IMG/VR virus record: IMGVR_UViG_3300027971_004105
Source: a virus
Taxonomy: Duplodnaviria; Caudoviricetes
Direction: 5' to 3' (one strand)
Length of the DNA: 64,000 nt
Shown piece after piece: positions 1 to 64,000 of this stretch. Both the position numbers and the translations under genes were made by a program. The notes beneath the pieces are model-generated. The model was not told where the DNA came from and made no database searches. It worked only from the letters and a program-made list of their open reading frames with translations. The number at the start of each line of letters is the position of its first letter. Within the stretch, counting starts at the first letter, position 1.

Positions 1-402
1 GAAGCATATTCTGACACAGCATTAAAAAAATTCTTCACGCCTGAATTTAGAAACAGATTGGATGCTGTGGTCACATTCAAAAAATTAGGCAAACCTACCA
101 TGATCAAAATTGTGGGCAAATTCTTGACCGAATTAAAAAAATTCTTAACTGAAAAAAATATTCAAGTAACAGTGTCTGATGAAGCCATTGATTATCTTGT
201 GGACAAAGGATTTGATCCTAAAATGGGTGCTAGACCCATGCAGAGAACCATTGACAGAGAAATTAAAAAACCATTGTCAAGAGAACTGCTGTTTGGTGCT
301 TTAAAAAAGGGTGGAAAACTTGTGATCAATGCCAAAGACAATAAAATAGTATTAGAAGTGTCGAATTCGTCGCAGACCATAGAAATCGCCACAAACATCT
401 AA
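1..402 (+). CDS. clpA: ClpA/ClpB-family AAA+ ATPase, C-terminal part (5'-partial)
   Basis: Frame is open from base 1: FFTPEFRNRLDAVVTF and GFDPKMGARPMQR are D2-domain Clp signatures. Confidence 0.85.
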   Translation, partial: EAYSDTALKKFFTPEFRNRLDAVVTFKKLGKPTMIKIVGKFLTELKKFLTEKNIQVTVSDEAIDYLVDKGFDPKMGARPMQRTIDREIKKPLSRELLFGALKKGGKLVINAKDNKIVLEVSNSSQTIEIATNI

Positions 403-416
403 CAGCATACAAGGAC

Positions 417-422
417 TAAATA
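417..422 (+). promoter_or_regulatory. T4-like late promoter core TAAATA
   Basis: Intergenic TAAATA 5 nt before ATG 428; motif recurs just upstream of many starts. Confidence 0.6.
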
Positions 423-427
423 TACGT

Positions 428-790
428 ATGCCAGCATACAGCGAAACAATATTAACAGCACAAAACCATCCCAATGACAGCACATCCACCACTGTCACAG
501 GACAGCAATACAAAGGCGACGGATACTATGGTCGCAGTGATGGATTTCACACAGTGCAGTTGACTGTGACTGATTTTGTGGGTACCATAGTGATACAAGC
601 CTCATTGGCCACTGAACCCACTGCCACAGATTGGTTTGATGTCACAGGCACTGCACACACCAGCACCAACAATGCTCATGCAAATGCTGATGGTAGTTTT
701 TTTTATAATTTTACCGGTAATTTTGTGTGGATCAGAGCCAAAGTGGTGTACACAGCAGGCGATATAGCATCAATCAAACTGAATCACTAA
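428..790 (+). CDS. hypothetical protein, probably virion-associated
   Basis: 120 aa, Thr/Gly-rich beta-type composition, late promoter. Confidence 0.6.
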   Translation: MPAYSETILTAQNHPNDSTSTTVTGQQYKGDGYYGRSDGFHTVQLTVTDFVGTIVIQASLATEPTATDWFDVTGTAHTSTNNAHANADGSFFYNFTGNFVWIRAKVVYTAGDIASIKLNH

Positions 791-791
791 T

Positions 792-1379
792 ATGCAACAT
801 TTTTTCAGCATCATAGGCAAAGACATCAATCCAGAATCATTGTTGAACACAGCAATGAGCGAGAGCGCTATTGGATTGTTGGAAGACCAAACCACATATG
901 AGATTTTTGAGGATGAAGATGACAATCAGGTATTGCGAGTGGAACTGCACAGATCATTGGATTCGACTGAAGCAGATGAATTGGCAGAAAGTTTAAACGA
1001 AAAACTGAAAGCCATGGGATTGAATGAATTTGACATTGAAATCAGCACTGACGAAACATTGGATGAAGAAACACTGGAAGGTGACGATTTTCATTCAGCC
1101 TATGATGTGATGTGGTTCAATGAAGATGAAAATTTAGATGAAGCAGAATACAGAGGACGCAAAGTGCCTTTGGGTAAACCCATGCAGGGAGACGTAAAAA
1201 AGTTTAAAGTGTATGTGCGAAAACCCAACGGCAATGTGGTCAAAGTGAACTTTGGTGATCCCAACATGAGAATTAGAAAATCCAATCCAGCAAGACGTAG
1301 AAGTTTTAGAGCAAGACACAACTGTGCTAACCCAGGTCCAAGAACAAAGGCCCGTTATTGGAGTTGTCGCAAATGGTAA
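792..1379 (+). CDS. hypothetical modular head-associated protein (acidic N-part, basic C-terminal ...FRARHNC...YWSCRKW module, DUF6321-like)
   Basis: 195 aa; modules separated by LDE motifs; C-terminal module recalled from large phages. Confidence 0.6.
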   Translation: MQHFFSIIGKDINPESLLNTAMSESAIGLLEDQTTYEIFEDEDDNQVLRVELHRSLDSTEADELAESLNEKLKAMGLNEFDIEISTDETLDEETLEGDDFHSAYDVMWFNEDENLDEAEYRGRKVPLGKPMQGDVKKFKVYVRKPNGNVVKVNFGDPNMRIRKSNPARRRSFRARHNCANPGPRTKARYWSCRKW

Positions 1380-1564
1380 AAATTACAGATTACAAAACTC
1401 ATAAAAAAACTATCTCCAAGGAAGATCAAGAAGTATTCGATTGGATTGGACAGCAATTACAAGATGTTTATGATGGCAAGAATGTATATCTTTCAGATGA
1501 GTCAGTGGAGAAAGATAAACAAGCATGGTTAAAAACACAAATCACAACAGAGGAGATCAAATAA
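1373..1564 (+). CDS. hypothetical protein
   Basis: ATG 1373 overlaps the previous stop; start chosen over the track's 1358. Confidence 0.55.
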   Translation: MVKITDYKTHKKTISKEDQEVFDWIGQQLQDVYDGKNVYLSDESVEKDKQAWLKTQITTEEIK

Positions 1565-1565
1565 C

Positions 1566-1841
1566 ATGTGGGAAATGATTGAAAGAATGGTAGGAGATCG
1601 TCTGTGGATATACACAGGCATAATGGGTTCAATATTTGGTGCATTGTTTCTGACCTATATCAAAGACACTCGCATTGGCTTATGGGTGTACAGCAAGTGG
1701 GACGGAGCCATTGATTTCTTGCGTGATAGATATGGTTGGACTTGGTTAAATCAAGATCCAGATGCTTGGAAAAAATCAAATCCTGGTGCGGCCAAAAAGA
1801 TAGACGAATTAGAAGCAAGAATTAAAAGATTGGAAAAATAA
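1566..1841 (+). CDS. hypothetical membrane protein
   Basis: One hydrophobic segment (LWIYTGIMGSIFGALFLTYI) and a C-terminal coiled coil. Confidence 0.65.
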   Translation: MWEMIERMVGDRLWIYTGIMGSIFGALFLTYIKDTRIGLWVYSKWDGAIDFLRDRYGWTWLNQDPDAWKKSNPGAAKKIDELEARIKRLEK

Positions 1842-1843
1842 TC

Positions 1844-2170
1844 ATGGTCAAGATGAAAGATTTCACAGCAATTACCAGAGACAACATGGGATATGATGTG
1901 GTAGAGGACATATATCAATTCATGTTGAATGACAGTGTTTTTTTTAGGAAACATTTCTTTCCAGTGGCCAAACAAGTCACAGACAATCATATGATTGAAA
2001 AAGATGTCAACATGTGGAGCAATTGTGTGGAAAATGCCATCCAAGAATATTTTAAAAAATTTAAAATCAAAGCCAAACCAGAAAAAATAATCAATGCAGA
2101 TGATCGCGTGAATCTTGTGGGCAAGATTACCAAAGGGTTGGCACAACATCCGGTCAAGAATGCACAATGA
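1844..2170 (+). CDS. hypothetical protein
   Basis: 108 aa, tightly packed, ATGA overlap with next gene. Confidence 0.65.
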   Translation: MVKMKDFTAITRDNMGYDVVEDIYQFMLNDSVFFRKHFFPVAKQVTDNHMIEKDVNMWSNCVENAIQEYFKKFKIKAKPEKIINADDRVNLVGKITKGLAQHPVKNAQ

Positions 2171-2733
2171 GACTCATAGAAATAAGTCAGCCAGCGCCTA
2201 AAATTGCCGCATTTGCTTACGGCAGAATGAATCCACCCACCACAGGTCATAAAAAATTAGTGGATACCATTGCGTCTCAGCCAGGAGATCATTTTTTATT
2301 TTTAACACACACTCAAGATGCCAAAACAAATCCTTTGAGTTTTGAAGACAAAGTGCTGTATGCTCAAAAAATGTTCCCCACAGTCACAGTGGGAGATGCA
2401 GGAGTTAAAACCATCATTGATGCCATGAAGAAATTACAAGGCATGGGCTACCGAGATATCATATATGTGGCAGGTTCAGACAGAGTACAACAATTTGATC
2501 AATTGCTGAGCAAATACAATGGCAAAGATTATCAGTTTGACAGTATTAGAACTGTGAATGCTGGCATGAGAGATCCAGATGCCGAAGGTGCTGCAGGTGT
2601 GAGTGCCAGCAAAGCCCGTGAATATGCTGTGCAAGGTGCTAGACGCAGCTTTTTAAGCACCATTCCCGCAGATGAAAAAATTGGCAACGAGATATATCAA
2701 AAAATACGTCAAAACCTAAAGCAAACAGCATAA
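2167..2733 (+). CDS. cytidyltransferase-like (HIGH-family) nucleotidyltransferase
   Basis: YGRMNPPTTGHKKL (HIGH-like), VAGSDR, SASKAR (KMSKS-like). Confidence 0.8.
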   Translation: MRLIEISQPAPKIAAFAYGRMNPPTTGHKKLVDTIASQPGDHFLFLTHTQDAKTNPLSFEDKVLYAQKMFPTVTVGDAGVKTIIDAMKKLQGMGYRDIIYVAGSDRVQQFDQLLSKYNGKDYQFDSIRTVNAGMRDPDAEGAAGVSASKAREYAVQGARRSFLSTIPADEKIGNEIYQKIRQNLKQTA

Positions 2734-2736
2734 ATA
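2731..2736 (+). promoter_or_regulatory. T4-like late promoter core TAAATA
   Basis: 4 nt before ATG 2741, no SD in between. Confidence 0.55.
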
Positions 2737-2740
2737 TTGT

Positions 2741-2959
2741 ATGAACGAGATTGATAAATTAAAAAAACTGGCAGGCATAGACACTCTTTCACACACAATG
2801 CCATCAGTGGAAAATATCAGTCACACAGCACAGGCATTAAAAGACAAAGAAAAAAAATTAGGCTTGAAACCAGGTGATCCAGATTGGTTCAAACTGTGGT
2901 TCAGTCTGCCACACATGACTGGTTCAGTAGACAGTAAATTTAGAGGAAGAAAGAAATGA
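2741..2959 (+). CDS. hypothetical protein (LKKLAGI motif)
   Basis: 72 aa, ATGA overlap with next gene. Confidence 0.65.
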   Translation: MNEIDKLKKLAGIDTLSHTMPSVENISHTAQALKDKEKKLGLKPGDPDWFKLWFSLPHMTGSVDSKFRGRKK

Positions 2960-3825
2960 AGCTAAGACACATCATCAACGAAATGGGTTCTAGAATGCCA
3001 TCATCTATGGTAAAAACTAAATCTAAACTGGACATGATGAATCCAGATGAGATTAGAGCGTTCTTTAAAAATAGAGAAGATTTTGCAGCACAACACAGAG
3101 GCGGAAAGATAGCACCAGGATTTTCAGCCAAAGAATTAGCACAGAGACAGGAGTTCAGCTATGGCAGAGAATTTGCCAAAGGTCGTCCTTACTCTAAACA
3201 TTTTGAAAGCACAGAATTAGACGAAGGTTTAAAAGATTGGTTACAAAAAATGGCTGTGGCTGGAATTATTGTGGGCAGTGTGGCAGGCATAGGTTCCATC
3301 AATAATGCCATCAATAATAATGTGCCAGTGATACAAGCCATGAACAAAGCATTAGATGTTGCTAATCAAAAAGGCGACAAACAATTGATACAGAACATAA
3401 AACAAGATATTGATGTGGCTAAAATAAGTTTGGATTCAGGCAAAGATTTGAATACTGTAAAGCAATTACAAGATAGATATGCAAAATTTATGCCAGCTGA
3501 TTATAAACCTTCTACTCCTAAGACAGTGGGCGAAGAAGTGTCTAAAACAGACACACTGACCATAGACATACCTATGTTTATTAGATTGATGGAATATGCC
3601 AGAGAAGATGCCAAGACTGATATGGATCTACACAATGTTACCACAAATTTATTAAAGATCAAAGACAAAACTATCAGCATGGCTGATTATGATCAAGTGG
3701 TTCAGTCCACAGATGTTGACACTGCTGACGAAAGTTTCAAAGATAAAATTGCTAAAAAAATTGTTCAACCCATAAAAGATTACAACAAAGACAAAGATAA
3801 AGAGCAAGAACCAAAAAAATCTTAA
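2956..3825 (+). CDS. modular hypothetical protein, putative internal head protein
   Basis: MKLRHIINE N-terminus; modules bounded by xxE sites. Confidence 0.6.
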   Translation: MKLRHIINEMGSRMPSSMVKTKSKLDMMNPDEIRAFFKNREDFAAQHRGGKIAPGFSAKELAQRQEFSYGREFAKGRPYSKHFESTELDEGLKDWLQKMAVAGIIVGSVAGIGSINNAINNNVPVIQAMNKALDVANQKGDKQLIQNIKQDIDVAKISLDSGKDLNTVKQLQDRYAKFMPADYKPSTPKTVGEEVSKTDTLTIDIPMFIRLMEYAREDAKTDMDLHNVTTNLLKIKDKTISMADYDQVVQSTDVDTADESFKDKIAKKIVQPIKDYNKDKDKEQEPKKS

Positions 3826-3829
3826 TCAT

Positions 3830-3991
3830 ATGATCAAAGAAAAACCATACTGTGTCAACTGCGGTGGGTCAACTCATTGTGGTAAAACTTTCAAAAGAAA
3901 AGAGAGCGAAACTGTCAATAACAAAGTCACACGTGAATGGACCATAGAAGTATGCCGCAATTGTTGTTGTTCAAAATGTGACAAAGAGTAA
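3830..3991 (+). CDS. small Cys-rich (putative Zn-binding) protein, 53 aa, absent from the ORF track
   Basis: Hand translation MIKEKPYCVNCGGSTHCGK...EVCRNCCCSKCDKE*; TAATG coupling to next gene. Confidence 0.7.
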   Translation: MIKEKPYCVNCGGSTHCGKTFKRKESETVNNKVTREWTIEVCRNCCCSKCDKE

Positions 3992-4710
3992 TGAAAATAG
4001 CCGAAATCACACATACCAAAATAACACTTGATTTGCACAACGAAAAGTTGTATAATAATACTTGCATGACAGAACAAAATCAAGTGAGACCCACTGTGTA
4101 TTTGGACATGGATGGTGTGATTGCTGACTTTTTTGGTGGAGTGGAGAAATTGTACGGTGTGGATCACTGGAAACAATTGACTTCTGACAAAACCAAAGAT
4201 CTCAAACAAGAAGTGATAGACAGAATAGCCGGCACAGATTTCTTTGCTAATCTGCCTAAATTTCCCACAACTGACACACTGATTGAAATGATTAAAAAAT
4301 TCACTGGTGGAAAATACAGCATACTAACATCTCCATTGAGAGGTGACACTGAAAACAGTGGATATTACAAAAAGATTTGGATAGGTAAAAACATAGTCAA
4401 GCCTGATGAGATTATTGTTACAGGCAGCAAAGAAGGTTGGGCCACAAAGAATGGTGTGAGCAACATATTGATTGACGATAGACCTATCAATATTGAAAAG
4501 TGGCGTGCCAAAGGTGGATATGGCATACTGTATCAAGCCAACAAAGATCCATTGAGCAAAGTCACACAAGCATTTGAAAATTATCATAAAAAACAATTGG
4601 AACCTGTGGAAGATGCAGCAGGCGTGGGCATCATTACCAAACAAAATACCACTCGAGATGTCAAACCAGGTGAGATCCGCAGACAAGCAAAAAAATTAAA
4701 ACTGGTTTAA
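3991..4710 (+). CDS. HAD-family 5'(3')-deoxyribonucleotidase with N- and C-terminal extensions
   Basis: YLDMDGVIADF motif I and ILIDD motif IV; possible second start ATG 4066. Confidence 0.85.
   Translation: MKIAEITHTKITLDLHNEKLYNNTCMTEQNQVRPTVYLDMDGVIADFFGGVEKLYGVDHWKQLTSDKTKDLKQEVIDRIAGTDFFANLPKFPTTDTLIEMIKKFTGGKYSILTSPLRGDTENSGYYKKIWIGKNIVKPDEIIVTGSKEGWATKNGVSNILIDDRPINIEKWRAKGGYGILYQANKDPLSKVTQAFENYHKKQLEPVEDAAGVGIITKQNTTRDVKPGEIRRQAKKLKLV
4028..4056 (+). promoter_or_regulatory. sigma70-type promoter internal to the nucleotidase N-terminal extension
   Basis: TTGATT-17 bp-TATAAT, 9 nt before in-frame ATG 4066. Confidence 0.65.
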
Positions 4711-4714
4711 TACC

Positions 4715-4918
4715 ATGAAGATTCGTGAAGTAACAGAAAATTTTGCAGATGGCAAAGGTCCAGGCAAACCAGGTGACAGCAAGCGAGCAGGCATACCCAA
4801 AGGTGCTACCATCACACAATTAAAAAAGATACGCAGTTCTAAAACAGCATCCGCACGCAAGAAACAACTGGCACACTGGCAAATAAACATGCGCCAAGGT
4901 CGCAAACGCACTAAATAA
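4715..4918 (+). CDS. small basic putative internal head protein
   Basis: MKIREVTE N-terminus, Lys/Arg-rich body. Confidence 0.65.
   Translation: MKIREVTENFADGKGPGKPGDSKRAGIPKGATITQLKKIRSSKTASARKKQLAHWQINMRQGRKRTK
4912..4917 (+). promoter_or_regulatory. T4-like late promoter core TAAATA
   Basis: 8 nt before ATG 4926. Confidence 0.5.
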
Positions 4919-4925
4919 TAGTGCT

Positions 4926-5105
4926 ATGAAAATCAACGAAATTTTTAATTGTTCACTGTGTGGTAATCCCAGTTATCTAACACTGTCTGAATCTGAAAAA
5001 CAAAAAGGTGTGGACGGCAAAGTGTGTTGGAAAGGCTACAAACGCATGGGCACCAAAATGAAAGGTGGCAAACGTGTAGATAATTGTGTGCCATCAGGCA
5101 AATAG
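4926..5105 (+). CDS. small putative internal head protein, 59 aa, absent from the ORF track
   Basis: Hand translation MKINEIFNCSLCGNP...CWKGYKRMGTKMKGGKRVDNCVPSGK*; stop abuts ATG 5106. Confidence 0.75.
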   Translation: MKINEIFNCSLCGNPSYLTLSESEKQKGVDGKVCWKGYKRMGTKMKGGKRVDNCVPSGK

Positions 5106-5297
5106 ATGAAAATCAAAGAAATTACCGAATCCCGAGCAGATTATCATTACGGCATTGATCCAGCACAGTTGAGCTACACATTCAAAGTGGGCGATATATA
5201 CGGTCCAAAAAATCTCAAAGTACCACACGCAAGACTGTACAAAGGTGGCAAAGCAGTGAAAAAGCTGGGCATCACTGTGCCCAAAGTTCACAAATAA
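5106..5297 (+). CDS. small putative internal head protein
   Basis: MKIKEITE N-terminus. Confidence 0.65.
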   Translation: MKIKEITESRADYHYGIDPAQLSYTFKVGDIYGPKNLKVPHARLYKGGKAVKKLGITVPKVHK

Positions 5298-5335
5298 TCC
5301 CAAACACCACATAAATACAGCATAGGCGAAACACA

Positions 5336-5536
5336 ATGAAAATAAGAGACATCATAAGAGAAGTGGCATCTGTAGGATCCACATCTGCGGGCAATATTGC
5401 CAGCATAGCCAATCCACACGTGACCAATCCTTATGCTCACAAAAGTGCCAAAGCCAAACCCAAAAAACAAAAACCCACTGATAATGCACTGGACATGAAA
5501 AACGTCAGCATATTCGGCGGCCCATTAAAAAGATAA
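5336..5536 (+). CDS. small putative internal head protein
   Basis: MKIRDIIRE N-terminus; TAAATA at 5312-5317. Confidence 0.65.
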   Translation: MKIRDIIREVASVGSTSAGNIASIANPHVTNPYAHKSAKAKPKKQKPTDNALDMKNVSIFGGPLKR

Positions 5537-5539
5537 ATA
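5534..5539 (+). promoter_or_regulatory. T4-like late promoter core TAAATA
   Basis: 5 nt before ATG 5545. Confidence 0.55.
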
Positions 5540-5544
5540 CTCAT

Positions 5545-5922
5545 ATGAAATACAAACAGATCAAAGAAGGTTTAGGAGATGCAGCTCACAAAGCTGAGTT
5601 GGATCACGAAGTTCAAATGGCTCGTGCTGACCTATACAAGTTGGCCAAATACAGCATCAAACTGCATGAGTTGTTAAAGAACGTTTCGGAAGCAGAAGGT
5701 CTGGAAGGTTGGGTTCAAGCCAAGATCACTAAAGCTGCTGATTACATCAGTTCTGTGTATCATTACATGGATTATGATGAAAAATTTGATCAAGCTGAAA
5801 TTGACAGCATACCTGTGCAAGACATTGCGAAACAATCCGATGGCAAAATAGAAACCTACGAAGAGATTCTTTTTAAAATCTTAAATAAAAAAGTCACAGA
5901 GAAGAAAAATAACAAAAAATAA
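5545..5922 (+). CDS. putative internal head protein
   Basis: MKYKQIKE N-terminus; helical DHEVQMARADLYK...WVQAKITKA module. Confidence 0.65.
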   Translation: MKYKQIKEGLGDAAHKAELDHEVQMARADLYKLAKYSIKLHELLKNVSEAEGLEGWVQAKITKAADYISSVYHYMDYDEKFDQAEIDSIPVQDIAKQSDGKIETYEEILFKILNKKVTEKKNNKK

Positions 5923-5939
5923 AAAATTGGAGTGCTGGA

Positions 5940-6458
5940 ATGAAAATTAATGAAATAGTTTCAGAAGCACCTTTTGTCAAAGCATTAAAAAGTTTCCCTG
6001 CTCAAGCAACCAAAGCCATAAAAAATTTCCCCAATCAAATAAAGCAAGGCGCCAAAGACGTTAAACAAACAGTAAAAAACTTTCCAGGAAGTGTTCAAAA
6101 TTATTTGTCAAAAGACGACAATATGTCTAAAATAGCCACTGATATTTCCACCATAGGTGGTGGCCCAGGTCTTAAAGACTATGGAGCTGGTGACAAATCA
6201 TCAGATGCACAATTTCAGGATCTGTTAAATGTGCTACAGGATAAATCCTTGAGCAAAAAAATTGACAAGCAAAAAATTACCACAGCAATGACAAACATGT
6301 ATCAATCAGATAGACAACTTCCCACTGATAGACAGTATTTTATAAATGCAATCAAGCATTTATCCGCAACACACCCAGAGATCACGCCAGACAAAATATA
6401 CAGCGAGTATAAACCAATATTCAAAAGATATCAAATCAATCCTAACGAAATAAAATAA
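5940..6458 (+). CDS. putative internal head protein
   Basis: MKINEIVSE N-terminus; short internal repeat (KSFP/KNFP x3). Confidence 0.6.
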   Translation: MKINEIVSEAPFVKALKSFPAQATKAIKNFPNQIKQGAKDVKQTVKNFPGSVQNYLSKDDNMSKIATDISTIGGGPGLKDYGAGDKSSDAQFQDLLNVLQDKSLSKKIDKQKITTAMTNMYQSDRQLPTDRQYFINAIKHLSATHPEITPDKIYSEYKPIFKRYQINPNEIK

Positions 6459-6478
6459 TTGATTGATAACTATTGTGT

Positions 6479-7129
6479 ATGAATTTCGTAGTGAACACGC
6501 CATACATTCAAGCCTACATCAAAAAAGAATATCTGTATGACTTTCAAAAAGGTCATGGAGAATTTGTGCCTTGCAATTGGGTCACATTAAAGTCTATTCC
6601 TCGCAGAGCATTCTACATAGAAGCATATCTACCAGAATATGGTGCACTGTATGACAAATTGCCTTTGAGTGCATTTGTTTGGCGCACAGATATCAAACCA
6701 GAAGAACAGTTGCCTTTGGATTACTTGCAACTGTGGGATGGCTTCAGCTATCATATCACCATCATTGAGAAACAATATCTACAGTACAGCCGAGTGGATG
6801 TGATTCTCAAAGATGGCAAAAAGATGTCAGGGGTATATCTGTTCACAGTGGACAGTGCTCATTCAGATCCCAACACTCCCAATGTGACTGAATCAGAAGT
6901 GCCATCTGAACACAAAGGACACAACATAGGCCAATTGGACAATGGTCAATTTTTTGCTCAGCCCAACAATAGAATGATCTGGCATGAATCCAGTGCCAAT
7001 CCAGGCAAGTTAAAAACACCCGATTTCAAAGTGAGTACCAAATATTGGCACTGTGAACAGAATGCCAAATGGGTGTTTGGTGATTCTGATGAATATTTTT
7101 ACAAAGAATCCAAAAAAGAAGACAAATAA
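6479..7129 (+). CDS. conserved hypothetical phage protein
   Basis: KKEYLYDFQKGHGEF and FFAQPNNR motifs; ATG 6479 preferred over GTG 6473. Confidence 0.7.
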   Translation: MNFVVNTPYIQAYIKKEYLYDFQKGHGEFVPCNWVTLKSIPRRAFYIEAYLPEYGALYDKLPLSAFVWRTDIKPEEQLPLDYLQLWDGFSYHITIIEKQYLQYSRVDVILKDGKKMSGVYLFTVDSAHSDPNTPNVTESEVPSEHKGHNIGQLDNGQFFAQPNNRMIWHESSANPGKLKTPDFKVSTKYWHCEQNAKWVFGDSDEYFYKESKKEDK

Positions 7130-7132
7130 ACC

Positions 7133-7161
7133 TTGACAATTGCGTGATAATCGATTACAAT
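7133..7161 (+). promoter_or_regulatory. sigma70-type promoter
   Basis: TTGACA-17 bp-TACAAT; AAGGAG SD before ATG 7191. Confidence 0.8.
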
Positions 7162-7190
7162 ACAACAATCTAAATCAAAGGAGAAATAAA

Positions 7191-7448
7191 ATGGCAAGAA
7201 CATATGGCCCAGAAGAACAAGCCAAACTGAAAAAAATAGTGGATGAAGGTGTTAATGTGCTTTCAGAAATTGAAGATTTAAGCACAGGTTTGAAAGACAC
7301 TATCAAAGCAGTGGCAGAAGAATTAGAAATTAAACCAGCCATCATCAACAGAGCAATCAAAATTGCTCAAAAAGGTGATTGGAACAAAGTTGCTGAAGAG
7401 TTTGACAATTTAGAAAACTTGGTGATAGCAGTAGGCAAAGACAAGTAA
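7191..7448 (+). CDS. small dsDNA-binding protein (T4 DsbA/GapR-like)
   Basis: 85 aa helical, ...LKDTIKAVAEELEIKPAIINRAIKIA pattern; strong SD. Confidence 0.55.
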   Translation: MARTYGPEEQAKLKKIVDEGVNVLSEIEDLSTGLKDTIKAVAEELEIKPAIINRAIKIAQKGDWNKVAEEFDNLENLVIAVGKDK

Positions 7449-7457
7449 TCTATTAAG

Positions 7458-7682
7458 ATGATTAGATGGGTCGCAGCAGGGTTTGGTATCACAGCAGCCA
7501 CCATTCATGCCACGGCCATCATCTCCCTACAATGGTTGGGTTGGCTGATCTGCCTAGCATCCATATCCTTATGGTATTATATTGCCATACTGGACAAAGA
7601 CAGAGCTAGACAAACTCAACAGATATATTTTCTTATCATTGCTGTGATAGCAGTGTACAATTGGTCAAAACACATTTGGTAA
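7458..7682 (+). CDS. small membrane protein
   Basis: Three hydrophobic segments. Confidence 0.65.
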   Translation: MIRWVAAGFGITAATIHATAIISLQWLGWLICLASISLWYYIAILDKDRARQTQQIYFLIIAVIAVYNWSKHIW

Positions 7683-7686
7683 TCCT

Positions 7687-7980
7687 ATGAAGTACATCAT
7701 TGACATTGACAACACAATTTGCTATAATAAAGACAGCGATTATGTCAACAGTACACCTGACATCACACGCATAGCCCGAGTTAATCAGTTGTATGATGAT
7801 GGACACGAGATTCATTATTACACAGCAAGAGGTGGCAACTCCGGCAAAGACTGGAGTGAGTTAACTCGTCAACAGTTGACTGAATGGGGGTGCAAATTCC
7901 ATTCAGTAAATTTGGGCAAACCAGTGTATGATGTTTGGGTGGATGACAGAGCAGTAAACGCAAAGGATTTTTTTAAATGA
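7687..7980 (+). CDS. minimal HAD-superfamily phosphatase
   Basis: IIDIDNTIC, YYTARG and GKPVYDVWVDD motifs. Confidence 0.75.
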   Translation: MKYIIDIDNTICYNKDSDYVNSTPDITRIARVNQLYDDGHEIHYYTARGGNSGKDWSELTRQQLTEWGCKFHSVNLGKPVYDVWVDDRAVNAKDFFK

Positions 7981-9035
7981 GAATAGATTATAACATATAT
8001 TTGGATTACGCAGACGTACTATTAAAACCCAAAAGATCCACACTGAGTTCAAGACGTGATGTGGACATGACTAGAGATTTCACATTTCGTAACAGCAAAC
8101 AGCAGATCTCATTTGTGCCTGTGGTTGCCAGCAACATGGATGGTGTGGGCACATTCAGTATGGCCAGAGTATTACAAGAATATAAACTTTTAACTGTGTT
8201 AAGAAAACATTACACCATTGCGGATTGGGACAGAGCAATAGGCACAGGATTAAAATTACAATATGTGAGTGCGTGTACAGGCACAGGAGCCATGTGGGAC
8301 AACAATTCACCAGACTATCAAACTTTAAAAAAAGTTATGGAGAAATATCCAGATGTGAGCATGATTACCATAGATGTGGCCAATGCTTATCATGAACAGT
8401 TTGTGGACTTTGTTAAGAGAATAAGATCTGAATTTCCCGACAAGACCATCATAGCAGGCAATGTGGTATCACCAGAGATGGTGGAAGAATTAATCATCAA
8501 TGGAGCAGACGTGGTCAAAGTGGGCATAGGTCCAGGATCAGTGTGTACCACTCGTACACAAACAGGAGTGGGAGTGCCACAGTTTTCTGCCATCATAGAA
8601 TGTGCTGATGCTGCCAACGGAGTGGGTGGACACATCATTGCTGATGGTGGTTGCACACAGCCAGGAGACATAGCCAAAGCATTGGCTGCAGGTGCTCACA
8701 TGGTGATGTTGGGTGGCATGCTGGCAGCACATGATGAATCAGAATTAGAATTGAAAGATGGCAAAAGAGTATTCTACGGCATGAGTTCCGAATCAGCATT
8801 TGAAAAACACGGCGCAAGAAAAGATGGCTACAGAGGCACTGAAGGCAAAACAGTAAAATTAGACAACAAAGGTCCTGTGAAAGACACTGTGGAACAGATA
8901 TTGGGCGGAGTCAGAAGCACTTGCACTTATATAGGAGCAAGAAGAATCAAAGACATGCCCAAGTGTGCTCACTTCGTGAGAGTGAACAATGTGATCAACA
9001 GAGTTTTTGACAGATATGAAACAAATAAAAATTGA
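7977..9035 (+). CDS. guaC: GMP reductase
   Basis: LDYADVLLKPKRSTL, ASNMDGVG, GIGPGSVCTTR (catalytic Cys), IIADGG, FYGMSS; no CBS domains. Confidence 0.93.
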   Translation: MRIDYNIYLDYADVLLKPKRSTLSSRRDVDMTRDFTFRNSKQQISFVPVVASNMDGVGTFSMARVLQEYKLLTVLRKHYTIADWDRAIGTGLKLQYVSACTGTGAMWDNNSPDYQTLKKVMEKYPDVSMITIDVANAYHEQFVDFVKRIRSEFPDKTIIAGNVVSPEMVEELIINGADVVKVGIGPGSVCTTRTQTGVGVPQFSAIIECADAANGVGGHIIADGGCTQPGDIAKALAAGAHMVMLGGMLAAHDESELELKDGKRVFYGMSSESAFEKHGARKDGYRGTEGKTVKLDNKGPVKDTVEQILGGVRSTCTYIGARRIKDMPKCAHFVRVNNVINRVFDRYETNKN

Positions 9036-9255
9036 TCTAATTCTCAAATGGATAGCCACAGCCATATTGATTGTGGGCACATTTGTTAATGCTGGATTTC
9101 CAGAACTATATCCCGTGGGACCAATACTGTTGGCCTTGGGTGGAGTATTTTGGTTGGTAGTTTCATTGATTTGGCGAGAACCTGCACTGATTGTGACCAA
9201 CATTGTGTTGACATGTGTGGGCTTTGGTGGTATAATACTATATTACATTAGATAA
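9016..9255 (+). CDS. small membrane protein
   Basis: Three hydrophobic segments; ATG 9016 preferred. Confidence 0.65.
   Translation: MKQIKIDLILKWIATAILIVGTFVNAGFPELYPVGPILLALGGVFWLVVSLIWREPALIVTNIVLTCVGFGGIILYYIR
9208..9236 (+). promoter_or_regulatory. consensus sigma70 promoter with extended -10, upstream of polB
   Basis: TTGACA-17 bp-TATAAT with TGn, inside the 3' end of the membrane-protein gene. Confidence 0.85.
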
Positions 9256-9258
9256 GGC

Positions 9259-9307
9259 ATAATCGGCCATAAGCGATTATTTGGTATGTGTCAGCCTTAA
9301 ATGACAC
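9259..9307 (+). promoter_or_regulatory. twin-hairpin 5' leader element of polB (putative translational operator)
   Basis: ATAATCG-GCCATAAG-CGATTAT and GTGTCA-GCCTTAAA-TGACAC; perfect stems, similar 8-nt loops. Confidence 0.7.
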
Positions 9308-9319
9308 GGATTGGAACAT

Positions 9320-11992
9320 ATGAGTTACATAGACGCATTCTTCGATAGAAATCAAGATTTTATTCGTGTGGTAGAACGCAAAGAAGGCAAAAGAATCTAC
9401 AAAGAATATCCCATTAGATACACATTCTTTTATGAAGATGCCAATGGCAAATTCAAAAGCATATATGGCAATTCTCTCAGCAGAATTGTCAGCAAGAGCA
9501 CCAAAGACTTTCATAAAGAATTAGCCATCAATAGAAACAAAAAATTATTTGAATCCGATATCAATCCCATATTTCAATGTCTCAGTGCCAACTACCTCAA
9601 TCACGATGCTCCCAAACTGAATGTGGCATTTTTTGATATAGAAGCAGACTTTGATCCTGAAAAAGGATTCGCTGATCCCTCAGATCCGTTCATGCCAGTC
9701 ACAGCTATCACTGTGTATCTGCAATGGATAGACAGCATGGTGACTTTTGCACTGATTCCTAAAACCTTAACACTTCAACAAGCCAAGGATCAGACCAAAG
9801 ACACAAAGAATTTATATCTGTATGAGCGTGAAGCAGACATGTTGCAGGCATTTTTAGACATAATAGAAGATGTGGATGTGTTGAGCGGTTGGAACTCAGA
9901 AGGTTATGACATGCCTTATCTAGTGAATAGAGTCAGCAAAGTATTGAGTAAAGATGACACTAGACGTTTTTGTTTATGGTCACAGATGCCTAAAAAAAGA
10001 ACATTTGAAAAGTATGGCAGAGAACAAGAAACTTATGATTTAATAGGCAGAGTACACATAGACAGTTTGGAACTGTATAGAAAATATACCTATGAAGAAC
10101 GCCACACATACAGACTGGATGCCATAGGAGAAATTGAATTGGGAGAAACAAAAACTGTGTATGAAGGCACGTTGGATCAACTGTACAACAATGACTTTAA
10201 AACTTTTATAGAATACAACAGACAAGACGTGCAACTGTTGAACAACTTGGATAAAAAACTTAAATTTTTAGATCTCAGCAATGAACTAGCTCATGCCAAC
10301 ACAGTGCTGATGCAGACCACTATGGGTGCTGTGGCAGTGACCGAACAAGCCATCATCAATGAAGCACACAAAAGAGGATTGCAGGTTCCCAATAGACCAC
10401 ACAGATCCGATGAAGAAAACACCACAGCAGCAGGTGCCTATGTGGCATTTCCCAAAAAAGGACTGCATGATTGGATAGGATCCATGGACTTGAATTCACT
10501 GTATCCAAGTGTGATCAGAGCTCTAAACATGGCTCCTGAATGTGTGGTGGGGCAATTGCGTAACACCTACACAGAATCATTTCTACAGGATCAAATAAAT
10601 CTACAAGGCAAATCATTTGCGGCAGCATGGGAGAATAAGTTTGGCAGTTTGGAGTATGAATATGTGATGACTCAAAGACGAGACATGCCTATCACAATAG
10701 ATTGGGAGAATGGTACCACAGAAGAAAAAAGTGGCGCAGAGATTTACAAGATGATATTTGACAGCCACAAGCCCATCATGATCAGTGCCAATGGCACCAT
10801 GTTTACCACAGAGTTTGAAGGTGTGATTCCTGGATTATTAAAAACATGGTATCAAGAAAGAACTGAGATGCAGGCCATGAAAAAGAAAGCACAAAGTGCC
10901 AGCAATCAAGCAGAGATAGAATTTTGGGACAAAAGACAATTGGTTAAAAAAATTAATTTGAACTCACTGTATGGTGCCATACTTAATCCAGGCTGTAGAT
11001 TCTTTGACAAACGCATAGGACAATCAACCACACTCACAGGTAGAACCATCAGCAAACACATGGCAGCAAAAATAAATGAAGTGATCACAGGCACATACGA
11101 TCATTTGGGAGATGCTGTGATATATGGTGATACAGACTCTGCTTATTTCAGTGCTTATAAAGTTTTAAAGAAAGACATTGATGCTGGATTGATTCCATGG
11201 ACCAAAGAGAGTGTGATCAAACTGTATGATCAAGTGGCTGAAGAAGTCAACAACAGTTTTAAAGCATTCATGGGTGAAGCATTTCATTGTCCCAAAACAA
11301 GAGCAGAAGTGATTCAAGCAGGACGTGAATCCATCAGTGAAACAGGATTGTTTATCACTAAAAAAAGATATGCTGTGTTGATATATGAATTGGAAGGCGA
11401 TCGTATGGATGTGAATGGTAAACCAGGCAAGGTAAAAGCCATGGGATTGGATCTTAAACGTTCAGACACTCCGGTGTTTGTGCAGGATTTTTTAAGTGAA
11501 ATATTACTGATGGTGCTGACCAAATCAGACGAAAAAGCAGTATTGGAAAGAATCAGCACATTTAGAAATGAATTTAAATTGCGTCCAGGTTGGGAAAAAG
11601 GTTCTCCCAAACGTGCCAACAATGTGGCAGATTATCAAAGAAAAGAAAAAGCACAAGGCAAAGCCAACATGCCAGGACACGTGCGAGCTTCAATCAATTG
11701 GAACACATTAAAACGTATGAACAATGATCGTTACAGTTTGGAAATTGTGGATGGCATGAAAGTGATTGTGTGTAAACTCAGAAACAATCCTTTGGAGTAC
11801 ACCAGTGTGGCCTATCCCACAGATCAATTGAGAATACCTCAATGGTTTAAAGAATTACCTTTTGATCACTCAGCCATGGAAACCACAGTGATCGATAGTA
11901 AATTGGGCAACCTGTTGGGAGTGCTGGATTGGGATATTCAAAGCACAGAAACAGGCAACACATTCAACACATTATTTGACTTTGGAGATTAA
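9320..11992 (+). CDS. polB: family B DNA polymerase (T4 gp43-like)
   Basis: Exo motifs FDIEADF, GWNSEGYD, YNRQDV; Pol motifs DLNSLYPS, KINLNSLYG, YGDTDS; no intein. Confidence 0.97.
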   Translation: MSYIDAFFDRNQDFIRVVERKEGKRIYKEYPIRYTFFYEDANGKFKSIYGNSLSRIVSKSTKDFHKELAINRNKKLFESDINPIFQCLSANYLNHDAPKLNVAFFDIEADFDPEKGFADPSDPFMPVTAITVYLQWIDSMVTFALIPKTLTLQQAKDQTKDTKNLYLYEREADMLQAFLDIIEDVDVLSGWNSEGYDMPYLVNRVSKVLSKDDTRRFCLWSQMPKKRTFEKYGREQETYDLIGRVHIDSLELYRKYTYEERHTYRLDAIGEIELGETKTVYEGTLDQLYNNDFKTFIEYNRQDVQLLNNLDKKLKFLDLSNELAHANTVLMQTTMGAVAVTEQAIINEAHKRGLQVPNRPHRSDEENTTAAGAYVAFPKKGLHDWIGSMDLNSLYPSVIRALNMAPECVVGQLRNTYTESFLQDQINLQGKSFAAAWENKFGSLEYEYVMTQRRDMPITIDWENGTTEEKSGAEIYKMIFDSHKPIMISANGTMFTTEFEGVIPGLLKTWYQERTEMQAMKKKAQSASNQAEIEFWDKRQLVKKINLNSLYGAILNPGCRFFDKRIGQSTTLTGRTISKHMAAKINEVITGTYDHLGDAVIYGDTDSAYFSAYKVLKKDIDAGLIPWTKESVIKLYDQVAEEVNNSFKAFMGEAFHCPKTRAEVIQAGRESISETGLFITKKRYAVLIYELEGDRMDVNGKPGKVKAMGLDLKRSDTPVFVQDFLSEILLMVLTKSDEKAVLERISTFRNEFKLRPGWEKGSPKRANNVADYQRKEKAQGKANMPGHVRASINWNTLKRMNNDRYSLEIVDGMKVIVCKLRNNPLEYTSVAYPTDQLRIPQWFKELPFDHSAMETTVIDSKLGNLLGVLDWDIQSTETGNTFNTLFDFGD

Positions 11993-12532
11993 ATGGCAAG
12001 ATACGGCATGGTAGATTTGGAAACATTAGGCACAAGACCAGATGCTGCCATATTGACTGTGGGTGCTATCAAGTTTGATCCACATTCAGACTCAGAACCC
12101 TACGAAGGTAGATATTGGAGATTAAATGTAGATGAACAAACAGCATTGGGTAGAACAGTGGACGAAGGTACCATTGAATGGTGGGGCCGACAGGCACCTG
12201 AGATACGTGATGAGGCATTGGGAGACACAGATCGTGTGATCATAGCAGACTTTGCCAAAGAATTCAACAAATGGTGTGTGGGATTGGATCAGCTGTGGTG
12301 TCAAGGTCCATTGTTTGATTATGCCATCATACAAAATTTATATGACCAAGCTCGCACTCCTGTGCCTTTCAACTATTGGCAAATCAGAGACAGTCGCACA
12401 CTGTTTGATTTGATGCCACAGGATCCTAGAAAGAGCATACAGAGCAGTCTACACAACGCATTGGCTGATTGTTACTATCAAGCCAAATGTGTGCAACAAG
12501 TTTTTAAACATTTAGGAGTAAAGAAAAAATGA
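11993..12532 (+). CDS. DEDDh 3'-5' exonuclease (Rv2179c-like)
   Basis: MVDLETLGT, WCQGPLFD, IRDSRT, HNALADC. Confidence 0.85.
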   Translation: MARYGMVDLETLGTRPDAAILTVGAIKFDPHSDSEPYEGRYWRLNVDEQTALGRTVDEGTIEWWGRQAPEIRDEALGDTDRVIIADFAKEFNKWCVGLDQLWCQGPLFDYAIIQNLYDQARTPVPFNYWQIRDSRTLFDLMPQDPRKSIQSSLHNALADCYYQAKCVQQVFKHLGVKKK

Positions 12533-13260
12533 AAATATTATTGACAGGACATCTAGGGTTTATAGGCAGTGCTTTGTACAATGAACTGATCAAAGAACAC
12601 ACAGTGATAGGCATAGACATCAAAGATGGCAAAGATTTATTAACTTGTGATTTGAATTACACAGTGGATCTTGTGATACATTTGGCAGGATTGGCACAAG
12701 TAAGAGAGAGTTTAAAAAATCCTACCAAGTATTGGGACATAAATGTGATAGCATCTAAAAGATTATTTGATGCATTTCCTCATACAAAAATAATATATGC
12801 CAGTTCTAGTTCAGCATACGAACCAGAAAAAAATCCTTATGCTTTTAGTAAATTTGCCATGGATAAGATTGCTCCAGCACACAGTTTAGGTTTAAGATTT
12901 ACCACTGTATGGTGTGAAGGCGGTAGAGATGGTATGTTTATGACCAAACTATTTGAGAATGACATCAGTTATATCACTGAGCATACTAGAGATTTTGTAC
13001 ATGTGTCTGACATAATATCTGCAATCAAATTATTAATGAACACTTCAATAACAGGAGTGATAGATGTGGGTACCGGAATCAGCAACAATTTGAAAACTTT
13101 GGTAGATTTGGCTGGCATTAAAAATTATAAGTTTGAATCTGGCAATGTATATGAAAGAATGGACAACTGTGCCAATATCAAAGAATTAAGAGATTTAGGT
13201 TGGGAACCAAAAGTTAATGTGATTGATTACATAAAAAACAAATATCACTTGACTTCTTAG
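12529..13260 (+). CDS. NAD-dependent epimerase/dehydratase
   Basis: TGHLGFIG, YASSSSAY, YAFSK (YxxxK). Confidence 0.88.
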   Translation: MKILLTGHLGFIGSALYNELIKEHTVIGIDIKDGKDLLTCDLNYTVDLVIHLAGLAQVRESLKNPTKYWDINVIASKRLFDAFPHTKIIYASSSSAYEPEKNPYAFSKFAMDKIAPAHSLGLRFTTVWCEGGRDGMFMTKLFENDISYITEHTRDFVHVSDIISAIKLLMNTSITGVIDVGTGISNNLKTLVDLAGIKNYKFESGNVYERMDNCANIKELRDLGWEPKVNVIDYIKNKYHLTS

Positions 13261-13277
13261 CCAGGCCTAAATATAAT
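13249..13277 (+). promoter_or_regulatory. sigma70-type promoter overlapping a late TAAATA core
   Basis: TTGACT-17 bp-TATAAT; TAAATA 13268-13273; GGAG SD. Confidence 0.75.
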
Positions 13278-13301
13278 GCATATAACACAACGGAGAACAA
13301 A

Positions 13302-14030
13302 ATGAAAGACATCTTACAAGACGTGGTAGCACACACTCATCAACTGGGGTTTTTGAGTCTAGTGAAAGTTACCAATGAAGAACAAACTAAAATTGAAAGC
13401 ATGGCTGAAGACAGATCAGTTATTCTTTCAGCAACAACCAACAAAAAAGTATCTGAATTTACAGGTACATTTGGTATGCCTAACTTGGACAAACTATCAT
13501 TACACTTGAAATGTCCTGAGTATCAAAAAGACGCCAAATTAAATGTGGTCAAAGCCACACGCAATGGAGTGGAAATTCCCACACACATTCACTTTGAAAA
13601 TGCATCGGGTGATTTCCAAAATGATTACAGATTTATGAACACTGAGATTATCAATGAAAAATTGAAATCAATCAAATTCAAAGGTACATCTTGGAACATT
13701 GAATTTGAACCAGCTCTTGCTAGTATTCAAAGATTAAAACTGCAAGCGGCAGCACACACAGAAGAAACTGTTTTCACAGTTAAAACTGAAAATAAAAATT
13801 TAATGTTTTACTTTGGTGATGCAAACTCTCATGCAGGAAGTTTTACTTTTCAAGCCAATGTGGTAGGTGAATTAAAACAAGGTTGGAGTTGGCCTATTCA
13901 ACAAGTGATTAGTATATTAAATCTTGATGGCAAAATCAAAATGAAGATTAGTGATCAAGGTGCTATGCAAATTTCTGTGGATAGCGGTATTGCTGAATAC
14001 AATTACATATTGCCAGCACAGACCAAATAA
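13302..14030 (+). CDS. probable DNA polymerase sliding clamp (gp45-like)
   Basis: 242 aa with a clamp-like alpha/beta pattern, near polB; no catalytic motif, so inferred. Confidence 0.55.
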   Translation: MKDILQDVVAHTHQLGFLSLVKVTNEEQTKIESMAEDRSVILSATTNKKVSEFTGTFGMPNLDKLSLHLKCPEYQKDAKLNVVKATRNGVEIPTHIHFENASGDFQNDYRFMNTEIINEKLKSIKFKGTSWNIEFEPALASIQRLKLQAAAHTEETVFTVKTENKNLMFYFGDANSHAGSFTFQANVVGELKQGWSWPIQQVISILNLDGKIKMKISDQGAMQISVDSGIAEYNYILPAQTK

Positions 14031-14048
14031 ATTAAGGCAAGTAAAATT

Positions 14049-15512
14049 ATGCACACTGACTTAACAGCACAGCAAAAAGACTATTCAGTATTTCTGCCGG
14101 CGTTGAGCAGTTTCTATGCAAGAGATTTGGGCAAGGCCAGACATGAGAAGGATTATATCCTGCCTCACAGAATTCCGGCTGCTTTTAATCATGGCATAGA
14201 AGGCATGAATTATCTTGTGCCCACCAACACATATTTTCATTACAGATGGCATTTGTACAGTGCAGGTCATGCTGACTTGAACATGGACAAATTTAGTGCC
14301 AGAGATGACATCATAAGAAACCGAGATAGAAAAACCAGTTTTGTACTGGGTGATTCAGGAGGGTTTCAGATTGGTAAAGGAGTATGGGAAGGCAATTGGA
14401 AAGATCCCACTTGTCCTCGAGCCAAGAAGAAGCGAGAACAGGTGCTCACTTGGATGGATGCCAACATGGACTATGGTATGATATTGGATATTCCAGCATG
14501 GGTTTCACGTTCTCCAGAAGGTGCCAAAGCCAGCAATATCAACTCCTATCAGGAAGCAGTGGATGGCACAAGAATCAATAATGATTACTTCATGAAGACT
14601 AGAACAGGTGCTTGTAAGTTTTTAAATGTGCTGCAAGGTGAAAACTTTCAACAAGCAGATGATTGGTATCAGCAGATGAAAGATTACTGCGATCCTAAAA
14701 AATATCCCACAACTCACTTTAATGGTTGGGCAATGGGTGGTCAGAACATGTGTGATGTGCATCTTATATTGAAAAGATTAGTGGCATTAAGATTTGATGG
14801 TTTATTAGAAAAAGGCATTCATGATTGGATGCACTTTTTAGGCACATCCAAACTGGAATGGGCAGTACTATTGACAGACATCCAAAGAGCAGTAAGAAAA
14901 TATCACAATCCAAACTTTACTGTGTCATTTGATTGTGCTTCACCTTTCTTAGCATCAGCCAATGGACAAATTTACACAGAAGTGGATGTCAGAGACAAAC
15001 AAAAATGGTCATATAGAATGGCTGCCAGCATAGATGATAAAAAATATGCCGGTGACACCAGAGCATTTAGAGATGCTGTGTTACAAGAAAAGATATTTGA
15101 CAATTTTCAAGACAGTCCTATCAGTAAAAGATTACAGTTGAAAGATGTCACTTGTTATGCTCCAGGAGATAAAAACAAAGTGGGCGGTGATCCCAAAACA
15201 TCTTGGGATTCATTCAGTTATACCTTACAAATGGCACACAATGTTTGGACACACATCAATGCTGTGCAAGAAGCCAACAGACAGTATGATGCAGGATTAA
15301 CTCCACGCATGTTGGTGGAAGAAAAGTTTGATAAAGTGGCATTCAAAGACATAGTGGAAGCAATATTTGCCACAGACAACAGAGACACAGCAGAAGCAGT
15401 GATTGAGGAATACAGCAGATTTTGGATGAGTATCATAGGTACCAGAGGCGCCACAGGCAAAAAAACAGTGAATGCTTCAACACAGTTTTCTAACTTATTT
15501 GAGGAGGTATAA
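14049..15512 (+). CDS. TGT-fold guanine transglycosylase (DpdA/Tgt-like)
   Basis: GDSGGFQ, MILDIP, NVLQG, AMGG, HFLG, SFDCASP align with TGT active-site motifs. Confidence 0.85.
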   Translation: MHTDLTAQQKDYSVFLPALSSFYARDLGKARHEKDYILPHRIPAAFNHGIEGMNYLVPTNTYFHYRWHLYSAGHADLNMDKFSARDDIIRNRDRKTSFVLGDSGGFQIGKGVWEGNWKDPTCPRAKKKREQVLTWMDANMDYGMILDIPAWVSRSPEGAKASNINSYQEAVDGTRINNDYFMKTRTGACKFLNVLQGENFQQADDWYQQMKDYCDPKKYPTTHFNGWAMGGQNMCDVHLILKRLVALRFDGLLEKGIHDWMHFLGTSKLEWAVLLTDIQRAVRKYHNPNFTVSFDCASPFLASANGQIYTEVDVRDKQKWSYRMAASIDDKKYAGDTRAFRDAVLQEKIFDNFQDSPISKRLQLKDVTCYAPGDKNKVGGDPKTSWDSFSYTLQMAHNVWTHINAVQEANRQYDAGLTPRMLVEEKFDKVAFKDIVEAIFATDNRDTAEAVIEEYSRFWMSIIGTRGATGKKTVNASTQFSNLFEEV

Positions 15513-15513
15513 T

Positions 15514-15708
15514 ATGAGTAAGAAAAATAAAAGTTTAAAGAAATTAGAACATGAGTTTGATTACTATCATAGAAAAACTGAAGAAATGGAACAAGAGCGA
15601 GAACATGATAGAAGTTGGGAGAGTAAAGCATTATTAAAGAATTATAAGAAAATTAAACTGGCAATCAAAACACAGATAGAAGAATACAGAAAACAATTAA
15701 AAGCATGA
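15514..15708 (+). CDS. small coiled-coil hypothetical protein
   Basis: GAGGAGGT SD before ATG 15514. Confidence 0.7.
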   Translation: MSKKNKSLKKLEHEFDYYHRKTEEMEQEREHDRSWESKALLKNYKKIKLAIKTQIEEYRKQLKA

Positions 15709-16592
15709 AAACATTGGTTATAGGATTGGGTATTGGACAATTGTATGTTAGAGTCTTAACACAGTTGGGTCATACAGTATTCACAGTGGATCCTGATCAA
15801 AACAAACAAGCCACATTCACAAATTTAAAAACAGCTCTATTGGCTCATCCCAAATTGGATGCAGTGTTCATATGCACTCCTAATTATACACATGATTCAA
15901 TAGCTCAAACAGTTGCACCACACAGTAGAGTGGTATTTGTAGAAAAACCAGGAGTGCTTAATTCTAAAAGATGGCAGAGTCTTCAACTCACATATCCAAA
16001 CGCTAAATTTATCATGATGAAAAACAATATGTGGCGCACAGTGGAAGAAGAAATGCGTATTAGAATAGATGATGCTGAAGAAGTACACATTAACTGGATC
16101 AATCGCAACAGAGTGCCAGCACCAGGCAGCTGGTTTACTGATAAGAAATTATCATTTGGTGGAGTCAGCAGAGATCTTATGCCACATTTATTGAGTATGT
16201 TCATCTGGTTGAATCCTGATACATATTCTCAATATCAAATAGTTTCTTCCAATCGTAAACAAAATTGGAAATTAAGTGATCTTACTGATACAGAATATGG
16301 TGCAGTAAATTTAGATGGCACATATGATGTGGATGATTGGGCTGAAATGGTGTTCAATAACGGTAAAAAAACATTCAAACTTACTGCTGATTGGCGCAGT
16401 ATGGACAAAGATGACAGAGCACTGCACTGTTATAAAAGAGAAAAATTAATTAAAAGTTTTGAACTAGGATTATGTCCTGAATCAGCTTATGCTGCAATGA
16501 TTCAAGATGTTTTCAATAATATTAACCATGAAGAGTTTTGGAATCAACACAAGCAGTATGATGTGTGGATTCATAATTTAATCAATGACTGA
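15705..16592 (+). CDS. Gfo/Idh/MocA-family oxidoreductase
   Basis: IGLGIG Rossmann motif, ICTPNYTH, VEKP. Confidence 0.85.
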   Translation: MKTLVIGLGIGQLYVRVLTQLGHTVFTVDPDQNKQATFTNLKTALLAHPKLDAVFICTPNYTHDSIAQTVAPHSRVVFVEKPGVLNSKRWQSLQLTYPNAKFIMMKNNMWRTVEEEMRIRIDDAEEVHINWINRNRVPAPGSWFTDKKLSFGGVSRDLMPHLLSMFIWLNPDTYSQYQIVSSNRKQNWKLSDLTDTEYGAVNLDGTYDVDDWAEMVFNNGKKTFKLTADWRSMDKDDRALHCYKREKLIKSFELGLCPESAYAAMIQDVFNNINHEEFWNQHKQYDVWIHNLIND

Positions 16593-17493
16593 AACTAAAC
16601 TGTTATACACCAAAGGAGATGGCATGTTTCATGAAGGAACCATTGACATTCCTGCAGTGAAAGATAATCAGATTCAAGTAAAAAATATCATGACAGGAGT
16701 ATGTCGCAGTGATGTGGACATGATGTTGGGCAAATTCAAAACATTACCATTAAACATGCAAGGTCATGAAGGATTGGCTCAGGTCACACAAGTGGGTGCT
16801 CATGTGCGAGATGTTCAGGTGGGAGATCATGTGGCTACCAGAGGTGAACCTGCTTATGCTGATATTTACAATTGTGATTTTGAAACTTATGTTAAAGTTC
16901 CCACAGCAGATCCCAAATACATTGTGGAACCTGTGGCATGTGGCATTAATGTGATCAAACAATTTGAAACTGCCATTGCTCACAAAGCCAACTACAACAG
17001 CAGACTGCTGCTGATAGGCAGTGGATTTTTATCCTATGTGGTTTACACCTATCTAAAAATAAAAAATTATCATTTTGATATCACTGTGTTGGGCAATCAC
17101 AACAAACAGTTTTGGGGAGATAAACTCACTCACAATGCTGAAGGCGTGTTTGATGTTATTATAGATTTGAACAACAGATCAGAGGTGTTTGACAAGAACA
17201 TGTTCAACACTGAAGCATTGTTGATACTGGCTGCTGAAAAAACAGAATCTATTCGCACTAATTTTGCTGATTTATTATGGAATGCTGTAACAGTAGGCTT
17301 TCCAAGTCCTAGAAATAAAAAATTTATAGAGTGCATGCGTGAAGCAGTGGAATTAATCTCTGCAGGCAAACTAGATGTGTCCAATTTTTGGACCAAAGGT
17401 TACAGCAGAAGCACAGAGTGGAACAATGCATTTGCAGATGCTACAAATAGAAAAAATGGCTATGCCAGAGGGTATATAGATTGGAGAAAATAA
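16585..17493 (+). CDS. Zn-dependent medium-chain dehydrogenase/reductase
   Basis: GVCRSD, GHEG, VEPVACG, IGSGF. Confidence 0.85.
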   Translation: MTETKLLYTKGDGMFHEGTIDIPAVKDNQIQVKNIMTGVCRSDVDMMLGKFKTLPLNMQGHEGLAQVTQVGAHVRDVQVGDHVATRGEPAYADIYNCDFETYVKVPTADPKYIVEPVACGINVIKQFETAIAHKANYNSRLLLIGSGFLSYVVYTYLKIKNYHFDITVLGNHNKQFWGDKLTHNAEGVFDVIIDLNNRSEVFDKNMFNTEALLILAAEKTESIRTNFADLLWNAVTVGFPSPRNKKFIECMREAVELISAGKLDVSNFWTKGYSRSTEWNNAFADATNRKNGYARGYIDWRK

Positions 17494-18014
17494 TGTTGGA
17501 CACACAATCGAGAAAAAAAGTAAAATTTTTCATAGGCAAAGAAGTGGAGAACACTGCTATGAAACATCAAATAACTTTATTTGTGGTGGGTGTACAAAAC
17601 GTGGTGGACATTGTGAGGTATACTCAAAAAACTGCTGTGGCACACGTGTATTTAGGCACCAGTCAAAGTTTTACTCCAGAGACAGAAGAAGATTGGAGAG
17701 ATTGGAACAATATTATTAACAAATTATTAGATTTGGGTCTTTGGGTCACATTGGATTATGATGTGCAATATGCAGAAATGGTATCAAGAATGAATTGGCA
17801 TAAGAACCATCATTTTATCAATATGATATCTGTGAAAATACCCAACATCAAAACATTCAACTCAAACACAGTGATCAAACTGGATGACGTCACGTGGGGT
17901 GCTACCAATACAGGAGTTTGGACACATGATTTGGACAAATTGATGACCAAAAAAACCTATACAGATTGGAGTGAATACAAGGGCGATTATCCTGTGGACA
18001 TTGACAAGCATTGA
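17493..18014 (+). CDS. conserved hypothetical protein
   Basis: TAATG coupling; FFIGKEVENT...TLFVVG and WGATNTGVW motifs. Confidence 0.7.
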   Translation: MLDTQSRKKVKFFIGKEVENTAMKHQITLFVVGVQNVVDIVRYTQKTAVAHVYLGTSQSFTPETEEDWRDWNNIINKLLDLGLWVTLDYDVQYAEMVSRMNWHKNHHFINMISVKIPNIKTFNSNTVIKLDDVTWGATNTGVWTHDLDKLMTKKTYTDWSEYKGDYPVDIDKH

Positions 18015-18029
18015 AAAGGTTGTTATACT
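18001..18029 (+). promoter_or_regulatory. sigma70 promoter with extended -10, followed by late core TAAATA (18037-18042)
   Basis: TTGACA-17 bp-TATACT with TGn. Confidence 0.8.
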
Positions 18030-18051
18030 ATAAACCTAAATACTGAAACAC

Positions 18052-18453
18052 ATGAGCATTATGAAATCTAAAATTTGGGTAACATTTCGCAGAGAAGGCA
18101 CGCACAAATATCCTGCAGCATTAACAGATCCAAAATTAAAAACTGGTGACGAATATGATGTGAGTTTTTTGGGTTATCCTCACAGACACATATTTCATTT
18201 TCGAGTGGCTATTGAAGTATTTCATGATGACCGAGACATTGAGTTTATACAGTTTAAAAGATGGTTGGAAAACTTATATGGCAAAGGCACATTAGAGTTG
18301 GATTATAAAAGTTGTGAAATGATTGGCGCTGATCTTTATCAACAGATCAATTCAAGATATCCCAATAGAGAAGTCACAATAGACGTGAGCGAAGATGGTG
18401 AGAACGGTGCCACAATGACGTGGGCAGCCAATTCATCCATAACAATCAACTAG
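18052..18453 (+). CDS. QueD-like T-fold protein (DpdL-type)
   Basis: LGYPHRHIF = LxxxHRHxF in place of QueD CxxxHGH; DIEFIQFKRWL, SCEMI. Confidence 0.75.
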   Translation: MSIMKSKIWVTFRREGTHKYPAALTDPKLKTGDEYDVSFLGYPHRHIFHFRVAIEVFHDDRDIEFIQFKRWLENLYGKGTLELDYKSCEMIGADLYQQINSRYPNREVTIDVSEDGENGATMTWAANSSITIN

Positions 18454-18461
18454 GGCGGGCC

Positions 18462-19553
18462 ATGAAGATTTACATTGTGGATCTAGAAGAAGTAGAAACT
18501 AGATATACCAAACAATGGAAAAAATATCTACCCATTCAATTAAAAAGACACACCAATAATGAAATCCAAGTGATCAGCGGAGGAGATGCTGTGAAAAGTA
18601 CCACCCCGGGTGCTTTTTTAAACTTTGGATTCACCAACATGTACAAAAGCAGACAATTAGAACAGATTGCTGAAATGTTCTGTGCGGGAGATATCAAAGA
18701 TGGTGATTATTTCTTATACACTGATGCTTGGAATCCCACAGTACTGCAACTCAAGTACATGGCAGAATTATTAAATGTAAAAATTAAAATAGGTGGCATG
18801 TGGCACGCAGGATCATATGATCCACAAGACTTTTTGGGCAGACTGATAGGTGATAAACCTTGGGTGCGTCTGGCTGAACGCAGCATGTTTGAATCATTTG
18901 ATCACAATTACTTTGCCACTGATTTTCATATTGATATGTTCTTACACAATTTGATGGATCTAGGCAGACTGGCTGACAAAGAAACAGTAGCAGAAATGTT
19001 TCACACAGGCAAAATAGTGAGATCGGGATGGCCTATGGAATATTTGGATGCTGACTTGACTGGTTATAAAAATATTGAAAAAAAGAATATTATTCTTTTC
19101 CCGCATAGATTGGCTCCGGAAAAACAACACAACATATTTCAAGATTTGGCAAAAGAAATGCCACAGTATGAATTTGTCACTTGTTTGGATCGTTGCCAGT
19201 CAAAAAATGACTATCACAATCTTTTAGCAGAAGCCAAATTGATTTTCAGTGCTAATTTACAAGAAACATTAGGAATCAGTTGGTATGAAGGTGCAGTATT
19301 AGGAGTTATTCCAATGATTCCTGATCGTTTAAGTTACAAAGAAATGGCTCAAGAAGAATTCAAATATCCTTCGGAATGGACAGAATCTTTTGAACTGTAT
19401 AAGAAACACAAAGATTTGTTAAAAGCAAGAATAGATGACTACATGATCAACTACAAAAAGTATGCTCCATTGGTACACAAACAAAAAATATCATTGGCAG
19501 AAAACTTTTTTAGTGGCAAACAACTTTACCAAAGGATTACAAATGGAAAATAA
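18462..19553 (+). CDS. GT-B fold glycosyltransferase (GT4-like)
   Basis: FPHRLAPEKQ and QETLGISWYEG (EX7E-like); ATG 18462. Confidence 0.8.
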   Translation: MKIYIVDLEEVETRYTKQWKKYLPIQLKRHTNNEIQVISGGDAVKSTTPGAFLNFGFTNMYKSRQLEQIAEMFCAGDIKDGDYFLYTDAWNPTVLQLKYMAELLNVKIKIGGMWHAGSYDPQDFLGRLIGDKPWVRLAERSMFESFDHNYFATDFHIDMFLHNLMDLGRLADKETVAEMFHTGKIVRSGWPMEYLDADLTGYKNIEKKNIILFPHRLAPEKQHNIFQDLAKEMPQYEFVTCLDRCQSKNDYHNLLAEAKLIFSANLQETLGISWYEGAVLGVIPMIPDRLSYKEMAQEEFKYPSEWTESFELYKKHKDLLKARIDDYMINYKKYAPLVHKQKISLAENFFSGKQLYQRITNGK

Positions 19554-19914
19554 AACTTTAGAACAAAATCAACCAGACAGCACAACGTATAAAGTAGATA
19601 TAAACTATCAAGCAAATGTGGGCACAAATAACATTGTGGCCAGCACAGTGAGCGTGCCATATGGATTTGGTGGATCAGGCAATGGTGTTACTACCACAGG
19701 CATAGATTTTGAAGCAGATGCAATGAAAGGTATAAACTTTGAGGATTACAAACTGCCTATTATGTTTGAGGATATCATGCCTGAAATGCACAAAATAAAA
19801 GAAATGTGTGAGTTGTATCCGTCATTGGATATTGCTTTTCAAAAATTTAAAAATGTTTACAATATTGTGATAGATGATTATGACAATAAAATGCAACTGA
19901 AAATGCCTTTTTAA
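19543..19914 (+). CDS. hypothetical protein
   Basis: ATG 19543 overlaps GT end; C-terminal YPSLDIAFQKFKNVY motif. Confidence 0.6.
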   Translation: MENKTLEQNQPDSTTYKVDINYQANVGTNNIVASTVSVPYGFGGSGNGVTTTGIDFEADAMKGINFEDYKLPIMFEDIMPEMHKIKEMCELYPSLDIAFQKFKNVYNIVIDDYDNKMQLKMPF

Positions 19915-19915
19915 T

Positions 19916-20371
19916 ATGGAAACAGCCAATAAAAATTATTTTACCATGATCCAGATGCGTGCAGCTCTGCTGAATATACATCAGCAATTGACTGAACAAC
20001 AATGGCAACCTCAGGTAATATTAGGATTAAACAGAGGAGGATGTATTCCTGCTATCTATTTGTCACACAAATTGGATGTTCCTCATCATGTGTTAAATGT
20101 AAGTTTACGAGATCATGCTGATACTCCTGATTTACACACATTGGAAAAAGTATATGCTTGGCAAAAAAGAGTATTGATAGTGGATGATATCAATGATACA
20201 GGTGCCACATTTAATTATATTATGAATAACTTTGGCAAACCAGAAAGATTAAAGTTTGCTGTGATATTGCACAACACAGTGAGCACCTACAAAGATATAG
20301 ATTACAAAGGTTATGAAATCAACAAACTGGAAGATCCACGTTGGATAGTGTTTCCTTGGGAGCAATGGTAG
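19916..20371 (+). CDS. type I phosphoribosyltransferase (purine PRT-like)
   Basis: LGLNRGG and LIVDDINDTGAT PRPP-binding loop; WIVFPWE. Confidence 0.9.
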   Translation: METANKNYFTMIQMRAALLNIHQQLTEQQWQPQVILGLNRGGCIPAIYLSHKLDVPHHVLNVSLRDHADTPDLHTLEKVYAWQKRVLIVDDINDTGATFNYIMNNFGKPERLKFAVILHNTVSTYKDIDYKGYEINKLEDPRWIVFPWEQW

Positions 20372-20372
20372 T

Positions 20373-20750
20373 ATGGAAAAAATTGACACTTTGAATCAAG
20401 CTCAAAAAGAAGGCAGAACTCCTTGGACCAAAGTGATATATGATTTGAAAGATTGTGTGTGGTATGAGGATGGATATCCTGTGACAGAAGGACATGCATT
20501 GTTGGTACCCAAACAAGCCAGTCAAAATATGATTGTGAAATGTTTTGAATTAGCATTGAAAATTGGCAATGAAAATATTGCCAAAGGGTTGATTGACGGC
20601 TACAACATAGGTATCAACATGGGCGAGGCAGCAGGTCAAACTGTTCCTTATCCGCATGTTCATTTGATTCCAAGACGCAAGGGTGACATGGAAGATCCTA
20701 GGGGTGGTGTGCGTCATGTGATCCCTCACAAAGGAAATTATAAAAAATGA
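20373..20750 (+). CDS. HIT-family hydrolase
   Basis: GHALLVPK, AAGQTVPYPHVHLIPR. Confidence 0.88.
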   Translation: MEKIDTLNQAQKEGRTPWTKVIYDLKDCVWYEDGYPVTEGHALLVPKQASQNMIVKCFELALKIGNENIAKGLIDGYNIGINMGEAAGQTVPYPHVHLIPRRKGDMEDPRGGVRHVIPHKGNYKK

Positions 20751-21574
20751 GCAGAGCACTTTTCATAGGAGACAGTCACACTTGTGGATATGTCACTGTG
20801 CCTAACAAAACAGGTCCAGGCAGTTATACCTATTGGAATGATAACAACTATGCTGAAATTTACAACACAGTGAACGATAAACCCGTGAGTATCTATGCAC
20901 ATGCTGGAACAACTAATAGAATGTACACTGATTGGATGAAACACATGTTTAACACATTTCCAGACACCGATGAAGTTTTTCTTTGTTTGGCTCCATTGAA
21001 TAGATTTGTGTTGGCTTTTGATGAGAAACTCACAGATGAAGCACTGCCTTTGGATTATTTTGTGCATGAATGTGTGGAAAGCACACCCACAGTAAAAAAG
21101 TATATGGATCTATTGGTCAAAGAAGGCAGAGTGCAATTGTACAACAAACCCACAGCAGAAGATTATGAAAAGTTTCCAGGTTTAAAAATTTCTGAAACAG
21201 ATGGATTGCAACAACCAGACGTAAGAAAAAACACATTTATGGAGATAAAATTATTTTTTGAATTGAACACACATTTGGAAAGACGTGATTTTTTATTGAA
21301 TGTGTTTGCTTGGGATAGAATCTGTGCTGAAAACAATGCCAAACTTTATGTGTTTAATTTTATGAATAGATTGAAATGGCCCAAGAGTTTGGAATATTAC
21401 GGTGCATTAAAAAATACCACAGTAGCAGAAAAAACTGTTGAGCAATATATGTTGGACAATGGTATTGATCCTCAAAAATATTTGCTGCATGACAAAGAAC
21501 ATTACAATACAGAATATCACAAAACGATTGTGGAAAAATACATACCATGGATAAAAAATCAAAAAAAATCCTAA
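20747..21574 (+). CDS. SGNH/GDSL-like hypothetical protein
   Basis: FIGDSHT block I and C-terminal DKEH (DxxH). Confidence 0.55.
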   Translation: MSRALFIGDSHTCGYVTVPNKTGPGSYTYWNDNNYAEIYNTVNDKPVSIYAHAGTTNRMYTDWMKHMFNTFPDTDEVFLCLAPLNRFVLAFDEKLTDEALPLDYFVHECVESTPTVKKYMDLLVKEGRVQLYNKPTAEDYEKFPGLKISETDGLQQPDVRKNTFMEIKLFFELNTHLERRDFLLNVFAWDRICAENNAKLYVFNFMNRLKWPKSLEYYGALKNTTVAEKTVEQYMLDNGIDPQKYLLHDKEHYNTEYHKTIVEKYIPWIKNQKKS

Positions 21575-22164
21575 TCATTGGTGATAGTTTTGCTTGTGAG
21601 TGGCCCAATGGCCTTGCTGGATGGCCCGCTCAGTTGGCTCAACAACATGATGTGACCAATTTGGCTCAGGCAGGTGTGGGCGAATATAAAATATTAAGAC
21701 AACTGCTAAACTTTACCAAAGAAAATCCTTGGTGGCAGCATGACTATGATTGTGTGATTGTGTGTCATACCAGTCCCAGCAGAGTACACACTCCCGTTCA
21801 TCCCATACACAAACAAGGACTGCACAAAGATTGTGATCTCATATGGAATGACATTGAATCTCGCAACAGTTGGTTCAATAAAAGTTTAGACACTGCTAAA
21901 AATTGGTTCAAGTATCACTATGATGATCAATACCAAAAAGACATCTACAGATTGATACGCAGAGATATCAACAGAAAACTGGAGCAAATCACCAGTTTAC
22001 ACATAGATAATTTTGGTATCAGTAACCATTTTGTTGAGGAACAGAATCTGTTGGACTTCAGTATGATCTGGCCTAACTACAGAGGAGAAATTAATCATTA
22101 CAATGATGAAGGAAACCAAATTGTTTTGGCACAAATCATTGACAAACTGGAACAAATCTGTTAA
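21547..22164 (+). CDS. SGNH/GDSL-like hypothetical protein
   Basis: IIGDSFA, NLAQAGVG and C-terminal INHY. Confidence 0.55.
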   Translation: MDKKSKKILIIGDSFACEWPNGLAGWPAQLAQQHDVTNLAQAGVGEYKILRQLLNFTKENPWWQHDYDCVIVCHTSPSRVHTPVHPIHKQGLHKDCDLIWNDIESRNSWFNKSLDTAKNWFKYHYDDQYQKDIYRLIRRDINRKLEQITSLHIDNFGISNHFVEEQNLLDFSMIWPNYRGEINHYNDEGNQIVLAQIIDKLEQIC

Positions 22165-22167
22165 AAT
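22139..22167 (+). promoter_or_regulatory. sigma70 promoter with extended -10, upstream of folE
   Basis: TTGACA-17 bp-TAAAAT with TGn; AAGGAG SD. Confidence 0.78.
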
Positions 22168-22187
22168 AATACAATATAAGGAGTATA

Positions 22188-22874
22188 ATGAAAGTATCAG
22201 AAAAGATTAAACAAAGACTGATTGCGGCTGGCGTGAACTATCATGCTGATGACAATATTTCAGCCTACATCGAAAAAGATGAATTGTCTCTGCTGGAACA
22301 AGAATTAACAGAATCATTCCGATCTGTGCTAAACAGTCTTGTGATTGATACTGACAATGATCCTAATAGTAAAAACACAGCACATAGATTGGCCAAAATG
22401 TATTTGACAGAAATCATGAGCGGAAGATATGAATCTAGACCCGATGCCACAGCATTTCCCAATGTGGGAGGAAATGCTTACACAGGCATGTTGGTGGTGC
22501 GTAGTGAATTAAAATCTATCTGCAGTCATCATCATCAACCAGTGAGCGGTGTGGCGTATATTGGAATCATACCCAATGGCAAAGTGATAGGATTGAGCAA
22601 ATACACAAGAATAGCACAATGGTGTGCTAGAAGAGGCACACTGCAAGAGTCTTTGTGCAATGACATAGCACATGAAATTGAAATGGCCACTGGCAGCAGA
22701 AACATAGGTGTTTACATACAAGCCACACATGGCTGTTGTGAAAACCGAGGCATAATGGCACACAGTTCATTGACTCAGACCACTGTGTTAAAAGGTGCTT
22801 TCAAAGATGATGCTGGCACTAAAAAAGAATTTATGGATAATATTAACCTGCAACAACAATTTGCACCAAGATAG
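22188..22874 (+). CDS. folE: GTP cyclohydrolase I
   Basis: SICSHHH, IGLSKYTRI, RGTLQE, HGCCENRG. Confidence 0.95.
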   Translation: MKVSEKIKQRLIAAGVNYHADDNISAYIEKDELSLLEQELTESFRSVLNSLVIDTDNDPNSKNTAHRLAKMYLTEIMSGRYESRPDATAFPNVGGNAYTGMLVVRSELKSICSHHHQPVSGVAYIGIIPNGKVIGLSKYTRIAQWCARRGTLQESLCNDIAHEIEMATGSRNIGVYIQATHGCCENRGIMAHSSLTQTTVLKGAFKDDAGTKKEFMDNINLQQQFAPR

Positions 22875-22883
22875 GAGACACAG

Positions 22884-23087
22884 ATGACCAATAAAGAAGG
22901 ACCATTTTACGCAGCATTCGGAGGTGATACCACAGGTATTATCAAACAAGAATTAATCACTTACAAAGTTAAAGATGGTGTGCTGTACAAAGAAACAGTG
23001 AAGAGAGATTATCACAGCCAAGGAGATTACATTGATTCATGTGAGTCAATTCCTTTGAAAGAAAACAAACATGAACATACAGCCTAA
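22884..23087 (+). CDS. hypothetical protein
   Basis: GGAG SD; 67 aa. Confidence 0.65.
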   Translation: MTNKEGPFYAAFGGDTTGIIKQELITYKVKDGVLYKETVKRDYHSQGDYIDSCESIPLKENKHEHTA

Positions 23088-23238
23088 AGACACCAGTAAA
23101 GGTCATTTCTATGTGTCACTAATCAAGAGTGCATTTAGAATCATTGCAGGCATTAGTTTAATATTTGGTAACTTTATTACTGCTGGATTTTTATTCATAC
23201 TGGCAGAATTATTAGGAGTGGTAGAGGAATTAGTATAA
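23071..23238 (+). CDS. small membrane protein, 55 aa, absent from the ORF track
   Basis: Hand translation MNIQPKDTSKGHFYVSLIKSAFRIIAG...LAELLGVVEELV*; TAATG coupling to queE. Confidence 0.7.
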   Translation: MNIQPKDTSKGHFYVSLIKSAFRIIAGISLIFGNFITAGFLFILAELLGVVEELV

Positions 23239-24098
23239 TGAGCAAAATTAAAATAGCAGAATTATTTTACAGCATACAAGGAGAAGGCAGGTACATGGGT
23301 GTGCCTTCAGTGTTCTTGAGAACATTTGGCTGCAACTTTACTTGTGCTGGCTTTGGTTTGCCTCGAGGCATGCGTAGTGATGAGAATGACAAAGTATTTG
23401 AACAGCACAAACAATTTCCTTTTAAAAGCTATGAAGAATTGCCATTGGTGAACACAGGCTGTGATTCGTATGCATCTTGGGATCCTCGATTCAAAGATTT
23501 ATCTCCCATGCTGACATCAGATGCTATTGTGGAAAGAACAATGGAAATATTGCCACACAAACAATGGGTGGATGAACATTTTATATTCACAGGCGGTGAA
23601 CCATTGCTGGGTTGGCAACGTGCTTATCCAGATGTATTGGAACATGCAAAGATGCAGGCTTTAAAAGAGATCACTTTTGAAACCAATGGCACACAAAAAC
23701 TACACAAAGATTTTAAAGATTATTTGACTCAATGGAATCAGAAGAATGGTAGAACTAAAGAATCCATATCATTCTCTGTGAGTGCAAAATTAAGTGTGAG
23801 CGGAGAAAAACGTGAAGAAGCTATACTGCCTGAAGTGGTGGCAGAATATGGAGATGTAGGGCATGTGTATTTGAAATTTGTGGTGGCCACCAAGGAAGAT
23901 GCTGATGAGGCATTCCAAGCAGTGGCTGATTATCGTAAAGCAGGATTCTCGGGATCAGTTTATTTGATGCCTGTGGGTGGAGTAGAAAGTGTCTATCATA
24001 TGAACAATAGAACAGTGGCAGAACTGGCAATGAAGATGGGATATAGATACAGTGATAGATTACAGGTGCCATTGTTTAAAAACGCATGGGGTACATAA
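23238..24098 (+). CDS. queE: 7-carboxy-7-deazaguanine synthase (radical SAM)
   Basis: ELFYSIQGEG, FLRTFGCNFTC...GCDS, FTGGEPLL, FETNGT, SVSAK, RLQ. Confidence 0.92.
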   Translation: MSKIKIAELFYSIQGEGRYMGVPSVFLRTFGCNFTCAGFGLPRGMRSDENDKVFEQHKQFPFKSYEELPLVNTGCDSYASWDPRFKDLSPMLTSDAIVERTMEILPHKQWVDEHFIFTGGEPLLGWQRAYPDVLEHAKMQALKEITFETNGTQKLHKDFKDYLTQWNQKNGRTKESISFSVSAKLSVSGEKREEAILPEVVAEYGDVGHVYLKFVVATKEDADEAFQAVADYRKAGFSGSVYLMPVGGVESVYHMNNRTVAELAMKMGYRYSDRLQVPLFKNAWGT

Positions 24099-24487
24099 TG
24101 GAGAAAAAAGATATGGGAATATTTGATAAAGTTAAAAAAATATTTAAAAAAGAAGACACAACAGAAAACAAAAGCGAATCACATCAAGCATTGTTGCGTG
24201 AAAAAGAAGCAGCAACCAAAGAAGGCAAGCCTTGGGTGGCAGTGTTGGAGACTCACGTGAACAAAGAAAACATCAGAAATGGATTTTTTGAACTGGATTG
24301 GAACAATGCTTTCATAGAGGATTTATTAGATGCAGGTTACAAAGGTGAAACCAATGAAGAAATAGTGGAAGGTTGGTTTAGAGAAGTCACTAGAAACGTG
24401 CTGAAGGATCAAGGACAGGACGCCACACGTGATGCTGGATACATCAATGTGAACAAATTAGGAAAAGATAGATCGGAAATCAGTTAA
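24098..24487 (+). CDS. conserved hypothetical protein
   Basis: TAATG coupling; GFFELDWN motif. Confidence 0.7.
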   Translation: MEKKDMGIFDKVKKIFKKEDTTENKSESHQALLREKEAATKEGKPWVAVLETHVNKENIRNGFFELDWNNAFIEDLLDAGYKGETNEEIVEGWFREVTRNVLKDQGQDATRDAGYINVNKLGKDRSEIS

Positions 24488-25488
24488 TGACCTACTTGCT
24501 TGTGGATTTAGCCAATGTATTTTTTAGATCACGTCACGTAACTGACGGAAGTCTTAATGATAAGATTGGTATGGCTCTACATATTACTCTTAACGGTGTA
24601 AGAAAAGTATGGAAAGATTTCAAAGGAGACCATGTGGTATTCTGTTTGGAAGGACGCAGTTGGCGCAAAGATTATTATCTTCCATACAAACGCAATAGAT
24701 CTGATGCTCGTGCAGCACTCACAGCCAAAGAAAAAGAAGAAGAAACAATATTTTGGGAAACTTTTGATAATTTTAAAGAATTTATACAAACTAAGACCAA
24801 TTGCACAGTGTTGCAAAATCCAAGATTAGAAGCAGATGATTTAATCTCTGCTTGGATACAAGCTCATCCCAAAGACCAGCACGTGATCATCAGCACAGAC
24901 AGTGATTTTGCACAATTGATTGCTCCCAATGTGAAACAATACAATGGTATTTCAGAAGTGACCATCACTGATAAAGGTTATTTTGATCAAAAAGGTAATC
25001 CTGTAAAAGATAAAAAAACAGGTGAAAACAAAACAGCACCTGAACCAGAATGGCAATTGTTTGAAAAATGTGTGCGTGGAGACAGCACAGACAATATATT
25101 TTCTGCTTTTCCAGGAGTAAGAACCAAAGGAACCAAGACCAAAGTAGGATTGCGTGAAGCATATGAAGATAGAAAAAATAAAGGATTCAACTGGAACAAC
25201 ATGATGTTGCAACGTTGGATGGATCATGAAGGAGTAGAGCACAGAGTATTGGATGATTACAATAGAAATGTTATATTGTGCGATTTACGAGCACAACCAG
25301 ATGAAATAAAACAAATTATGGCTCAAACTGTGGCAGAAGCAGCCAACCCCAAAGCAGTGGAACAAGTGGGAATCAAATTGATTAGATTTTGTGCCAAATG
25401 GGACATGCAAAGAATTGTGGATCAAGCACAGAGTTATGCTGAGCCATTGAATGCCAAATATAAAATAACAGAAGAGGTCACAGCATGA
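24487..25488 (+). CDS. rnh: T4 RNase H-like 5'-3' exonuclease/flap endonuclease
   Basis: LVDLAN, YKRNR, LEADD, ISTDSDFAQL, RGDSTDNI. Confidence 0.9.
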   Translation: MTYLLVDLANVFFRSRHVTDGSLNDKIGMALHITLNGVRKVWKDFKGDHVVFCLEGRSWRKDYYLPYKRNRSDARAALTAKEKEEETIFWETFDNFKEFIQTKTNCTVLQNPRLEADDLISAWIQAHPKDQHVIISTDSDFAQLIAPNVKQYNGISEVTITDKGYFDQKGNPVKDKKTGENKTAPEPEWQLFEKCVRGDSTDNIFSAFPGVRTKGTKTKVGLREAYEDRKNKGFNWNNMMLQRWMDHEGVEHRVLDDYNRNVILCDLRAQPDEIKQIMAQTVAEAANPKAVEQVGIKLIRFCAKWDMQRIVDQAQSYAEPLNAKYKITEEVTA

Positions 25489-25991
25489 CAGTGATTGCCA
25501 AACCCATATTGGATGGTAAGTTTTGGATATTGGAATCTGAAGGTATCAAACTGGGCACACTGTGCCGTCAGGAAGATCACAGATACATGTTCAGTTGTGC
25601 CTCAGGCAGTCGCATGTTTGACAATGAGCAACAATTGAGACAGGAATTCAAAGGAGATTGGCTGTGGGGAAATACCACTGTGACTGTGTCACAAGATCCT
25701 GCTGTGGATGCAAACTCTGTGTATGGATATCCCACTAAATTTGAACCTTGTAATCCTGTGTTTGATGTGCAAAAAAAATTACCATTGTTTACCAAAAGTA
25801 AAAAATCCAAATCATTGTATTGTGCTGGATATTATGTTATTAAATTTGAAAAAGGATGGGTCAAAAGTTTCTGTCCCAAACTGCTCACCATAGACAGGTA
25901 TCCCAACAAAGGACCATTCAGAACATTGCTGGAGATGAAACAGGAACTCAGCAGTGCCAACAAACAAGAAGGACACATAACAAATGAGTAA
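25485..25991 (+). CDS. conserved hypothetical protein
   Basis: ATGA coupling; SLYCAGYY and FCPKLLT motifs. Confidence 0.7.
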   Translation: MTVIAKPILDGKFWILESEGIKLGTLCRQEDHRYMFSCASGSRMFDNEQQLRQEFKGDWLWGNTTVTVSQDPAVDANSVYGYPTKFEPCNPVFDVQKKLPLFTKSKKSKSLYCAGYYVIKFEKGWVKSFCPKLLTIDRYPNKGPFRTLLEMKQELSSANKQEGHITNE

Positions 25992-26214
25992 TGCACCTAT
26001 TAACACAGCACCCATACAGCAATTGATACAACAGATCAAAGTGGCTGATCTGAGCAATCAAAAAGAAGTAAAAATTGATATTGCCACTGCCAAAAATGTG
26101 GCCTACACATTGGGCATTGTGATGAGCAGATTGGCTGGAAATTACGAAGATTTACTCAGCAAGAAAGACAAGGAAGAAGTGATTCAGGTACAAATGGATG
26201 GGGGCAAACTGTGA
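25984..26214 (+). CDS. hypothetical protein
   Basis: 76 aa, overlaps both neighbours. Confidence 0.7.
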   Translation: MSNAPINTAPIQQLIQQIKVADLSNQKEVKIDIATAKNVAYTLGIVMSRLAGNYEDLLSKKDKEEVIQVQMDGGKL

Positions 26215-26423
26215 GCATCACTGACAAAGAAATAGAACAAATAGCCAGTACCAATCTGCCCAACAACCATTTCAATCCCTACATGACTGCTCCTGAATAC
26301 TTCCAACAAGAGGGTGAAAACATGTGGATTAGATTCAAATTAAAGGCGTTTTACCCACTGCTTTGTGTGAGCCTGCTGTCTACACTTGCCCTGCTGTGTG
26401 TGCTGATATATACCCTATTTTAG
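26211..26423 (+). CDS. small protein with C-terminal TM helix
   Basis: GTGA coupling; hydrophobic C-terminus. Confidence 0.6.
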   Translation: MSITDKEIEQIASTNLPNNHFNPYMTAPEYFQQEGENMWIRFKLKAFYPLLCVSLLSTLALLCVLIYTLF

Positions 26424-26488
26424 CACTGATCCATTAGGGTTCCTTTCATTCAACCAAAAAATAAACTTACCAAAAGGCATAAATATAC

Positions 26489-26806
26489 ATGCTTAATCAT
26501 TTTTACAAGGAACACATGAGCAGACCCAAACCCATTATCCTTTTGGAGAATGTTAATAAAAAGGACTACAAATCTGAACAGGTTTTGGATGCAGAAGCCA
26601 TATGGGCCGTATTTTACAAAAATAAACCTTTCAATTTAAAGTCATCCAACATGACCACCAACTATCCAGGACCCAAATACAAGAAAGTTTCTTTCAGCAA
26701 TCCAGGCCATGCTTTTAACCTTGCTAAAAAACTCAACACACTGTTCAACGTTCAAGACTTTGCAGTGGTGAAATTAACTCAGGGCGAAACCGTCACTGAA
26801 AAATAA
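26489..26806 (+). CDS. conserved hypothetical protein
   Basis: TAAATA 26480-26485 just upstream; alternative SD-led start ATG 26516 (MSRPKP). Confidence 0.7.
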   Translation: MLNHFYKEHMSRPKPIILLENVNKKDYKSEQVLDAEAIWAVFYKNKPFNLKSSNMTTNYPGPKYKKVSFSNPGHAFNLAKKLNTLFNVQDFAVVKLTQGETVTEK

Positions 26807-27192
26807 TGGACTGGAAAACTACCTATACTAAAATATTCCTTCAACAGGCAAACATTTCCGTGAACGATAATACCATGAAAGAATATCTACCCATATGGTG
26901 GAAAAATAGTCGTATCAAAACAGAAGGTGGATTGAGACTCACTGAAGAAGGTCTTAAATTTGTTCAAGAAAAATTAGAATTACAGACTTATGATGTGCCA
27001 TTTCCATTGGAATTCACCATAACCACACAGATATTGATATTTTTAGACAAGTTTATAGATTGTCCATATTACTTGGCTGCTGATGGTATTATCGTGACCA
27101 ATGAAAAGAAGGCCATGGAACTTCACTTATTTTCAGGTGATATACGCAAATATGGTTTGACCAAAGCCATGAGTAGACCCTTCGAACAGTAA
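26806..27192 (+). CDS. conserved hypothetical protein
   Basis: TAATG coupling; GGLRLT and CPYY motifs. Confidence 0.7.
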   Translation: MDWKTTYTKIFLQQANISVNDNTMKEYLPIWWKNSRIKTEGGLRLTEEGLKFVQEKLELQTYDVPFPLEFTITTQILIFLDKFIDCPYYLAADGIIVTNEKKAMELHLFSGDIRKYGLTKAMSRPFEQ

Positions 27193-27257
27193 AGATATCC
27201 ACAATTATCAAGCATTTTAAGCCATTGAAATCAACGACTTTTTTGATTCAAAACCAA

Positions 27258-27286
27258 TTGACTTCTTTTTTCACAGATGCTATTAT
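27258..27286 (+). promoter_or_regulatory. sigma70 promoter with extended -10
   Basis: TTGACT-17 bp-TATTAT with TGn; AAGGAG SD before 27332. Confidence 0.75.
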
Positions 27287-27331
27287 GTATATAACACTAA
27301 GGCACTGAAACAAACTTAAAAGGAGTACAAC

Positions 27332-28435
27332 ATGGCCAAAGCAGACAAAGACAGTTTAGCAGTTAGACAGGTCAGTCCTAACAATGCTAAAAGTAGCATA
27401 ACACACGCAATCAACAAAAAACGTCCATTATTTTTATGGGGAGCACCTGGTATTGGTAAATCAGATGTGGTACATCAAATTGCTGCCAGCATTGATGCTC
27501 ATGTGATCGACATAAGATTAAGTCTATGGGAACCCACAGATATCAAAGGTATTCCATACTACAACATGAAAGAAAACAACATGATTTGGGCCGCCCCAAG
27601 TGAACTGCCCAATGAAGAATTTGCTAAAAAACACAAAAAAATTATATTGTTTTTGGATGAAATGAATTCAGCCGCACCATCAGTTCAAGCGGCAGCATAT
27701 CAATTGATCCTAAACAGAAGAGTGGGCACATACAGGCTGCCTGACAATGTGGTTATTATTGCCGCTGGTAATAGAGAAGCGGACAGAGGTATCACATACA
27801 GAATGCCTGCGCCATTGGCCAATAGATTTATCCATATAGAAATGAAAGTGGATTTTGATGATTGGTTTCAGTGGGCTGTACAGAACAACATGCACAAAGA
27901 TGTGGTGGGGTTCTTAACATTCAGCAAGAAAGATTTATACGATTTTGAACCCAAGAGTTCAGGCAGATCGTTCGCAACTCCAAGATCTTGGGCATTTGTC
28001 AGTGAATTATTGTCTGACGAAGTGGATGAGAATACCACAGCCGATCTAGTTAGTGGAGCAGTAGGCGAAGGATTAGCAGTAAAATTCATGGCTCACAGAA
28101 AAGTGGCTAAGGACCTACCAAATCCGTCTGACATTTTGTCAGGGAAGGTAGAAAAAATGAAGACTAAAGAAATCAGTGCCATGTATTCCTTAACAGTCTC
28201 CCTTTGCTACGAACTGAAAGACGCATGTGATAAGAAAGACAAGAAGTTTAATGATAAAGTCAATAAATTTCTTAGATTTTCTATGGATAATTTCGATACT
28301 GAAATTGTTGTGATGGGCATTAAACTTGCTCTTACGCAATATCAATTACCGATTGATCCAGACAGTATCAAATGTTTCGATGAGTTTCATGAAAAGTACG
28401 GCAAGTATGTTATTGCCGCACAAAAGGTTGCTTAA
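27332..28435 (+). CDS. MoxR-like AAA+ ATPase
   Basis: GAPGIGKS Walker A, LFLDE Walker B, AAGN sensor I, PLANRF Arg finger. Confidence 0.9.
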   Translation: MAKADKDSLAVRQVSPNNAKSSITHAINKKRPLFLWGAPGIGKSDVVHQIAASIDAHVIDIRLSLWEPTDIKGIPYYNMKENNMIWAAPSELPNEEFAKKHKKIILFLDEMNSAAPSVQAAAYQLILNRRVGTYRLPDNVVIIAAGNREADRGITYRMPAPLANRFIHIEMKVDFDDWFQWAVQNNMHKDVVGFLTFSKKDLYDFEPKSSGRSFATPRSWAFVSELLSDEVDENTTADLVSGAVGEGLAVKFMAHRKVAKDLPNPSDILSGKVEKMKTKEISAMYSLTVSLCYELKDACDKKDKKFNDKVNKFLRFSMDNFDTEIVVMGIKLALTQYQLPIDPDSIKCFDEFHEKYGKYVIAAQKVA

Positions 28436-28446
28436 CTGTGACCATT

Positions 28447-28472
28447 CACAGGGCATTTTCGAGTGCCCTGTG
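28447..28472 (+). other. intergenic stem-loop with UUCG loop
   Basis: CACAGGGCA-TT-TTCG-AG-TGCCCTGTG; no U-tract after it. Confidence 0.7.
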
Positions 28473-28489
28473 TACAAATAAAGATTCTT

Positions 28490-29728
28490 ATGACTACTAA
28501 AAAACAAGAAAAATTAAACAAATTACAAGAAGAAGTATTGGATAAAATTATTGTGGCAAGAGTAGGATTGTTGTTGAGACATCCTTTCTTTGGCAACATG
28601 GCCACTAGATTGGGCATTCAAGAATGTGATGAATGGTGTCCCACAGCAGCCACTGATGGAAGAAATCTTTATTATAATACAAAATTCTTTAGCAAACTTT
28701 CTGCTAGAGAAATCGAATTTGTGATAGCACATGAAATACTTCATTGTGTGTTTGATCACATTGGCAGAAATGAACAGAGAGATAGACAGATATACAATGT
28801 GGCTTGTGATTACATTGTGAACAACACATTGGTGCGAGACAACATTGGTGAAAAACCCAAAGACATTCCCATATTTCAAGACTTCAAATATGAAGGTTGG
28901 AGTTCTGAAAGAGTGTATGATGAAATTTATAAAAAATATGATGAAAAACAATTGCAAAAATTAGGTCAATTGTTGGATGAACATTTGGATTGGGACAAGG
29001 ACGAAAACGGCGGCGGTAAAGATAAAAAAGACGGCAAAGAAGGTGACCAACAAAAAAGACCAGCATACAGCAAAGAAGAATTGAGAAAAATTAGAGATGA
29101 GATCAAAGATTCCATACTGCAATCAGCACAAGCCACAGGCGCTGGTAATCTTCCCAAAGAAGTGGAAAGAATCATAAAAAATATGACCAATCCTAAAATG
29201 AATTGGAGAGAAATATTACAGACTCAGATACAGAGTACCATCAAAAGTGATTACAGTTTTATGAGACCCAGTCGCAAAGGTTGGCACACAGGCGTGGTAT
29301 TGCCAGGTTCACAGTTTGAACAGACCATTGATTTGGCTGTGGCCATTGATGCCAGTGGATCCATTGATGAAAAAAAATTGAGTATATTCTTAGGCGAAAT
29401 CAAATCCATCATGGATCAATACAAAGATTATAGAATTAAAGTGTGGACTTTTGACACAGAAGTGTACAATGAACAAGACTATGGTCCCACAGATGGTGAC
29501 ATTAGCCAGTATGAAATCACCGGTGGTGGTGGCACAGATTTCATGTGCAACTGGGAGTACATGAAAAAGAATGACATTCAACCAAAAAAATTCATCATGT
29601 TCACAGACGGATACACATTTGACAGCTGGGGAGATCCTCACTACTGTGACACCGTGTTTGTGATACACAACAATCACAACGAAAGAATTGAATCACCGTT
29701 TGGTATCACTACCAAATACGAAGACTAA
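28490..29728 (+). CDS. metallopeptidase-like plus VWA domain protein (DUF2201-type MoxR partner)
   Basis: AATDG, HEILH (HExxH), IDASGSI (MIDAS), GGGTDF, FTDG. Confidence 0.88.
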   Translation: MTTKKQEKLNKLQEEVLDKIIVARVGLLLRHPFFGNMATRLGIQECDEWCPTAATDGRNLYYNTKFFSKLSAREIEFVIAHEILHCVFDHIGRNEQRDRQIYNVACDYIVNNTLVRDNIGEKPKDIPIFQDFKYEGWSSERVYDEIYKKYDEKQLQKLGQLLDEHLDWDKDENGGGKDKKDGKEGDQQKRPAYSKEELRKIRDEIKDSILQSAQATGAGNLPKEVERIIKNMTNPKMNWREILQTQIQSTIKSDYSFMRPSRKGWHTGVVLPGSQFEQTIDLAVAIDASGSIDEKKLSIFLGEIKSIMDQYKDYRIKVWTFDTEVYNEQDYGPTDGDISQYEITGGGGTDFMCNWEYMKKNDIQPKKFIMFTDGYTFDSWGDPHYCDTVFVIHNNHNERIESPFGITTKYED

Positions 29729-30012
29729 TGTTGCAGAAAACTGGAGAACCCAATCCTTTAAACTTTTTTGGTATTAGAAAAGTTCAAAAACCACTGCCGC
29801 ATTTCACATATTTGGAAATCAAATTCGATTATGGCATGGAAGACAAGATCAATAATTGGATTAGAATCAATTTAAAAAGTAGATATTTTTTGGAAAAAAC
29901 AATCAAAAGCTCTCATGAACACAAAGTGGAGTATGTGATAAAAATTGGTTTTGAAGAAGCCAAAGAACTCACCATATTCACTTTGAGTTGTCCTTATGTG
30001 AATCGAAGTTAA
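29728..30012 (+). CDS. hypothetical protein
   Basis: TAATG coupling. Confidence 0.65.
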   Translation: MLQKTGEPNPLNFFGIRKVQKPLPHFTYLEIKFDYGMEDKINNWIRINLKSRYFLEKTIKSSHEHKVEYVIKIGFEEAKELTIFTLSCPYVNRS

Positions 30013-30044
30013 ATAATTTCGTATATACAACAAGGAGAACATAC

Positions 30045-30335
30045 ATGAACGAAGAAACTAAAAAAACTGCCACAGCCAGCACTGCTGCACCAAAAGCTGC
30101 AGCACCAGAAGCTGATTTAAAATCAGGAGATTTAACTGTGCAGGATTTAAACACTATCAAAGCTATCATTGACGTGGCATCACAGAGAGGTGCTTTCAAA
30201 GCCAATGAGATGCAAGCCGTAGGAACAACCTACAACAAACTTGAATCTTTTTTGAATGCCATTCAAGCTCAACAAGCGGCAGCAGCTAAATCTGCTCCAG
30301 CAGCAACAGCAGCACCTGTGGGAGATAAAAAATAA
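30045..30335 (+). CDS. hypothetical protein with Ala-rich termini
   Basis: AAGGAG SD; TAAATA 30010-30015. Confidence 0.7.
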   Translation: MNEETKKTATASTAAPKAAAPEADLKSGDLTVQDLNTIKAIIDVASQRGAFKANEMQAVGTTYNKLESFLNAIQAQQAAAAKSAPAATAAPVGDKK

Positions 30336-30913
30336 TGTCTGAAGTGAAACATTTGGGTAGATTCAAAGACACCAAAGAAGTGGTGGGAGTGGTCTACAGA
30401 GTATTGCCCAGTGATCCAGAACATGCATTGGTGGTACCCACCAGCGGTTTGGATGCAGATGAACATGCAAGACTGATGGATTTAATTCACAGTGCTGCCA
30501 GTCAAACTTCATATGAACTAGCAGAAGCTATGGCCCGTGCCCCGTTGGGTGATGGTTCCATCATGCTGGCTAGATTCCATGTGAAAAAATTGATGAAAAA
30601 AGTCAAGAGCAATCAAATAGAAATGACTCCCAATCAATTCACCACTATCAGTTTGGATGCATTGAATGCTGCCATAGCACAACAAAAAGGTTTAAAAATT
30701 GCTGAACTGGCCATCACTGCCAGCAACGATACACCAGCAAACACACAGGCCAGAAACATAGTGAATCCCATTGTGGAATCTGTGAAAAACGAGTCTGTGT
30801 TGACCGATGAACAATTGGCTGCAAAATTAAGAAGTGATGCAGACAGATTGTACAAAGAAGCAGCACGATTGAGAAAACAAGCAGACGAGTTAAAAACTAA
30901 GTCAGCAGAATAA
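30335..30913 (+). CDS. hypothetical protein with C-terminal coiled coil
   Basis: TAATG coupling. Confidence 0.7.
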   Translation: MSEVKHLGRFKDTKEVVGVVYRVLPSDPEHALVVPTSGLDADEHARLMDLIHSAASQTSYELAEAMARAPLGDGSIMLARFHVKKLMKKVKSNQIEMTPNQFTTISLDALNAAIAQQKGLKIAELAITASNDTPANTQARNIVNPIVESVKNESVLTDEQLAAKLRSDADRLYKEAARLRKQADELKTKSAE

Positions 30914-30919
30914 TCAATT

Positions 30920-31234
30920 ATGGTCATTTTTGGCAAAAAATCACTGCCCAAAAATGTTGTGGATCATTGGCCAGAAGTGTTCAATGATGTCACAGTGAAT
31001 GCCATACCTATTGAGTACCTATTGGCCATAAAAGTAACATTTAATGATGGCAAAAAATGGGAAATCAAAGTCAAAAACAGTCATAAAAAAATGACCAACA
31101 GTAGGCTGGAACAAACACTGAATGAACTGTTCAAAAACTACACCAACAGCATCAAGAATGTGGATTTTAGGCTGGATACTGAAAAGGTCAAAAAGGACAT
31201 TGAAAAACACACCAAAAAGTTCTTTAAAAAATAA
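30920..31234 (+). CDS. hypothetical protein
   Basis: 104 aa ORF in gene-dense context. Confidence 0.65.
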   Translation: MVIFGKKSLPKNVVDHWPEVFNDVTVNAIPIEYLLAIKVTFNDGKKWEIKVKNSHKKMTNSRLEQTLNELFKNYTNSIKNVDFRLDTEKVKKDIEKHTKKFFKK

Positions 31235-31265
31235 AACTTTTAAGTGATGAATACTGTTAATTCAG

Positions 31266-31273
31266 TATAAATA
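31266..31273 (+). promoter_or_regulatory. T4 late promoter, full consensus TATAAATA
   Basis: Exact match in the intergenic gap; AGGAG SD before 31307. Confidence 0.7.
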
Positions 31274-31306
31274 CACAGTAATAAGACATTAGGAGCAACG
31301 CACAAT

Positions 31307-32455
31307 ATGGCATTCAAAATAAGACGTGGCACAAACGCACAAAGATTACTGATAACTCCAGCAGAAGGAGAATTAATCTACACTACAGACACCAAAAAAC
31401 TGTTCACAGGTGATGGTACAACTTTGGGTGGTGTGGCTGTGGACACAGGCACTGTGGCGTTTTCAGGCATTGCATCAGATGTTACTCCAGATGTGGACAG
31501 CACAAGAGACATTGGTGCCACAGGCAACAGATGGGCCGAAGGTTGGTTTGACAATGTGTATGGTGCATTCACAGGTGCTCTTACAGGCAATGTCACAGGA
31601 AATTTAAGTGGTAATGTCACAGGCAATGTCACAGGAAATTTAATAGGCAATGTGTCAGGTGATGTCACAGGAGATCTCAACGGTTCAGTGTTTGCAGATG
31701 ACTCCACAGCAATGTTGGATGCCATACAAAAAAGAATCAAAGCAGATGTGTACAGCACAGCAGGCACATTATTATTGAGCACCAACCCTGCTACCAATGT
31801 GGTCAGCAACGGTGATGTGGTAATCACAGACAACGTGGTGACTCTGTTGAACGGATTAGACAACATACAATTAGGCACCAACACTTCAGCATTAGGAGTA
31901 GGGTTAAGAATTAAATCGCCTGTGCTTACTAACAAATCTATTGAAATTAATTCATTAACAAATGGTATTGTTGGTGACAGTTTTGAAATTCAAGTATCCA
32001 GAGGCTCTTTAAGTATTCCTACTTCAGTACAACAAGGTGATCCATTGTTCACTATAGTGGCCAATGGCTATGATGGCACTGATTACAGATTTTCCAGCGC
32101 TATATCTTTTGACATTGATCCTGACACCAGCAATCCTGTAGGACCAAACGCAGTACCAGGAAAAATTAGTTTTGGAACATCTGCAGATGGTGGAGCAACC
32201 TTACGAGGATTAGTTTTTGATGCAGATGGACAATTGGGTGTGAATATGACCTCTCCCACTGCCACACTGGATGTGAATGGTGCTGCAAAATTTGCAGGTC
32301 CTGTGAGATTGGCCGTCGCTGCCAATGACACAGCAAGAACTGCTTATGGCACAGCATTGAAAGGACAATTAATATTCATGGTGAGTGGTACCTCACCAGC
32401 AGCTACCAACAAAGTACAGGTGTACGATGGTGCAGCCTGGGTCAACCTACACTAA
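31307..32455 (+). CDS. tail-fibre-like virion protein with Mtd_N-type N-terminus
   Basis: IRRGT...PAEGELIYTTDTKKLFTGDG; xTGN repeats; YDGAAW C-terminus. Confidence 0.75.
   Translation: MAFKIRRGTNAQRLLITPAEGELIYTTDTKKLFTGDGTTLGGVAVDTGTVAFSGIASDVTPDVDSTRDIGATGNRWAEGWFDNVYGAFTGALTGNVTGNLSGNVTGNVTGNLIGNVSGDVTGDLNGSVFADDSTAMLDAIQKRIKADVYSTAGTLLLSTNPATNVVSNGDVVITDNVVTLLNGLDNIQLGTNTSALGVGLRIKSPVLTNKSIEINSLTNGIVGDSFEIQVSRGSLSIPTSVQQGDPLFTIVANGYDGTDYRFSSAISFDIDPDTSNPVGPNAVPGKISFGTSADGGATLRGLVFDADGQLGVNMTSPTATLDVNGAAKFAGPVRLAVAANDTARTAYGTALKGQLIFMVSGTSPAATNKVQVYDGAAWVNLH
31583..31643 (+). repeat. 25-bp direct repeat within (L/V)TGN tetrapeptide repeats
   Basis: ACAGGCAATGTCACAGGAAATTTAA at 31583 and 31619. 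Confidence 0.8.
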
Positions 32456-32461
32456 TTAATT

Positions 32462-33610
32462 TTATTTTTGAATTGTTTTGGATTGTTTAATTTTACAGTC
32501 AGCCCAACTGCGATTGGTCCATTGAGAAGGTTTGTAATCTATATTTTTTGATTGAATACCATAACATGCTGGCACAGTATCATACAGTATCATTTTTTTA
32601 TTCACAGCAGCATCACGCAACATAATTTGATGTAAAAAATTAGTGACTGGTTTGCCTGGCACGAAATCACACCAAGGTCCACACTTCAATTGTTCCAAGT
32701 CAATGGTTTTAACATCACTCCATTGTATAATTCTATGAGTTATGCCATTGATATTCACCATGTAATGATAAAGATTATCATCAGCAGGTTGTTTTTCCCA
32801 AGTCCACCCTTTGCGATCACAAATTTGTTTGATCAATTTGACATGATCACTGAGATAAAATCTAGGTTCATCAGGAGATCTACCTATGTCTGATCCGGCT
32901 CTTATTCTGTATTGCCAACTCTTATGTCCTAAAGATTGTATTTCTTCCAGAACATGTTCCATATGATCCAAACTTTCCAATGTATATCCCACATAGTACA
33001 CAAAAATTCCTTCAGCAATACAATTGTCTATGCCTTGCAGTTGTTTTTGATGCACAGTTGCTCCTTGATAGGAATGATGATTCAAACCAATCATCACCAT
33101 GGTGGCTCCAGCAGCAGCGATTTCTTTCACCCATGCTCTGTCAGACAACTTTACTCCATTGGTCAATATGCACACGTCTTCAGGTCTGTTTAATCTTTTC
33201 AATAATGCTTTGATTTGTCTAATTAATTCTGGCAAGTCTTTGCGCACAGTGGGTTCAGCACCAGCCAATATCACAGCACCAGATTCTGCATGAAATCTAT
33301 GTTCAATCTGATCCAATATTTGTTCAATGGGTCTATCAGCTTGTTTATTGTCAGGTTTATGATAACAGTGCGGACAATTTAAATTACATCGGTCAGTGAC
33401 TTCTACCATGATCCCATGAGGAATGGTGTATCCTGAAACATCATAGTGTAATTGCTTATAAAATTCTACGTCTCTTTCTATTCTAATGTTTTGTGTGCCA
33501 TGCTCAGCACAAGTCTTGGTTAGATACACTCCAGAATCTCTTGTTTCTCTCACTGCTTCACAGTGTCTATAACAGATATCACACAAGCTAGTAGTTTTTA
33601 TATCTTCCAT
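32462..33610 (-). CDS. radical SAM enzyme with N-terminal CxxC...CxxHG metal site (MJ0619/Tes-like architecture)
   Basis: TSLCDIC...VYLTKTCAEHG; CNLNCPHC; GAEPT; LTNG. Confidence 0.85.
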   Translation of the reverse strand: MEDIKTTSLCDICYRHCEAVRETRDSGVYLTKTCAEHGTQNIRIERDVEFYKQLHYDVSGYTIPHGIMVEVTDRCNLNCPHCYHKPDNKQADRPIEQILDQIEHRFHAESGAVILAGAEPTVRKDLPELIRQIKALLKRLNRPEDVCILTNGVKLSDRAWVKEIAAAGATMVMIGLNHHSYQGATVHQKQLQGIDNCIAEGIFVYYVGYTLESLDHMEHVLEEIQSLGHKSWQYRIRAGSDIGRSPDEPRFYLSDHVKLIKQICDRKGWTWEKQPADDNLYHYMVNINGITHRIIQWSDVKTIDLEQLKCGPWCDFVPGKPVTNFLHQIMLRDAAVNKKMILYDTVPACYGIQSKNIDYKPSQWTNRSWADCKIKQSKTIQK

Positions 33611-33612
33611 GA

Positions 33613-34302
33613 TTATTTGTACAGTGCTATGGCAGCATCTATAAAATCTTTAGGGTAATTGTTTCTAAAACTTTCCAAACACAATATCTGCAAGCTGGCA
33701 AAGTCTGTGGGAGTGTGCATGTCAATATTTAGTTCATGCATTTTGGGCAGTAAAACTGTTCTCCTGTCTTGGGATATGTGACTGAAATGATCCTGCACAG
33801 TGATAAGTGGTTCGCTTTTGTGATAACAAAAGAAATAGTTAACACTTTTTAATTTGCCTTCCACCACAAAATAACTGCTGGGGTGTAAACTGTATTTGTA
33901 TAATCCTAATGTTTTGTGTGCTTGCAGAATCTCCAACATCTGTTCACGCCAATTGGGCAGCACTGCATCCATGCCCACTGTGTGACTCTGTTCCCAAAAA
34001 TCCACGCCATCAACGCCAAAGATAATTTTTTTATTGTCATAGTCCAGTTCCAATATGTCAGGAATGTGTTCTGGAAAATTGTGATGCATCATCAGCAGCA
34101 TATCCACTTCTCTCTGCCATTTTTGTTCCATTAGGATGGGATCCATCACTTCGTTTTGATCTCTGTGATACTCTGTGTCGTTGTGAAACCATTGCACAAA
34201 TTCTGTTTTATTTTGATTGATAAGACTGGTGTACACAAGATTGTTCCTGCACAATCCTTTGCCTGGCACATTATTGTAATAGTATACGTAGTCAGTTACC
34301 AT
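33613..34302 (-). CDS. protein-kinase-like fold protein
   Basis: QREVDML, PDILELD, KYSLHPSSYF; paralogous to 42619-43254. Confidence 0.5.
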   Translation of the reverse strand: MVTDYVYYYNNVPGKGLCRNNLVYTSLINQNKTEFVQWFHNDTEYHRDQNEVMDPILMEQKWQREVDMLLMMHHNFPEHIPDILELDYDNKKIIFGVDGVDFWEQSHTVGMDAVLPNWREQMLEILQAHKTLGLYKYSLHPSSYFVVEGKLKSVNYFFCYHKSEPLITVQDHFSHISQDRRTVLLPKMHELNIDMHTPTDFASLQILCLESFRNNYPKDFIDAAIALYK

Positions 34303-34850
34303 CTAGGATATCTTTCCAATTGTTTGTAAAATTCTTGAACATTTAATTGCCACACAGTTTGATTTGTGCCTCTGTATTTTATTTGATTGATTTTTTTCAA
34401 ACATTTAGATTCTGCCAACATGGGTGCCCAAATATTATGCACTAGACGTTGAGTGCCTTCACTATTTTCATTGGTGGTCACATAAAGATTATTTTGTGAT
34501 CCAGCCCATTCAATACAAGTGGGAATAAAAAATTGTGGAGTGACGCTTTGATGCGTGAGTATGCCTGTTTTGGTTCTTAATCTTGAGATAGGCAATTGAT
34601 CTGTGAACACACAAGTTCTACACAATATTCTAAAACTATTTTCACCCATTTCAGGAAAAGAATGAGCGCCAGTAGACCCCACTATTTTATTGTTGTATTT
34701 AAGCAACCAAATTTTCCATTTTTTTTCTGTGGAGATGCTGTCCACCAACATTTTTTTATTACTGTTGTTTTTGAATCCTTTGGATTCTGCTTGAAGATAA
34801 AATTCTGTTAAATCAATCGATTCAGAATATGGTACCAATTTATAAGTCAT
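34296..34850 (-). CDS. GNAT-like acetyltransferase
   Basis: WLLKYNNKIVGSTGAH...FRILCRTCV strand pattern. Confidence 0.55.
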   Translation of the reverse strand: MTYKLVPYSESIDLTEFYLQAESKGFKNNSNKKMLVDSISTEKKWKIWLLKYNNKIVGSTGAHSFPEMGENSFRILCRTCVFTDQLPISRLRTKTGILTHQSVTPQFFIPTCIEWAGSQNNLYVTTNENSEGTQRLVHNIWAPMLAESKCLKKINQIKYRGTNQTVWQLNVQEFYKQLERYPRW

Positions 34851-34866
34851 AAATTATTTTGCTCTC

Positions 34867-34886
34867 AATATTTAACACTAAATATT
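34867..34886. promoter_or_regulatory. back-to-back divergent late promoters
   Basis: Perfect inverted repeat AATATTTA-ACAC-TAAATATT in the 39-bp gap between divergent genes. Confidence 0.7.
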
Positions 34887-34889
34887 TGG

Positions 34890-35696
34890 ATGATAAGAGG
34901 AATTGGTGGCCGACCATATATTGATTTAACTCCACATTTGGATATAGAAGGTTTTAGGAAATTACATCCTGAAATTTGCCGAGGATTTGCTTTGGCTAGA
35001 GAATATGCCAAAGAAGGCACATGGATGTCGCCAGGATTTAATCTACAAGACATGAGTTATCAATTGAATTGGAAACCAATTTATCAGGCTGTGAAAGAAT
35101 ATCTTGCACTGCCCATAGATCATCCTATTAGAAAAAACGGTGATGATTTGTATGCCAATATCAAAGATTACCGCACAAGAAATCAATTCACACGCTACCT
35201 CAAAGCAGTGTTGGGTGCCAAAGATCCATACATCTATTATTTTTTATGGAATGAAGGCGATTGGGATAATAGAAATTCTGAAAGACATCTCACAGAGGAA
35301 AGCAAACATTTTCCTGGATTGGTCACATGGGTTAAAAATCTTGTGGATCAAAACATTATCAGTCAAATAGGCAGAGTGATATTTTTTCACTGTGAACATG
35401 ATGGACAACCATTTGAACACAGAGATCTAGATGGCAAACTGGGTGATCAACAAGGATACAGTGATCATCGCAATGAGTTCATACACATACGTTATAACAC
35501 CAAAAGAGGATTTTATATTTGGGATCCTGAAACAAAAAACAAAACCTACATCAATGCCAATGCAGCTTTCTGGAACGATCAAGACTGGCATGGTGGAGAA
35601 ATTAATCGTGAACAAGAGTATGGATTGAGAATTGACTGTGTGTTCACCGATGCATTTAGAAAAAAATTAGGCATCGATCATTTAAAAAATTATTAA
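34890..35696 (+). CDS. cupin/2OG-Fe(II) dioxygenase-like protein
   Basis: EHRD (HxD) and distal DWHGG; paralog of 41321-42076. Confidence 0.6.
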   Translation: MIRGIGGRPYIDLTPHLDIEGFRKLHPEICRGFALAREYAKEGTWMSPGFNLQDMSYQLNWKPIYQAVKEYLALPIDHPIRKNGDDLYANIKDYRTRNQFTRYLKAVLGAKDPYIYYFLWNEGDWDNRNSERHLTEESKHFPGLVTWVKNLVDQNIISQIGRVIFFHCEHDGQPFEHRDLDGKLGDQQGYSDHRNEFIHIRYNTKRGFYIWDPETKNKTYINANAAFWNDQDWHGGEINREQEYGLRIDCVFTDAFRKKLGIDHLKNY

Positions 35697-35697
35697 T

Positions 35698-36321
35698 ATG
35701 AATAACTTTCATCGTTTTATAAATCTACCTTTTACCATAGATAGACCAAAAATTTTTGATACATTAAAAGTGCCTAACTGGTCAAGTGGTGGTATGACTT
35801 TTGAAATAGCTAAACAGCATGTTGATAAAAGAATCCTTGAATGGTTGGATAGTTTTAATATTTCCACATCTCAATTTTTTGAAGGAACTTACACTGCACC
35901 TAATAATGGATCTATTGGCATACACAGCGATACAGATACATTGTCGGACATGACCAAATTACTTTTTATTTGGGGGCCAGACAACAGTTTCACTAGATGG
36001 TGGGAGCCTAAAATTGATGCAGTTTCTTCAAAGATGCGACCAGATCAAGGAGGCCCGCATGCTGAAATTTTCAATCCTGACACGTATGTTTATGAATTTG
36101 ATGATGCGGACAGAGCACTGTGTTATGAAGAAAAAGATTGTAATTTATTGTATGAAAAAGTTTTATCTAAACCAAGCATAATTAACGCAGGCAGATTGCA
36201 TAGTACATTTAATAATGGCAGTGAAGATCGATGGGGTCTTACTCTTACATTAATGAAAAATAATAAAAGATTACAATTTTTTGAAGCATTAGAAATTTTT
36301 AAAGACATAATACATGAATAA
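35698..36321 (+). CDS. cupin/2OG-Fe(II) dioxygenase-like protein
   Basis: IHSD and RLHS; tandem paralog of the next gene. Confidence 0.55.
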   Translation: MNNFHRFINLPFTIDRPKIFDTLKVPNWSSGGMTFEIAKQHVDKRILEWLDSFNISTSQFFEGTYTAPNNGSIGIHSDTDTLSDMTKLLFIWGPDNSFTRWWEPKIDAVSSKMRPDQGGPHAEIFNPDTYVYEFDDADRALCYEEKDCNLLYEKVLSKPSIINAGRLHSTFNNGSEDRWGLTLTLMKNNKRLQFFEALEIFKDIIHE

Positions 36322-36931
36322 AACTATGTCTGATCAAAATTATTATCACAGATACTTAAAATTACCATTTGAATATTTAAAACCAAGATGTTTTAATAAA
36401 AGTTATGATCATCCTAATATGATATATGTTTTGCCAGAATCAATTGACCAAAGTGTGATCAAATGGATCGAGTCCTTCGATTTAAAAGTATCCAATCTTA
36501 TTGAAGGATTTTATACTCCCACAAATGGTGGAAAGATACCTCTGCACAATGATACCTCTACCATAAGCAATGCTGTAAAAATTAATTTTACCTGGGGACC
36601 AGACAACAGTGTGACCAGATGGTGGCATGTGAAACAACCTGAATATTTAAAACCGGTCAAACCAGACAATAGTCATATATTAATTGCGGGTGTGGTGCCC
36701 GATATAGTGGTCACAGATGCTTACTCAGCACGTGAAGAAGATTGTGATTTGGTGCATGAGCAAGTGATCAATAGACCCAGTTTGATGAACATAGGACAAC
36801 TGCACAGCACATTCAATCCCAACATGACTGAAGATCGTTGGACACTGTGTTTTACTCTGTTAAAATTAGATAACACACATCTACAATTTGAAGAAGCTGT
36901 GCAAATATTCAAAGATTATATTCATGAATAG
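36314..36931 (+). CDS. cupin/2OG-Fe(II) dioxygenase-like protein
   Basis: LHND, QLHS and distal DRW. Confidence 0.55.
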   Translation: MNKTMSDQNYYHRYLKLPFEYLKPRCFNKSYDHPNMIYVLPESIDQSVIKWIESFDLKVSNLIEGFYTPTNGGKIPLHNDTSTISNAVKINFTWGPDNSVTRWWHVKQPEYLKPVKPDNSHILIAGVVPDIVVTDAYSAREEDCDLVHEQVINRPSLMNIGQLHSTFNPNMTEDRWTLCFTLLKLDNTHLQFEEAVQIFKDYIHE

Positions 36932-37460
36932 AACAGTGCGTATTACCTGCCCCAAAGAATTTAATAAAAAATACATGTCTCGTCAACATGACAATTATAT
37001 CAACAAGTTGAATGTGTATCACAACGCACAAAAAATATTTGCCAACATTGATGATGCAGAGGAGAATCTTCCTATAATATTAGAAAAATCCATTGTGTTC
37101 GATAATATCAACGTTTTTGAATTCAATTATGATATTAAATTTCACTCAGTGGAAGAGCAGGCCAAAATTATATGGAGTCTTAAACCAATAAATTATCTGT
37201 ATCAAAGTCATGTGCAGTTGATCAGACTCAACAGTGTGCAAGGCAGTGAACATGTGTCAGATGACTATCGTATCACAGTGAAGTGTAATCAATACACTCA
37301 CTCAGTGGGCAAGGAATATCATCAAGGACAACATCAAAACATAAATTTTAAGGATCTCATAGATGCCAACGGATACTGTTGTTTCAGCGTGGAAACCAAA
37401 AAAGTTTTTGATAACACTTCAGCCATCACATACGATCAATTACAATTTGAAATACTATAA
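36924..37460 (+). CDS. hypothetical protein
   Basis: ATG 36924 overlaps the previous gene end. Confidence 0.6.
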   Translation: MNRTVRITCPKEFNKKYMSRQHDNYINKLNVYHNAQKIFANIDDAEENLPIILEKSIVFDNINVFEFNYDIKFHSVEEQAKIIWSLKPINYLYQSHVQLIRLNSVQGSEHVSDDYRITVKCNQYTHSVGKEYHQGQHQNINFKDLIDANGYCCFSVETKKVFDNTSAITYDQLQFEIL

Positions 37461-37468
37461 TTATTGCT

Positions 37469-38584
37469 ATGACTCTCAAAGGACTTATACCTGGCAGACA
37501 GCAGCCCACACATCCAGCAGACAAACATTGGCAATTTGGTACTGTTATGAATGGCGTTAAAAAGGTTGATCCTTTGTTGCATTATAGTTGCTTTACTTTG
37601 GGATTCGATAGAACAGATATCATTCAATATGTGTGTGATGCTATGAAAAATATCAAACCAGAAATAGCAGAATCTATTGTGCATGCTGAAGATTTAAAAT
37701 TAAACCATGCAAGTTATGAACTCAGCAATAAATTGTTTAAGATGAGTGGCGGATATAGAAGCTTCTTCGCATTGTCAGGCAGTGATGCCAACGAAGGAGC
37801 AATAAAGTTATCTTCTGCCTATCATCATGTGAAGAAAAACAATAACAAAAAACAAGTGATAAGTTTTGAGGGCAGTTATCACGGCAGCACTTTCCTTAAC
37901 AATAATCTTGGAGATCTACTGATGATCAATCCCATGTACAACATGGATAGGTATCATGGTGCAACAAGACTTGCCAGAGATTTTGAAATAGATCAAGTGG
38001 ATTGGACCAAAGTGATGAGTGTGATAGTAGAACCATGTTCATACGGTGGGGACATGACTCCAAACTCAAATGAGTTTTGGCAAAAATTAAAACATGTTCA
38101 ACAAACATTTGATGTGTTGATCATTATGGATGATATTTTTATAGGGGGAGGCAAAACAGGTAATTATTTTGGGTGGAAACACTTGCCCATACAACCTGAT
38201 ATCTGCACCATGGGCAAAGCCATCACAGGTGGATATTTTCCTTTGAGCATTACCATGTACAATGAAAAAATACATCAAACACTGCCCACAAACTTTGATT
38301 GGGATCATGGATACACCTATAATTTTTCTCTGTCAGGCATCAACAGTGCTTTAAAATATATGGACATACTGGAAAAAGAACAGGTATTGAACAACCATCA
38401 AACAATTCAAAACACTGCTGTTAAAACTATTCAAAGCACAGGTTTTGAAATACTGAATCGTTTTGGTTGCCTCTATATGATACGCAAAGGCAATTATAAA
38501 AATTTATATATTGTGCCTTTGAATGCTACTGAAGAATATTTTACTGTGCTTAAACAAAATTTAGAATCATATGAAAATAATTGA
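37469..38584 (+). CDS. class III PLP-dependent aminotransferase
   Basis: LSGSDANE, GSYHG, IVEP, DDIFIGGGKTG, MGKAITGGYFPL (PLP Lys), HGYTY. Confidence 0.9.
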   Translation: MTLKGLIPGRQQPTHPADKHWQFGTVMNGVKKVDPLLHYSCFTLGFDRTDIIQYVCDAMKNIKPEIAESIVHAEDLKLNHASYELSNKLFKMSGGYRSFFALSGSDANEGAIKLSSAYHHVKKNNNKKQVISFEGSYHGSTFLNNNLGDLLMINPMYNMDRYHGATRLARDFEIDQVDWTKVMSVIVEPCSYGGDMTPNSNEFWQKLKHVQQTFDVLIIMDDIFIGGGKTGNYFGWKHLPIQPDICTMGKAITGGYFPLSITMYNEKIHQTLPTNFDWDHGYTYNFSLSGINSALKYMDILEKEQVLNNHQTIQNTAVKTIQSTGFEILNRFGCLYMIRKGNYKNLYIVPLNATEEYFTVLKQNLESYENN

Positions 38585-39125
38585 TAATTTTTTTGACTCT
38601 GCAACGCTATCAGAACTAAAAAAAGCCATTCAAAACGAAATAGCTAACGAAATCAGTGCTATTAAAAAATCCGACCTGAGCACAGAAAAAGATCATGTAG
38701 GATTAGAAAATAGCAATTATTATTTTTTAAATGGTCCTGCTAAAATTATTGTATTAAAAAATTTAGTGGCAAATAAGTTGTTGTCTGCTGAAGTGATGGA
38801 TGATAACGACAGTATGCTACGCTATCATGTCAATAGAGCTCCCTACAATGCTAGATGGCATTTGGATGGATTGTATGCTGAAAAAGATGAATTGGATTAC
38901 ATAGGCATAACAATTTTCTTAAATGATGTTTGGCAAACAAATGACGGAGGATTATTTGTTTACAAAGAAAATAAAAATGATACACAGGGCAAGTTTGTTG
39001 AACCCATAGGTAATAGAGTTATAATTAATTCCAAAGATCTTGATCACGCAGTTACAGCAATAACCAACCAAGAAGTGATTCGATATTCTTTACAGATGTT
39101 TATTAATCACAAATACTTAATATGA
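38571..39125 (+). CDS. 2OG-Fe(II) oxygenase (prolyl-hydroxylase-like)
   Basis: WHLD, FLNDVW..NDGG, DHAV, RYSLQ. Confidence 0.85.
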   Translation: MKIIDNFFDSATLSELKKAIQNEIANEISAIKKSDLSTEKDHVGLENSNYYFLNGPAKIIVLKNLVANKLLSAEVMDDNDSMLRYHVNRAPYNARWHLDGLYAEKDELDYIGITIFLNDVWQTNDGGLFVYKENKNDTQGKFVEPIGNRVIINSKDLDHAVTAITNQEVIRYSLQMFINHKYLI

Positions 39126-40195
39126 TACACACAGAATTTGATCCATTACAAGAAGTAATTGTGGGAGATTGTTATGCTCCTGGAGATATGGATCATTTTT
39201 TACCCAAAGAAAGCATATCAAGTTTCAACAGAATACTGGAAGAAACCAAACAAGACCTTAACAATCTTGCAGATTTTATAAAAAACTCTAACATCAAAGT
39301 GCATAGACCAGAAGTACTAAAATACACAAAATCTATAGAGATGCCTAATTTTAAAGTGAATTTTCCCATGTGCCCCATGGTACCTAGAGATCAATATCTG
39401 ATTTTGGATAGACAAATTATACAAACTTACACCAGCTACACAGATAGATATTTTGATTCGTTGAGTTATGTGAAAATTTTTAATGAATTATTCAAAGAAG
39501 GATACAATTGGATTTCACAGCCTCTGCCCAAACTAATCAACACTCAGATAGATGAAAATTGGTACATATCTGACTCTATCTATCAAGAAAAATTATCAGA
39601 TCAATTGCTATGGCACACAGCTGCCATATTCAAAGCAGGAGATTCTTTGCTGTATAACAGTAGAGGTCCTGGTTCTAGCTTTGGTTTGGAATGGTTCAAA
39701 CGTAATTGTAAGGATTATACACTGATTGAAAACACTGGTGATACTGTGTTTAAAAACTACGGACATATTGATCATGGATTTTTATTAATAGACGATGACA
39801 CAGTAATACATGCTGGCATAGAATGGGTGCCTTTGGCATTAAGAAATAAAAAATTAATAGATGTTAAAAACTACGTTGGCAAAGTTGTGATAGACAACTA
39901 TATCAAAGACTACACTGCCACAGATGGCAGATATTCCAATGCTTGGTTGGAGCAATATCTGGCTAATTGGCGAGGATACACACAAGAAGTTTGTTTTGAT
40001 TTAAACGTATTAATTTTAGATTCAAAAAACATATTGTTTGGCAAACATTTACCTGAACTATTTCAATATTTAAAGACTTTCAACATCAATTGTCATGTGG
40101 TGCCACAACGTCACGAAGTATATTGGGAAGGTGGAACTCATTGCTGCACACTAGATGTTAAAAGAAAAGGTTCAAAAAGAAAGATAATAAATTAA
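39122..40195 (+). CDS. amidinotransferase (glycine/inosamine-phosphate amidinotransferase family)
   Basis: TEFDPLQEVIVG, PRD, GHID, GGTHCCTLDVKR (catalytic Cys). Confidence 0.9.
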   Translation: MIHTEFDPLQEVIVGDCYAPGDMDHFLPKESISSFNRILEETKQDLNNLADFIKNSNIKVHRPEVLKYTKSIEMPNFKVNFPMCPMVPRDQYLILDRQIIQTYTSYTDRYFDSLSYVKIFNELFKEGYNWISQPLPKLINTQIDENWYISDSIYQEKLSDQLLWHTAAIFKAGDSLLYNSRGPGSSFGLEWFKRNCKDYTLIENTGDTVFKNYGHIDHGFLLIDDDTVIHAGIEWVPLALRNKKLIDVKNYVGKVVIDNYIKDYTATDGRYSNAWLEQYLANWRGYTQEVCFDLNVLILDSKNILFGKHLPELFQYLKTFNINCHVVPQRHEVYWEGGTHCCTLDVKRKGSKRKIIN

Positions 40196-40746
40196 ATTTT
40201 TCTTACATCAATAGTGCTGACGTACAAAGGCTCATTCAATACAGTATTAAAAATACGAATGATATCTTGAGTATCACAGAAGGGTTCACTCTGTCTAACT
40301 CCGGTTTTTTCACCATAATTTAAAATTCGTATCAGCACACTTTGAGGTTGAGCACCAAATGGTGTTTTAACACTTAAAAACCTATGCACATTTTCCAAAT
40401 GAGTTTTTTGTTTAATATAATTTAAATCAGCGCCCACTTGTTTTAAAATATCTTCTGATAACTCAGTACCCAATGTACCAAAAGTTACTATTTTGCCTGT
40501 TTTATTTGTTTCACTCCATTTTTTATGAACCATCATCAACAGTTGAATCTGTGCATCACCCACGTGTGCTAGATTGACAAAATGGTCATAACTCGCACTT
40601 TGATCAACCACTCGTTGAATATCTTCCAATTTGTTCAAATTGTATCCAGTGTTTCTAGATATGCCCACAACTTCATGATGATGTTTGAGATGTTCAAACA
40701 ACACAGATCCTATGGGAGAAGTATGTCCGGTCATTAATATTTTCAT
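40192..40746 (-). CDS. short-chain dehydrogenase/reductase-like Rossmann protein
   Basis: ILMTGHTSPIG, FVNLAH, YIKQK (YxxxK). Confidence 0.7.
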   Translation of the reverse strand: MKILMTGHTSPIGSVLFEHLKHHHEVVGISRNTGYNLNKLEDIQRVVDQSASYDHFVNLAHVGDAQIQLLMMVHKKWSETNKTGKIVTFGTLGTELSEDILKQVGADLNYIKQKTHLENVHRFLSVKTPFGAQPQSVLIRILNYGEKTGVRQSEPFCDTQDIIRIFNTVLNEPLYVSTIDVRKI

Positions 40747-41324
40747 AATACTGTGAACCTCACTATCTGTATAAATCTACTGTCCATGCTGCTGCCATGT
40801 CCGTATTCTTCAATTTCAAACATGATAGGATTGACTCCTTGCCAAAAAAATTCTTTTTCTGCACTCAAGGTGGTGCCTGCTTGCACGTTTTGATTGTGTA
40901 TCAGTGTTTCGCCATTCAGTTTAAAATGGAAGTATTCTTGACTGATACCAAATTTGTCATTGAAAGATTGCAATGATTGTGCATCACACAGTGATAAGTT
41001 ATAGGTAAATTTACATGACCACCAGTCTACATCTTTATAAATCAACTCAATTTGAGCTGTGAGTTCTATTTGTTTGTCATCATGCCAACTTTGTTTATTT
41101 TGTAGTACCAATGTGTTATTGTTTTTTTGTAAAACAATTTCAGCGCTTCTGCTTATGCTTTTTTTTTCAGCAGTTTCCTTGCTTAATTCTATGGTATCAA
41201 ACAATACAGAGTTGTTCCATTGCAGTATCAATTGATCCTGTAACTTACCTTCAGCAACCAGTTCATTGGCTACATAAGAAGAACGCATCACTGGAAAATA
41301 ATCAAACTGTAATTTTTTTTTCAT
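40743..41324 (-). CDS. hypothetical protein
   Basis: ATGA coupling on both sides. Confidence 0.65.
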   Translation of the reverse strand: MKKKLQFDYFPVMRSSYVANELVAEGKLQDQLILQWNNSVLFDTIELSKETAEKKSISRSAEIVLQKNNNTLVLQNKQSWHDDKQIELTAQIELIYKDVDWWSCKFTYNLSLCDAQSLQSFNDKFGISQEYFHFKLNGETLIHNQNVQAGTTLSAEKEFFWQGVNPIMFEIEEYGHGSSMDSRFIQIVRFTVL

Positions 41325-42076
41325 TGTTTTAATTGAGCCATTAATTCTTTATTAAAGATACCTTCTATTCTCATAGACCAACTCACTTTGTTGGTATTTT
41401 CCACTCCGCCATGCCAATCATGATTGTTCCAATAGAATGAGCTGCCGGGATTCATGTGTATTTTTTCGTCTCCGTTTTCCACATACAAAGATCTAACATT
41501 CATGGGATCAAACCATATAAAATGCTCTTCTTGTTCATAGGGTTCCATCTGTAAAAAGCAATCTCTGTGTTTGACAGTTTTTAATCCAGAATTTTTCAAC
41601 AATAGTATGATTGGTCCCAATGGTTCAAATGGCAGTTTTTTAGCCCAATCCACCAGTGATGGAAAATACTTGGATTCTTCTGTCCATCTACAGTCATACA
41701 TTGGTTTTTTATTTGCATCATAAGGTAGATATGGAGCGTTAATACATCTATCAAATTCTCTTATCACAAGATAATTCAGTGCTTCGTACACAGGATACTG
41801 ATACATTAACCAGTAATGAAAACCCACCATGTCGGTTTTTTCCAACTCTGCACCGTACTGTTTTAATTTAGGATCTGTTTCTTTATCACGCCAATAATTA
41901 TAGGCTCCTTTAATATCATCCACATATTCTTCATGATTTTCTATGCCGTAGTTCAATCTAATATGTGCGTGAGCTTTGCCTATGCCATAGTGAATATCTT
42001 TTGTGATGTCTTTTAATTGTTGTATATTCACATAAGGATCCATACAGATGTATGGTTTGCCGTAAACACCTTTCAT
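41321..42076 (-). CDS. cupin/2OG-Fe(II) dioxygenase-like protein
   Basis: KHRD and WNNHDWHGG; paralog of 34890-35696. Confidence 0.6.
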   Translation of the reverse strand: MKGVYGKPYICMDPYVNIQQLKDITKDIHYGIGKAHAHIRLNYGIENHEEYVDDIKGAYNYWRDKETDPKLKQYGAELEKTDMVGFHYWLMYQYPVYEALNYLVIREFDRCINAPYLPYDANKKPMYDCRWTEESKYFPSLVDWAKKLPFEPLGPIILLLKNSGLKTVKHRDCFLQMEPYEQEEHFIWFDPMNVRSLYVENGDEKIHMNPGSSFYWNNHDWHGGVENTNKVSWSMRIEGIFNKELMAQLKQ

Positions 42077-42077
42077 A

Positions 42078-42626
42078 TTATCCCCATATGTTAAAAATAT
42101 ATTTGGGCACTAATCCTGCATTGGATCCTGCATGCCATGAAGTGCGTTTGGGCCATTTCCAAGTGGCTCCTGTTTCTTGATTGTACAAACAATGATCTTC
42201 CACAATTAAAACATGTCCTGGTGCTGGTGGACTTATGTGGCAATGAAATCGAACTATTTCTTTTTTGTGTTCTAAAGTTTTTTCATCGTCGGTGATATCC
42301 CAATGCCAAGGTGCTACATCTCCAGGTTTTACTCTACTGATCCAAGCATTGATATAGCTGCTCATTCCCACCCATTCACAAAACTTTTCCGCTATCTTTT
42401 TATCAAAATTTGTGCCTGGTAGGTACATGTCCCAACTGGCATTGCCGCCTTCGTGTTTCATTTTATAGCCAGCTTCACGCAATGGTTTGGCCACTTCTTC
42501 CACTCCTGGCACGTGATGCCCCACATCATGTCTTGGTCCTATATAAGCACTCTGTTGATCTTCAATGCTTTTTATAACACTGTGCCAATCAATCAGATCT
42601 TTGCAGTTACCCACATATTCAAGCAT
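42078..42626 (-). CDS. Asp/Asn beta-hydroxylase-like cupin
   Basis: PGDVAPWHWD, RFHCHI, WHAGSNAG. Confidence 0.65.
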   Translation of the reverse strand: MLEYVGNCKDLIDWHSVIKSIEDQQSAYIGPRHDVGHHVPGVEEVAKPLREAGYKMKHEGGNASWDMYLPGTNFDKKIAEKFCEWVGMSSYINAWISRVKPGDVAPWHWDITDDEKTLEHKKEIVRFHCHISPPAPGHVLIVEDHCLYNQETGATWKWPKRTSWHAGSNAGLVPKYIFNIWG

Positions 42627-43254
42627 TTAAAAAATCTCCTGGCCAATTGCCATAATTCATTTCCACAGTTAATTCATACAATTTAAAAGTGTCATACAAT
42701 TCACCCACAAGACTTTGAGCAAATCTAGGATGAGTGGGATCAAATAATATGGATTTTAACAATTCCTTGGACACATATCTATCTTCGTCACAGGTACAAC
42801 CGTAAAGATCCATTATGCGAACTTTGTTTTTATCATCCAAATAAAATGTGTGTGGATACAGATTGGATTTGTGTATGTTCATTGACAATAAGTCTGACAA
42901 AATGTCTTTGACTTGTTGTTGCCAGTTGGGCACTGCGGATATTTCGCCTGTGTGTATAAGTTTGCTTAGACTACGATCATACCATTTGAATTCAATGGTT
43001 CTATTTCTGTGATCAATGTTTAAGATTTCAGGAGCATATGGTTTATTTTTTAATTTTTCTATATAATTGGTTTCTCTAGCAAACCAATTTTGTCTAAAGT
43101 CATCTGTCATATTGGAATTAACAAAATATTGATTGCTGTTAAAATTCATTTTAAATATATCTTTGTCAGGACTAATCAATGGTTCATACACCATGTTGGC
43201 AATGGCTAATGTGCCCAGTTCATGTTTGTAAAAATTATTCCAATATTTCATCAT
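42619..43254 (-). CDS. protein-kinase-like fold protein
   Basis: ARET, APEILNID, HKSNLYP, IMDLYG (DFG-like). Confidence 0.55.
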   Translation of the reverse strand: MMKYWNNFYKHELGTLAIANMVYEPLISPDKDIFKMNFNSNQYFVNSNMTDDFRQNWFARETNYIEKLKNKPYAPEILNIDHRNRTIEFKWYDRSLSKLIHTGEISAVPNWQQQVKDILSDLLSMNIHKSNLYPHTFYLDDKNKVRIMDLYGCTCDEDRYVSKELLKSILFDPTHPRFAQSLVGELYDTFKLYELTVEMNYGNWPGDFLNA

Positions 43255-43918
43255 ACATAACCTTTATGTTAAATCCACAAGTGTCTACCAGTTTGTTCAC
43301 TTGTGGTAGATGAGTGCGTTCTATTTTAAAACTTATTTCAGTTTCAGAAATTTTTTTAAATTTATTCATACATCCTTGTTTGTTTAATCTATTTAAAACT
43401 ATGGAAAAACTATGATCAAACAAATATCTTAGATTGTATGGAGGATCATTAACTATAATTTTGACCGAACACGGATCTTTTAGTTCTACTTTGTTTAATA
43501 ATTTTCTTACCACAAGTTGAATGCGTGATTTATATCCCAAATTAGCAGCAGAATGTATGCGACCAGCATCCATAAGATACACTGTGTTGTCCACTTCAGT
43601 GGGGTACATTTTTAAATTTTTTAAATCATACAGATAACTGTGTTCACCTTGCAGTGTCAAATGGTATCGGTCATCTATGTCAGCATGAGCACAATAACTT
43701 TCACCTGGCTCTAATACAATTATTCTTGCTTCACCCACAGATCCCAGTTGAGCAAACAGATCCACAATGGCGGGCTTTTTGAATTCATCTTTCAACTGCC
43801 AAGCATCATAGAAAAAATCTCCAGTAGGTTTATTCAATTGAGTTTTTGGTAAATCCAAAATTGGTAAACTGTTAAAAATTTCTTTGGCTGAACATGTGAT
43901 ATTAATTTGGTCAAGCAT
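43235..43918 (-). CDS. Asp/Asn beta-hydroxylase-like cupin
   Basis: LEPGESYCAHADIDDRYH, IHSAAN, RIQLV. Confidence 0.65.
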   Translation of the reverse strand: MLDQINITCSAKEIFNSLPILDLPKTQLNKPTGDFFYDAWQLKDEFKKPAIVDLFAQLGSVGEARIIVLEPGESYCAHADIDDRYHLTLQGEHSYLYDLKNLKMYPTEVDNTVYLMDAGRIHSAANLGYKSRIQLVVRKLLNKVELKDPCSVKIIVNDPPYNLRYLFDHSFSIVLNRLNKQGCMNKFKKISETEISFKIERTHLPQVNKLVDTCGFNIKVMYDEILE

Positions 43919-43922
43919 AGCT

Positions 43923-43968
43923 GTACTTATCGTGAAAAATTATGTGGGCAGTTAATTACGATAAATAC
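43923..43968. promoter_or_regulatory. divergent late promoter pair
   Basis: GTACTTATCGT / ACGATAAATAC inverted repeat (10 of 11); TAAGTA on minus, TAAATA on plus. Confidence 0.65.
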
Positions 43969-43980
43969 TCTGTCCATACT

Positions 43981-45024
43981 ATGTCCAATTTCGAGCAGTC
44001 AAATTTCAGTGATGAATCGTCAGTCAATGCTGGCCAATCATCTGAACAGTTAATCAGGATACAGAGCAACCAAAAAAAAGATAGTTTTAGGATAGAATTA
44101 TTCCTCAGCAACAGATGCAACTACAAGTGCTGGTATTGTTTTCCAGGATCCAATGAAGGCACACATGGTTGGCCTGATCTTGAATTGATCAAAAAGAATC
44201 TTTCCCATCTCATTGAACACTACAAAAAAAATATTGGCAAAAAAGATTTCTATCTGCACCTCATAGGAGGTGAACCCACCATATGGAAAGATTTTGGAGA
44301 ATTTACCAAATATTTTAAAGAACAATTCAACTGTTTGATTAGCATGAGCACCAATGGATCACGCACACTGAGATGGTGGGAAGAATATGGTCATTACAAT
44401 GACATTGTGATGCTGAGCTGTCATCATGAAAGAGTGGACGTGCCACATATTGTTGCTGTGGCAGATCTGTTGTACAAAAAAGGAGTCAGCGTGGATGCCA
44501 ACGTGCTGATGGATCCACATGCTTGGGATAAATGTGTGGCCATAGTGGAGCAGTTAAAATCCAGCCGAAAAAAATGGGCCATAAATGTGTTGGAGATTTA
44601 TCACAGCACAGTGAATTACAATGAAGAACAAAAGAAATATCTCAGTGACTGCAACAAAAGAAATCCATCATTTTTTCAACTGTTCAACTGGAAAAAAAGA
44701 AGGTTTGAAAAATTTAATTCCACTCCCACATTACATTTTAACAATAAGAAAAAGAAAAGAGTATTACAAAATTATCTTTCATTGAACAGTATGAACAATT
44801 TTGAAGGATGGCAGTGCAATGTGGGTGTGGACACCATACAGATCGACAAGCATGGATTAATCAAAGGCTCTTGTGGTAATCGTCTTTATAATTTGAATCG
44901 TTCATTCAATCTATTTAACCATGATTTTACTGATAACTTTTACCCTGATATTGTGCCCACAATTTGTGAAAGAAAACGCTGTACTTGTCAACCCGAAATC
45001 AACTGCAATAAAAAAACTTTATGA
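43981..45024 (+). CDS. radical SAM enzyme with C-terminal SPASM/twitch-like Cys cluster
   Basis: CNYKCWYC, GGEPT, STNG; ATG 43981 lies downstream of the late promoter. Confidence 0.9.
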   Translation: MSNFEQSNFSDESSVNAGQSSEQLIRIQSNQKKDSFRIELFLSNRCNYKCWYCFPGSNEGTHGWPDLELIKKNLSHLIEHYKKNIGKKDFYLHLIGGEPTIWKDFGEFTKYFKEQFNCLISMSTNGSRTLRWWEEYGHYNDIVMLSCHHERVDVPHIVAVADLLYKKGVSVDANVLMDPHAWDKCVAIVEQLKSSRKKWAINVLEIYHSTVNYNEEQKKYLSDCNKRNPSFFQLFNWKKRRFEKFNSTPTLHFNNKKKKRVLQNYLSLNSMNNFEGWQCNVGVDTIQIDKHGLIKGSCGNRLYNLNRSFNLFNHDFTDNFYPDIVPTICERKRCTCQPEINCNKKTL

Positions 45025-45842
45025 GTAACACAGAGCAATTAAAAACAATTTACGAAACCAGTGTGTTCAAAAACATATTGCATCTAGTTGATGATGTGTA
45101 TTTTCCTTTGGCCAGCCAGTGGAAAAACATTGGCGTCAGTGTGAGTGGTGGTGCTGACAGTGCTCTAATGGCATATCTGCTGTGTGATTTGATTGACAAA
45201 AATCAGTTGAATATCACTGTGCATATTATTACCAATGTTAGATGTTGGAAAACCAGACCTTGGCAGCGTCACAACAGTATGGAAGTTTATAACTGGTTGA
45301 CTGATGAATTTAAAAGCATAAAATTCAAAAGACACGAAAATTTTATTGCTCCTGAACTGGAATGGGGATCCAAAGGACCCAGCATTGTGGATGAATATGG
45401 TAGATTAAAGAGTGGCAATCAAATAGAACTGAGAGCACATGCTGAATATGTGGCTCACACAAAAAAATTAGATGCTTGGTACTGTGGAGTGACCAAGAAT
45501 CCCGATAAAGAATTTGATCATCGTCTCACTGACAGAGATGTGTTGCTCGACACATTGTCTGACACAGTGCTGGACAGATTAATCAAAGCACACATGGGCG
45601 GCTATGCTTGTCACCCTTTCACTTATGTGCAGAAAGATTGGATAGTTGCCCAATATAAAAAATTAGGCATAATGGACCTATTTGATCTCACTCGCAGTTG
45701 TGAAGGTGACCGCGACACATCACCTAAAATCTTTGGAGACTTGGACTACAGGACTTATGTGCCAGGCCAGCCCGTGCCCGTGTGTGGAGAATGTTTTTGG
45801 TGTCAAGAGCGACAATGGGGAGTAGACAGTGTCAGACCATAA
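45021..45842 (+). CDS. QueC-like PP-loop ATP pyrophosphatase
   Basis: SVSGGADSA; TRSC...CGECFWCQER. Confidence 0.75.
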   Translation: MSNTEQLKTIYETSVFKNILHLVDDVYFPLASQWKNIGVSVSGGADSALMAYLLCDLIDKNQLNITVHIITNVRCWKTRPWQRHNSMEVYNWLTDEFKSIKFKRHENFIAPELEWGSKGPSIVDEYGRLKSGNQIELRAHAEYVAHTKKLDAWYCGVTKNPDKEFDHRLTDRDVLLDTLSDTVLDRLIKAHMGGYACHPFTYVQKDWIVAQYKKLGIMDLFDLTRSCEGDRDTSPKIFGDLDYRTYVPGQPVPVCGECFWCQERQWGVDSVRP

Positions 45843-47247
45843 CGAATATTGGATGAATCCTGAAGATTCACAACTGGGCAAATGGCAGAGAGAAATAGAA
45901 TCTGTCACAGGCACACCCACCTATTGTATATTGCCTTGGATACATTTTGCCACCAGACCCAATGGTGACATGAGGCTGTGTTGTTCAGCCAATGCCAGTG
46001 GTGCTGGATCAGATCACACAGTGGGTATTATTAAAAAAGAAGATGGCACACCTGCCAACTTTGGAGTGGATACTCCTATGAGTGCTTGGAACAATGATTA
46101 TATGAAAAGTGTGCGTACCACCATGCTGAAAGGTCAGATACCTGCCAGTTGTCGCAAGTGTTTTGATGAAGAACGTGTGGGTGTGGTGAGCAAAAGAATA
46201 TGGGAAACTGGCACGTGGCATCGAGATGGTGTGGATGTGCCTGAACTGATACGTCAAACCCAAGAAGATGGCACAGTGCCTGAAAAATTATTGTATTTGG
46301 ATCTGCGTTTGGGACACACTTGCAATATCAAATGTGTGATGTGTTCTCCACATGACAGCAGCAAATGGGTGAATGATTGGCAACAACTGATGCCACAATT
46401 ACAAAACAAAGAAGTCAAAGATCAAATACAATGGGATCGAAAAGAATTCAACAACTTCTGGCATGAAAAAGATACTTTTTGGCAGGAGATGTATCGTCAA
46501 ATACCCAATCTCAAACAGGTGTATTTTGCTGGTGGTGAACCACTAATGATCAAAGAACACAAAACTTTTATAGAGGAAATCATAAGACAGGGTTATCAAG
46601 ATCGTATATTGTTGCGTTATAATTCCAATGGTATATTAGTGGATGAAGATTTAATCCAGTTATGGAGTAAATTTAAAAAAGTTAAATTTGCTGTGAGCAT
46701 GGATGCCACACATCAGCGTGATGAATACATACGTTTTCCCACACAATGGGCCACAGTGGAAAAGAATTTACACATGTTGGACAATACTCCTGACAACATA
46801 CAAGTGAGTTTAGCCACTGCCATACAAATTTTTAATATCAAACACTTACCTGATTTTATGAAATGGAAAATACAGAGCGGATTTAAAAAATTAAATGTGG
46901 GCACAGTGCCTGGTGGGGTACAAATGGGTGGAGGATTGGTCAACATGCATTTATTATACATACCAACTTTTTTAAGCATACAAATATTGCCCAAAGAAGA
47001 CAAACAACAAATAAGAGAACTGTTTATGGACTTTAAAGATTGGCTGAAGCACAATTATAGACAGGACGATGATTTTTGGAAAACCAATCCTTATGGATGG
47101 AGACGTTGGGAAGCAGTATTGATGCACATGGAAGCCAAAGATAATTCTAGATTGTTGCCAGGCTTTAAAGAATATGTGAACAAATTGGATGCTATCAGAG
47201 GATTGAGTGCTGCTAAAGTTTTTCCTGAGTTAGCACATCTTTTATAG
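45829..47247 (+). CDS. radical SAM enzyme with N-terminal SPASM/twitch domain
   Basis: CILPW...GDMRLCC...CRKC; CNIKCVMC; FAGGEPL; YNSNG. Confidence 0.9.
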   Translation: MSDHNEYWMNPEDSQLGKWQREIESVTGTPTYCILPWIHFATRPNGDMRLCCSANASGAGSDHTVGIIKKEDGTPANFGVDTPMSAWNNDYMKSVRTTMLKGQIPASCRKCFDEERVGVVSKRIWETGTWHRDGVDVPELIRQTQEDGTVPEKLLYLDLRLGHTCNIKCVMCSPHDSSKWVNDWQQLMPQLQNKEVKDQIQWDRKEFNNFWHEKDTFWQEMYRQIPNLKQVYFAGGEPLMIKEHKTFIEEIIRQGYQDRILLRYNSNGILVDEDLIQLWSKFKKVKFAVSMDATHQRDEYIRFPTQWATVEKNLHMLDNTPDNIQVSLATAIQIFNIKHLPDFMKWKIQSGFKKLNVGTVPGGVQMGGGLVNMHLLYIPTFLSIQILPKEDKQQIRELFMDFKDWLKHNYRQDDDFWKTNPYGWRRWEAVLMHMEAKDNSRLLPGFKEYVNKLDAIRGLSAAKVFPELAHLL

Positions 47248-47905
47248 CCTTAAACACAGCAGCATCACCTTCCGGTCCCATGTGATTCACTGTGAAATGA
47301 AATATATCATTCAACCAATGATTTTCAAATTTATGTCTAAAAGAATCTGTTCTACAACTGATATAAAACAAAGGTGTACGCATTTCTATTCCATGTTTCC
47401 AATCATGTAAAAATTTAATGTCTTTTAATTCTGCTTTGGGCCAATCATGTATACGTATGTCTCCAAAACTCCAAAGATGTATGATTTTTCCAGATACTTT
47501 ACTGAGATATTCATGATCCAACCAATATGCTGTGGCTGTGAATTCCATTCTTTCTTTGTTCCAATCACGCAAATGTTCTATGTACATCTGTGCTGCTTTA
47601 GATCTAGGATCGTCTTTTTTGTATGCTTTAGGACCTGTAAAATCTCCTTTGTGATGATATATTCTGTAAGGTTCGGTCCAGCAGAACACTGTGTAATCTA
47701 AATTTTTGTATTGATCAAAGTTTTTTGTGTAATCTATCACTGTAGTCCAATAGCTGGAACCTCCCACTCCATTGTGAACAACTTTGCTGTCCAAATGATC
47801 TGCTAATTGTCCCATCCAATTTTGTTTTTCAGCATAGGAACAAAAACTATCTCCAAAAAATCCTATCTGCTTTTGGGCACCTGTACGTCCGCGATACATA
47901 CACAT
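47213..47905 (-). CDS. SGNH/GDSL-like hypothetical protein (start uncertain)
   Basis: FFGDSF, NGVGGSS and C-terminal VNHM. Confidence 0.5.
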   Translation of the reverse strand: MCMYRGRTGAQKQIGFFGDSFCSYAEKQNWMGQLADHLDSKVVHNGVGGSSYWTTVIDYTKNFDQYKNLDYTVFCWTEPYRIYHHKGDFTGPKAYKKDDPRSKAAQMYIEHLRDWNKERMEFTATAYWLDHEYLSKVSGKIIHLWSFGDIRIHDWPKAELKDIKFLHDWKHGIEMRTPLFYISCRTDSFRHKFENHWLNDIFHFTVNHMGPEGDAAVFKAIKDVLTQEKL

Positions 47906-48843
47906 CTCCTTTGATTACAAATGATTGATTTTGTGGGAAATTTAAATTCTTCATTGTATTTTTTTCCAACAAAATTATTTAATTCGACTCTACAGCCTGC
48001 TCCCAAATACATGCGTTTGTCATAATTTATGTATATTCTATTGATGCCTGCGTCACATTTGAACCCACTCCAGTCCACAATGTCATGAGTAACTGCCCAA
48101 TAAGGATCAAAATCTTTGATGCCTTCCTCAGTGACCATGTACATGTCTCTGTTCAATTTGGAATCCACTCTTGGACTGATTCTGTTTTGTGCTCTAATAG
48201 GAGTTTGAAAAATTTGTTTTTGTTCTGCAGTGTAAGGATATAAATCTCTTTCTTCTGCAGTGTCTGATTCCCAAGTGTGATGCAAAGGTTTGGCTTGTAT
48301 GCCCCATTGTTTGTGCTGACTGTTTTTTAACACTTCTACTATTTCCAAACATCTATTCCAATCGTTGGGCTTCATCATCACATGACAGATGCTGTCGATT
48401 TTTTGTTCTATCAGATTATCACACACTGCTACAATGTGATTGGGATCCACAAATTCTGGGTGTATGCTGAAATGCACAGCAAAAAAGTTTTTAGCATGCT
48501 CCTGCCACCAGTGTAATTTTCTACTGCCATTGGTAATGGGTATGATATAATTATTAGGTTTGGAATTTATGTAGGCACACAGCTCGGCAAAATCCTTGTA
48601 TAGTGTAGGTTCACCCCCACCAAATTTCCAAATGTAATCTGTGATACCTAGGTTGCTGTAATGATTGTGAAGTTTGTCTATGAATGTTTTGCTTTCATCT
48701 AGGTTTATCCAAGGAAAGCTATTGTTGTGCAGTATGGGCAGACAGTATGAACAATTGTAATTGCAAGTATTGCCCAATGTCCATTCAATCTGCAGCACAC
48801 GGTTAAATTCTTTAAATTTATAATCTATTTTTTCAATCAACAT
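47863..48843 (-). CDS. radical SAM enzyme with C-terminal Cys cluster
   Basis: CNYNCSYC, GGGEPT, ITNG, CNQRRCVC. Confidence 0.9.
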   Translation of the reverse strand: MLIEKIDYKFKEFNRVLQIEWTLGNTCNYNCSYCLPILHNNSFPWINLDESKTFIDKLHNHYSNLGITDYIWKFGGGEPTLYKDFAELCAYINSKPNNYIIPITNGSRKLHWWQEHAKNFFAVHFSIHPEFVDPNHIVAVCDNLIEQKIDSICHVMMKPNDWNRCLEIVEVLKNSQHKQWGIQAKPLHHTWESDTAEERDLYPYTAEQKQIFQTPIRAQNRISPRVDSKLNRDMYMVTEEGIKDFDPYWAVTHDIVDWSGFKCDAGINRIYINYDKRMYLGAGCRVELNNFVGKKYNEEFKFPTKSIICNQRRCVCIADVQVPKSR

Positions 48844-49735
48844 TGTTCAACTTGGTTATGTTTATGTCTGCAGCACAAGTGCACCATTTGCGAGTACAAT
48901 CAATAGGTGTTGTGGGTTTTGCAAAAGTGCCTTGATAGATGTTGCCCAAACTGCCACCCACTCTACAAGTGGCTCGGTGAACTGCACCATCCCAATTGAT
49001 CATAAGACTTTCCACACCAGCCATACAACTCCATCCTAGAAATTGATTGGTTTTGTTGATCAGTAAATCATTCACATTGCATTCCACTGTGTTGTCTATG
49101 AGAGTATTTTTTGGTGGGGTATGATTGTTTACTGCCAAAAATTCTTTCTCTTCCGCACTGTAATGAATCATGTCTTCAAAATCATCGTGTGTTTTGGTCC
49201 AGCGTATGGGTCTCAGAGCATAGCGTATGCCCGCATCTAAAAGAGCCTCACAAGCGTCTTTAACGTCTTTTAAACGTCCTGGCAGCATCATCATATGCAC
49301 TAGAACATTTTTGTTGGCAGACTGTGCGTAAACCTTGATAATTGTGTTTATCACCTTCAGCCAATCAGATTCCAAATGCACACTGAACACAATATGATTG
49401 ATATAGTTTTCCAAAATATTTTGGTAAAATTCCACAGTTCTGGTACCATTGGTGGTGACATTGATCCAACCAATTTTATTTTTGGCATGTTGTAACAACT
49501 GTTCTATGTGTGGATGCACACAAGGTTCACCGCCAGTCAAACTGATTCTCACATTGGGTATAACGCTCAATGTGTCCACAGTGCGTTTCAGTATTTCTAT
49601 ATCAGTGTGTTCACTGTGATTGTCATGTATTTCTGCTGGACAATAGCTGCAATCCAAATTGCATCGTTTGCCAAGATTCCATTCCACTTTGACACTGTTT
49701 CTGATATGAGGATACAAGTGTTCCACTTTAAACAT
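48833..49735 (-). CDS. radical SAM enzyme with C-terminal Cys cluster
   Basis: CNLDCSYC, TGGEP, TTNG, CTRKWCTC; ATG 49735 preferred. Confidence 0.9.
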   Translation of the reverse strand: MFKVEHLYPHIRNSVKVEWNLGKRCNLDCSYCPAEIHDNHSEHTDIEILKRTVDTLSVIPNVRISLTGGEPCVHPHIEQLLQHAKNKIGWINVTTNGTRTVEFYQNILENYINHIVFSVHLESDWLKVINTIIKVYAQSANKNVLVHMMMLPGRLKDVKDACEALLDAGIRYALRPIRWTKTHDDFEDMIHYSAEEKEFLAVNNHTPPKNTLIDNTVECNVNDLLINKTNQFLGWSCMAGVESLMINWDGAVHRATCRVGGSLGNIYQGTFAKPTTPIDCTRKWCTCAADINITKLNNVD

Positions 49736-50996
49736 AATCAGCAAACTCCGGATTTATTTTTTCAAAAGGTCCTTGATTTCTTGTGATGTCTAATCGGCGA
49801 TTAAAATCCACACAATCCATCCAGTATTGATTAAGATCTTTGGCTTTTAAAAAATTAATGTTGTCCTGTATTTGTTGTAGAGTAATTTTTTCCAATATTG
49901 GATGCTGTTGGACCAATGCATAATCTTTAATTCGAGGTTTCATTGCTTCCAGTTTGTCTATCACTTGATTTTTTAATTTTGCTGGCAACACTTGAGCACT
50001 CAATGCTCGGGGATAGTTTACTCTGTGACTGTAAAACACAATGCCCAAATCATTTAAAAAGTAATCAATCACACGGTCTATTTGCATGATATTGTTGGCT
50101 TGCACTGTGAATGCTCCCACTATTCTACTCACTGTGGGTATTTGTTTTATTATTTTTATGTTGTTGACCACATCCATGAACTTGCCATTGCCTCGGATAT
50201 ATTCATAAGTGTCAAAGATTCCATCAATACTCACATTCACTGCCACACTTTTAAATTTGGGCCAGTATTCCTGTATAGTCCTACCACCTTTGATGCCCAA
50301 CACTGTGCCATTGGTGGCATATTTGATCTCAATGTTGGATCCATTCTCACTCAATAGGTCCAATATTTTATAATGTGTGGGATCCATTAGAGGTTCGCCA
50401 CCAGCAAATTCCACACGTTTAAAATGAGGAATAAGTTTTTTTAAATTGTCCCAAAAATGTGGTTTATCTTCAAACAGATCCACATGCGGAGCCTGTGTCA
50501 AACCCAGATCTTCCACTGCTTTGACCAAGTAATTGTTTTCTTTCTTGTAATGATCCACAATACTGTTCCAGTCTTTCCATTGTGTGCTGTCCAATGGATT
50601 ACACATACGACATTTCAAGTTGCACAAGTTATTAATTTTGATTTCCATAGTGGGCAATTCAAAAGGCATGGTATAATCTTCTTTTAAACTGTCCAAAGCC
50701 GTGGGATATAGATTGATTCTAGATTCAGGAATATTATCACTGATGTGTCTTTGTCTCAAACTCTGCACTCCTTGATCTTCTAGATCAAAACAAGGCGCAC
50801 ACACATCAGGTCGCTCATCATTCAACACCTGACGTCGCACTTCTTTCATCTTTTCATTGTTCCATGCCTGTTCCATGGTTTCATTTTGTATATTACTGAT
50901 GGGTAAACTTCTGCAACACACCTTTATAGCACCATCTTCTCTGGTGGCCAATCCTGTGAATGGATGCATACAAAATGTACAACTTTTATTTTTCAT
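49728..50996 (-). CDS. radical SAM enzyme with N-terminal SPASM/twitch domain
   Basis: CMHPF...GAIKVCC...CAPC; CNLKCRMC; FAGGEPL. Confidence 0.9.
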   Translation of the reverse strand: MKNKSCTFCMHPFTGLATREDGAIKVCCRSLPISNIQNETMEQAWNNEKMKEVRRQVLNDERPDVCAPCFDLEDQGVQSLRQRHISDNIPESRINLYPTALDSLKEDYTMPFELPTMEIKINNLCNLKCRMCNPLDSTQWKDWNSIVDHYKKENNYLVKAVEDLGLTQAPHVDLFEDKPHFWDNLKKLIPHFKRVEFAGGEPLMDPTHYKILDLLSENGSNIEIKYATNGTVLGIKGGRTIQEYWPKFKSVAVNVSIDGIFDTYEYIRGNGKFMDVVNNIKIIKQIPTVSRIVGAFTVQANNIMQIDRVIDYFLNDLGIVFYSHRVNYPRALSAQVLPAKLKNQVIDKLEAMKPRIKDYALVQQHPILEKITLQQIQDNINFLKAKDLNQYWMDCVDFNRRLDITRNQGPFEKINPEFADYV

Positions 50997-51600
50997 TTTT
51001 CTTTCCTACAATCATAAATCTTTTGTATTTTTCTGTTTGTAATTCGCTGGGCTCCACAATAGGATACAGTTTACTATTGCTCACAAACTGATTCAAATCT
51101 TTCACAGGGTTCACATGTTCAGGAATCACAAAATCATTGCTTTGGCACACAATAATTTTGTCCTCAGGTATTAATTTCAACCATTCATTGTATTGTTCTG
51201 GCGTTAAATGTTCACACACTGTGTTAATAATCATGTCATAACGACTGTAATCTTTATAAGTGAGCATGTCTTGAGTAATAGCATGGAATTTGCCAGACAT
51301 TTCATACTGTTTGTTCATGGTGTTGGCTGTGTTTTCACACTTGCTGTCTATATCCATGCTGGTTATTTGGTTCACATACAGATCACTGTTGAACAAAAGT
51401 GTGGCCATCACTCCATACCACCCACCACAAATCAAAATATCCATGCTGTGTGCTCTGGGTAATTTTTTTAATTGTTCAATCAACCATACTTTGCTGTTGA
51501 TTTGACCTTTCCAGAAACTTTCCAATGTGCGATATCTGTCATCAGATTGTCTGATAGCATCCATCCAAAATAAAACGTCTTGTATATTAATTTTCAACAA
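50986..51600 (-). CDS. class I SAM-dependent methyltransferase-like protein
   Basis: ILICGGWYG, SMDID, INTVCEH. Confidence 0.7.
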   Translation of the reverse strand: MLKINIQDVLFWMDAIRQSDDRYRTLESFWKGQINSKVWLIEQLKKLPRAHSMDILICGGWYGVMATLLFNSDLYVNQITSMDIDSKCENTANTMNKQYEMSGKFHAITQDMLTYKDYSRYDMIINTVCEHLTPEQYNEWLKLIPEDKIIVCQSNDFVIPEHVNPVKDLNQFVSNSKLYPIVEPSELQTEKYKRFMIVGKKNEK

Positions 51601-52576
51601 ATTGTGCTCCTAGTTTATCAAATGAACCACACTGCTTGGTGCATTCTTTCAATCCCACTGTGCTCCATTGTGTTTCTATTTTTGAAAAAAATCCATTATC
51701 AAATATTTCTTTCAATGTTTCGCGATGTAAGTTGGGAAATTTAGAAATTTTTTCCATATAATCCACTCTAGATTCTTGCATGGGTGGTATCCATTCCATA
51801 TCCAACCAACAACAAGGCGACACATTACCACAAGCACTCACATACAACTGTTTGTATTTTTGTGCTTTACAAGCAATGTGTGGTTTGACTTCTTTTTGTG
51901 CGGCTTCAGACAACGGAATCATATCCAAACTGGTTTGAGTGGGTTTGATTCTGTGTGTGGGTCTACCCATGTCATCAATCACTTGTAAATAATCCTGTTT
52001 GAATCTAGAAGTGTGTTTGATTGAGAAATCCACAAAGCCCATGTCTTTGGACATTGTTCTACACTGTTCAATTTGATGTTCATTGTGAGCAAACACCAAC
52101 ATGTGCCATTTGGCCACTCCACCTGTTGAGATAAATGCTTGAGCATTTTCAATTATTTTATTGAAATCTGTACTGATTCTATAAAGATGATGGGTATCTG
52201 CCAAACCATCAATACCAAATGTCACTTTTACTTTCAATTGAGCCAATCTTTTCCACCATTCGGTATCTCTAGCACTGCCGTTGGTGTGCATGGCCAATCT
52301 AATGTTGGGATTTAGTTCACGCAAGTATTGATATATTTCCAATGTGTCTTTGGATATGATGGGATCTCCCAAATTACCACACATGAATAAACTTTCCAAT
52401 TGTTTTATGAAATCTGGTTCAAACCATTGTTTGAATACGCCCAAAGTTATTTCGTCCAATTTAATAAATGGATTTATTGGTCCTCCACTGATTCTTCTAG
52501 GACACATGGGGCACTTGGCTTGACACTTGCTGGTGATTTCCAAATGAATATCTCTTATATCTTGATATCTATACAT
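51587..52576 (-). CDS. radical SAM enzyme with C-terminal twitch domain
   Basis: CQAKCPMC, GNLGDP, HTNG, GNVSPCC. Confidence 0.9.
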   Translation of the reverse strand: MYRYQDIRDIHLEITSKCQAKCPMCPRRISGGPINPFIKLDEITLGVFKQWFEPDFIKQLESLFMCGNLGDPIISKDTLEIYQYLRELNPNIRLAMHTNGSARDTEWWKRLAQLKVKVTFGIDGLADTHHLYRISTDFNKIIENAQAFISTGGVAKWHMLVFAHNEHQIEQCRTMSKDMGFVDFSIKHTSRFKQDYLQVIDDMGRPTHRIKPTQTSLDMIPLSEAAQKEVKPHIACKAQKYKQLYVSACGNVSPCCWLDMEWIPPMQESRVDYMEKISKFPNLHRETLKEIFDNGFFSKIETQWSTVGLKECTKQCGSFDKLGAQFVEN

Positions 52577-53570
52577 GTTTGGCCTTGGGTATTTTTGAAT
52601 CTGCTGAACTCACACAAGTGGGAGTCACACAAACTCTTGGTTTATCAAACAATTTAAATCCTTGTTCTATATTGCCCAGTGGTTCATCATGACAACTGTA
52701 ACTTCTTTTGACTTCTCCGTTTGGTTCTCTAATGATACAACTTTGATATCCAGCATTACAGTGCCATCCTTTGAATTTATTGAACCCAAAAGCATTGAAT
52801 CGTTCTGCTTGATCCATATAATACTTATTGCCTTGAACATCTTGCATCTCAATTTGAAACAAGTCTTTGTAATTTTCACCTTCTTGAATGCGTTGAGGGA
52901 AGCCTGTTTGTAAAGTATTCAGTTGATCTCGAGTATAACCTTCAATAATAAAACTTGCTGTGGGATCACTCTGTGGTTTCAGTGTGACATTGATACCTCT
53001 GGAGTGGAGTCTTGCACATCTATCATAGTATTCTGTGAATCTTTCGGGCACCATCACTTGATTGATTGTGACAAACACATTGTGCTTCATCAACAGCAAT
53101 ATTTTATCTCCAAATTTTTGTTCATCAGCGAATTCAGCATGAAAGCTGGCAGTGATACTTCTGCGGTTCAATGTTTTTGTGGCTTCCAACCATCTTTCCC
53201 ACCATTTTTCCGAAGGACTTAGGTTGGTGGTCATGTGAATACTCTGATATTCTGGAGCAGTATCAGCACTGTAATGCTGTATCAATTGTAAAAAATCTTT
53301 GTAGGCAGTGGGTTCTCCACCTGAAAAACTGAAATGATAGTCAGTGAATCCATTCAGTCTAGCCTGACGTTTGATTTCATCCACCACTTGTGTGTAAACT
53401 GACAGTGGTCTGTGATCTTTCTGTTTGCTTTTGGCATAAGGCCAGCAGTAAGAACAATCATAGTTGCAAAAACGAGCCAAGATCCAACTCACAGAAAATA
53501 ATTTGCTGTCCAGCATGGTACGTTGACCAAAGTTTATAATTTTATCAAATGGAATGTTGGAATCTATCAT
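52569..53570 (-). CDS. radical SAM enzyme with C-terminal Cys cluster
   Basis: CNYDCSYC, FSGGEPT, TTN; ATGA coupling supports start 53570. Confidence 0.9.
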   Translation of the reverse strand: MIDSNIPFDKIINFGQRTMLDSKLFSVSWILARFCNYDCSYCWPYAKSKQKDHRPLSVYTQVVDEIKRQARLNGFTDYHFSFSGGEPTAYKDFLQLIQHYSADTAPEYQSIHMTTNLSPSEKWWERWLEATKTLNRRSITASFHAEFADEQKFGDKILLLMKHNVFVTINQVMVPERFTEYYDRCARLHSRGINVTLKPQSDPTASFIIEGYTRDQLNTLQTGFPQRIQEGENYKDLFQIEMQDVQGNKYYMDQAERFNAFGFNKFKGWHCNAGYQSCIIREPNGEVKRSYSCHDEPLGNIEQGFKLFDKPRVCVTPTCVSSADSKIPKAKHV

Positions 53571-54274
53571 AATATTTCTTTCTCCATGTGTGGAAATTGT
53601 CCCACAAACACCAATCGCAACCATTCAAAGTTGTTGATCAATCTCAAAGTGTCTGAATTATCTCGGTTGTCTGAGCCATACACTCTGCCTGCCAGTGCTC
53701 CAGCAACGGCATACTCTCCGTATGGTTTATCATCTCCCACTGTGCACCAAATCAATAATCTTTTTTCAGTTTCCTTGTCTTCTTGACGATCGATTACTTT
53801 GCTGCTGAGCTTGACACACTCTCTAAAAGCACTTTTCCATGTGTTGAATGGATCTGTATTGAACACAGTGGTGTTGGATACTTCATGCATGGCTCTAAAT
53901 CTATTAGATATACTAGTGGTCATGTCTATTCTGTTGGGATCCATGTTCATAGTGAGTCTTTTGGGCAATAATTTCACTCCGCCATAACCATATTCCAGTT
54001 CATTGATAGGATTTCGACTTCTCCACACATGCACAGCATCCATATCTTTATCAGGCACTTCATAATCAAACATAAAGTTGTGTTCAATCACTGCATCACC
54101 ATCCACCACCCAAAACATTTTAGTCAAACTCTGTGTGGCAGCTTTGATATGTGCCTGTTGAATGCCTTTTACTCCGTGAACTCTTTGCGCCAATGGAAAT
54201 CTTTGTTTCAACAGAGCATAATTTTGATCTGCATTGGGTTCATTGTAACTGATAAAAAATATATCGTGCATCAT
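53567..54274 (-). CDS. GT-A-like glycosyltransferase
   Basis: FFISYNEPNAD, AHIKAA, VVDGD (DxD), YGYGGVKL. Confidence 0.6.
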   Translation of the reverse strand: MMHDIFFISYNEPNADQNYALLKQRFPLAQRVHGVKGIQQAHIKAATQSLTKMFWVVDGDAVIEHNFMFDYEVPDKDMDAVHVWRSRNPINELEYGYGGVKLLPKRLTMNMDPNRIDMTTSISNRFRAMHEVSNTTVFNTDPFNTWKSAFRECVKLSSKVIDRQEDKETEKRLLIWCTVGDDKPYGEYAVAGALAGRVYGSDNRDNSDTLRLINNFEWLRLVFVGQFPHMEKEIL

Positions 54275-55187
54275 ACAGTCTTTCTTATGGTTCTGGGTGA
54301 ATTGATATACACCTTTTTGAAAAATTCACTGCTTTCTGCATCGTATGGTTCCGTAGGAAACTCCATTTGGAATCGTTCTTTAATAGTTTTACCCAAAGAG
54401 ATACATTTTTGTTTGGCATCTTGTGCATTCATACTGTTATTGTTGCTGGTGCTGATCCATAATTGTTCTAAAACTTTAAAATCTCTCACTTGTTTGAAAT
54501 CCCATTGGGTGCAAAGTGTTCGATAACAACCTTCTCTGGCTCCTGCAATGGCCCAAATGCCATGTTCCACATCCTGACCCACAGTCATCCAGATTAATAA
54601 TCTGTGATAATTCTGCCACCATAGTTGATCCAACGACTGTATTTTAAAATTTTTATACAAACTCATCTTAACACCTTCTCTAAATCCAGCTCTCCATGCT
54701 TGTTTGGGTGTGCTGTTGATGTAACTGGTGGAATAGTTTTCATTGAATTGAAACAGTTTATCAAAATAACAAAATTCTATCTCATTATTATCCTTACCAG
54801 AAAAATTTTCATGTGTTTTCATCTCATTCACAAAAGTTTTGGTCCATAATTTTAAACTGCCATTGCCATACTTTAATCCATTAATCCATTCACGTTGGTA
54901 TGTCCACACCAGCTGAAAATATATGTGTGATCCATGCCCATGCTGTTTAGATCCAGTTGAATATTGAGAAATTTAGGATCTAGTTGTGTGTCTCCGTCCA
55001 CAGTTAAAAAATATTCTGTGTCAGACACAGCAGCACAGGCTTTGTGTGCAGCATCTGATCCTTCCACGCCGTGAACTCTTTTGGCCCAAGGTATTTTTCT
55101 TTTTAAATCTGCATAATTTTTATCAGCATTGGGCTCATCAAAGCTCAAAAATACCACATCGCAATCTTTGATAGCAATCTTATGCAT
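54271..55187 (-). pseudogene. GT-A-like glycosyltransferase paralog split by an 8-bp duplication frameshift
   Basis: Removing one AATGGATT copy gives a 909-bp, 302-aa frame ...NVNGLKYGNGSLKLW... collinear with 53567-54274. Confidence 0.8.
54875..54890. repeat. 8-bp tandem duplication AATCCATT x2
   Basis: Directly visible; sits exactly at the frame switch. Confidence 0.9.
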
Positions 55188-55758
55188 AAATCCTTTCAAT
55201 AGAATAATCAAAAGTTTTTCTACAGTAAATGTCCATGTTTGTCTCGGCATTCACATCTATCTGCACACTGTCTTGAGTGAGCAGTTCATAAAGATTCAAA
55301 TCTAATATTTTAATCAGTTGTGTGGCATCGTTGGATTTGCAACAATAAAACTTGTGGTTACGATGATTTTCTTTGGAAACTATGGTTTCTAAAGTTTTTT
55401 TAAATGTTTTGTCTGCTGTGAATTCAACTTTGTTTTGATTCAAATGTAATTTTATTTGTATGCCACTGTGATTTTTAATTTTATTGGGAATTTTATAAAC
55501 GTTGTGATTGATTATTTCAGTTTTTTTAGAATGAATCACATTTTCCACTGAGTTTAATACTCCATCTTTTTGAATTTGATATTGACCATTGAGATATATC
55601 ACTTTGTACTTGTGTATAGACTCCATACCTATAATAAATTTTTCACCCAAAGCAGTGTCTATGGCCAGACTGTTGTTGTTTTGGCTGCCTGAACAACCTA
55701 AGATTTTTCCTGATTCTGGGTCAAATGTTACGTACATATGGTTATTGGGTTGATTCAT
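55180..55758 (-). CDS. hypothetical protein
   Basis: ATG 55758 overlaps the end of the upstream gene. Confidence 0.6.
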   Translation of the reverse strand: MNQPNNHMYVTFDPESGKILGCSGSQNNNSLAIDTALGEKFIIGMESIHKYKVIYLNGQYQIQKDGVLNSVENVIHSKKTEIINHNVYKIPNKIKNHSGIQIKLHLNQNKVEFTADKTFKKTLETIVSKENHRNHKFYCCKSNDATQLIKILDLNLYELLTQDSVQIDVNAETNMDIYCRKTFDYSIERIYA

Positions 55759-56590
55759 AATATTTTTTTTTAATGATTGCAAACAGTTCATCAGTTAAGA
55801 ATTCATTTTCCACATAATGCAACACTCCTCGTTGACGAAAATTATCAATTTTTATATGACCTTCCATGTCATGATACACATTTACTTTTTTCATCCAGTG
55901 ATCCGGCACTGTTTTCCAGTCTTGTAGATGAGGTTTCATATGAGTGAACGTGACGTAAGGTGTTCGGCTGGTAATTTTTTCAGTGATGCCTAATAATTTA
56001 CTGGCCAGTGCCACACTCACATCCATACTGCACCATTTTTGAGTGTGTTTGGGAGTGAATCTGTTATAGAATACTGCGTAATTTCTTACTATATCTCGCA
56101 AAAGTTCTACAAACTGATCATTTTCTTTGCATCTTTGATAGTAATGCACACCACAATAAAGGTTGGGCAGACTATTGCTTGTGAAAGTTTTGCGATAGTG
56201 ATCACTGTGACTGAATTCATCTCTATAATTTTTAACTGCACTGGTGAAATACATTTTATAATTTTTTAAAAACTTCCACCAATGACTGATATCACTCAAC
56301 ACCAACATATCTGCATCCAATATTATTGAATGTTTGAAGGGAGTGGCTGTGTAAATTTTATATCTGTTCTGTATTTTCCAATCTTGGTCCACTGCTTCAT
56401 CCATGCCAGGAATATCCACCACATGATCAAACACTGAGGACACAGTTTTTGTGACGTTAACATTTGTGATCAAACACACTTTGCTGTGAGGCATGTGCGT
56501 TTTGATACTCATGGCCAATGCCTGTGCCTGTCTCACATAGTCCACTTGTTCATTTTGCTGTGCAAACACACAGAACCCTTGATCTATCAT
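55742..56590 (-). CDS. GT-A glycosyltransferase-like protein (GT8-like)
   Basis: TPFKHSIILDADML (DxD), LYCGVHY, FTHMK. Confidence 0.7.
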   Translation of the reverse strand: MIDQGFCVFAQQNEQVDYVRQAQALAMSIKTHMPHSKVCLITNVNVTKTVSSVFDHVVDIPGMDEAVDQDWKIQNRYKIYTATPFKHSIILDADMLVLSDISHWWKFLKNYKMYFTSAVKNYRDEFSHSDHYRKTFTSNSLPNLYCGVHYYQRCKENDQFVELLRDIVRNYAVFYNRFTPKHTQKWCSMDVSVALASKLLGITEKITSRTPYVTFTHMKPHLQDWKTVPDHWMKKVNVYHDMEGHIKIDNFRQRGVLHYVENEFLTDELFAIIKKKYYESTQ

Positions 56591-57438
56591 TTGGAAAACT
56601 CCTCATCAATAATGTGGTCCAAACTGAATTTGTTCATCACGTGCAGATTAATATGTTTGGCCAAAGTTTTTGTGTATCCTTGTGTGTTGTACAATGAAAC
56701 AGTCCAGCAGTTCTGATCAAAATTGTCTGCTTTGTCTCTGTCAGTGATATAATACAACGAATCTGGCAAGCGTTGTGGCCATGCACCTTTGCAATATCCA
56801 TTCAACATGTGTATGGCCATGCTGAAAGCAAAATCATTTCTAAAATTTGGTTCATGTATCTGCCATGTGAATCTGTAAAAGTCCCAATGATTTTTAATAT
56901 GTGCAATCAGATCAAACAACTGTTTGACTCTGGGAGTTTTTTTAAAATAAAACACTGTGGCCCAATACATCTCCATGCCGGTTTCACTGATGTATTTGAT
57001 TTTCCATTCAGGTTGATTAAAATAATTGATGTAAATGGACTTTTGATGTATTAAAAAATCTTCTTTGCTGTGAAAACATCGGAGTAAATTATCATTGCCC
57101 ACTATGTAATCAGTGTCCATCACAATAGTTTCGTCATATGGAGTGAGTTCATAAGCAGTGGATCTTAAATGATTTTTCCATACATCTTTGATCTTGTGTT
57201 CCATGCCATTGTAAAAATCTCGAGTCTGAAGAGTTTGATGCTCACTGATATCTATCACTTGATCAAACACCGTGGATTGCTTTTTATATTTGTTATTTAG
57301 ATGTGCTTGATTGGAAGTGATCAGGGTCACTGGCAGACGCAGATGTTTTTTGATCTGCACAGCAGCAAAAATAGCCTGCTTCACATAATCAACTGTTTCA
57401 TTATTGTGAGCAAACATCACAATGCCTTGAGATTTCAT
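56587..57438 (-). CDS. GT-A glycosyltransferase-like protein, paralog of 55742-56590
   Basis: TPYDETIVMDTDYI, YWATVFYF, LHVMNK. Confidence 0.7.
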   Translation of the reverse strand: MKSQGIVMFAHNNETVDYVKQAIFAAVQIKKHLRLPVTLITSNQAHLNNKYKKQSTVFDQVIDISEHQTLQTRDFYNGMEHKIKDVWKNHLRSTAYELTPYDETIVMDTDYIVGNDNLLRCFHSKEDFLIHQKSIYINYFNQPEWKIKYISETGMEMYWATVFYFKKTPRVKQLFDLIAHIKNHWDFYRFTWQIHEPNFRNDFAFSMAIHMLNGYCKGAWPQRLPDSLYYITDRDKADNFDQNCWTVSLYNTQGYTKTLAKHINLHVMNKFSLDHIIDEEFSK

Positions 57439-57441
57439 GGC

Positions 57442-57774
57442 TTAAATGTTTCCTTTGTTTTTTATCAGTGTTTGATATTCTGTGTGATATTGATTGAGAT
57501 TGGTTTGATATGTGTGCCAAGCATTGTCATTGAATTCTGTTAGATCACTTATCAACACTGGTGTTTGATAATCATCCAACAACACCACATCTTTGGTTCT
57601 GTGTAGGTCTATGTATGACTTGCACAAACTCAACAAATCACCTTGGATTGTGAACTGATGTCCTTGATAAAACAAAATATTGCTGTCAACAAATTTGTCT
57701 TTTAATAACTGCAGCTGATTATTAAAATTTTCCATTTGATTGGCTGTGCTGATTCTATCTTCCATGTTTAGCAT
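57442..57774 (-). CDS. hypothetical protein
   Basis: AGGAG SD; first gene of the minus-strand operon. Confidence 0.65.
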   Translation of the reverse strand: MLNMEDRISTANQMENFNNQLQLLKDKFVDSNILFYQGHQFTIQGDLLSLCKSYIDLHRTKDVVLLDDYQTPVLISDLTEFNDNAWHTYQTNLNQYHTEYQTLIKNKGNI

Positions 57775-57797
57775 AATTTATGATTCTCCTAGTTAAA

Positions 57798-57826
57798 ATT
57801 ATATAAGATTTTCAGCCAAAAGTCAA
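57798..57826 (-). promoter_or_regulatory. sigma70-type promoter of the GT/radical SAM operon
   Basis: Minus strand TTGACT-17 bp-TATAAT. Confidence 0.78.
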
Positions 57827-57875
57827 CTGCTGTTGATATTTAGATTGATTAGATTTTGGTGATTGGTGAAATGGT

Positions 57876-58775
57876 TTAGGCAGTCACAGTGCCGCTCATG
57901 GCACCAAAAGTAGGTTCTGCGATGGTGATAGGATCGCTCAATGCTCCGTTGGCTATGCGTCTGTTCACATTGATGTTGAGATTGCCATCTACATCTTCGT
58001 CTATGTTGCCTGCAGCAGCATCATTTAGGGTGATCTGGAATTCTATTGCTAGATTGGAAACGTCAGTGAATCGCACTTGAATATTAAAATTGTTGGAACT
58101 GTATGTGCCTGCAGCACTGGTGGTATACACAGTTTGGAATGTGGTGGTCAGTGTGGTGTAGGCCACAGATGAAGACAGTGTGCCGCCTGATCCTGATCTG
58201 CTGGAAGCAACATTGGCAAAAGTCAGTGTGCCCATGTTAGTGCCAAATAAGGAATTCCAATCGTTCACTTTGGATGTGACGCTGACAGAAATGTTCATGT
58301 CAATCTGCACAGCTCCACCTGTGTTGAAAAAATGTCTGGCAGCAGTGGCAGTGGCAAATGTCACTGTGAAATTGCCCACGCGAGTGGCATTCCAAGAGGC
58401 GGTTCGCACATAACTGGAAGCTGTGTTGCCTGTGGTCAATCTGCTGGCGCTGATGGTGTTTCTATTGGTGTTGATGTTGGTGGCCAATGTTTCAAAAGTT
58501 GCATATGAATTGTTTAGTGTGTTATCAGTCACTGTGTCTGCAGTGCTCACTGTTGTGAGTGTGGGATATGAATTGTTCTGATGCAGATAGGCTTTGCGAA
58601 TGTCCAATCTCAAAGTGTTCATGTGATCATCTTCAATCAATTGATTTTGTGCCACTTGCGAACTCTGCAATGTTTGCCCATAGCCTGAATCACCTGATCC
58701 TGTGCTCAGTACATTGGACACTGTGGATTGAATCACATTGTATCTTGCTGCTGTAATTGGATCGCCTATTGCCAT
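57876..58775 (-). CDS. virion structural protein (baseplate/tail-associated)
   Basis: Ser/Thr/Gly-rich, ARHFFNTGG motif; late TAAATA 58784-58789. Confidence 0.65.
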   Translation of the reverse strand: MAIGDPITAARYNVIQSTVSNVLSTGSGDSGYGQTLQSSQVAQNQLIEDDHMNTLRLDIRKAYLHQNNSYPTLTTVSTADTVTDNTLNNSYATFETLATNINTNRNTISASRLTTGNTASSYVRTASWNATRVGNFTVTFATATAARHFFNTGGAVQIDMNISVSVTSKVNDWNSLFGTNMGTLTFANVASSRSGSGGTLSSSVAYTTLTTTFQTVYTTSAAGTYSSNNFNIQVRFTDVSNLAIEFQITLNDAAAGNIDEDVDGNLNINVNRRIANGALSDPITIAEPTFGAMSGTVTA

Positions 58776-58835
58776 ATTAAAAGTATTTAGTTGGGTAATG
58801 TTGTCCCAGGATTATTTTAGATTGCATAATGGATA

Positions 58836-60272
58836 TTATTTTATGAAACACTCAACCAAAGTGTTGGTTGTTCTTGCGTCTGCTTCCAAAGCCACAGCAA
58901 AATAATCACCTTCTGTGACCACAGCACCAATACCTGCTGTGCTGCTGGTACCAATTTTGTCGCCTTTGGCCACTGCACCTTTGACCAAAACAGGCACTCT
59001 GCCTTTGATAGCCACTGCTGTGCCGCTCTGTAATTCTGCGTTCATTAAAAATGCTGGAGCACCGCTGACCACACCTGCCACAATGGAATTTATGGTGGCT
59101 GCTGTGATTTCTTTTGCGCCGCCGATAGCCATCACTGTGCCTACGGGATATTCAGCATCTGCCAAATATTTTTCTGCCAAATCCGCATATCTTGCTGATG
59201 TGGCCACACCATTGAAAATGTTTGCTGCTAAATTGCCGCTGGCATCTCTCAGTGCTACTGAATTGGTCATTGCAGTTGTGCTGCCTGGATAATTGGTCAC
59301 ACCTGATCTTACATTGTTGGAAGTTTCTGCTATGCCATAAATGTTATCCGCATAAATGTTGGCAAATCTGTTGGCATTGGTTCCTATGTCATAGGTACTG
59401 TCTATTCTAGGTTCAAAACCTGTAGCCGTCACGCTCACTGTGTGAGTATTGCTGGCTCCCATTTTAATAACAGAACCCACTTCATTGATTATTCTTCCTT
59501 CATTGCCGTTGATTATGCTCACTCTTAAATCATTGCCTGCGCCCACTGTGAATCCAGTGTCATCAAAATTGGTATTACCACCCACTTGTAAAAAGTTGGC
59601 AGCAGGAATTCCACCTAGCTTTAATGAGTTGGCAGCCGTGCCCCAGAATCTATGATCGGATGATGTCACACCACCAGTGGCATTCAGTGTGTTCACCATG
59701 GTGATACCTTTTTTTACTCTATCAAATCCTGTGATTAAATTTAATGGATCCACTGTGCCTATGGTAAATTCTTCATTGCTCACAATAAAAATTACTTCAT
59801 CATCCACCACTGCTTCAATGATGGTCTGATTCACGTTGAAACTGTCTTTGACTATTTTGCTGCGTAATTGAGTTACTGTGTTGCCCACACCTTGTGGTCC
59901 AACCAATACAAATCCTGTGCCGTTGTAGGCGTACAATTGATCATTGCCAGTGTCCCACCAAAAATCACCTGTGGTCAAACCAGCAGGTTGAGTGGTGCCT
60001 ATCTCTGCACCTCCAGTGGTTCTGAATTTTACACCGTCATAAAATTTTAATTTGTTGGCAGCTGAATCGAACCATATCTGCCCGCTTAAAGGTCTAGAAG
60101 GAGCATTGGCACTGGCAAAGTTTTCCAGCAAATGCACAAAGTTTTCGTTTTGAATTTCTCCGTAGCCAGCATAGTTTTTACCCACTAATTTTAAATTTGT
60201 GGTCTGGTCTACTGTGCCGTCTTCCACTGTGGCTAGTGTGGTTCCTGCGTATCTGTCTATTTGATATGGCAT
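58836..60272 (-). CDS. tail fibre/baseplate protein with C-terminal YADLAE (peptidase G2/IMC-like) domain
   Basis: LVGKNYAGYGE..NENF..LLENFA N-domain; ARYADLAEKY...VAIKGRVPV. Confidence 0.7.
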   Translation of the reverse strand: MPYQIDRYAGTTLATVEDGTVDQTTNLKLVGKNYAGYGEIQNENFVHLLENFASANAPSRPLSGQIWFDSAANKLKFYDGVKFRTTGGAEIGTTQPAGLTTGDFWWDTGNDQLYAYNGTGFVLVGPQGVGNTVTQLRSKIVKDSFNVNQTIIEAVVDDEVIFIVSNEEFTIGTVDPLNLITGFDRVKKGITMVNTLNATGGVTSSDHRFWGTAANSLKLGGIPAANFLQVGGNTNFDDTGFTVGAGNDLRVSIINGNEGRIINEVGSVIKMGASNTHTVSVTATGFEPRIDSTYDIGTNANRFANIYADNIYGIAETSNNVRSGVTNYPGSTTAMTNSVALRDASGNLAANIFNGVATSARYADLAEKYLADAEYPVGTVMAIGGAKEITAATINSIVAGVVSGAPAFLMNAELQSGTAVAIKGRVPVLVKGAVAKGDKIGTSSTAGIGAVVTEGDYFAVALEADARTTNTLVECFIK

Positions 60273-60293
60273 ATTTTTTTCCTCTTACAAGTT

Positions 60294-60299
60294 TATTTA
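60294..60299 (-). promoter_or_regulatory. T4-like late promoter core TAAATA
   Basis: Intergenic, upstream of 60272, with GAGG SD. Confidence 0.55.
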
Positions 60300-60301
60300 T
60301 C

Positions 60302-62530
60302 TTAAACGGTTGATGTTAAATTGCTGTGGAAAGTCCAAGCTCCACCTGAAACTATGAATTGTTTTAATGCTCTGCTAACAGTGGTGCTAACTGCTCCTGT
60401 AACAGGGCCAAAAGCCACATCTTGCAGCACAGTTTTGTTGGAATTACCTACTGCTGGTGTTCTGGTCACTGCAGCACTGCTGGATGTGTACAATGCACCT
60501 GATACTGCATCAATAGTAGGAATAGTGGCTGAAATGTTGATGTCAAATTGTGTGCTGGGAATGGCGTTTTCAATCACTTTGGCCACAGTGTAAGTGCCAT
60601 CAAATCCTGTGGGAGCAAATACTCCTGTGCCTGAACTTCCAGTGATGGTCACTGTGTTGCCCACTTCATAAAAATGTCCTGATGGTGTGGTGATACGTAT
60701 ATGGCCTGGATCCAACAGAGCAGCACCACTGAGATATGTTTGAATGGTCTGCACTGTGTTGGGAGCAGCACTCAATGTTTGATCCACTGCTGTGAAAGAT
60801 TCATCCAGAGCTGATTCAATGTTGGCTCCTGGAATATTCACTGTTAAAGATCCAAATTCCACTGTGTGTACTCTGGCTATTCTGCCTGCAGCACTGGCTG
60901 GTATGCCCAATCCTGCTCCAGCATATCCTGCAGGTGGATACAAGTCTGATAATAATCTTATAATACTGCCATTCACTCCACCTGACAATACGGAAAATCC
61001 TGTGATGTCTGCCACTAGACTGATAGGCAAGTAACCATCCACATAATCTTTTCTCACTGCATCTGTGGCAGCTGTAGGTGTTCCTAATCCAGTGATTCTA
61101 GCAGAACCTTGAATAGAAATTATATTTGTGGCTGCTTGTAATTGTAAATTTTGTCCACTTTGGCTGCTCAGAGTGATACCTTGCAATCTTAAATTGTCCA
61201 CATTCAAAGGTCCTGTTAAAGTACCCAGCGATGTCAATCCTGGAGCACTGGCAATGGTTGATCCCAATGCAGTGGCTGACAGCACTGTGACGCCATTTAT
61301 TTTGTATTCTTTGCCTGTGGCTAAATTTACGTGTTCTGAACTGCTCCAAGCAGTGGTACCTGATTGCCATAATAGTGTTTTATCAGTCACTGATGATTTT
61401 AATACAATACCCCCACCTGACACATATGAGTCATTGCCCAAAGGTGTTCCAGTGATAGTGGCCAGTTCAATGGTTTTATCTTCCACTCTAAGATCTTCCA
61501 CAATGGCTGACGTGCCTGTGCCTTCAATGTTTAAATTGCCTTGAATTCTCACATCACCTGCAATGTCCAAAGTTCTTGTGGGTGTGGTATTGAATATTCC
61601 CACTCTGCCAGTGCTGGTGGTCAAAGATGTGGTGTATGTGGTGGCATCTATGTACACAGCTGATACCTCTGCTGGATTTGACACATTGATTGATATGTCT
61701 GATTCACTCACATTATTTTTAATAATGCTAGCATTGGGCAAACTCACACTGCCATATTTCAAAGTTAGATTGTCGTTCAATCCTATGGTGAGTCCGCCGT
61801 TGTTTTGAATTTTTAAAGTGCCAGTGGTGATGTCATTGGCATCAGATCTCAGCAATGAATCAGCCATTATGGTATTGCCCAGACCATCTATCAATGATTC
61901 TGCTTTGAGAGCAATGCCTCTGTATTTGTATGCTGTGTTGGTTAAATTAAATCCTTGATAAATTATTCCTGTGGGATTACTGCCTGACACCAATTCTGAA
62001 ATCAATTGACTGATTACTGGAGTAAATTCTACCGCACTCCATACTCCTATCAATGTGTTGCCCACAAAAAATTTCAGTATGGTTCTGGTTTGATTTTGTG
62101 TGTCCAATTTAGATTCTGTAACAAATCCACTCACACCTTGGCTTTCTGTGAAGATAGGACCAACTAAAACCAAGTCTGAACCATCAAAAAATTTCATCTG
62201 GTTGTTCAAACTGTCTATCCATATATCTCCAGCAGCTAGATTGGGCTGTGTGGAACTCACTATGATACCATTGGTGCTGAATTCTGTGCCATTGTAGACT
62301 TTCAATCTATTTTCTGATGTGTCATACCACAACTGTCCACGCAAAGGATTTGCAGGAGCAGAAGAACTGGCAAAATTTTCCAGCATCTTCACAAAGTTTT
62401 CGTTGATCAGTTCTCCAAATCCTTTGTAGTTTCTTCCTATCAGTGTGATGTCCGACGATTCTGTGTTGATTGTACCGTCAATCAAATCCACCAATAAAGT
62501 GCCATCTGTTTTGTTAATTTTATAACTCAT
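60302..62530 (-). CDS. long tail fibre/baseplate protein
   Basis: LIGRNYKGFGELINENF..MLENFA N-domain paralogous to 58836-60272; DAVRKDYVD motif. Confidence 0.7.
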   Translation of the reverse strand: MSYKINKTDGTLLVDLIDGTINTESSDITLIGRNYKGFGELINENFVKMLENFASSSAPANPLRGQLWYDTSENRLKVYNGTEFSTNGIIVSSTQPNLAAGDIWIDSLNNQMKFFDGSDLVLVGPIFTESQGVSGFVTESKLDTQNQTRTILKFFVGNTLIGVWSAVEFTPVISQLISELVSGSNPTGIIYQGFNLTNTAYKYRGIALKAESLIDGLGNTIMADSLLRSDANDITTGTLKIQNNGGLTIGLNDNLTLKYGSVSLPNASIIKNNVSESDISINVSNPAEVSAVYIDATTYTTSLTTSTGRVGIFNTTPTRTLDIAGDVRIQGNLNIEGTGTSAIVEDLRVEDKTIELATITGTPLGNDSYVSGGGIVLKSSVTDKTLLWQSGTTAWSSSEHVNLATGKEYKINGVTVLSATALGSTIASAPGLTSLGTLTGPLNVDNLRLQGITLSSQSGQNLQLQAATNIISIQGSARITGLGTPTAATDAVRKDYVDGYLPISLVADITGFSVLSGGVNGSIIRLLSDLYPPAGYAGAGLGIPASAAGRIARVHTVEFGSLTVNIPGANIESALDESFTAVDQTLSAAPNTVQTIQTYLSGAALLDPGHIRITTPSGHFYEVGNTVTITGSSGTGVFAPTGFDGTYTVAKVIENAIPSTQFDINISATIPTIDAVSGALYTSSSAAVTRTPAVGNSNKTVLQDVAFGPVTGAVSTTVSRALKQFIVSGGAWTFHSNLTSTV

Positions 62531-64000
62531 TAGTTGCTCTGTCCTGTGTAGATAATATAGTTCACTGTGGTGAATGGGTTCATAACATCCTGAGCATTGC
62601 CCAAAGATCCTGACAAAACACCTCCGCTGCTGGGCAGTGCAGATCCTTGACCTGATCCTGTGGGAGCGTCATACGTGATTGCTGTGGTTTCTCCTGCGCC
62701 TATGCCCGGCACATCTCTAACAGCATAGTATTGAGCACCTGCTGCTCCTTGTAAATCGTGTTCGTGATCAGGCAAGTTGGTCACTGGAATCACTTTGCTT
62801 TCATCACCACCAAATCCGCCCACACTGTCTGCTGCTGTGGCAGTGACTCTGTTGGCACTGGTTCCGCCCATGTTGTCTTTGCCCAGAGGCATACGGCCTC
62901 GTAAATCTGGAGTTCGAAAATATCCTGCTGTAGCTACGCCAAACGACGAACCTATCACTGCGTATAATTCTGGATAAGTGCCTATCACATATTCTGTGCC
63001 ATCACACAACAACCAATGTGTGGGTGCTGAGGATCCACCAAACGGTGTGATCATACCTGTGGGTATTTTAGCAATGGCATCAAATAGATTGTCTCTACTG
63101 ATTTTAAAAACGCCTGTGGTACCACTGACTCTGTTTAAAATAAATTCATCGCTGTTTTGACTGGTGCCTGTGGCAGTTTTGCTGGCTATAAATCCATTAC
63201 TGATGCTGGTAGCAAAAGTTTTTACTGTGCCTCCAGTTTGTCCATCAAAAGTAAAACTTGGAGCACTCACATCTCCTGACATTTGAAAAGTGGTCTGACT
63301 GGTAAGTTTATTACTGGTTCCAGCTGCTCCACTCACTGTACCGCTCACGTTACCTACTAGGTTGCCCACAAATGAATTGGCATAAACGTTTAAAAATCTG
63401 TTTGTCACAGTGCCTATGTCATAGGTATTATTGTTCACTGTTATAATATTTCTCACTGTGATATCATCTTCAAAAGTTGCAGTATCACCCACACGCAATT
63501 GTTTGGCAATGCCCACTCCACCTTTTACAATCAACGCTCCTGTGCCCACGCTGACACTGTCTGTCACGGCATCCACATACAATTCGCCACTGGCTTTGAT
63601 ATTGCCTGTGACATCCAATGCTTCACTGGGTGCTAAATTATTGATACCCACGTTGGTGTTGGAATCCAATCTCAATACTGTTTTGGTTGTGCCAGCATCA
63701 TTCACTCTAAAATCAATGTTGGCTCCTGAAGTTCTATGACTGAATACTGCTGCTTGACTTTCCACTCCCAGATTGAATATGGCAGTGTTACCCACATCCA
63801 AACCTGCATTGTTGTTAATTTTCAATGAAAAATCAGCAATGTTGGCTTTGTCTTTTCTTAAAAAATTCGATCCTGCTACCACTTCACTGTTGGCTGCTAT
63901 CAAAGATTCTGCTTTTTGTGATGTGCCATAAAATTTTCCCACTCCTGATCCTTCAATGTCAGCCGAACTGAGATTGAATCCTGGCAGTATGCTGCTGAAT
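62530..64000 (-). CDS. tail fibre protein with tail-collar domain (5'-partial)
   Basis: PTGMITPFGGSSAPTHWLLCDG...PDLRGR collar motif; frame stays open to the window end. Confidence 0.85.
   Translation of the reverse strand, partial: FSSILPGFNLSSADIEGSGVGKFYGTSQKAESLIAANSEVVAGSNFLRKDKANIADFSLKINNNAGLDVGNTAIFNLGVESQAAVFSHRTSGANIDFRVNDAGTTKTVLRLDSNTNVGINNLAPSEALDVTGNIKASGELYVDAVTDSVSVGTGALIVKGGVGIAKQLRVGDTATFEDDITVRNIITVNNNTYDIGTVTNRFLNVYANSFVGNLVGNVSGTVSGAAGTSNKLTSQTTFQMSGDVSAPSFTFDGQTGGTVKTFATSISNGFIASKTATGTSQNSDEFILNRVSGTTGVFKISRDNLFDAIAKIPTGMITPFGGSSAPTHWLLCDGTEYVIGTYPELYAVIGSSFGVATAGYFRTPDLRGRMPLGKDNMGGTSANRVTATAADSVGGFGGDESKVIPVTNLPDHEHDLQGAAGAQYYAVRDVPGIGAGETTAITYDAPTGSGQGSALPSSGGVLSGSLGNAQDVMNPFTTVNYIIYTGQSN

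What the first reader, a model, noticed from the sequence alone, without database searches (positions are those of the whole stretch)
3991..4710. One gene, two products? Nucleotidase nested in a head-cargo frame with its own internal early promoter
The long form starts MKIAEI (cargo-like, TAATG-coupled). Its 25-codon extension contains TTGATT-17-TATAAT (4028-4056), ending 9 nt before in-frame ATG 4066 where the HAD domain begins. After the domain, a (V)E site precedes a separate tail (DAAGVGIITKQNTT...). Inference: a promoter-plus-nucleotidase unit inserted in frame into a small internal-protein gene, giving an early, nearly leaderless cytoplasmic form and a late packaged form.
Basis: partly seen in the sequence, partly recalled or inferred. 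Interest (0 to 1): 0.7.

Follow-up and report, generated by a model that had tools for sequence, protein, structure and literature searches.

The report
Nucleotidase gene with conserved internal promoter
A phosphatase gene of an uncultured lake phage carries, inside its own first 25 codons, a bacterial-type promoter placed to start a second, shorter message at an in-frame start codon, and about 70 related phage contigs keep this arrangement letter for letter, so one gene very probably makes two forms of the enzyme.

Summary
Observation confirmed. ORF 3991-4710 (239 aa) is an NT5C/HAD 5'(3')-deoxyribonucleotidase-type enzyme (residues 31-204). It has a 25-codon N-extension starting MKIAEI and a 35-residue basic tail. 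TTGATT-17-TATAAT lies at 4028-4056, and in-frame ATG 4066 follows 9 nt later.

The promoter is not a chance match. In 43 distinct relatives:
- the -10 is TATAAT in 40;
- the Leu codon in front of it is always TTG, while other invariant Leu columns use 5-6 codons;
- the codon before that always ends in G;
- the -35 always starts TTG, with a 17-nt spacer;
- an in-frame ATG follows the -10 by 6 nt (34), 9 nt (8) or 15 nt (1), which fits a leaderless mRNA.

The same block sits behind three unrelated upstream parts, always in an open frame: an MKIxEI leader, an MRLxEI leader, or a fused NMNAT-like nucleotidyltransferase. In phage Melnitz it is an ordinary intergenic promoter in front of a plain 175-aa gene.

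Not shown: the transcription start, the timing, and any packaging of the long form. The scan noted this same stretch once more in another reading, and similar leader arrays in other genomes. Closest precedent: Shigella virF (VirF30/VirF21). Verdict: new variant of a known kind.

The parts
3991..4710 (+). Long ORF, 239 aa: leader, promoter-coding linker, NT5C/HAD domain, basic tail
   Evidence: the frame is open in all relatives
3989..3993 (+). TAATG overlap between the stop of the upstream 53-aa Cys-rich ORF (3830-3991) and the long-form start
   Evidence: the same start/stop overlap is seen in L014, L017 and L019
3991..4008 (+). MKIAEI leader, shared in the form M[KR][ILY]x[EDHQ][ILV] by nine + strand ORFs between 2167 and 5940
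   Evidence: in relatives, variable sites in leader codons fall 4/4/8 by codon position, as in coding DNA
4028..4033 (+). -35 hexamer TTGATT, read as codons for L-D-L
   Evidence: TTG is invariant in 43/43 distinct relatives, where the hexamer is TTGACG (14), TTGACA (10), TTGCAx (10) or TTGATT (3)
4051..4056 (+). -10 hexamer TATAAT, read as Tyr-Asn of the conserved KLYN
   Evidence: TATAAT in 40/43. The preceding Leu is TTG in 48/48, and the codon before it always ends in G. Asn is AAT in 47/47, although AAC is preferred elsewhere
4063..4064 (+). Predicted transcription start, 7-8 nt after the -10, leaving a 2-3 nt leader
   Evidence: Inference from the usual sigma-70 spacing; not measured. 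RNA contigs give no ends
4066..4710 (+). Nested in-frame short ORF, 214 aa (M26 to V239): nucleotidase plus tail
   Evidence: M26 is invariant in A2. The Melnitz homolog starts at the aligned Met. An in-frame ATG lies 6, 9 or 15 nt after the -10 in 34, 8 and 1 of 43
4081..4602 (+). NT5C/HAD fold, residues 31-204, with DMDG (D39, D41), T113/S114, K147 and D162-D163
   Evidence: AF2 pLDDT 84-97 over this range; the best Foldseek hits are 3bwv, 1q92, 2jao and 2i7d; the residues are invariant
4603..4707 (+). Basic tail module (GVGIITKQNTTxDVKPG...KKLKL), predicted disordered
   Evidence: pLDDT below 50; the profile finds 388 protein clusters with the module at N-terminal, internal or C-terminal positions
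4715..4918 (+). Next gene: MKIREVTE leader plus the ENFADGKGPG...WQINMRQGRK module. In relatives it is fused to the nucleotidase ORF (295-297 aa) or to the leader-tail gene (104 aa)
2167..2733 (+). NMNAT-like HIGH-motif nucleotidyltransferase with an MRLIEI leader. In 42 related loci it is fused in frame, across the promoter, to the nucleotidase
2730..2736 (+). Late-promoter-like ATAAATA, 4 nt before ATG 2741; the likely head of the transcript that carries the long form
   Evidence: no + strand terminator-like site lies between 2730 and 4710; the role is inference

Best explanation
This is a nested, in-frame pair of genes. A sigma-70-type promoter (TTGATT-17-TATAAT, 4028-4056) is written into codons 13-22 of the long ORF. 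Host RNA polymerase starting there would give an mRNA whose 5' end lies 2-3 nt before ATG 4066. In most relatives the 5' end would fall exactly on the A of the ATG. That mRNA is translated without a leader into a 214-aa nucleotidase that starts at M26 and still carries the basic tail. The 239-aa long form starts at ATG 3991 and is coupled to the preceding gene through TAATG. It is read from a longer transcript, probably the one headed by the late-type motif at 2730. It adds the MKIAEI leader that eight neighbouring genes also carry. Shown here: the sequence features, their nucleotide-level conservation, the three fusion contexts, the intergenic version in Melnitz, the fold, and the existence of leader-tail genes without the enzyme. 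Inferred: that the promoter fires early, that both proteins are made, and that the leader sends the long form into the prohead in the way of the T4 capsid targeting sequence. I put that last step at about 0.3 on its own.
For: (1) Synonymous sites are frozen only at the promoter. Leu is TTG in 48/48, while nine other invariant Leu columns have a major codon of 28-48%. The preceding codon is AAG (35), AGG (6) or CAG (2), although Lys elsewhere is about 80% AAA. Asn is AAT in 47/47, although AAC is about 65% elsewhere. Tyr is TAT in 46/47.
(2) The -35 starts TTG in 43/43 with a 17-nt spacer. Ten relatives have the full consensus TTGACA-17-TATAAT.
(3) The in-frame start is ATG in all 43, lying 6 nt (34), 9 nt (8) or 15 nt (1) after the -10.
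(4) Conservation begins at about -38. Upstream of that point the sequences are unrelated: an MKI leader, an MRL leader, or an NMNAT-like domain. The frame is open in 72 of 72 such loci.
(5) Melnitz has a terminator hairpin, then TTGACT-17-TATAAT in intergenic DNA, then the ATG 8 nt on. Its protein aligns from M26.
(6) AF2 gives pLDDT below 50 for residues 1-30 despite their conservation, so the KLYN peptide is not part of the fold.
(7) The long-form start overlaps the upstream stop here and in three other clades. Leader codons vary mostly at third positions.
(8) Late-type NTAAATA motifs lie 3-9 nt before nine gene starts in the window, so very short leaders appear to be usual in this phage.
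(9) An RNA-library contig spans 3947-4166, which fits a read-through transcript; this is weak evidence.
Against: No 5' end, protein or virion data exist. The only RNA data are low-depth assembled contigs from lake metatranscriptomes, which cannot show starts and may include DNA. The window's own -35 (TTGATT) is weaker than in relatives, and its ATG is 9 rather than 6 nt from the -10. The host and its capacity for leaderless translation are unknown. One clade (L076-L081) has the enzyme behind an MKFFEV leader with no internal promoter, so the dual arrangement is not obligatory. In this ORF the leader lacks the E at positions 8-10 that most neighbouring leaders have.
Confidence: 0.6

Rival explanations
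1. The promoter and the leaderless start at M26 are real, but the short enzyme is the only product that matters. The upstream in-frame reading would then be a tolerated by-product of compact gene packing, in which a neighbouring ORF has lost its stop, and the long form has no role of its own and is not packaged.
For: Melnitz manages with the plain 175-aa gene and an intergenic promoter. AF2 predicts the extension to be disordered. The window holds other consensus promoters inside coding DNA, at 7700-7728 and 9208-9236.
Against: The frame is open in 72 of 72 loci across three unrelated upstream partners, although single substitutions in the spacer could create stops. The leader follows the family-wide pattern and overlaps the upstream stop. 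NT5C domains recur inside other leader-bearing multi-domain proteins without this promoter, such as P0159, P0173 and P0265.
Confidence: 0.17
2. The conserved block is mainly a recombination and regulatory junction of the PeSL type. Such early-promoter sequences let cassettes move between T4-like genomes, and here the block may drive downstream genes. M26 would not be used as a leaderless start, and the enzyme would be made only as the long or fused protein.
For: Homology between contexts begins exactly at the -35. Melnitz has the terminator-plus-promoter composite typical of PeSLs (PMC4122927, PMC2839356). The cassette has clearly moved between contexts.
Against: A junction role does not explain the invariant ATG at 6-9 nt from the -10, nor that the Melnitz protein starts at that Met. 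The two roles also do not exclude each other.
Confidence: 0.1
3. There is no internal promoter function. The KLYNExM stretch would be conserved as a peptide, for example a linker or a processing site, and a single long protein would be made.
For: The stretch is translated in every relative, and E follows LYN in 88% of sequences.
Against: Selection on the peptide cannot fix synonymous codons: TTG in 48/48, a third-position G before it in 43/43, AAT in 47/47. The stretch is predicted disordered. The same DNA is non-coding in Melnitz.
Confidence: 0.04

Closest known systems
Shigella virF: VirF30 and VirF21, the latter from a leaderless mRNA made by a gene-internal promoter (Di Martino et al. 2016, PMC5101355)
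   Same: One ORF with an internal promoter. The 5' end lies 1-2 nt before an in-frame ATG, and the shorter protein lacks the N-terminal segment.
   Different: virF is a chromosomal or plasmid-borne regulator, and its short form is an autorepressor. Here the gene is a phage enzyme. The promoter is a near-consensus sigma-70 site conserved at synonymous sites in dozens of lineages and portable between fusion partners. Nothing has been measured.
Nested in-frame products in phage T4, for example gp21 and gp21s from Met45 (review PMC9026906); from my own memory also genes 49 and 17
   Same: A T4-like phage makes a full-length protein and an N-terminally shortened one from a single frame.
   Different: For gp21s the review describes a second start codon, not a sigma-70 promoter with a leaderless start. 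The internal late promoter of gene 49 is my recollection and was not checked here.
Lambda cI expressed from PRM as a leaderless mRNA (own knowledge, not checked here)
   Same: The promoter is placed so that the transcript begins at the AUG.
   Different: The cI start is not nested inside a longer ORF.
T4 capsid targeting sequence of internal proteins IPI-III and Alt, removed by the gp21 protease after Glu (Mullaney & Black 1996, via PMC9026906)
   Same: A short N-terminal leader (MK, hydrophobic, x, E, hydrophobic ...) is shared by unrelated neighbouring genes of a T4-like phage. Most of these leaders end in [IV]-x-E.
   Different: Packaging and cleavage are untested here. This ORF's leader has I-A-E at residues 3-5 but no E at 8-10. 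The leader also sits on metabolic enzymes.
PeSL promoter-terminator cassettes of T4-like phages (PMC2839356, PMC4122927)
   Same: A conserved early-promoter sequence marks the boundary at which unrelated sequence has been exchanged. Melnitz has the hairpin plus promoter.
   Different: In the window the promoter is inside coding DNA, in frame and without the stem-loop.
Polyvalent proteins of phages (Iyer et al. 2017, PMC5512222)
   Same: The tail module recurs in leader-bearing proteins of up to 1141 aa that string together NT5C, ParB-like, zeta-toxin-type kinase and LysM domains.
   Different: The window protein has only one enzyme domain. No MPTase-type peptidase domain was seen. The small modules themselves are undescribed.
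5'(3')-deoxyribonucleotidases cdN and mdN, and the S. epidermidis deoxyribonucleotidase-like protein 3bwv (Pfam NT5C)
   Same: The fold and all HAD catalytic motifs.
   Different: About 20% identity. The substrate is unknown, and the frequent fusion to an NMNAT-like enzyme hints at a pyridine-nucleotide rather than a dNMP substrate.

Membership tests
NT5C / HAD 5'(3')-deoxyribonucleotidase family (PF06941) | Profile match above the curated cut-off | tested here: met
   26.4 bits against a cut-off of 24.8, residues 33-183; phrog_2643 E 8.7e-25
NT5C / HAD 5'(3')-deoxyribonucleotidase family (PF06941) | HAD motifs: DxDxV nucleophile, Ser/Thr, Lys, and an acidic pair | tested here: met
   D39-M-D41-G-V, T113/S114, K147 and D162-D163 are invariant or nearly so in 21 and 48 sequences
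NT5C / HAD 5'(3')-deoxyribonucleotidase family (PF06941) | Fold like cdN/mdN | tested here: met
   The AF2 core has pLDDT 84-97. Best Foldseek hits: 3bwv (E 1.5e-8), 1q92, 2jao, 2i7d
NT5C / HAD 5'(3')-deoxyribonucleotidase family (PF06941) | dNMP phosphatase activity | not testable with these tools
   Needs an enzyme assay
Sigma-70 promoter | -35 TTGACA-like and -10 TATAAT-like hexamers 16-18 nt apart | tested here: met
   TTGATT-17-TATAAT, 10 of 12 matches; relatives reach 12 of 12
Sigma-70 promoter | Selection on the DNA itself rather than on the encoded peptide | tested here: met
   Synonymous sites are fixed at both hexamers, while other conserved codons vary freely in the same sequences; the block is non-coding in Melnitz
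Sigma-70 promoter | A transcript 5' end about 7 nt after the -10 | not testable with these tools
   Only assembled RNA contigs are available
Leaderless mRNA | AUG (not GUG or UUG) at or within a few nt of the 5' end | tested here: inconclusive
   ATG in 43/43, 6 nt after the -10 in 34 and 9 nt in the window; the 5' end itself is not measured
T4-type capsid targeting sequence | The same short N-terminal leader on otherwise unrelated proteins of a T4-like phage | tested here: met
   Nine + strand ORFs between 2167 and 5940; every ORF with the tail module in relatives starts MKI/MRL
T4-type capsid targeting sequence | The leader ends in a protease site, hydrophobic-x-Glu, near residue 8-10 | tested here: inconclusive
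   Neighbouring genes have VTE, ITE, IRE, VSE or INE at residues 6-9. This ORF has only IAE at 3-5
T4-type capsid targeting sequence | Incorporation into the prohead and cleavage by the head protease | not testable with these tools
   Needs virion proteomics. A relative (G003) has a gp20-gp23-type head module, and an 80-aa ORF beside the portal gene starts MKLMEFF
PeSL cassette | Composite of a terminator stem-loop and an early promoter at an exchange boundary | tested here: not met
   The window has the promoter and the exchange boundary but no stem-loop. Melnitz has the full composite
Polyvalent proteins | Several effector domains in one polypeptide, in a phage late or virion gene context | tested here: not met
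   The window protein has one enzyme domain plus small modules. Relatives that carry the tail module do qualify by architecture

The most novel reading that the evidence does not exclude
The block 'sigma-70 promoter, leaderless ATG, enzyme' is a portable cassette that T4-like jumbo phages splice in frame into capsid-targeted modular genes. One gene then deploys the same enzyme twice. One copy is packaged late behind the MKIxEI leader and injected with the DNA at the next infection. A leader-free copy is made from the first minutes by host polymerase. If so, dual coding of a promoter inside a targeting-leader linker would be a general way to cover the window before phage transcription starts.
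Probability: 0.25. Interest if true: 0.8.

Novelty: new variant of a known kind. Interest (0 to 1): 0.6.

Why it matters
Gene callers report one protein here and in hundreds of related metagenomic ORFs, including 390-aa 'fusion enzymes'. If the internal promoter works, each of these genes yields two proteins with different N-termini, and probably with different timing and location. The case is unusually clean for showing that a promoter can be maintained inside coding DNA: the constraint can be read from frozen synonymous sites, and the same element is non-coding in a cultured relative. It also gives a concrete, testable entry into two open matters. One is how common leaderless expression is in aquatic T4-like phages. 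The other is what the MKIxEI-type leaders and the small basic modules do; these occur in at least 388 protein clusters and have no annotation.

Tried and rejected
- Megablast of 3000-7000 against cultured phages found nothing. The window's own assembly is not held; the nearest record, G001, is 99% identical and so adds no diversity.
- RNA evidence. 24 lake or freshwater metatranscriptome runs hold parts of the stretch, but all are kept as assembled contigs. Laying four of them gave short, low-depth pieces and no table of starts, so nothing can be said about a 5' end at 4063 or about expression level.
- Extended -10. The TG is not in register.
- (V)E cleavage idea. LEPVE|D has Pro at -3. Junctions before the tail module in relatives (NEE|AAGVG, KQE|GVG) also lack a hydrophobic -3. 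Junctions before the NFADGK module (EFRE|N, AVDE|N, VTE|N) fit better. I make no claim from this.
- KLYNE as a protease site. The window clade has N, K or S in place of E.
- Naming the tail and the neighbouring modules. Pfam and PHROGs give nothing for the tail or for ORF 4715-4918. The ESM Atlas gives only unnamed viral clusters.
- NAD theme. The upstream nucleotidyltransferase matches CTP_transf_like only below the cut-off (17.5 against 21 bits). The small membrane ORFs are not PnuC by Pfam; one is DUF6552. An NMN-related substrate therefore remains a guess based on the fusion alone.
- dN/dS on the 12 leader codons. There are too few sites, so I only counted variable positions.

Full report
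**What is there.** The window is part of an uncultured freshwater T4-like jumbo phage with 38% G+C. Related contigs reach 215-221 kb, and the closest cultured relative is Methylophilales phage Melnitz. ORF 3991-4710 encodes 239 aa. Residues 33-186 match NT5C, the 5'(3')-deoxyribonucleotidase family (Pfam 26.4 bits against a cut-off of 24.8; phrog_2643 E 9e-25). All HAD catalytic motifs are invariant in relatives.

An AlphaFold model built on 48 sequences is confident for residues 31-204. It gives pLDDT below 50 for residues 1-30 and 205-239. Its best structural matches are a bacterial deoxyribonucleotidase-like protein (3bwv) and mammalian mdN and cdN.

- The upstream stop and ATG 3991 overlap as TAATG.
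- TTGATT (4028-4033), a 17-nt spacer and TATAAT (4051-4056) follow.
- Nine nt further on lies in-frame ATG 4066 (M26).

**Is the promoter more than chance?** Taken alone, not clearly. Loose promoter-like sites are as frequent as in shuffled sequence (35 against 34.2). The stricter pattern TTGAY-N16-18-TATAAT is enriched (7 against 0.74 expected).

The decisive evidence is comparative. I fetched 80 related viral loci and lined up the 43 distinct versions of this segment:
- The -10 is TATAAT in 40 of 43.
- The -35 begins TTG in all 43 (TTGACG 14, TTGACA 10, TTGCAx 10, TTGATT 3), always with a 17-nt spacer.
- An in-frame ATG follows the -10 by 6 nt in 34, 9 nt in 8 (the window's clade) and 15 nt in 1.

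The element is translated as ...(V/I/L)(D/A)xxNxKLYN..M, so the peptide could be what is conserved. A codon-level control on the same sequences excludes that:
- The Leu before the -10 is TTG in 48 of 48. Nine other invariant Leu columns use five or six codons, with the commonest at 28-48%.
- The codon before it is AAG, AGG or CAG, so it always ends in G. Lys elsewhere is about 80% AAA.
- The Asn inside the -10 is AAT in 47 of 47, although AAC is the preferred codon elsewhere.

The selection is therefore on the DNA. The structure model agrees, since it treats the conserved peptide as disordered.

**The same block in different settings.** Conservation starts at about -38. Upstream of that point the sequences are unrelated:
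- 11 loci have an MKIxEI leader, as in the window.
- 19 loci have an MRLSEI or MRILDL leader.
- 42 loci have a whole NMNAT-like nucleotidyltransferase domain fused in frame, giving ORFs of 386-397 aa.

The frame is open in all 72. In the window that nucleotidyltransferase is a separate gene (2167-2733), three genes upstream.

In Melnitz the homolog is a plain 175-aa gene that aligns from M26. Its upstream DNA is truly intergenic: a terminator hairpin, then TTGACT-17-TATAAT, then the ATG 8 nt later. So a promoter with a start codon at leaderless distance is an old property of this gene. In the window's lineage an upstream reading frame has been joined across it.

One clade (L076-L081) has the enzyme directly behind an MKFFEV leader with no such promoter. 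The arrangement is therefore common but not obligatory.

**How it most likely works.** In sigma-70 promoters transcription usually starts about 7 nt after the -10 (established knowledge). With 6 nt between the -10 and the ATG, the A of the ATG is the first base of the RNA, which makes a leaderless mRNA. In the window the start would fall at 4063-4064 and leave 2-3 nt of leader. The start codon is ATG in every relative, as leaderless translation requires.

The long form would come from a longer transcript. No terminator-like site lies on the + strand between a late-type ATAAATA motif at 2730 and the end of the gene. The long-form ATG also overlaps the preceding stop, both here and in other clades.

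In T4-type phages sigma-70 promoters are early and TATAAATA-type promoters are late (established knowledge; PMC2988021 appeared in a search but I did not read it).

Very short leaders seem normal in this phage: NTAAATA motifs lie 3-9 nt before nine gene starts in the window. The only expression data are assembled contigs from lake metatranscriptomes. One contig bridges 3947-4166, which fits a read-through RNA, but contigs cannot show starts.

**Leader and tail.** Nine + strand ORFs between 2167 and 5940 begin M[KR][ILY]x[EDHQ][ILV], and most of these leaders end in [IV]-x-E at residues 6-9. This resembles the T4 capsid targeting sequence and the Glu-specific cleavage by the head protease (PMC9026906). 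In relatives the leader codons vary mainly at third positions, as coding DNA does.

The tail is a separate module. A profile of it finds 388 clusters among 1.84 billion representative proteins of 31-1141 aa. The module sits right after an approximately 8-residue MKxxEx leader, or internally, or at the C-terminus.

The larger carriers string together NT5C, ParB-like, zeta-toxin-type kinase, LysM and nucleotidyltransferase domains with the same small modules. That architecture recalls the polyvalent proteins predicted to be packaged and injected (PMC5512222).

- L033:5233-5547 (104 aa) has leader, tail module and the NFADGK module.
- L076:3676-3876 (66 aa) has leader and tail module.
- L014 (297 aa) is the same string with the nucleotidase block between leader and tail.

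Both the long and the short form would carry the tail. Packaging, cleavage and the function of the modules are untested. The proposed LEPVE|D site does not fit the hydrophobic-x-E pattern.

**Comparison with what is known.**
- The mechanism has a close experimental precedent in Shigella virF, where a gene-internal promoter gives a leaderless mRNA for the shorter VirF21 (PMC5101355).
- T4 itself makes nested in-frame products such as gp21s from Met45 (PMC9026906).
- The coincidence of the promoter with an exchange boundary recalls PeSL cassettes (PMC2839356, PMC4122927). The window lacks their stem-loop, though Melnitz has it.

New here are three things: a near-consensus promoter kept inside coding DNA across dozens of lineages and three fusion partners, its placement for leaderless expression of an enzyme domain, and its position between a targeting-type leader and the enzyme.

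**Verdict.** I rate it a new variant of a known kind, with interest 0.6.

The scan holds another first-stage note on this same stretch, and notes on similar leader arrays in this and other genomes. I used them only as leads.

Noticed in passing
window 7700-7728: A perfect TTGACA-17-TATAAT with an extended-10 TG lies inside codons 5-14 of the HAD-like ORF 7687-7980. It overlaps the ORF's DIDNT catalytic motif and is again read as ...Y-N. No in-frame ATG follows, so it may drive the GMP-reductase gene at 7977.
   Followed up: partly
window 9208-9236: A second perfect consensus promoter lies inside the 3' end of the small membrane ORF 9016-9255 (DUF6552), 83 nt before the DNA polymerase start.
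   Followed up: no
window, gene starts 428, 2741, 4926, 5545, 18052, 26489, 34890, 58775 (-) and others: Late-promoter-like NTAAATA motifs lie only 3-9 nt before nine ATG starts. Many late mRNAs of this phage may therefore be leaderless or nearly so.
   Followed up: partly
L001 (Melnitz) 3925-4003: The Melnitz nucleotidase gene is preceded by a terminator hairpin and TTGACT-17-TATAAT, with the ATG 8 nt after the -10. This is a PeSL-like composite with a near-leaderless start in a cultured phage, which makes it a convenient test system.
   Followed up: partly
proteins P0159, P0201, P0225, P0249, P0265 (metagenomic): These leader-bearing mosaic proteins of 750-1140 aa combine the QNT and NFADGK-type small modules with NT5C, ParB-like, zeta-toxin/AAA_33 kinase and LysM domains. 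They form a polyvalent-protein-like family without annotation.
   Followed up: partly
window 4926-5105: The 59-aa leader gene ends in a Cys-containing basic module (CWKGYKRMGTKMKGGKRVDNCVP) that matches the inside of seven unrelated PHROGs of 262-492 positions. It is another promiscuous small module.
   Followed up: no
L085 (G003) 15941-16183, minus strand: In a related 196-kb contig an 80-aa ORF between the portal gene and the protease/scaffold genes starts MKLMEFF, a leader of the same type as the window's MKIxEI genes.
   Followed up: no
L015-L075 (42 loci), e.g. L041:2398-3579: The NMNAT-like nucleotidyltransferase and the NT5C nucleotidase are fused in one ORF of about 390 aa, with the promoter in the linker. 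The pairing suggests a shared pathway, possibly in pyridine nucleotides, that is not annotated anywhere.
   Followed up: partly

Follow-up and report, generated by a model that had tools for sequence, protein, structure and literature searches.

A conserved twin-hairpin RNA in the DNA polymerase leader of uncultured giant phages, a candidate translational operator

To our knowledge, T4-type coliphages are the only case in which a replicative DNA polymerase controls its own synthesis via its message, and we know of no structure of a T4-type polymerase–operator complex. In T4, RB69 and RB49, gp43 represses its own translation by way of a hairpin in the leader; the loop has 8 nt, and UAAC/UAAA/CAAC within it is important; among T4-related polymerases, some lack autoregulation (PMC3014915). 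T4 gene 32 has an autoregulatory leader whose small 5' pseudoknot nucleates gp32 binding; this structure is used for translational repression by a protein (PMC3014915). The T4 gene 43 leader was read directly, and it contains one hairpin with the loop AAUAACUC, ending at -19. The Escherichia coli thrS operator has two anticodon-like hairpins, which are bound by dimeric ThrRS in competition with the 30S subunit. Guanidine-II (mini-ykkC) consists of tandem hairpins with identical conserved loops, preQ1-I of a hairpin plus a pseudoknot helix of 3-4 bp and an A-rich strand, and HK022 put of twin hairpins downstream of an early promoter.

The window, that is the whole 64-kb stretch of viral DNA analyzed here, carries a polB gene with a 5' leader downstream of its own promoter, ahead of polB or its operon (Table 1). 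Membership of the encoded polymerase in the T4/RB69 gp43 family is supported by its sequence match to RB69 gp43 (E 3e-60). The first-pass annotation had described an extended -10 promoter followed by two perfect stems of 7 and 6 bp with 8-nt loops, the second ending 12 nt before the ATG, and all of these features are present in the sequence. The promoter matches the consensus at 12/12 positions plus TG and is the sole such site that a promoter scan found within 8000-12600. Transcription probably starts near 9243-9245. Absent from that annotation was the location of the promoter inside the 3' end of the DUF6552 ORF, and a conserved GGY 6-9 nt 5' of each loop had been overlooked. The loops read GCCATAAG in hairpin 1 (9266-9273) and GCCTTAAA in hairpin 2 (9294-9301). 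The stem of hairpin 2 has 7 bp if U9287.G9308 is counted, and 12 nt (9308-9319) lie between this hairpin and the polB ATG at 9320.

Table 1. Features of the polB leader and its surroundings in the window
Feature	Position	Strand	Details
DUF6552 ORF, 79 aa	9016..9255	+	last codons contain the promoter
Sigma-70-type promoter, extended -10	9208..9236	+	12/12 consensus match plus TG
Promoter parts		+	TTGACA 9208-9213; 17-nt spacer; TGgTATAAT 9228-9236
Unit 1, 5' element GGC	9256..9258	+	directly 3' of upstream stop TAA 9253-9255; 7 nt before loop GCC 9266-9268
Hairpin 1 (distal unit)	9259..9280	+	stem 9259-9265/9274-9280, 7 bp; loop GCCAUAAG 9266-9273
Unit 2, 5' element GGU	9283..9285	+	inside conserved UGGUAU; 8 nt before GCC 9294-9296
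Hairpin 2 (proximal unit)	9287..9308	+	stem 9288-9293/9302-9307, 6 bp; loop GCCUUAAA 9294-9301
Ribosome-binding region and start codon	9308..9322	+	GGA 9308-9310, GGA 9313-9315, ATG 9320-9322
polB, family B DNA polymerase, T4/RB69 gp43 type, 890 aa	9320..11992	+	PF00136, PF03104

The single-sequence fold of the leader was unremarkable (MFE -15.3 kcal/mol, z = -0.34). Since this value is uninformative, the evidence for the element is comparative. A covariance model of one unit detected hairpin 1 with 32.7 bits (E 3.5e-7) and hairpin 2 with 19.7 bits (E 0.004). At least about 150 related phage contigs keep both hairpins. Two polB-seeded samples yielded 107 distinct leaders among the matches listed; about 91 of them have both hairpins and 7 have one, in counts that take in GCCNNAAA loops. 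For 37 distinct leaders, paired cells amounted to 84.9%, compared with 69.5% in shuffles and 26-47% in slid controls. Changes on both sides were seen for 12 of 13 pairs, and the covariation score was 0.462 versus 0.200, a level reached in 0 of 500 shuffles. Every stem pair of hairpin 1 has both-side changes among relatives, and RNAalifold selects the same two hairpins. A second, independent sample was seeded with a 64.6%-identical PolB. Here, 92.6% of cells were paired versus 73.9%, and covariation reached 0.557 versus 0.202 (0/500 shuffles). Covariation of related polB leaders, named at the outset as a check, is thus strong in two independent samples, and the loops are conserved. The stems of the relatives include 43 G.U pairs, so the sense strand is what folds.

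The comparison also defined the layout of a unit: GGY, 1-3 nt, a stem of 4-8 bp with free sequence, and a loop GCC-N-N-A-A-N. In about 180 units, the loop GCC and AA are invariant while the stems change freely, at a PolB divergence of about 35%. Among 98 distal or single units, 97 carry a GGY at a distance of 6-9 nt 5' of the loop; among 86 proximal units, 62 have it at a spacing of 8 nt. The sole natural variant of the GG seen is TGT instead of GGT (L281). The initial proposal of matching loops was correct, but its consensus GCCWTAAR was too narrow. The distal loop follows GCC-A-Y-AA-N and the proximal loop GCC-N-N-AA-R. Similar loops on unrelated stems had been taken to suggest a recognition motif, and with covarying stems and fixed loop letters they do represent one conserved RNA motif.

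Each unit may fold as a 3-bp H-type pseudoknot in which GGY pairs with GCC. The geometry fits, with a spacing of 6-9 nt, 0 nt between stem and GCC, and an A-rich crossing strand of 5 nt. Because GG and CC are invariant, a covariation test of this pairing is impossible, and the Y (C or U) opposite G is the sole feature consistent with it. Two other arrangements were ruled out: kissing of the two loops, which are not complementary, and sequestration of the Shine-Dalgarno sequence by the loops, most of which lack CCU.

The fold could also work without any effector, either by stabilizing the polB message against 5'-end-dependent decay or by fixing a moderate ribosome loading. The element lies at the transcript's 5' end or close to it, and in one subclade the -10 box is only 5-6 nt before the GG, so that the RNA probably begins with GG itself. 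If the pseudoknot forms, the fold alone could explain the invariant letters. Nevertheless, a protective hairpin needs no invariant loop, while here 7-8 unpaired letters are frozen in two units, and stabilization does not demand tight spacing to the Shine-Dalgarno sequence. Moreover, the motif was cleanly lost three times independently in the first sample. We consider an effector-free role rather improbable. The three losses suggest that the element is dispensable, like a regulator. One relative (L066) has a clean deletion of the leader, with its polB ATG overlapping the upstream stop.

The position of the element relative to the start codon was analyzed in the same leaders. In 97 of 98 leaders, 9-16 nt (mode 11-12) separate the end of the proximal stem from the start codon. 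Where a gene is inserted before polB, the motif abuts the Shine-Dalgarno sequence of the inserted first cistron. The insert is a 2OG-oxygenase-like gene in L023, L051, L072 and L153 and a 61-aa ORF in L144; it overlaps the polB start in L023, L072 and L144. Most other clades have AGGAG immediately 3' of hairpin 2. In the window's subclade no canonical GGAG precedes polB, just the two GGA triplets at 9308-9310 and 9313-9315. In relatives, a -10 element is retained 5' of the motif, either in intergenic DNA or within the upstream ORF. Promoter type and spacing vary among them, but the RNA motif does not. These observations support an element that is specific to the polB leader and adjoins the ribosome-binding site, the arrangement expected of a translational operator. 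A function at the level of transcription appears extremely unlikely. Twin hairpins just 3' of a strong early-type promoter would resemble HK022 put, but a put- or nut-like antitermination signal would not be expected to keep a fixed distance to the start codon, even for inserted first cistrons. Termination of the upstream gene would fit no better, as neither hairpin is followed by a U-run, the stems are AU-rich and a terminator scan of 8000-12600 was empty here.

We then looked at the occurrence of the motif elsewhere. Hairpins with a GCC-N2-3-AA-R loop occur nowhere in the 64-kb window besides these two, and the next best hit of the covariance model in the rest of the window had 12.8 bits (E 0.5). 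In eleven related records, only one of them a complete genome (372 kb, with terminal repeats), the model found no match outside the polB leader. A motif-only scan of viral contigs returned about 37 real copies, all heading a polB operon; the loose twin pattern also gave many stemless chance matches, which were removed by a stem test. A narrow-pattern scan of bacterial genomes from 185,579 species gave just 13 matches, all stemless and by chance. The polB leaders of three named jumbo relatives, Phosso, Atu_ph07 and Vibrio phage 2.275.O, lack the motif, and a megablast search at near-identity against named phages gave 0 matches. An Rfam scan, which the first-pass annotation had put forward, revealed no known family: with Rfam 15, cmscan of 8500-10000 reported nothing in 9240-9320 at E up to 10. 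A literature search found no description of a twin-hairpin element of this kind. The element is thus absent from Rfam and a candidate new RNA family for such catalogues.

A single-copy, gene-specific element fits a riboswitch or an effector-free structural role equally well. If it were a riboswitch made of tandem mini-pseudoknots, a small ligand such as a nucleotide or a 7-deazapurine intermediate would bind to each unit and tune polymerase synthesis. The units are small, possibly pseudoknotted and of preQ1-I or guanidine-II aptamer size, with an invariant core and free stems, and the genes downstream of polB on its strand include those for FolE and a radical-SAM enzyme. We nevertheless judge a riboswitch quite improbable. 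No Rfam family matches and the bacterial scan yielded chance matches only. The Shine-Dalgarno sequence lies outside the conserved structure, no conserved alternative pairing or expression platform was found in the alignments, and FolE remains downstream of polB in the lineages that lost the motif. Finally, a 3-bp helix and two adenines leave few letters for a binding pocket. A search for the TGT Pfam family, tried as a marker of a deazaguanine cluster, gave 0 matches even in a close relative. It is similarly doubtful that a ligand stabilizes GGY:GCC together with an A-minor strand, which would make the pair a new, phage-only tandem riboswitch coupling polymerase synthesis to dNTP or to a 7-deazapurine precursor made downstream.

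Tentatively, and at somewhat less than an even chance, we read the element as a translational operator to which a trans-acting factor binds, and PolB itself is the most plausible candidate, by analogy with T4 gene 43. In this reading, the 64 nt from the upstream stop to the polB start form a conserved cis-acting RNA at the 5' end of the message. The factor would recognize the invariant GG, GCC and AA, perhaps held in a small H-type pseudoknot. Bound beside the ribosome-binding site, it would exclude the 30S subunit, so that less product of the first cistron in the polB operon would be made. The likeliest factor would be the polymerase, acting by autogenous repression, and two sites could allow cooperative or tighter control. 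The leader probably sets the amount of polymerase made. PolB is a monomer, so that two sites are not obviously needed, which argues against it as the binder. Occlusion is also less clear-cut in the window's subclade because its Shine-Dalgarno sequence is weak. At residues that are otherwise invariant, the PolBs of motif-lost lineages have neither an excess of changes nor convergent ones.

The evidence from structure, position and invariance applies equally to an operator bound by another protein. Candidates would be a dedicated RNA-binding repressor of the phage, perhaps dimeric, a different protein from the polB operon, or a factor supplied by the host. A dimeric binder would match the presence of two similar sites, a situation known from the E. 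coli thrS operator. However, one site per genome is unusual for a general regulator such as RegA, and overall a different binder seems unlikely. A RegA-type regulon has many unstructured AU-rich targets, whereas a structured site at one locus per genome was found here. Searches with the RegA Pfam family gave 0 matches in five related records, and control genomes likewise gave 0. A conserved 86-aa protein encoded upstream of polB was rejected as the binder, since it is also present in motif-less relatives and in Phosso.

The recognition core is very small and sharply delimited: about eight letters are fixed in each unit, and many stem variants occur naturally. Gel shift, reporter and compensatory-mutant tests should therefore be easy, and the element lends itself to structural studies. 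With a binder other than PolB, the leader would point to an RNA-binding phage regulator of a new kind or to a new type of minimal aptamer. The element is widespread in uncultured aquatic giant phages, and this polymerase gene family seems to have arrived at an RNA solution a second time, independently.

Compared with the known systems, guanidine-II and preQ1-I share the very small, aptamer-sized units. Unlike in these riboswitches, the loops of the window lack self-complementarity, the 5' flank and not a 3' tail would contribute to the short helix, the Shine-Dalgarno sequence lies outside the fold, and no bacterial copies were found in the narrow-pattern scan. The E. coli thrS operator likewise has two hairpins with matching loops upstream of the ribosome-binding site, but the loops of the window do not mimic tRNA. 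The T4 gene 32 leader is also a replication-gene leader with a small 5' pseudoknot, which is no more than a possibility in the window. Its pseudoknot is far from the ribosome-binding site and repression works by cooperative coating of unstructured RNA, whereas the units of the window abut the ribosome-binding site, and gene and sequence differ. The closest likeness is to the gene 43 operator of T4, RB69 and RB49. Both lie in the 5' leader of a gp43-family polB, shortly after a sigma-70-type promoter, and both combine a short stem and an 8-nt loop with a YAA core near the Shine-Dalgarno sequence, once per genome. In contrast, T4 has one 5-bp hairpin and the window has two units, with loops GCC-NN-AA-N in place of AAUAACUC. 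The window has a 5' GGY and a possible pseudoknot, while the T4 determinants lie 3' of the hairpin, and the proximal hairpin of the relatives ends at -10 to -17 and not at -19. The covariance model R1 found no match in the T4 gene 43 leader. The element is at most an analogue, not a relative, of the T4 gene 43 operator.

The twin-hairpin leader of polB is a genuine RNA element, uncatalogued and specific to phages. A reading of the sequence from 8900 to 9500 bore out the layout claimed in the first-pass annotation, a promoter followed by two hairpins and a 12-nt gap to ATG 9320. The polB promoter was a 12/12 match with TG and the sole such site found by a promoter scan of 8000-12600; a scan of the same region revealed no terminator at the leader. 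This consensus promoter coincides with the 3'-terminal codons of a DUF6552 membrane ORF of 79 aa. The start of that ORF is overlapped by a gene of the GMP-reductase/IMPDH family. The polB gene downstream of the leader encodes a family B polymerase of 890 aa. Its nearest solved relatives were RB69 and T4 gp43 (E 3e-60), and the nearest named phages by PolB were the jumbo phages Phosso, Atu_ph07 and Rak2-like phages (42-48% identity).

Features of the window and of related polB leader loci (L-numbers)
Feature	Locus	Position	Strand	Detail
Small helical protein, ~86 aa	window	7197-7445 (ORF 7140-7448)		motif GxEEKAKL...; upstream of polB
GMP-reductase/IMPDH-family gene	window	7977-9035		
DUF6552 ORF	window	9016-9255		
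Promoter	window	9208-9236	+	TTGACA 9208-9213, 17-nt spacer, TGgTATAAT 9228-9236; sequence read
Hairpin 1 (distal)	window	stem 9259-9265/9274-9280	+	loop GCCATAAG; sequence read
Hairpin 2 (proximal)	window	stem 9288-9293/9302-9307 plus U9287.G9308	+	loop GCCTTAAA; sequence read
DEDD exonuclease (Rv2179c-like), NAD epimerase, GFO/IDH/MocA oxidoreductase, Zn-dehydrogenase-like gene, phosphoribosyltransferase	window	11993-24098	polB strand	
GTP cyclohydrolase I (FolE)	window	22188-22874	polB strand	
Radical-SAM enzyme	window	23238-24098	polB strand	
Insert	L023	2393-3001		
Insert	L072	2396-3004		
Insert	L051	1699-2319		
Insert	L144	2042-2260	minus	
Twin leader with 5' variant	L281	~1116-1188		TGT for GGT before unit 1

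The fold energy of the window leader was unremarkable (MFE -15.3 kcal/mol, z = -0.34). That the leader goes beyond chance is seen from comparison among relatives, not from folding energy. Viral contigs were searched with the window PolB, yielding at least 80 loci with 69-99% PolB identity; among the matches listed, most leaders kept both hairpins. Thirty-seven distinct leaders were aligned without reference to structure. Pairing was found in 84.9% of cells, compared with 69.5% in shuffles, two-sided changes occurred in 12 of 13 pairs, and the covariation score (0.462 versus 0.200) was matched by none of 500 shuffles. As a control, the partner was slid by 1-3 columns and pairing fell to 26-47%. 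RNAalifold predicted the same two hairpins. A second sample was seeded with L126, the most divergent PolB among these relatives (64.6% identical). The twin element was present in 49 of 50 distinct leaders among the matches listed, with 92.6% pairing versus 73.9% and a covariation score of 0.557 versus 0.202, reached by 0/500 shuffles. The covariation analysis proposed for related polB leaders thus gave strong stem covariation, replicated in an independent seed. Pooling both samples resulted in 107 distinct leaders among the matches listed: 86 had two strict GCC-loop hairpins, 5 more had a bulged distal stem, 7 had a single unit and 9 had no unit directly before polB. The 43 G.U pairs in the stems identify the sense strand as the folding strand. 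Single-unit leaders (L026, L027, L071; L041, L070, L076; L040) carried a different hairpin upstream, ~60 nt before polB: some had a GGCAAUUGCC palindrome, others a CUUAAG-loop hairpin, with a conserved GUAGAAGGU after it.

Within the window, R1 (a single-unit covariance model) recovered the two leader copies alone (next best 12.8 bits, E 0.5); on ten other element-bearing related records it recovered polB-leader copies alone, and it had no match on the motif-less 145-kb record G004. One of these element-bearing records, G007 (the record of L144; 372,016 bp, direct terminal repeats, CheckV completeness 100%), can serve this uncultured jumbo-phage clade as a complete reference genome. Here the runner-up scored 17.1 bits (E 0.15) and lay in coding DNA without GGY. 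When viral contigs were scanned with the motif pattern alone, without regard to polB, ~37 true twins emerged, all heading a polB operon, and the remaining matches were stemless. The proposed Rfam scan gave no match to any family. The element was absent from the polB leaders of Phosso, Atu_ph07 and Vibrio phage 2.275.O, and a narrow-pattern scan of 185,579 bacterial and archaeal genomes returned 13 stemless matches, at chance level only. A mini-riboswitch, which FolE and the radical-SAM enzyme downstream of polB might suggest, is very unlikely, since that narrow-pattern scan found no bacterial copies, FolE is retained in motif-less records and the fold does not include the Shine-Dalgarno sequence.

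On the first-sample PolB tree the element occurred in both halves, with three losses (L043, L052/54, L066/68); the second sample held one element-less leader, common to L257 and L262. In L066, sister of the twin-bearing L078, the leader was cleanly deleted and the polB ATG overlapped the upstream stop codon. Such clean loss indicates that the element is dispensable, as expected of a regulator.

In 97 of 98 leaders the distance from the end of the proximal stem to the start codon was 9-16 nt (mode 11-12). The stem directly adjoined AGGAG in most clades; in the subclade of the window, nothing but GGA triplets stands at this place. Some relatives carried a gene between leader and polB, either 2OG-oxygenase-like (202-206 aa; L023, L051, L059, L072-75, L153) or a Cys-rich ORF of 57-61 aa (L142 and L144). 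The inserted 2OG-Fe(II)-oxygenase-like proteins were of two kinds. In these relatives the motif adjoined the insert's own ribosome-binding site; thus the element follows whichever ribosome-binding site comes first in the polB operon. The insert's stop codon overlapped the polB start in L023, L072 and L144, which suggests translational coupling under one leader; the L051 insert lay 12 nt upstream. We consider it probable that the leader acts on the polB operon as a translational operator. The promoter before the element varied in kind and distance, with the -10 box 5-6 or 18-19 nt before GG. This points to action on RNA and not on transcription initiation. A transcription-level signal is hardly credible. 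In one subclade (L237, L249, L253, L270, L283 and others) a perfect TATAAT preceded the first GG by 5-6 nt, so that this GG, which may pair with the loop, probably opens the message. An ATAAATA or ATAAGTA box, resembling a T4 late promoter, was present in other leaders.

Each unit reads, 5' to 3', GGY, 1-3 nt, stem, GCC without spacer, a 5-nt A-rich strand and the return stem. Stem sequence was free to vary; the GCC at the loop start and AA at loop positions 6-7 were invariant (distal consensus GCC-A-Y-AA-N, proximal GCC-N-N-AA-R). The constant GGY preceded the loop GCC by 6-7 nt in distal and mostly 8 nt in proximal units. Such an arrangement matches a classical H-type pseudoknot whose first helix has 3 bp, and judged from sequence each unit may form one. 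Because GG and CC are invariant, the GGY:GCC helix is beyond the reach of covariation; the sole varying pair of this putative helix, the third (C or U opposite G), changed compatibly with pairing. The only natural 5'-element variant found, in L281, may reflect either an error in sequencing or a change that is tolerated; the near-identical L280 and L283 kept GGT.

PolB is the leading candidate binder, a tentative choice: autogenous control is the simplest explanation for a single-copy operator tied to one gene, and among the genes downstream of the element only polB is constant. The PolBs of motif-less lineages showed no telling substitutions. We find it unlikely that another protein binds the leader, and equally so that the leader is an effector-free structure that stabilises the message or sets a rate. 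The 86-aa upstream protein was rejected as binder because it is present also without the motif: it was conserved upstream of polB across the clade, motif-less relatives included. Sinorhizobium phage Phosso, where it carries the annotation 'DNA binding protein', and Vibrio phage 2.275.O have it too.

The gp43 proteins of T4, RB69 and RB49 repress their own translation via a leader hairpin, in whose loop the letters that matter are UAAC or UAAA, or CAAC in a SELEX variant (PMC3014915). The parallel with T4 drawn in the first-pass annotation failed as kinship, as R1 did not match the T4 gene 43 leader, and held as layout. The T4 leader reads as a -10 box, a hairpin (5-bp stem, loop AAUAACUC) that ends at -19, and then AAGGA, strikingly parallel to the twin-hairpin leader. 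The T4 operator is an analogue of the twin-hairpin leader, not a relative.

Follow-up and report, generated by a model that had tools for sequence, protein, structure and literature searches.

Positions 14,049-24,098 of the window (the whole stretch of 64,000 nucleotides that was analysed) hold a QueC-less 7-deazaguanine module of the DpdL type with a glycosyltransferase (GT) inside it. The best explanation, with a probability put at about even, is a putative sugar-bearing 7-deazaguanine in the phage DNA, the sugar being tailored here by accessory enzymes. The genes of the module are tightly packed on the + strand (Table 1). No terminator-like sites are found between them, and three sigma-70-like sites (11/12) lie immediately 5' of p242, DpdL and FolE. 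The gene calls of the original prediction, i.e. FolE, QueE, the TGT/DpdA-like protein, DpdL, the Gfo/Idh/MocA oxidoreductase (Gfo), the Zn dehydrogenase (Zn-ADH), the GT-B glycosyltransferase, two SGNH-like proteins, the phosphoribosyltransferase (PRT), the HIT protein and the upstream epimerase, all stand with their positions and strand. The invariant core gene p177 was absent from that list.

Table 1. Features of the module and its surroundings in the window, which derives from a freshwater jumbo phage.
Feature	Position	Strand	Evidence
GMP reductase (GuaC), 5 kb upstream	7977..9035	+	NCBIfam GMP reductase 475.6 bits vs cut-off 397
Short SDR NDP-sugar epimerase/dehydratase-like, 243 aa	12529..13260	+	Pfam PF01370 2.5e-20; phrog_540; NCBIfam partial GalE and heptose-epimerase models
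DpdA3-like DNA guanine transglycosylase, long form, 487 aa	14049..15512	+	DSGGFQ motif, family profile, neighbours, synteny
Small conserved ORF, 78 aa, between dpdA and oxidoreductase pair	15472..15708	+	tblastn 45-100% identity in relatives
Gfo/Idh/MocA NAD(P) oxidoreductase	15705..16592	+	PF01408 5.4e-10, PF22725; EKP motif and D157/H161 conserved
Medium-chain Zn-dependent dehydrogenase (Zn-ADH), 302 aa	16585..17493	+	PF08240 3.2e-10; C40, H61, E62 conserved
p177, invariant core protein	17493..18014	+	in 58/58 loci; also ACP17, PA5oct
DpdL, QueD/T-fold paralog	18052..18453	+	LxxxHRHxF motif; identity to ACP17 and phiST DpdL
GT4-type GT-B glycosyltransferase, 363 aa counted from ATG at 18462	18462..19553	+	structure model, EX7E, conservation
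Acidic protein, about 123 aa, usually after GT	19543..19914	+	30/34 loci
Purine (xanthine-guanine type) phosphoribosyltransferase (PRT)	19916..20371	+	PF00156 1.8e-14; PDB 1vdm purine PRT 8.5e-15; 31/34 loci
Hint-type HIT protein	20373..20750	+	PF01230 7.6e-12; PDB HIT proteins 2e-8; 26/34 loci
SGNH-like hydrolase or esterase p275, 275 aa	20747..21574	+	motifs alone; 13/34 loci
Second SGNH-like protein p205, 205 aa	21547..22164	+	motifs alone; 9/34 loci, near relatives only
GTP cyclohydrolase I (FolE)	22188..22874	+	PF01227 1.9e-40; NCBIfam FolE 1.4e-41; zinc-site Cys/His conserved
Small ORF, 67 aa, conserved in near relatives	22884..23087	+	tblastn
QueE-like radical SAM CDG synthase	23238..24098	+	phrog_2076 6e-50; partial NCBIfam QueE models; N-terminal QueE motif matches

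The DpdA-like protein has no direct sequence match in Pfam, PHROG or PDB. D102 of its DSGGFQ motif is invariant, and a family profile matched the DpdA3 proteins of ACP17, X1, BUCT-ZZ01 and phiST with a probability of 82% (E 1.1e-5) over 198 columns that cover the catalytic motifs. Its atlas neighbours carry the TGT/DpdA families PF01702 and PF23859, and homologues adjoin deazaguanine (queuosine) genes in PA5oct and Vibrio phage 2.275.O. The DpdL motif is LGYPHRHIF, which fits LxxxHRHxF and is invariant in 24 relatives; the protein is 55% identical to the DpdL of ACP17 and 33% identical to that of phiST, and lacks the catalytic Cys of PTPS/QueD. DpdL is a proposed 7-carboxy-7-deazaguanine (CDG) decarboxylase, the proposal having been made for phiST (PMC10516641). 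The QueE-like protein has a split cluster motif, C32-x3-C36-x38-C75, in which the three Cys are invariant.

No QueC, QueF or QueD is encoded within 14,049-24,098, as originally predicted for the cluster; canonical QueD does occur elsewhere in the genome and elsewhere on the contigs of relatives. QueC above the cut-off was found neither in the complete genomes of PA5oct, ACP17, Phosso, BUCT-ZZ01 and X1 nor in five related contigs.

The GT has just a weak match in Pfam. Its GT-B fold is confirmed by the AlphaFold model (pLDDT 85.6), for which the top Foldseek matches in PDB are the GT4 enzymes BshA, MshA and PimA (E 6e-11); the match to the GT of ACP17 has an E value of 7e-31. The EX7E glutamates, E268 and E276, are invariant. 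The GT family is found in 22 of 50,697 phage records, 17 of which also have DpdL, itself present in just 28 of the 50,697. The remaining five are of the PhiXhv-12 type, and the one checked, PhiXhv-12, has FolE and a DpdA-like gene. The GT adjoins DpdL or lies a few genes off in PA5oct, ACP17, Phosso, X1, BCSR5 and BUCT-ZZ01, i.e. in five or six cultured lineages. DpdL is found without the GT in phiST and RHph_I1_18, and the two are therefore separable. The neighbours of the GT in PhiXhv-12 are GlmS, a PIG-L de-N-acetylase and a Gfo/Idh/MocA enzyme; in BCSR5 a PIG-L-like gene, with a weak Pfam match that stays below the cut-off, separates DpdL from the GT. These genes hint at the type of sugar.

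The comparison of related loci separates a fixed core from its passengers. DpdA is followed by p177, DpdL and the GT in all 58 informative related contigs, and PRT, HIT, FolE and QueE come next in most of them. Gfo and Zn-ADH are always paired; 15 of 34 loci have them, a distribution that takes at least four gains or losses on the DpdA tree. The SDR epimerase is found in 16 of 34 loci. Like these three genes, the SGNH-like pair has a patchy distribution, and all five are accessories outside the conserved set. The linkage to this TGT clade in other genomes, on which the original prediction had made its reading of the GT and oxidoreductases depend, is borne out for the GT (58/58); the oxidoreductases (15/34), the SGNH pair and the epimerase, which it had listed in or beside the cluster, do not belong to the conserved set. 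In relatives the same slots are taken by a Trp-halogenase-like flavoenzyme or by a B12 radical SAM enzyme, a variability like that of hypermodification loci.

Among the accessory enzymes, Zn-ADH has weak NCBIfam matches to threonine, alcohol and inosose dehydrogenases. p275 has GDSH at 8-11 and DxxH at 249-252, with Ser10, Asp249 and His252 conserved, while p205 has GDS at 12-14 near the N-terminus and a conserved His184. Neither p275 nor the acidic protein has a family match. In the HIT motif, Y-x-H-x-H, a Tyr replaces the first His of the triad; H95 and H97 are conserved. The PRT is also found in PA5oct and adjoins QueE in BUCT-ZZ01, where it lies between QueE and QueD. IMPDH/GuaC genes are located beside the PRT in two related loci (L037 and L021) and inside the module in some relatives; GuaC probably works in purine salvage. 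Guanine salvage explains the PRT, and perhaps HIT, as well as sugar chemistry does. The predicted glycosylated or otherwise elaborated deazaguanine is partly supported, in that the GT is linked to the module. The core protein p177 has no cysteine, and its model (pLDDT 91) gave no clear match to PDB or AFDB and no recognised fold family; among named structures, partial barrels of QueE come closest in shape (TM 0.56-0.57, Z 6.2).

The sugar-bearing reading can be written as a series of steps. GTP would be converted to CDG by FolE, QueE and the QueD whose gene lies outside the module, following the established enzymology of these families. As in the proposal for phiST in the literature, DpdL would remove the carboxyl group from CDG to give 7-deazaguanine, and the DpdA3-like transglycosylase would put the deazapurine in the place of guanine in DNA already replicated. 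The invariant GT, probably together with p177, may add a sugar, most likely of the HexNAc type from a UDP donor, to the deazaguanine before or after its entry into DNA. Gfo, Zn-ADH, the two SGNH-like proteins and the upstream epimerase, whose link to the GT is positional, may tailor the sugar or its donor in this lineage. Guanine freed by DpdA would be recycled by the purine PRT and by the GMP reductase encoded 5 kb upstream.

The order of modification would match that of the T4 glucosyl-5hmC system (alpha- and beta-glucosyltransferases) and other systems with glycosylated 5hmC or 5-hydroxycytosine, where the base is modified first and the sugar is added second. These also have a GT-B enzyme amid DNA-modification genes and lineage-specific sugar-tailoring genes. 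There, however, the sugar sits on a side-chain hydroxyl of a pyrimidine, while here the acceptor would be a deazapurine without an evident hydroxyl, and no relation in sequence can be detected between the BshA-like GT4 enzyme and the glucosyltransferases of T4. The missing hydroxyl counts against the sugar-bearing reading, since C- or N-linkage or another acceptor would be needed. For no GT4 enzyme is such an activity known. The location also counts against it: the module sits in a replication and nucleotide-metabolism region into which unrelated genes (ThyX, GuaC) insert too.

A rather unlikely alternative is that the DNA carries plain dDG or dCDG as in phiST. The GT, together with p177 and the enzymes of sugar and redox chemistry, would then act elsewhere: on the host envelope, on a protein of phage or host, or in making a small-molecule glycoside like those of BshA and MshA. 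They would have in common with the deazaguanine genes no more than a place among the early and middle genes. The DNA of the Cellulophaga phage phiST is proven to carry plain dDG, made by DpdL and DpdA3 with no GT (Nucleic Acids Res 2023, PMC10516641). Like the module described here, phiST has FolE, QueD, QueE, a DpdL with LxxxHRHxF and a DpdA3-type transglycosylase, and no QueC, but it is without the GT4 enzyme, p177, PRT and HIT, and its DpdA3 has 259 aa as against 487 aa. The closest solved relatives of the GT glycosylate small molecules (malate, inositol phosphate) rather than DNA or bases. The best structural matches, the retaining GT4 enzymes BshA and MshA of bacillithiol and mycothiol synthesis, share the EX7E motif and act with PIG-L (LmbE), and the PIG-L/GlmS flanks of related phage GTs recall these pathways, in which GlcNAc is added and then deacetylated. 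Identity is, however, just 13-15%, the N-terminal acceptor domain of the phage GT has its own invariant motifs, and positions 14,049-24,098 have no cysteine ligase, thiol pathway or PIG-L gene. In PhiXhv-12 the GT lies in a GlmS/PIG-L/Gfo cluster away from the DpdA-like gene and DpdL is missing, and several other glycan islands with sugar-tailoring genes in the genome studied here count against tying the GT to deazaguanine. What speaks against plain dDG is the p177-DpdL-GT order directly after DpdA in 58 of 58 contigs, the proximity of GT and DpdL in six unrelated cultured lineages and the deazaguanine genes carried by GT-family phages wherever checked. Moreover, E. coli with the DpdA and DpdL of the Acidovorax phage ACP17 formed no dDG, and the authors suspected that further enzymes are needed. 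ACP17 has the order FolE-p177-DpdA-GT-DpdL-QueE. The Pseudomonas jumbo phage PA5oct (Wroclawvirus), with identities of 35% for DpdA, 45% for the GT and 56% for DpdL, has DpdA, GT, DpdL, PRT and QueE in the same order after the polymerase. Both differ from the phage studied here in being without Gfo and Zn-ADH, the SGNH pair, HIT and the epimerase. The DNA of PA5oct is resistant to G-site restriction enzymes, and nucleases that recognise hypermodified DNA cleave it.

There are two further alternatives. In tubercidin biosynthesis, and likewise for toyocamycin, FolE, QueD and QueE lead to CDG, which is used by a PRT and then by a GuaC homologue (TubE, TubD). A pre-replicative route of this kind, in which the PRT joins CDG or 7-deazaguanine to PRPP, HIT, GuaC and others process the 7-deazapurine nucleotide, the GT acts on a nucleotide intermediate and the polymerase incorporates the product, is improbable. 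It agrees with the PRT in 31 of 34 loci, with its place between QueE and QueD in BUCT-ZZ01 and with the GuaC-type genes, which adjoin the PRT in L037 and L021 and are found 5 kb upstream in the phage studied here. Against it, the DpdA-type transglycosylase, the accepted way into DNA, is invariant, and no adenylosuccinate enzymes and no pathway-specific kinase or reductase were seen. The PRT is closest to ordinary xanthine-guanine PRTs and GuaC scores above the cut-off of the equivalog model for GMP reductase, so that both are accounted for by salvage of the guanine released. Synthesis of a pterin glycoside by FolE, the PTPS-like DpdL, the Gfo and Zn-ADH reductases and the GT, separate from DNA modification, is very improbable. 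Cyanobacteria make biopterin glucoside, FolE with a PTPS-like protein, a reductase and a group-1 GT follows the logic of pteridine glycosides, and Synechococcus is the host of one relative. But DpdL has lost the PTPS/QueD Cys, the module includes DpdA (invariant) and QueE (most loci), and the reductases are missing from most relatives. Pterin glycosides, moreover, are not known to play a part in Pseudomonas, Acidovorax, Sinorhizobium or Xanthomonas, which are among the hosts.

No paper was found that describes a sugar-bearing purine of this kind in phage DNA. A sugar step would fill a gap between the systems compared: phiST has plain dDG and no GT, DpdA and DpdL of ACP17 were insufficient, and the DNA of PA5oct has a modification at G. 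If the sugar-bearing reading is true, the expected gain for these phages would be escape from restriction and other DNA-targeting defences.

Four genes, encoding the DpdA-like transglycosylase, p177, DpdL and a glycosyltransferase (GT), make up the fixed module of the deazaguanine cluster, and PRT, HIT, FolE and QueE join them in most relatives. This follows from the counts in the table, for which 80 related IMG/VR loci were retrieved with the DpdA protein and scanned with family profiles; p177, DpdL and GT were counted in the 58 loci whose sequence extends 3 kb or more past dpdA and the other genes in the 34 that extend 8 kb or more. The original prediction had made a whole sugar and redox set part of the cluster. 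Its glycosyltransferase belongs there, being present in every locus; the redox, esterase and epimerase genes instead form a lineage-specific cassette, each found in 9-16 of 34 loci. The Gfo/Idh/MocA and Zn-dependent dehydrogenase genes require at least four gains or losses on the DpdA tree. Other relatives have a Trp-halogenase-like flavoenzyme immediately after dpdA (locus L074) or a B12-binding radical SAM enzyme, similar to class B methylases, immediately after the GT gene (L062), and in a third locus (L034) ThyX occupies a slot of the module. The halogenase-like and B12 radical SAM enzymes belong to kinds that work on rings of the indole or pyrrole type.

Features of the window and of related loci, with gene occurrence among the related loci
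Feature	Position	Occurrence	Remark
NT5C-like 5'(3')-deoxyribonucleotidase	3991-4710		
GMP reductase (GuaC)	7977-9035		just upstream of DNA polymerase
Family B DNA polymerase	9311-11992		flanks block
DEDD exonuclease			flanks block
Epimerase	12529-13260	16/34	
Sigma-70-like site	13249-13277		just upstream of p242
p242 (phrog_12062)	13302-14030		
DpdA-like transglycosylase (predicted)	14049-15512		487 aa
Gfo/Idh/MocA and Zn-dependent dehydrogenase	15705-17493	15/34	always paired
p177	17493-18014	58/58	
Sigma-70-like site	18001-18029		just upstream of DpdL
DpdL (predicted)	18052-18453	58/58	133 aa
GT (predicted)	18462-19553	58/58	363 aa
PRT	19916-20371	31/34	
HIT	20373-20750	26/34	
p275 (putative SGNH-like)	20747-21574	13/34	
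p205 (putative SGNH-like)	21547-22164	9/34	
Sigma-70-like site	22139-22167		just upstream of FolE
FolE		33/34	
QueE-like	23238-24098	28/34	
RNase H/FEN	24487-25488		
MoxR-type AAA ATPase, then DUF2201 metallopeptidase/VWA-like protein	27332-29728		
Mtd-N domain protein, then radical SAM enzyme	31307-33610		+ strand, then - strand
Trp-halogenase-like flavoenzyme	11623-12843		locus L074
B12-binding radical SAM enzyme	14914-16368		locus L062
GlmS, PIG-L de-N-acetylase, distant GT homologue, Gfo-Idh-MocA	4864-8950		PhiXhv-12 (L094)

The originally proposed bounds of the cluster, 14049-24098, coincide exactly with the DpdA-like start and the QueE stop. The phage is a large one from freshwater, and the cluster lies in an unbroken run of + strand genes (11993-25488) in a part of the genome concerned with replication and nucleotide metabolism; no near-identical DNA was found for the stretch with Megablast among 50,697 phage records. 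Standard profile searches confirm what had been named from the sequence as FolE, QueE, Gfo/Idh/MocA, a Zn dehydrogenase, a PRT, HIT and an upstream NDP-sugar epimerase; the PRT is of the purine type and the epimerase a short SDR. GuaC scores 475.6 bits, above its equivalog cut-off; in two relatives (L037 and L021) a GuaC homologue directly adjoins PRT within the deazaguanine module. The same nucleotide-metabolism region encodes an NT5C-like deoxyribonucleotidase. Downstream, the MoxR-type ATPase and the protein following it form a pair conserved in phages. The Mtd-N (major tropism determinant N-terminal) domain protein, with the following radical SAM enzyme and its HMPTM-type zinc ribbon, is the start of a tailoring island.

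Three sigma-70-like sites, each agreeing with the consensus at 11 of 12 positions, precede p242, DpdL and FolE. Their placement suggests that the genes may form as many as three transcription units instead of a single one; in total, sites of this kind are no more numerous than chance would give. The p242 gene always immediately precedes dpdA, and p242 was dropped as a pathway member because the annotation of its homologue is virion structural protein, detected by MS, in PA5oct and sliding clamp in Phosso, so that it more likely belongs among the replication genes.

By its sequence the product of 18052-18453 is a DpdL. The signature LxxxHRHxF, which in QueD reads CxxxHGH, is present as LGYPHRHIF, and L40, H44, R45, H46 and F48 are invariant across 24 relatives. 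Identity in tblastn is 55% to ACP17 (2e-38) and 33% to phiST (1e-8), and the profile matches the two reference DpdL proteins at 1e-49 and 2.5e-20. The profile gave no PDB match, and its comparison with the QueD of a relative by hhalign was not significant. The relation of DpdL to the QueD/PTPS T-fold proteins is an HHpred result, and its role as decarboxylase of 7-carboxy-7-deazaguanine (CDG) is a prediction for the reference proteins as well (PMC10516641).

The product of 14049-15512 is probably a DpdA3-like member of the DpdA/TGT superfamily, for which the evidence, though indirect, is consistent. A DSGGFQ motif is present. When the family profile, widened with PA5oct, Phosso and Vibrio homologues, was compared with a likewise widened DpdA3 profile (ACP17, X1, BUCT-ZZ01 and phiST), the two matched with a probability of 82% (E 1.1e-5) over 198 columns holding the TGT-type motifs DSGGxQ, LD-IP, QG, GG, HxLG and S-x-D. 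Only the widened profiles gave significance; single-sequence hhalign against the X1, ACP17 and phiST DpdA3 proteins did not. Neither Pfam TGT (PF01702) nor DpdA (PF23859) matched the window protein at E 0.01 or its PA5oct, Phosso, ACP17 and X1 homologues at E 1, and Pfam, PHROG and PDB sequence searches gave no match. Clusters with PF01702 and PF23859 are among its language-model neighbours. Homologues adjoin QueE in PA5oct and QueF, QueC and FolE in Vibrio phage 2.275.O, and the gene is accompanied by FolE in 33 and by QueE in 28 of the 34 related loci. Run against protein databases, the DpdA and GT profiles brought up close unannotated relatives only and no distant cellular context.

The model of the 18462-19553 product (pLDDT 85.6, pTM 0.85) predicts a real GT4-type GT-B glycosyltransferase despite a weak Pfam match. 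Foldseek places its two Rossmann domains with BshA, MshA, PimA and glycogen synthase (probability 1.00, TM 0.6-0.68), and among solved structures it is closest to BshA, MshA and PimA, which are retaining GT4 enzymes (E 6e-11). The EX7E motif is present as QETLGISWYE in the C-terminal (donor) domain, with E268 and E276 invariant in 24 sequences. The Pfam Glycos_transf_1 score of 18.9 bits is below the cut-off of 26.4, which the X1 homologue passes at 45.5 bits. Prediction of a GT and DpdL complex, run without controls, scored 0.00 and says nothing on binding, and isoelectric points are uninformative as a clue to DNA binding since DpdA is itself acidic. The p177 model is confident (pLDDT 91), and no convincing family was found for it with Foldseek PDB, VIA wide, AFDB clusters or the Atlas searched by shape and by features. 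Its best shape matches reach Z 6.7 and include one unnamed AFDB cluster; the nearest named shapes are partial barrels of QueE (TM about 0.57, Z about 6). Because p177 contains no cysteine it cannot be a radical SAM enzyme. Searches of solved structures by sequence, with single sequences and with profiles, gave no useful match for DpdA, GT, p177 or DpdL.

The QueE-like protein matches phrog_2076 over its full length (6e-50), and its ELFYSIQGEG agrees with the N-terminal sequence of five QueE models; NCBIfam scores are all far under the cut-offs. Its cluster cysteines C32, C36 and C75 are invariant, and their CX3CX38C spacing implies that an insert of about 38 residues separates the third cluster ligand from the second. 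Such spacing differs from CX3CX2C and from the CX14CX2C form of Burkholderia QueE. FolE (PF01227, 138.6 bits) keeps the zinc-site residues C112, H114, H115 and C183 and scores under the NCBIfam equivalog cut-offs. The Gfo/Idh/MocA protein exceeds the cut-offs for both its N-terminal Rossmann domain (PF01408, 40.4 bits) and its C-terminal domain (PF22725, 29 bits) and has its EKP motif as VEKPG. PRT is a type I purine phosphoribosyltransferase (PF00156, 53.8 bits; PDB 1vdm, 8.5e-15) with the PRPP-binding loop VLIVDDINDTGAT. The HIT protein, probably of the Hint branch (PF01230, 46.2 bits), has YPHVHLI for HxHxHxx, with tyrosine in the first position of the triad and the second and third histidines conserved (H95 and H97). 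The proteins p275 and p205 appear SGNH-like by conserved Ser/Asp/His motifs only: G8, S10 and H11 (GDS block I) and D249 and H252 (block V, DxxH) in p275, and G12, D13, S14 and H184 in p205. Neither gave a profile or structural match as SGNH, Atlas features placed p275 with unnamed viral clusters only, and hhalign aligned the two over the 14-residue GDS block alone.

Among the 50,697 phage records the GT family was found in 22, DpdL in 28 and both in 17, namely the PA5oct group, Phosso, ACP17, X1/BUDD and BCSR5; a profile search added Synechococcus phage BUCT-ZZ01. The genes lie in compact order, as QueD-x-FolE-p177-DpdA-GT-DpdL-QueE in ACP17 and polymerase-p242-DpdA-GT-DpdL-...-PRT-QueE in PA5oct. 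In BCSR5 a PIG-L-like gene, with a weak Pfam match under the cut-off, lies between DpdL and GT. The five GT records without DpdL are of the type of Xanthomonas phage PhiXhv-12, which has FolE and a DpdA-like gene elsewhere. Its GT homologue stands between PIG-L and Gfo-Idh-MocA genes, an independent precedent for Gfo working with this GT family, and the GlmS and PIG-L neighbours together with the BshA/MshA-like fold point to a UDP-HexNAc donor.

From family membership, FolE, QueD and QueE would convert GTP to CDG with no QueC branch. Canonical QueD is encoded elsewhere on the contigs of relatives, and no QueC scored over the cut-off in five complete phage genomes (PA5oct, ACP17, Phosso, BUCT-ZZ01 and X1) or in five large related contigs. 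As proposed for phiST, DpdL would then give 7-deazaguanine, which DpdA would exchange for guanine in DNA. The linkage of the genes suggests that GT, perhaps with p177, may add a sugar to the deazapurine, that the Gfo/ZnADH pair, the SGNH pair and the epimerase may alter the sugar or its donor in the lineage of the window, and that PRT and GuaC may recycle the guanine released. The core of this module is already known in kind as the DpdL/DpdA3 system; no described deazaguanine pathway accounts for the invariant GT, p177 and the sugar cassette embedded in it.

On this linkage, we hold the chances that the module makes a glycosylated deazaguanine to be about evenly balanced. The module might instead yield plain 2'-deoxy-7-deazaguanosine (dDG), with a GT unrelated to the base. 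Cellulophaga phage phiST, whose dG is fully replaced by plain dDG, has DpdL and DpdA3 and differs in lacking the GT, which is found in all 58 related loci; we regard the plain base as rather unlikely. In E. coli, DpdA and DpdL of phiST and ACP17 failed to produce dDG; other enzymes may be needed, as the authors of that work noted (PMC10516641). A route at the nucleotide level, of the tubercidin kind, is improbable beside the proposed exchange in DNA, and synthesis of a pterin glycoside is very improbable indeed.

The weak point of glycosylation is its chemistry, since 7-deazaguanine offers no hydroxyl and a C- or N-glycoside or another acceptor would be needed. We conjecture that the electron-rich pyrrole carbon, together with the indole-type tailoring enzymes in the locus of relatives, fits chemistry directed at the ring. 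In its full form the proposal is that this phage family and cultured phages such as PA5oct and ACP17 have in their DNA a purine-type base bearing a sugar, which would be the first known. It would be a 7-deazaguanine modified through a C- or N-linkage by a dedicated GT4 enzyme, with the sugar or the pyrrole ring varied by lineage; we would put this a little short of an even chance. The variation would be made by oxidoreductases and SGNH esterases in the window, by a de-N-acetylase in BCSR5-type phages and, in other relatives, by either a flavoenzyme resembling halogenases or a B12 radical SAM methylase. To this picture the window contributes the Gfo+ZnADH/SGNH/epimerase cassette, PRT paired with HIT, and a GuaC gene close by.

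Many studies of freshwater and lakes have the phage in their metagenomes, and metagenomes hold more than 7,900 DpdA homologues and at least 8,000 GT homologues. In four studies, metatranscriptome assemblies from lakes include contigs that overlap parts of p242, DpdA, DpdL, GT, PRT, HIT, FolE and QueE, several with 0-1 mismatches, a weak hint that the module is expressed, in which DNA carry-over may have a part and in which a lack of coverage carries no meaning.

All glycosylated DNA bases known to us are pyrimidines, and among the papers searched none describes a glycosylated 7-deazaguanine. A glycosylated deazapurine would, if confirmed, extend natural DNA chemistry by a new class and probably involve a new kind of glycosyl transfer, and it would explain why DpdA and DpdL alone failed to give dDG in E. 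coli. The proposal is open to test in phages already cultured. Evidence for a modification of PA5oct DNA comes from enzyme behaviour: several restriction sites containing G resist cleavage, and END nucleases, which respond to hypermodified DNA, attack it. A glycosylated base would account for the G modification of therapeutic jumbo phages of the PA5oct type, and would bear on restriction evasion, on modification-sensing defences such as END nucleases and Dag glycosylases, and on the bias with which these phages are sequenced.
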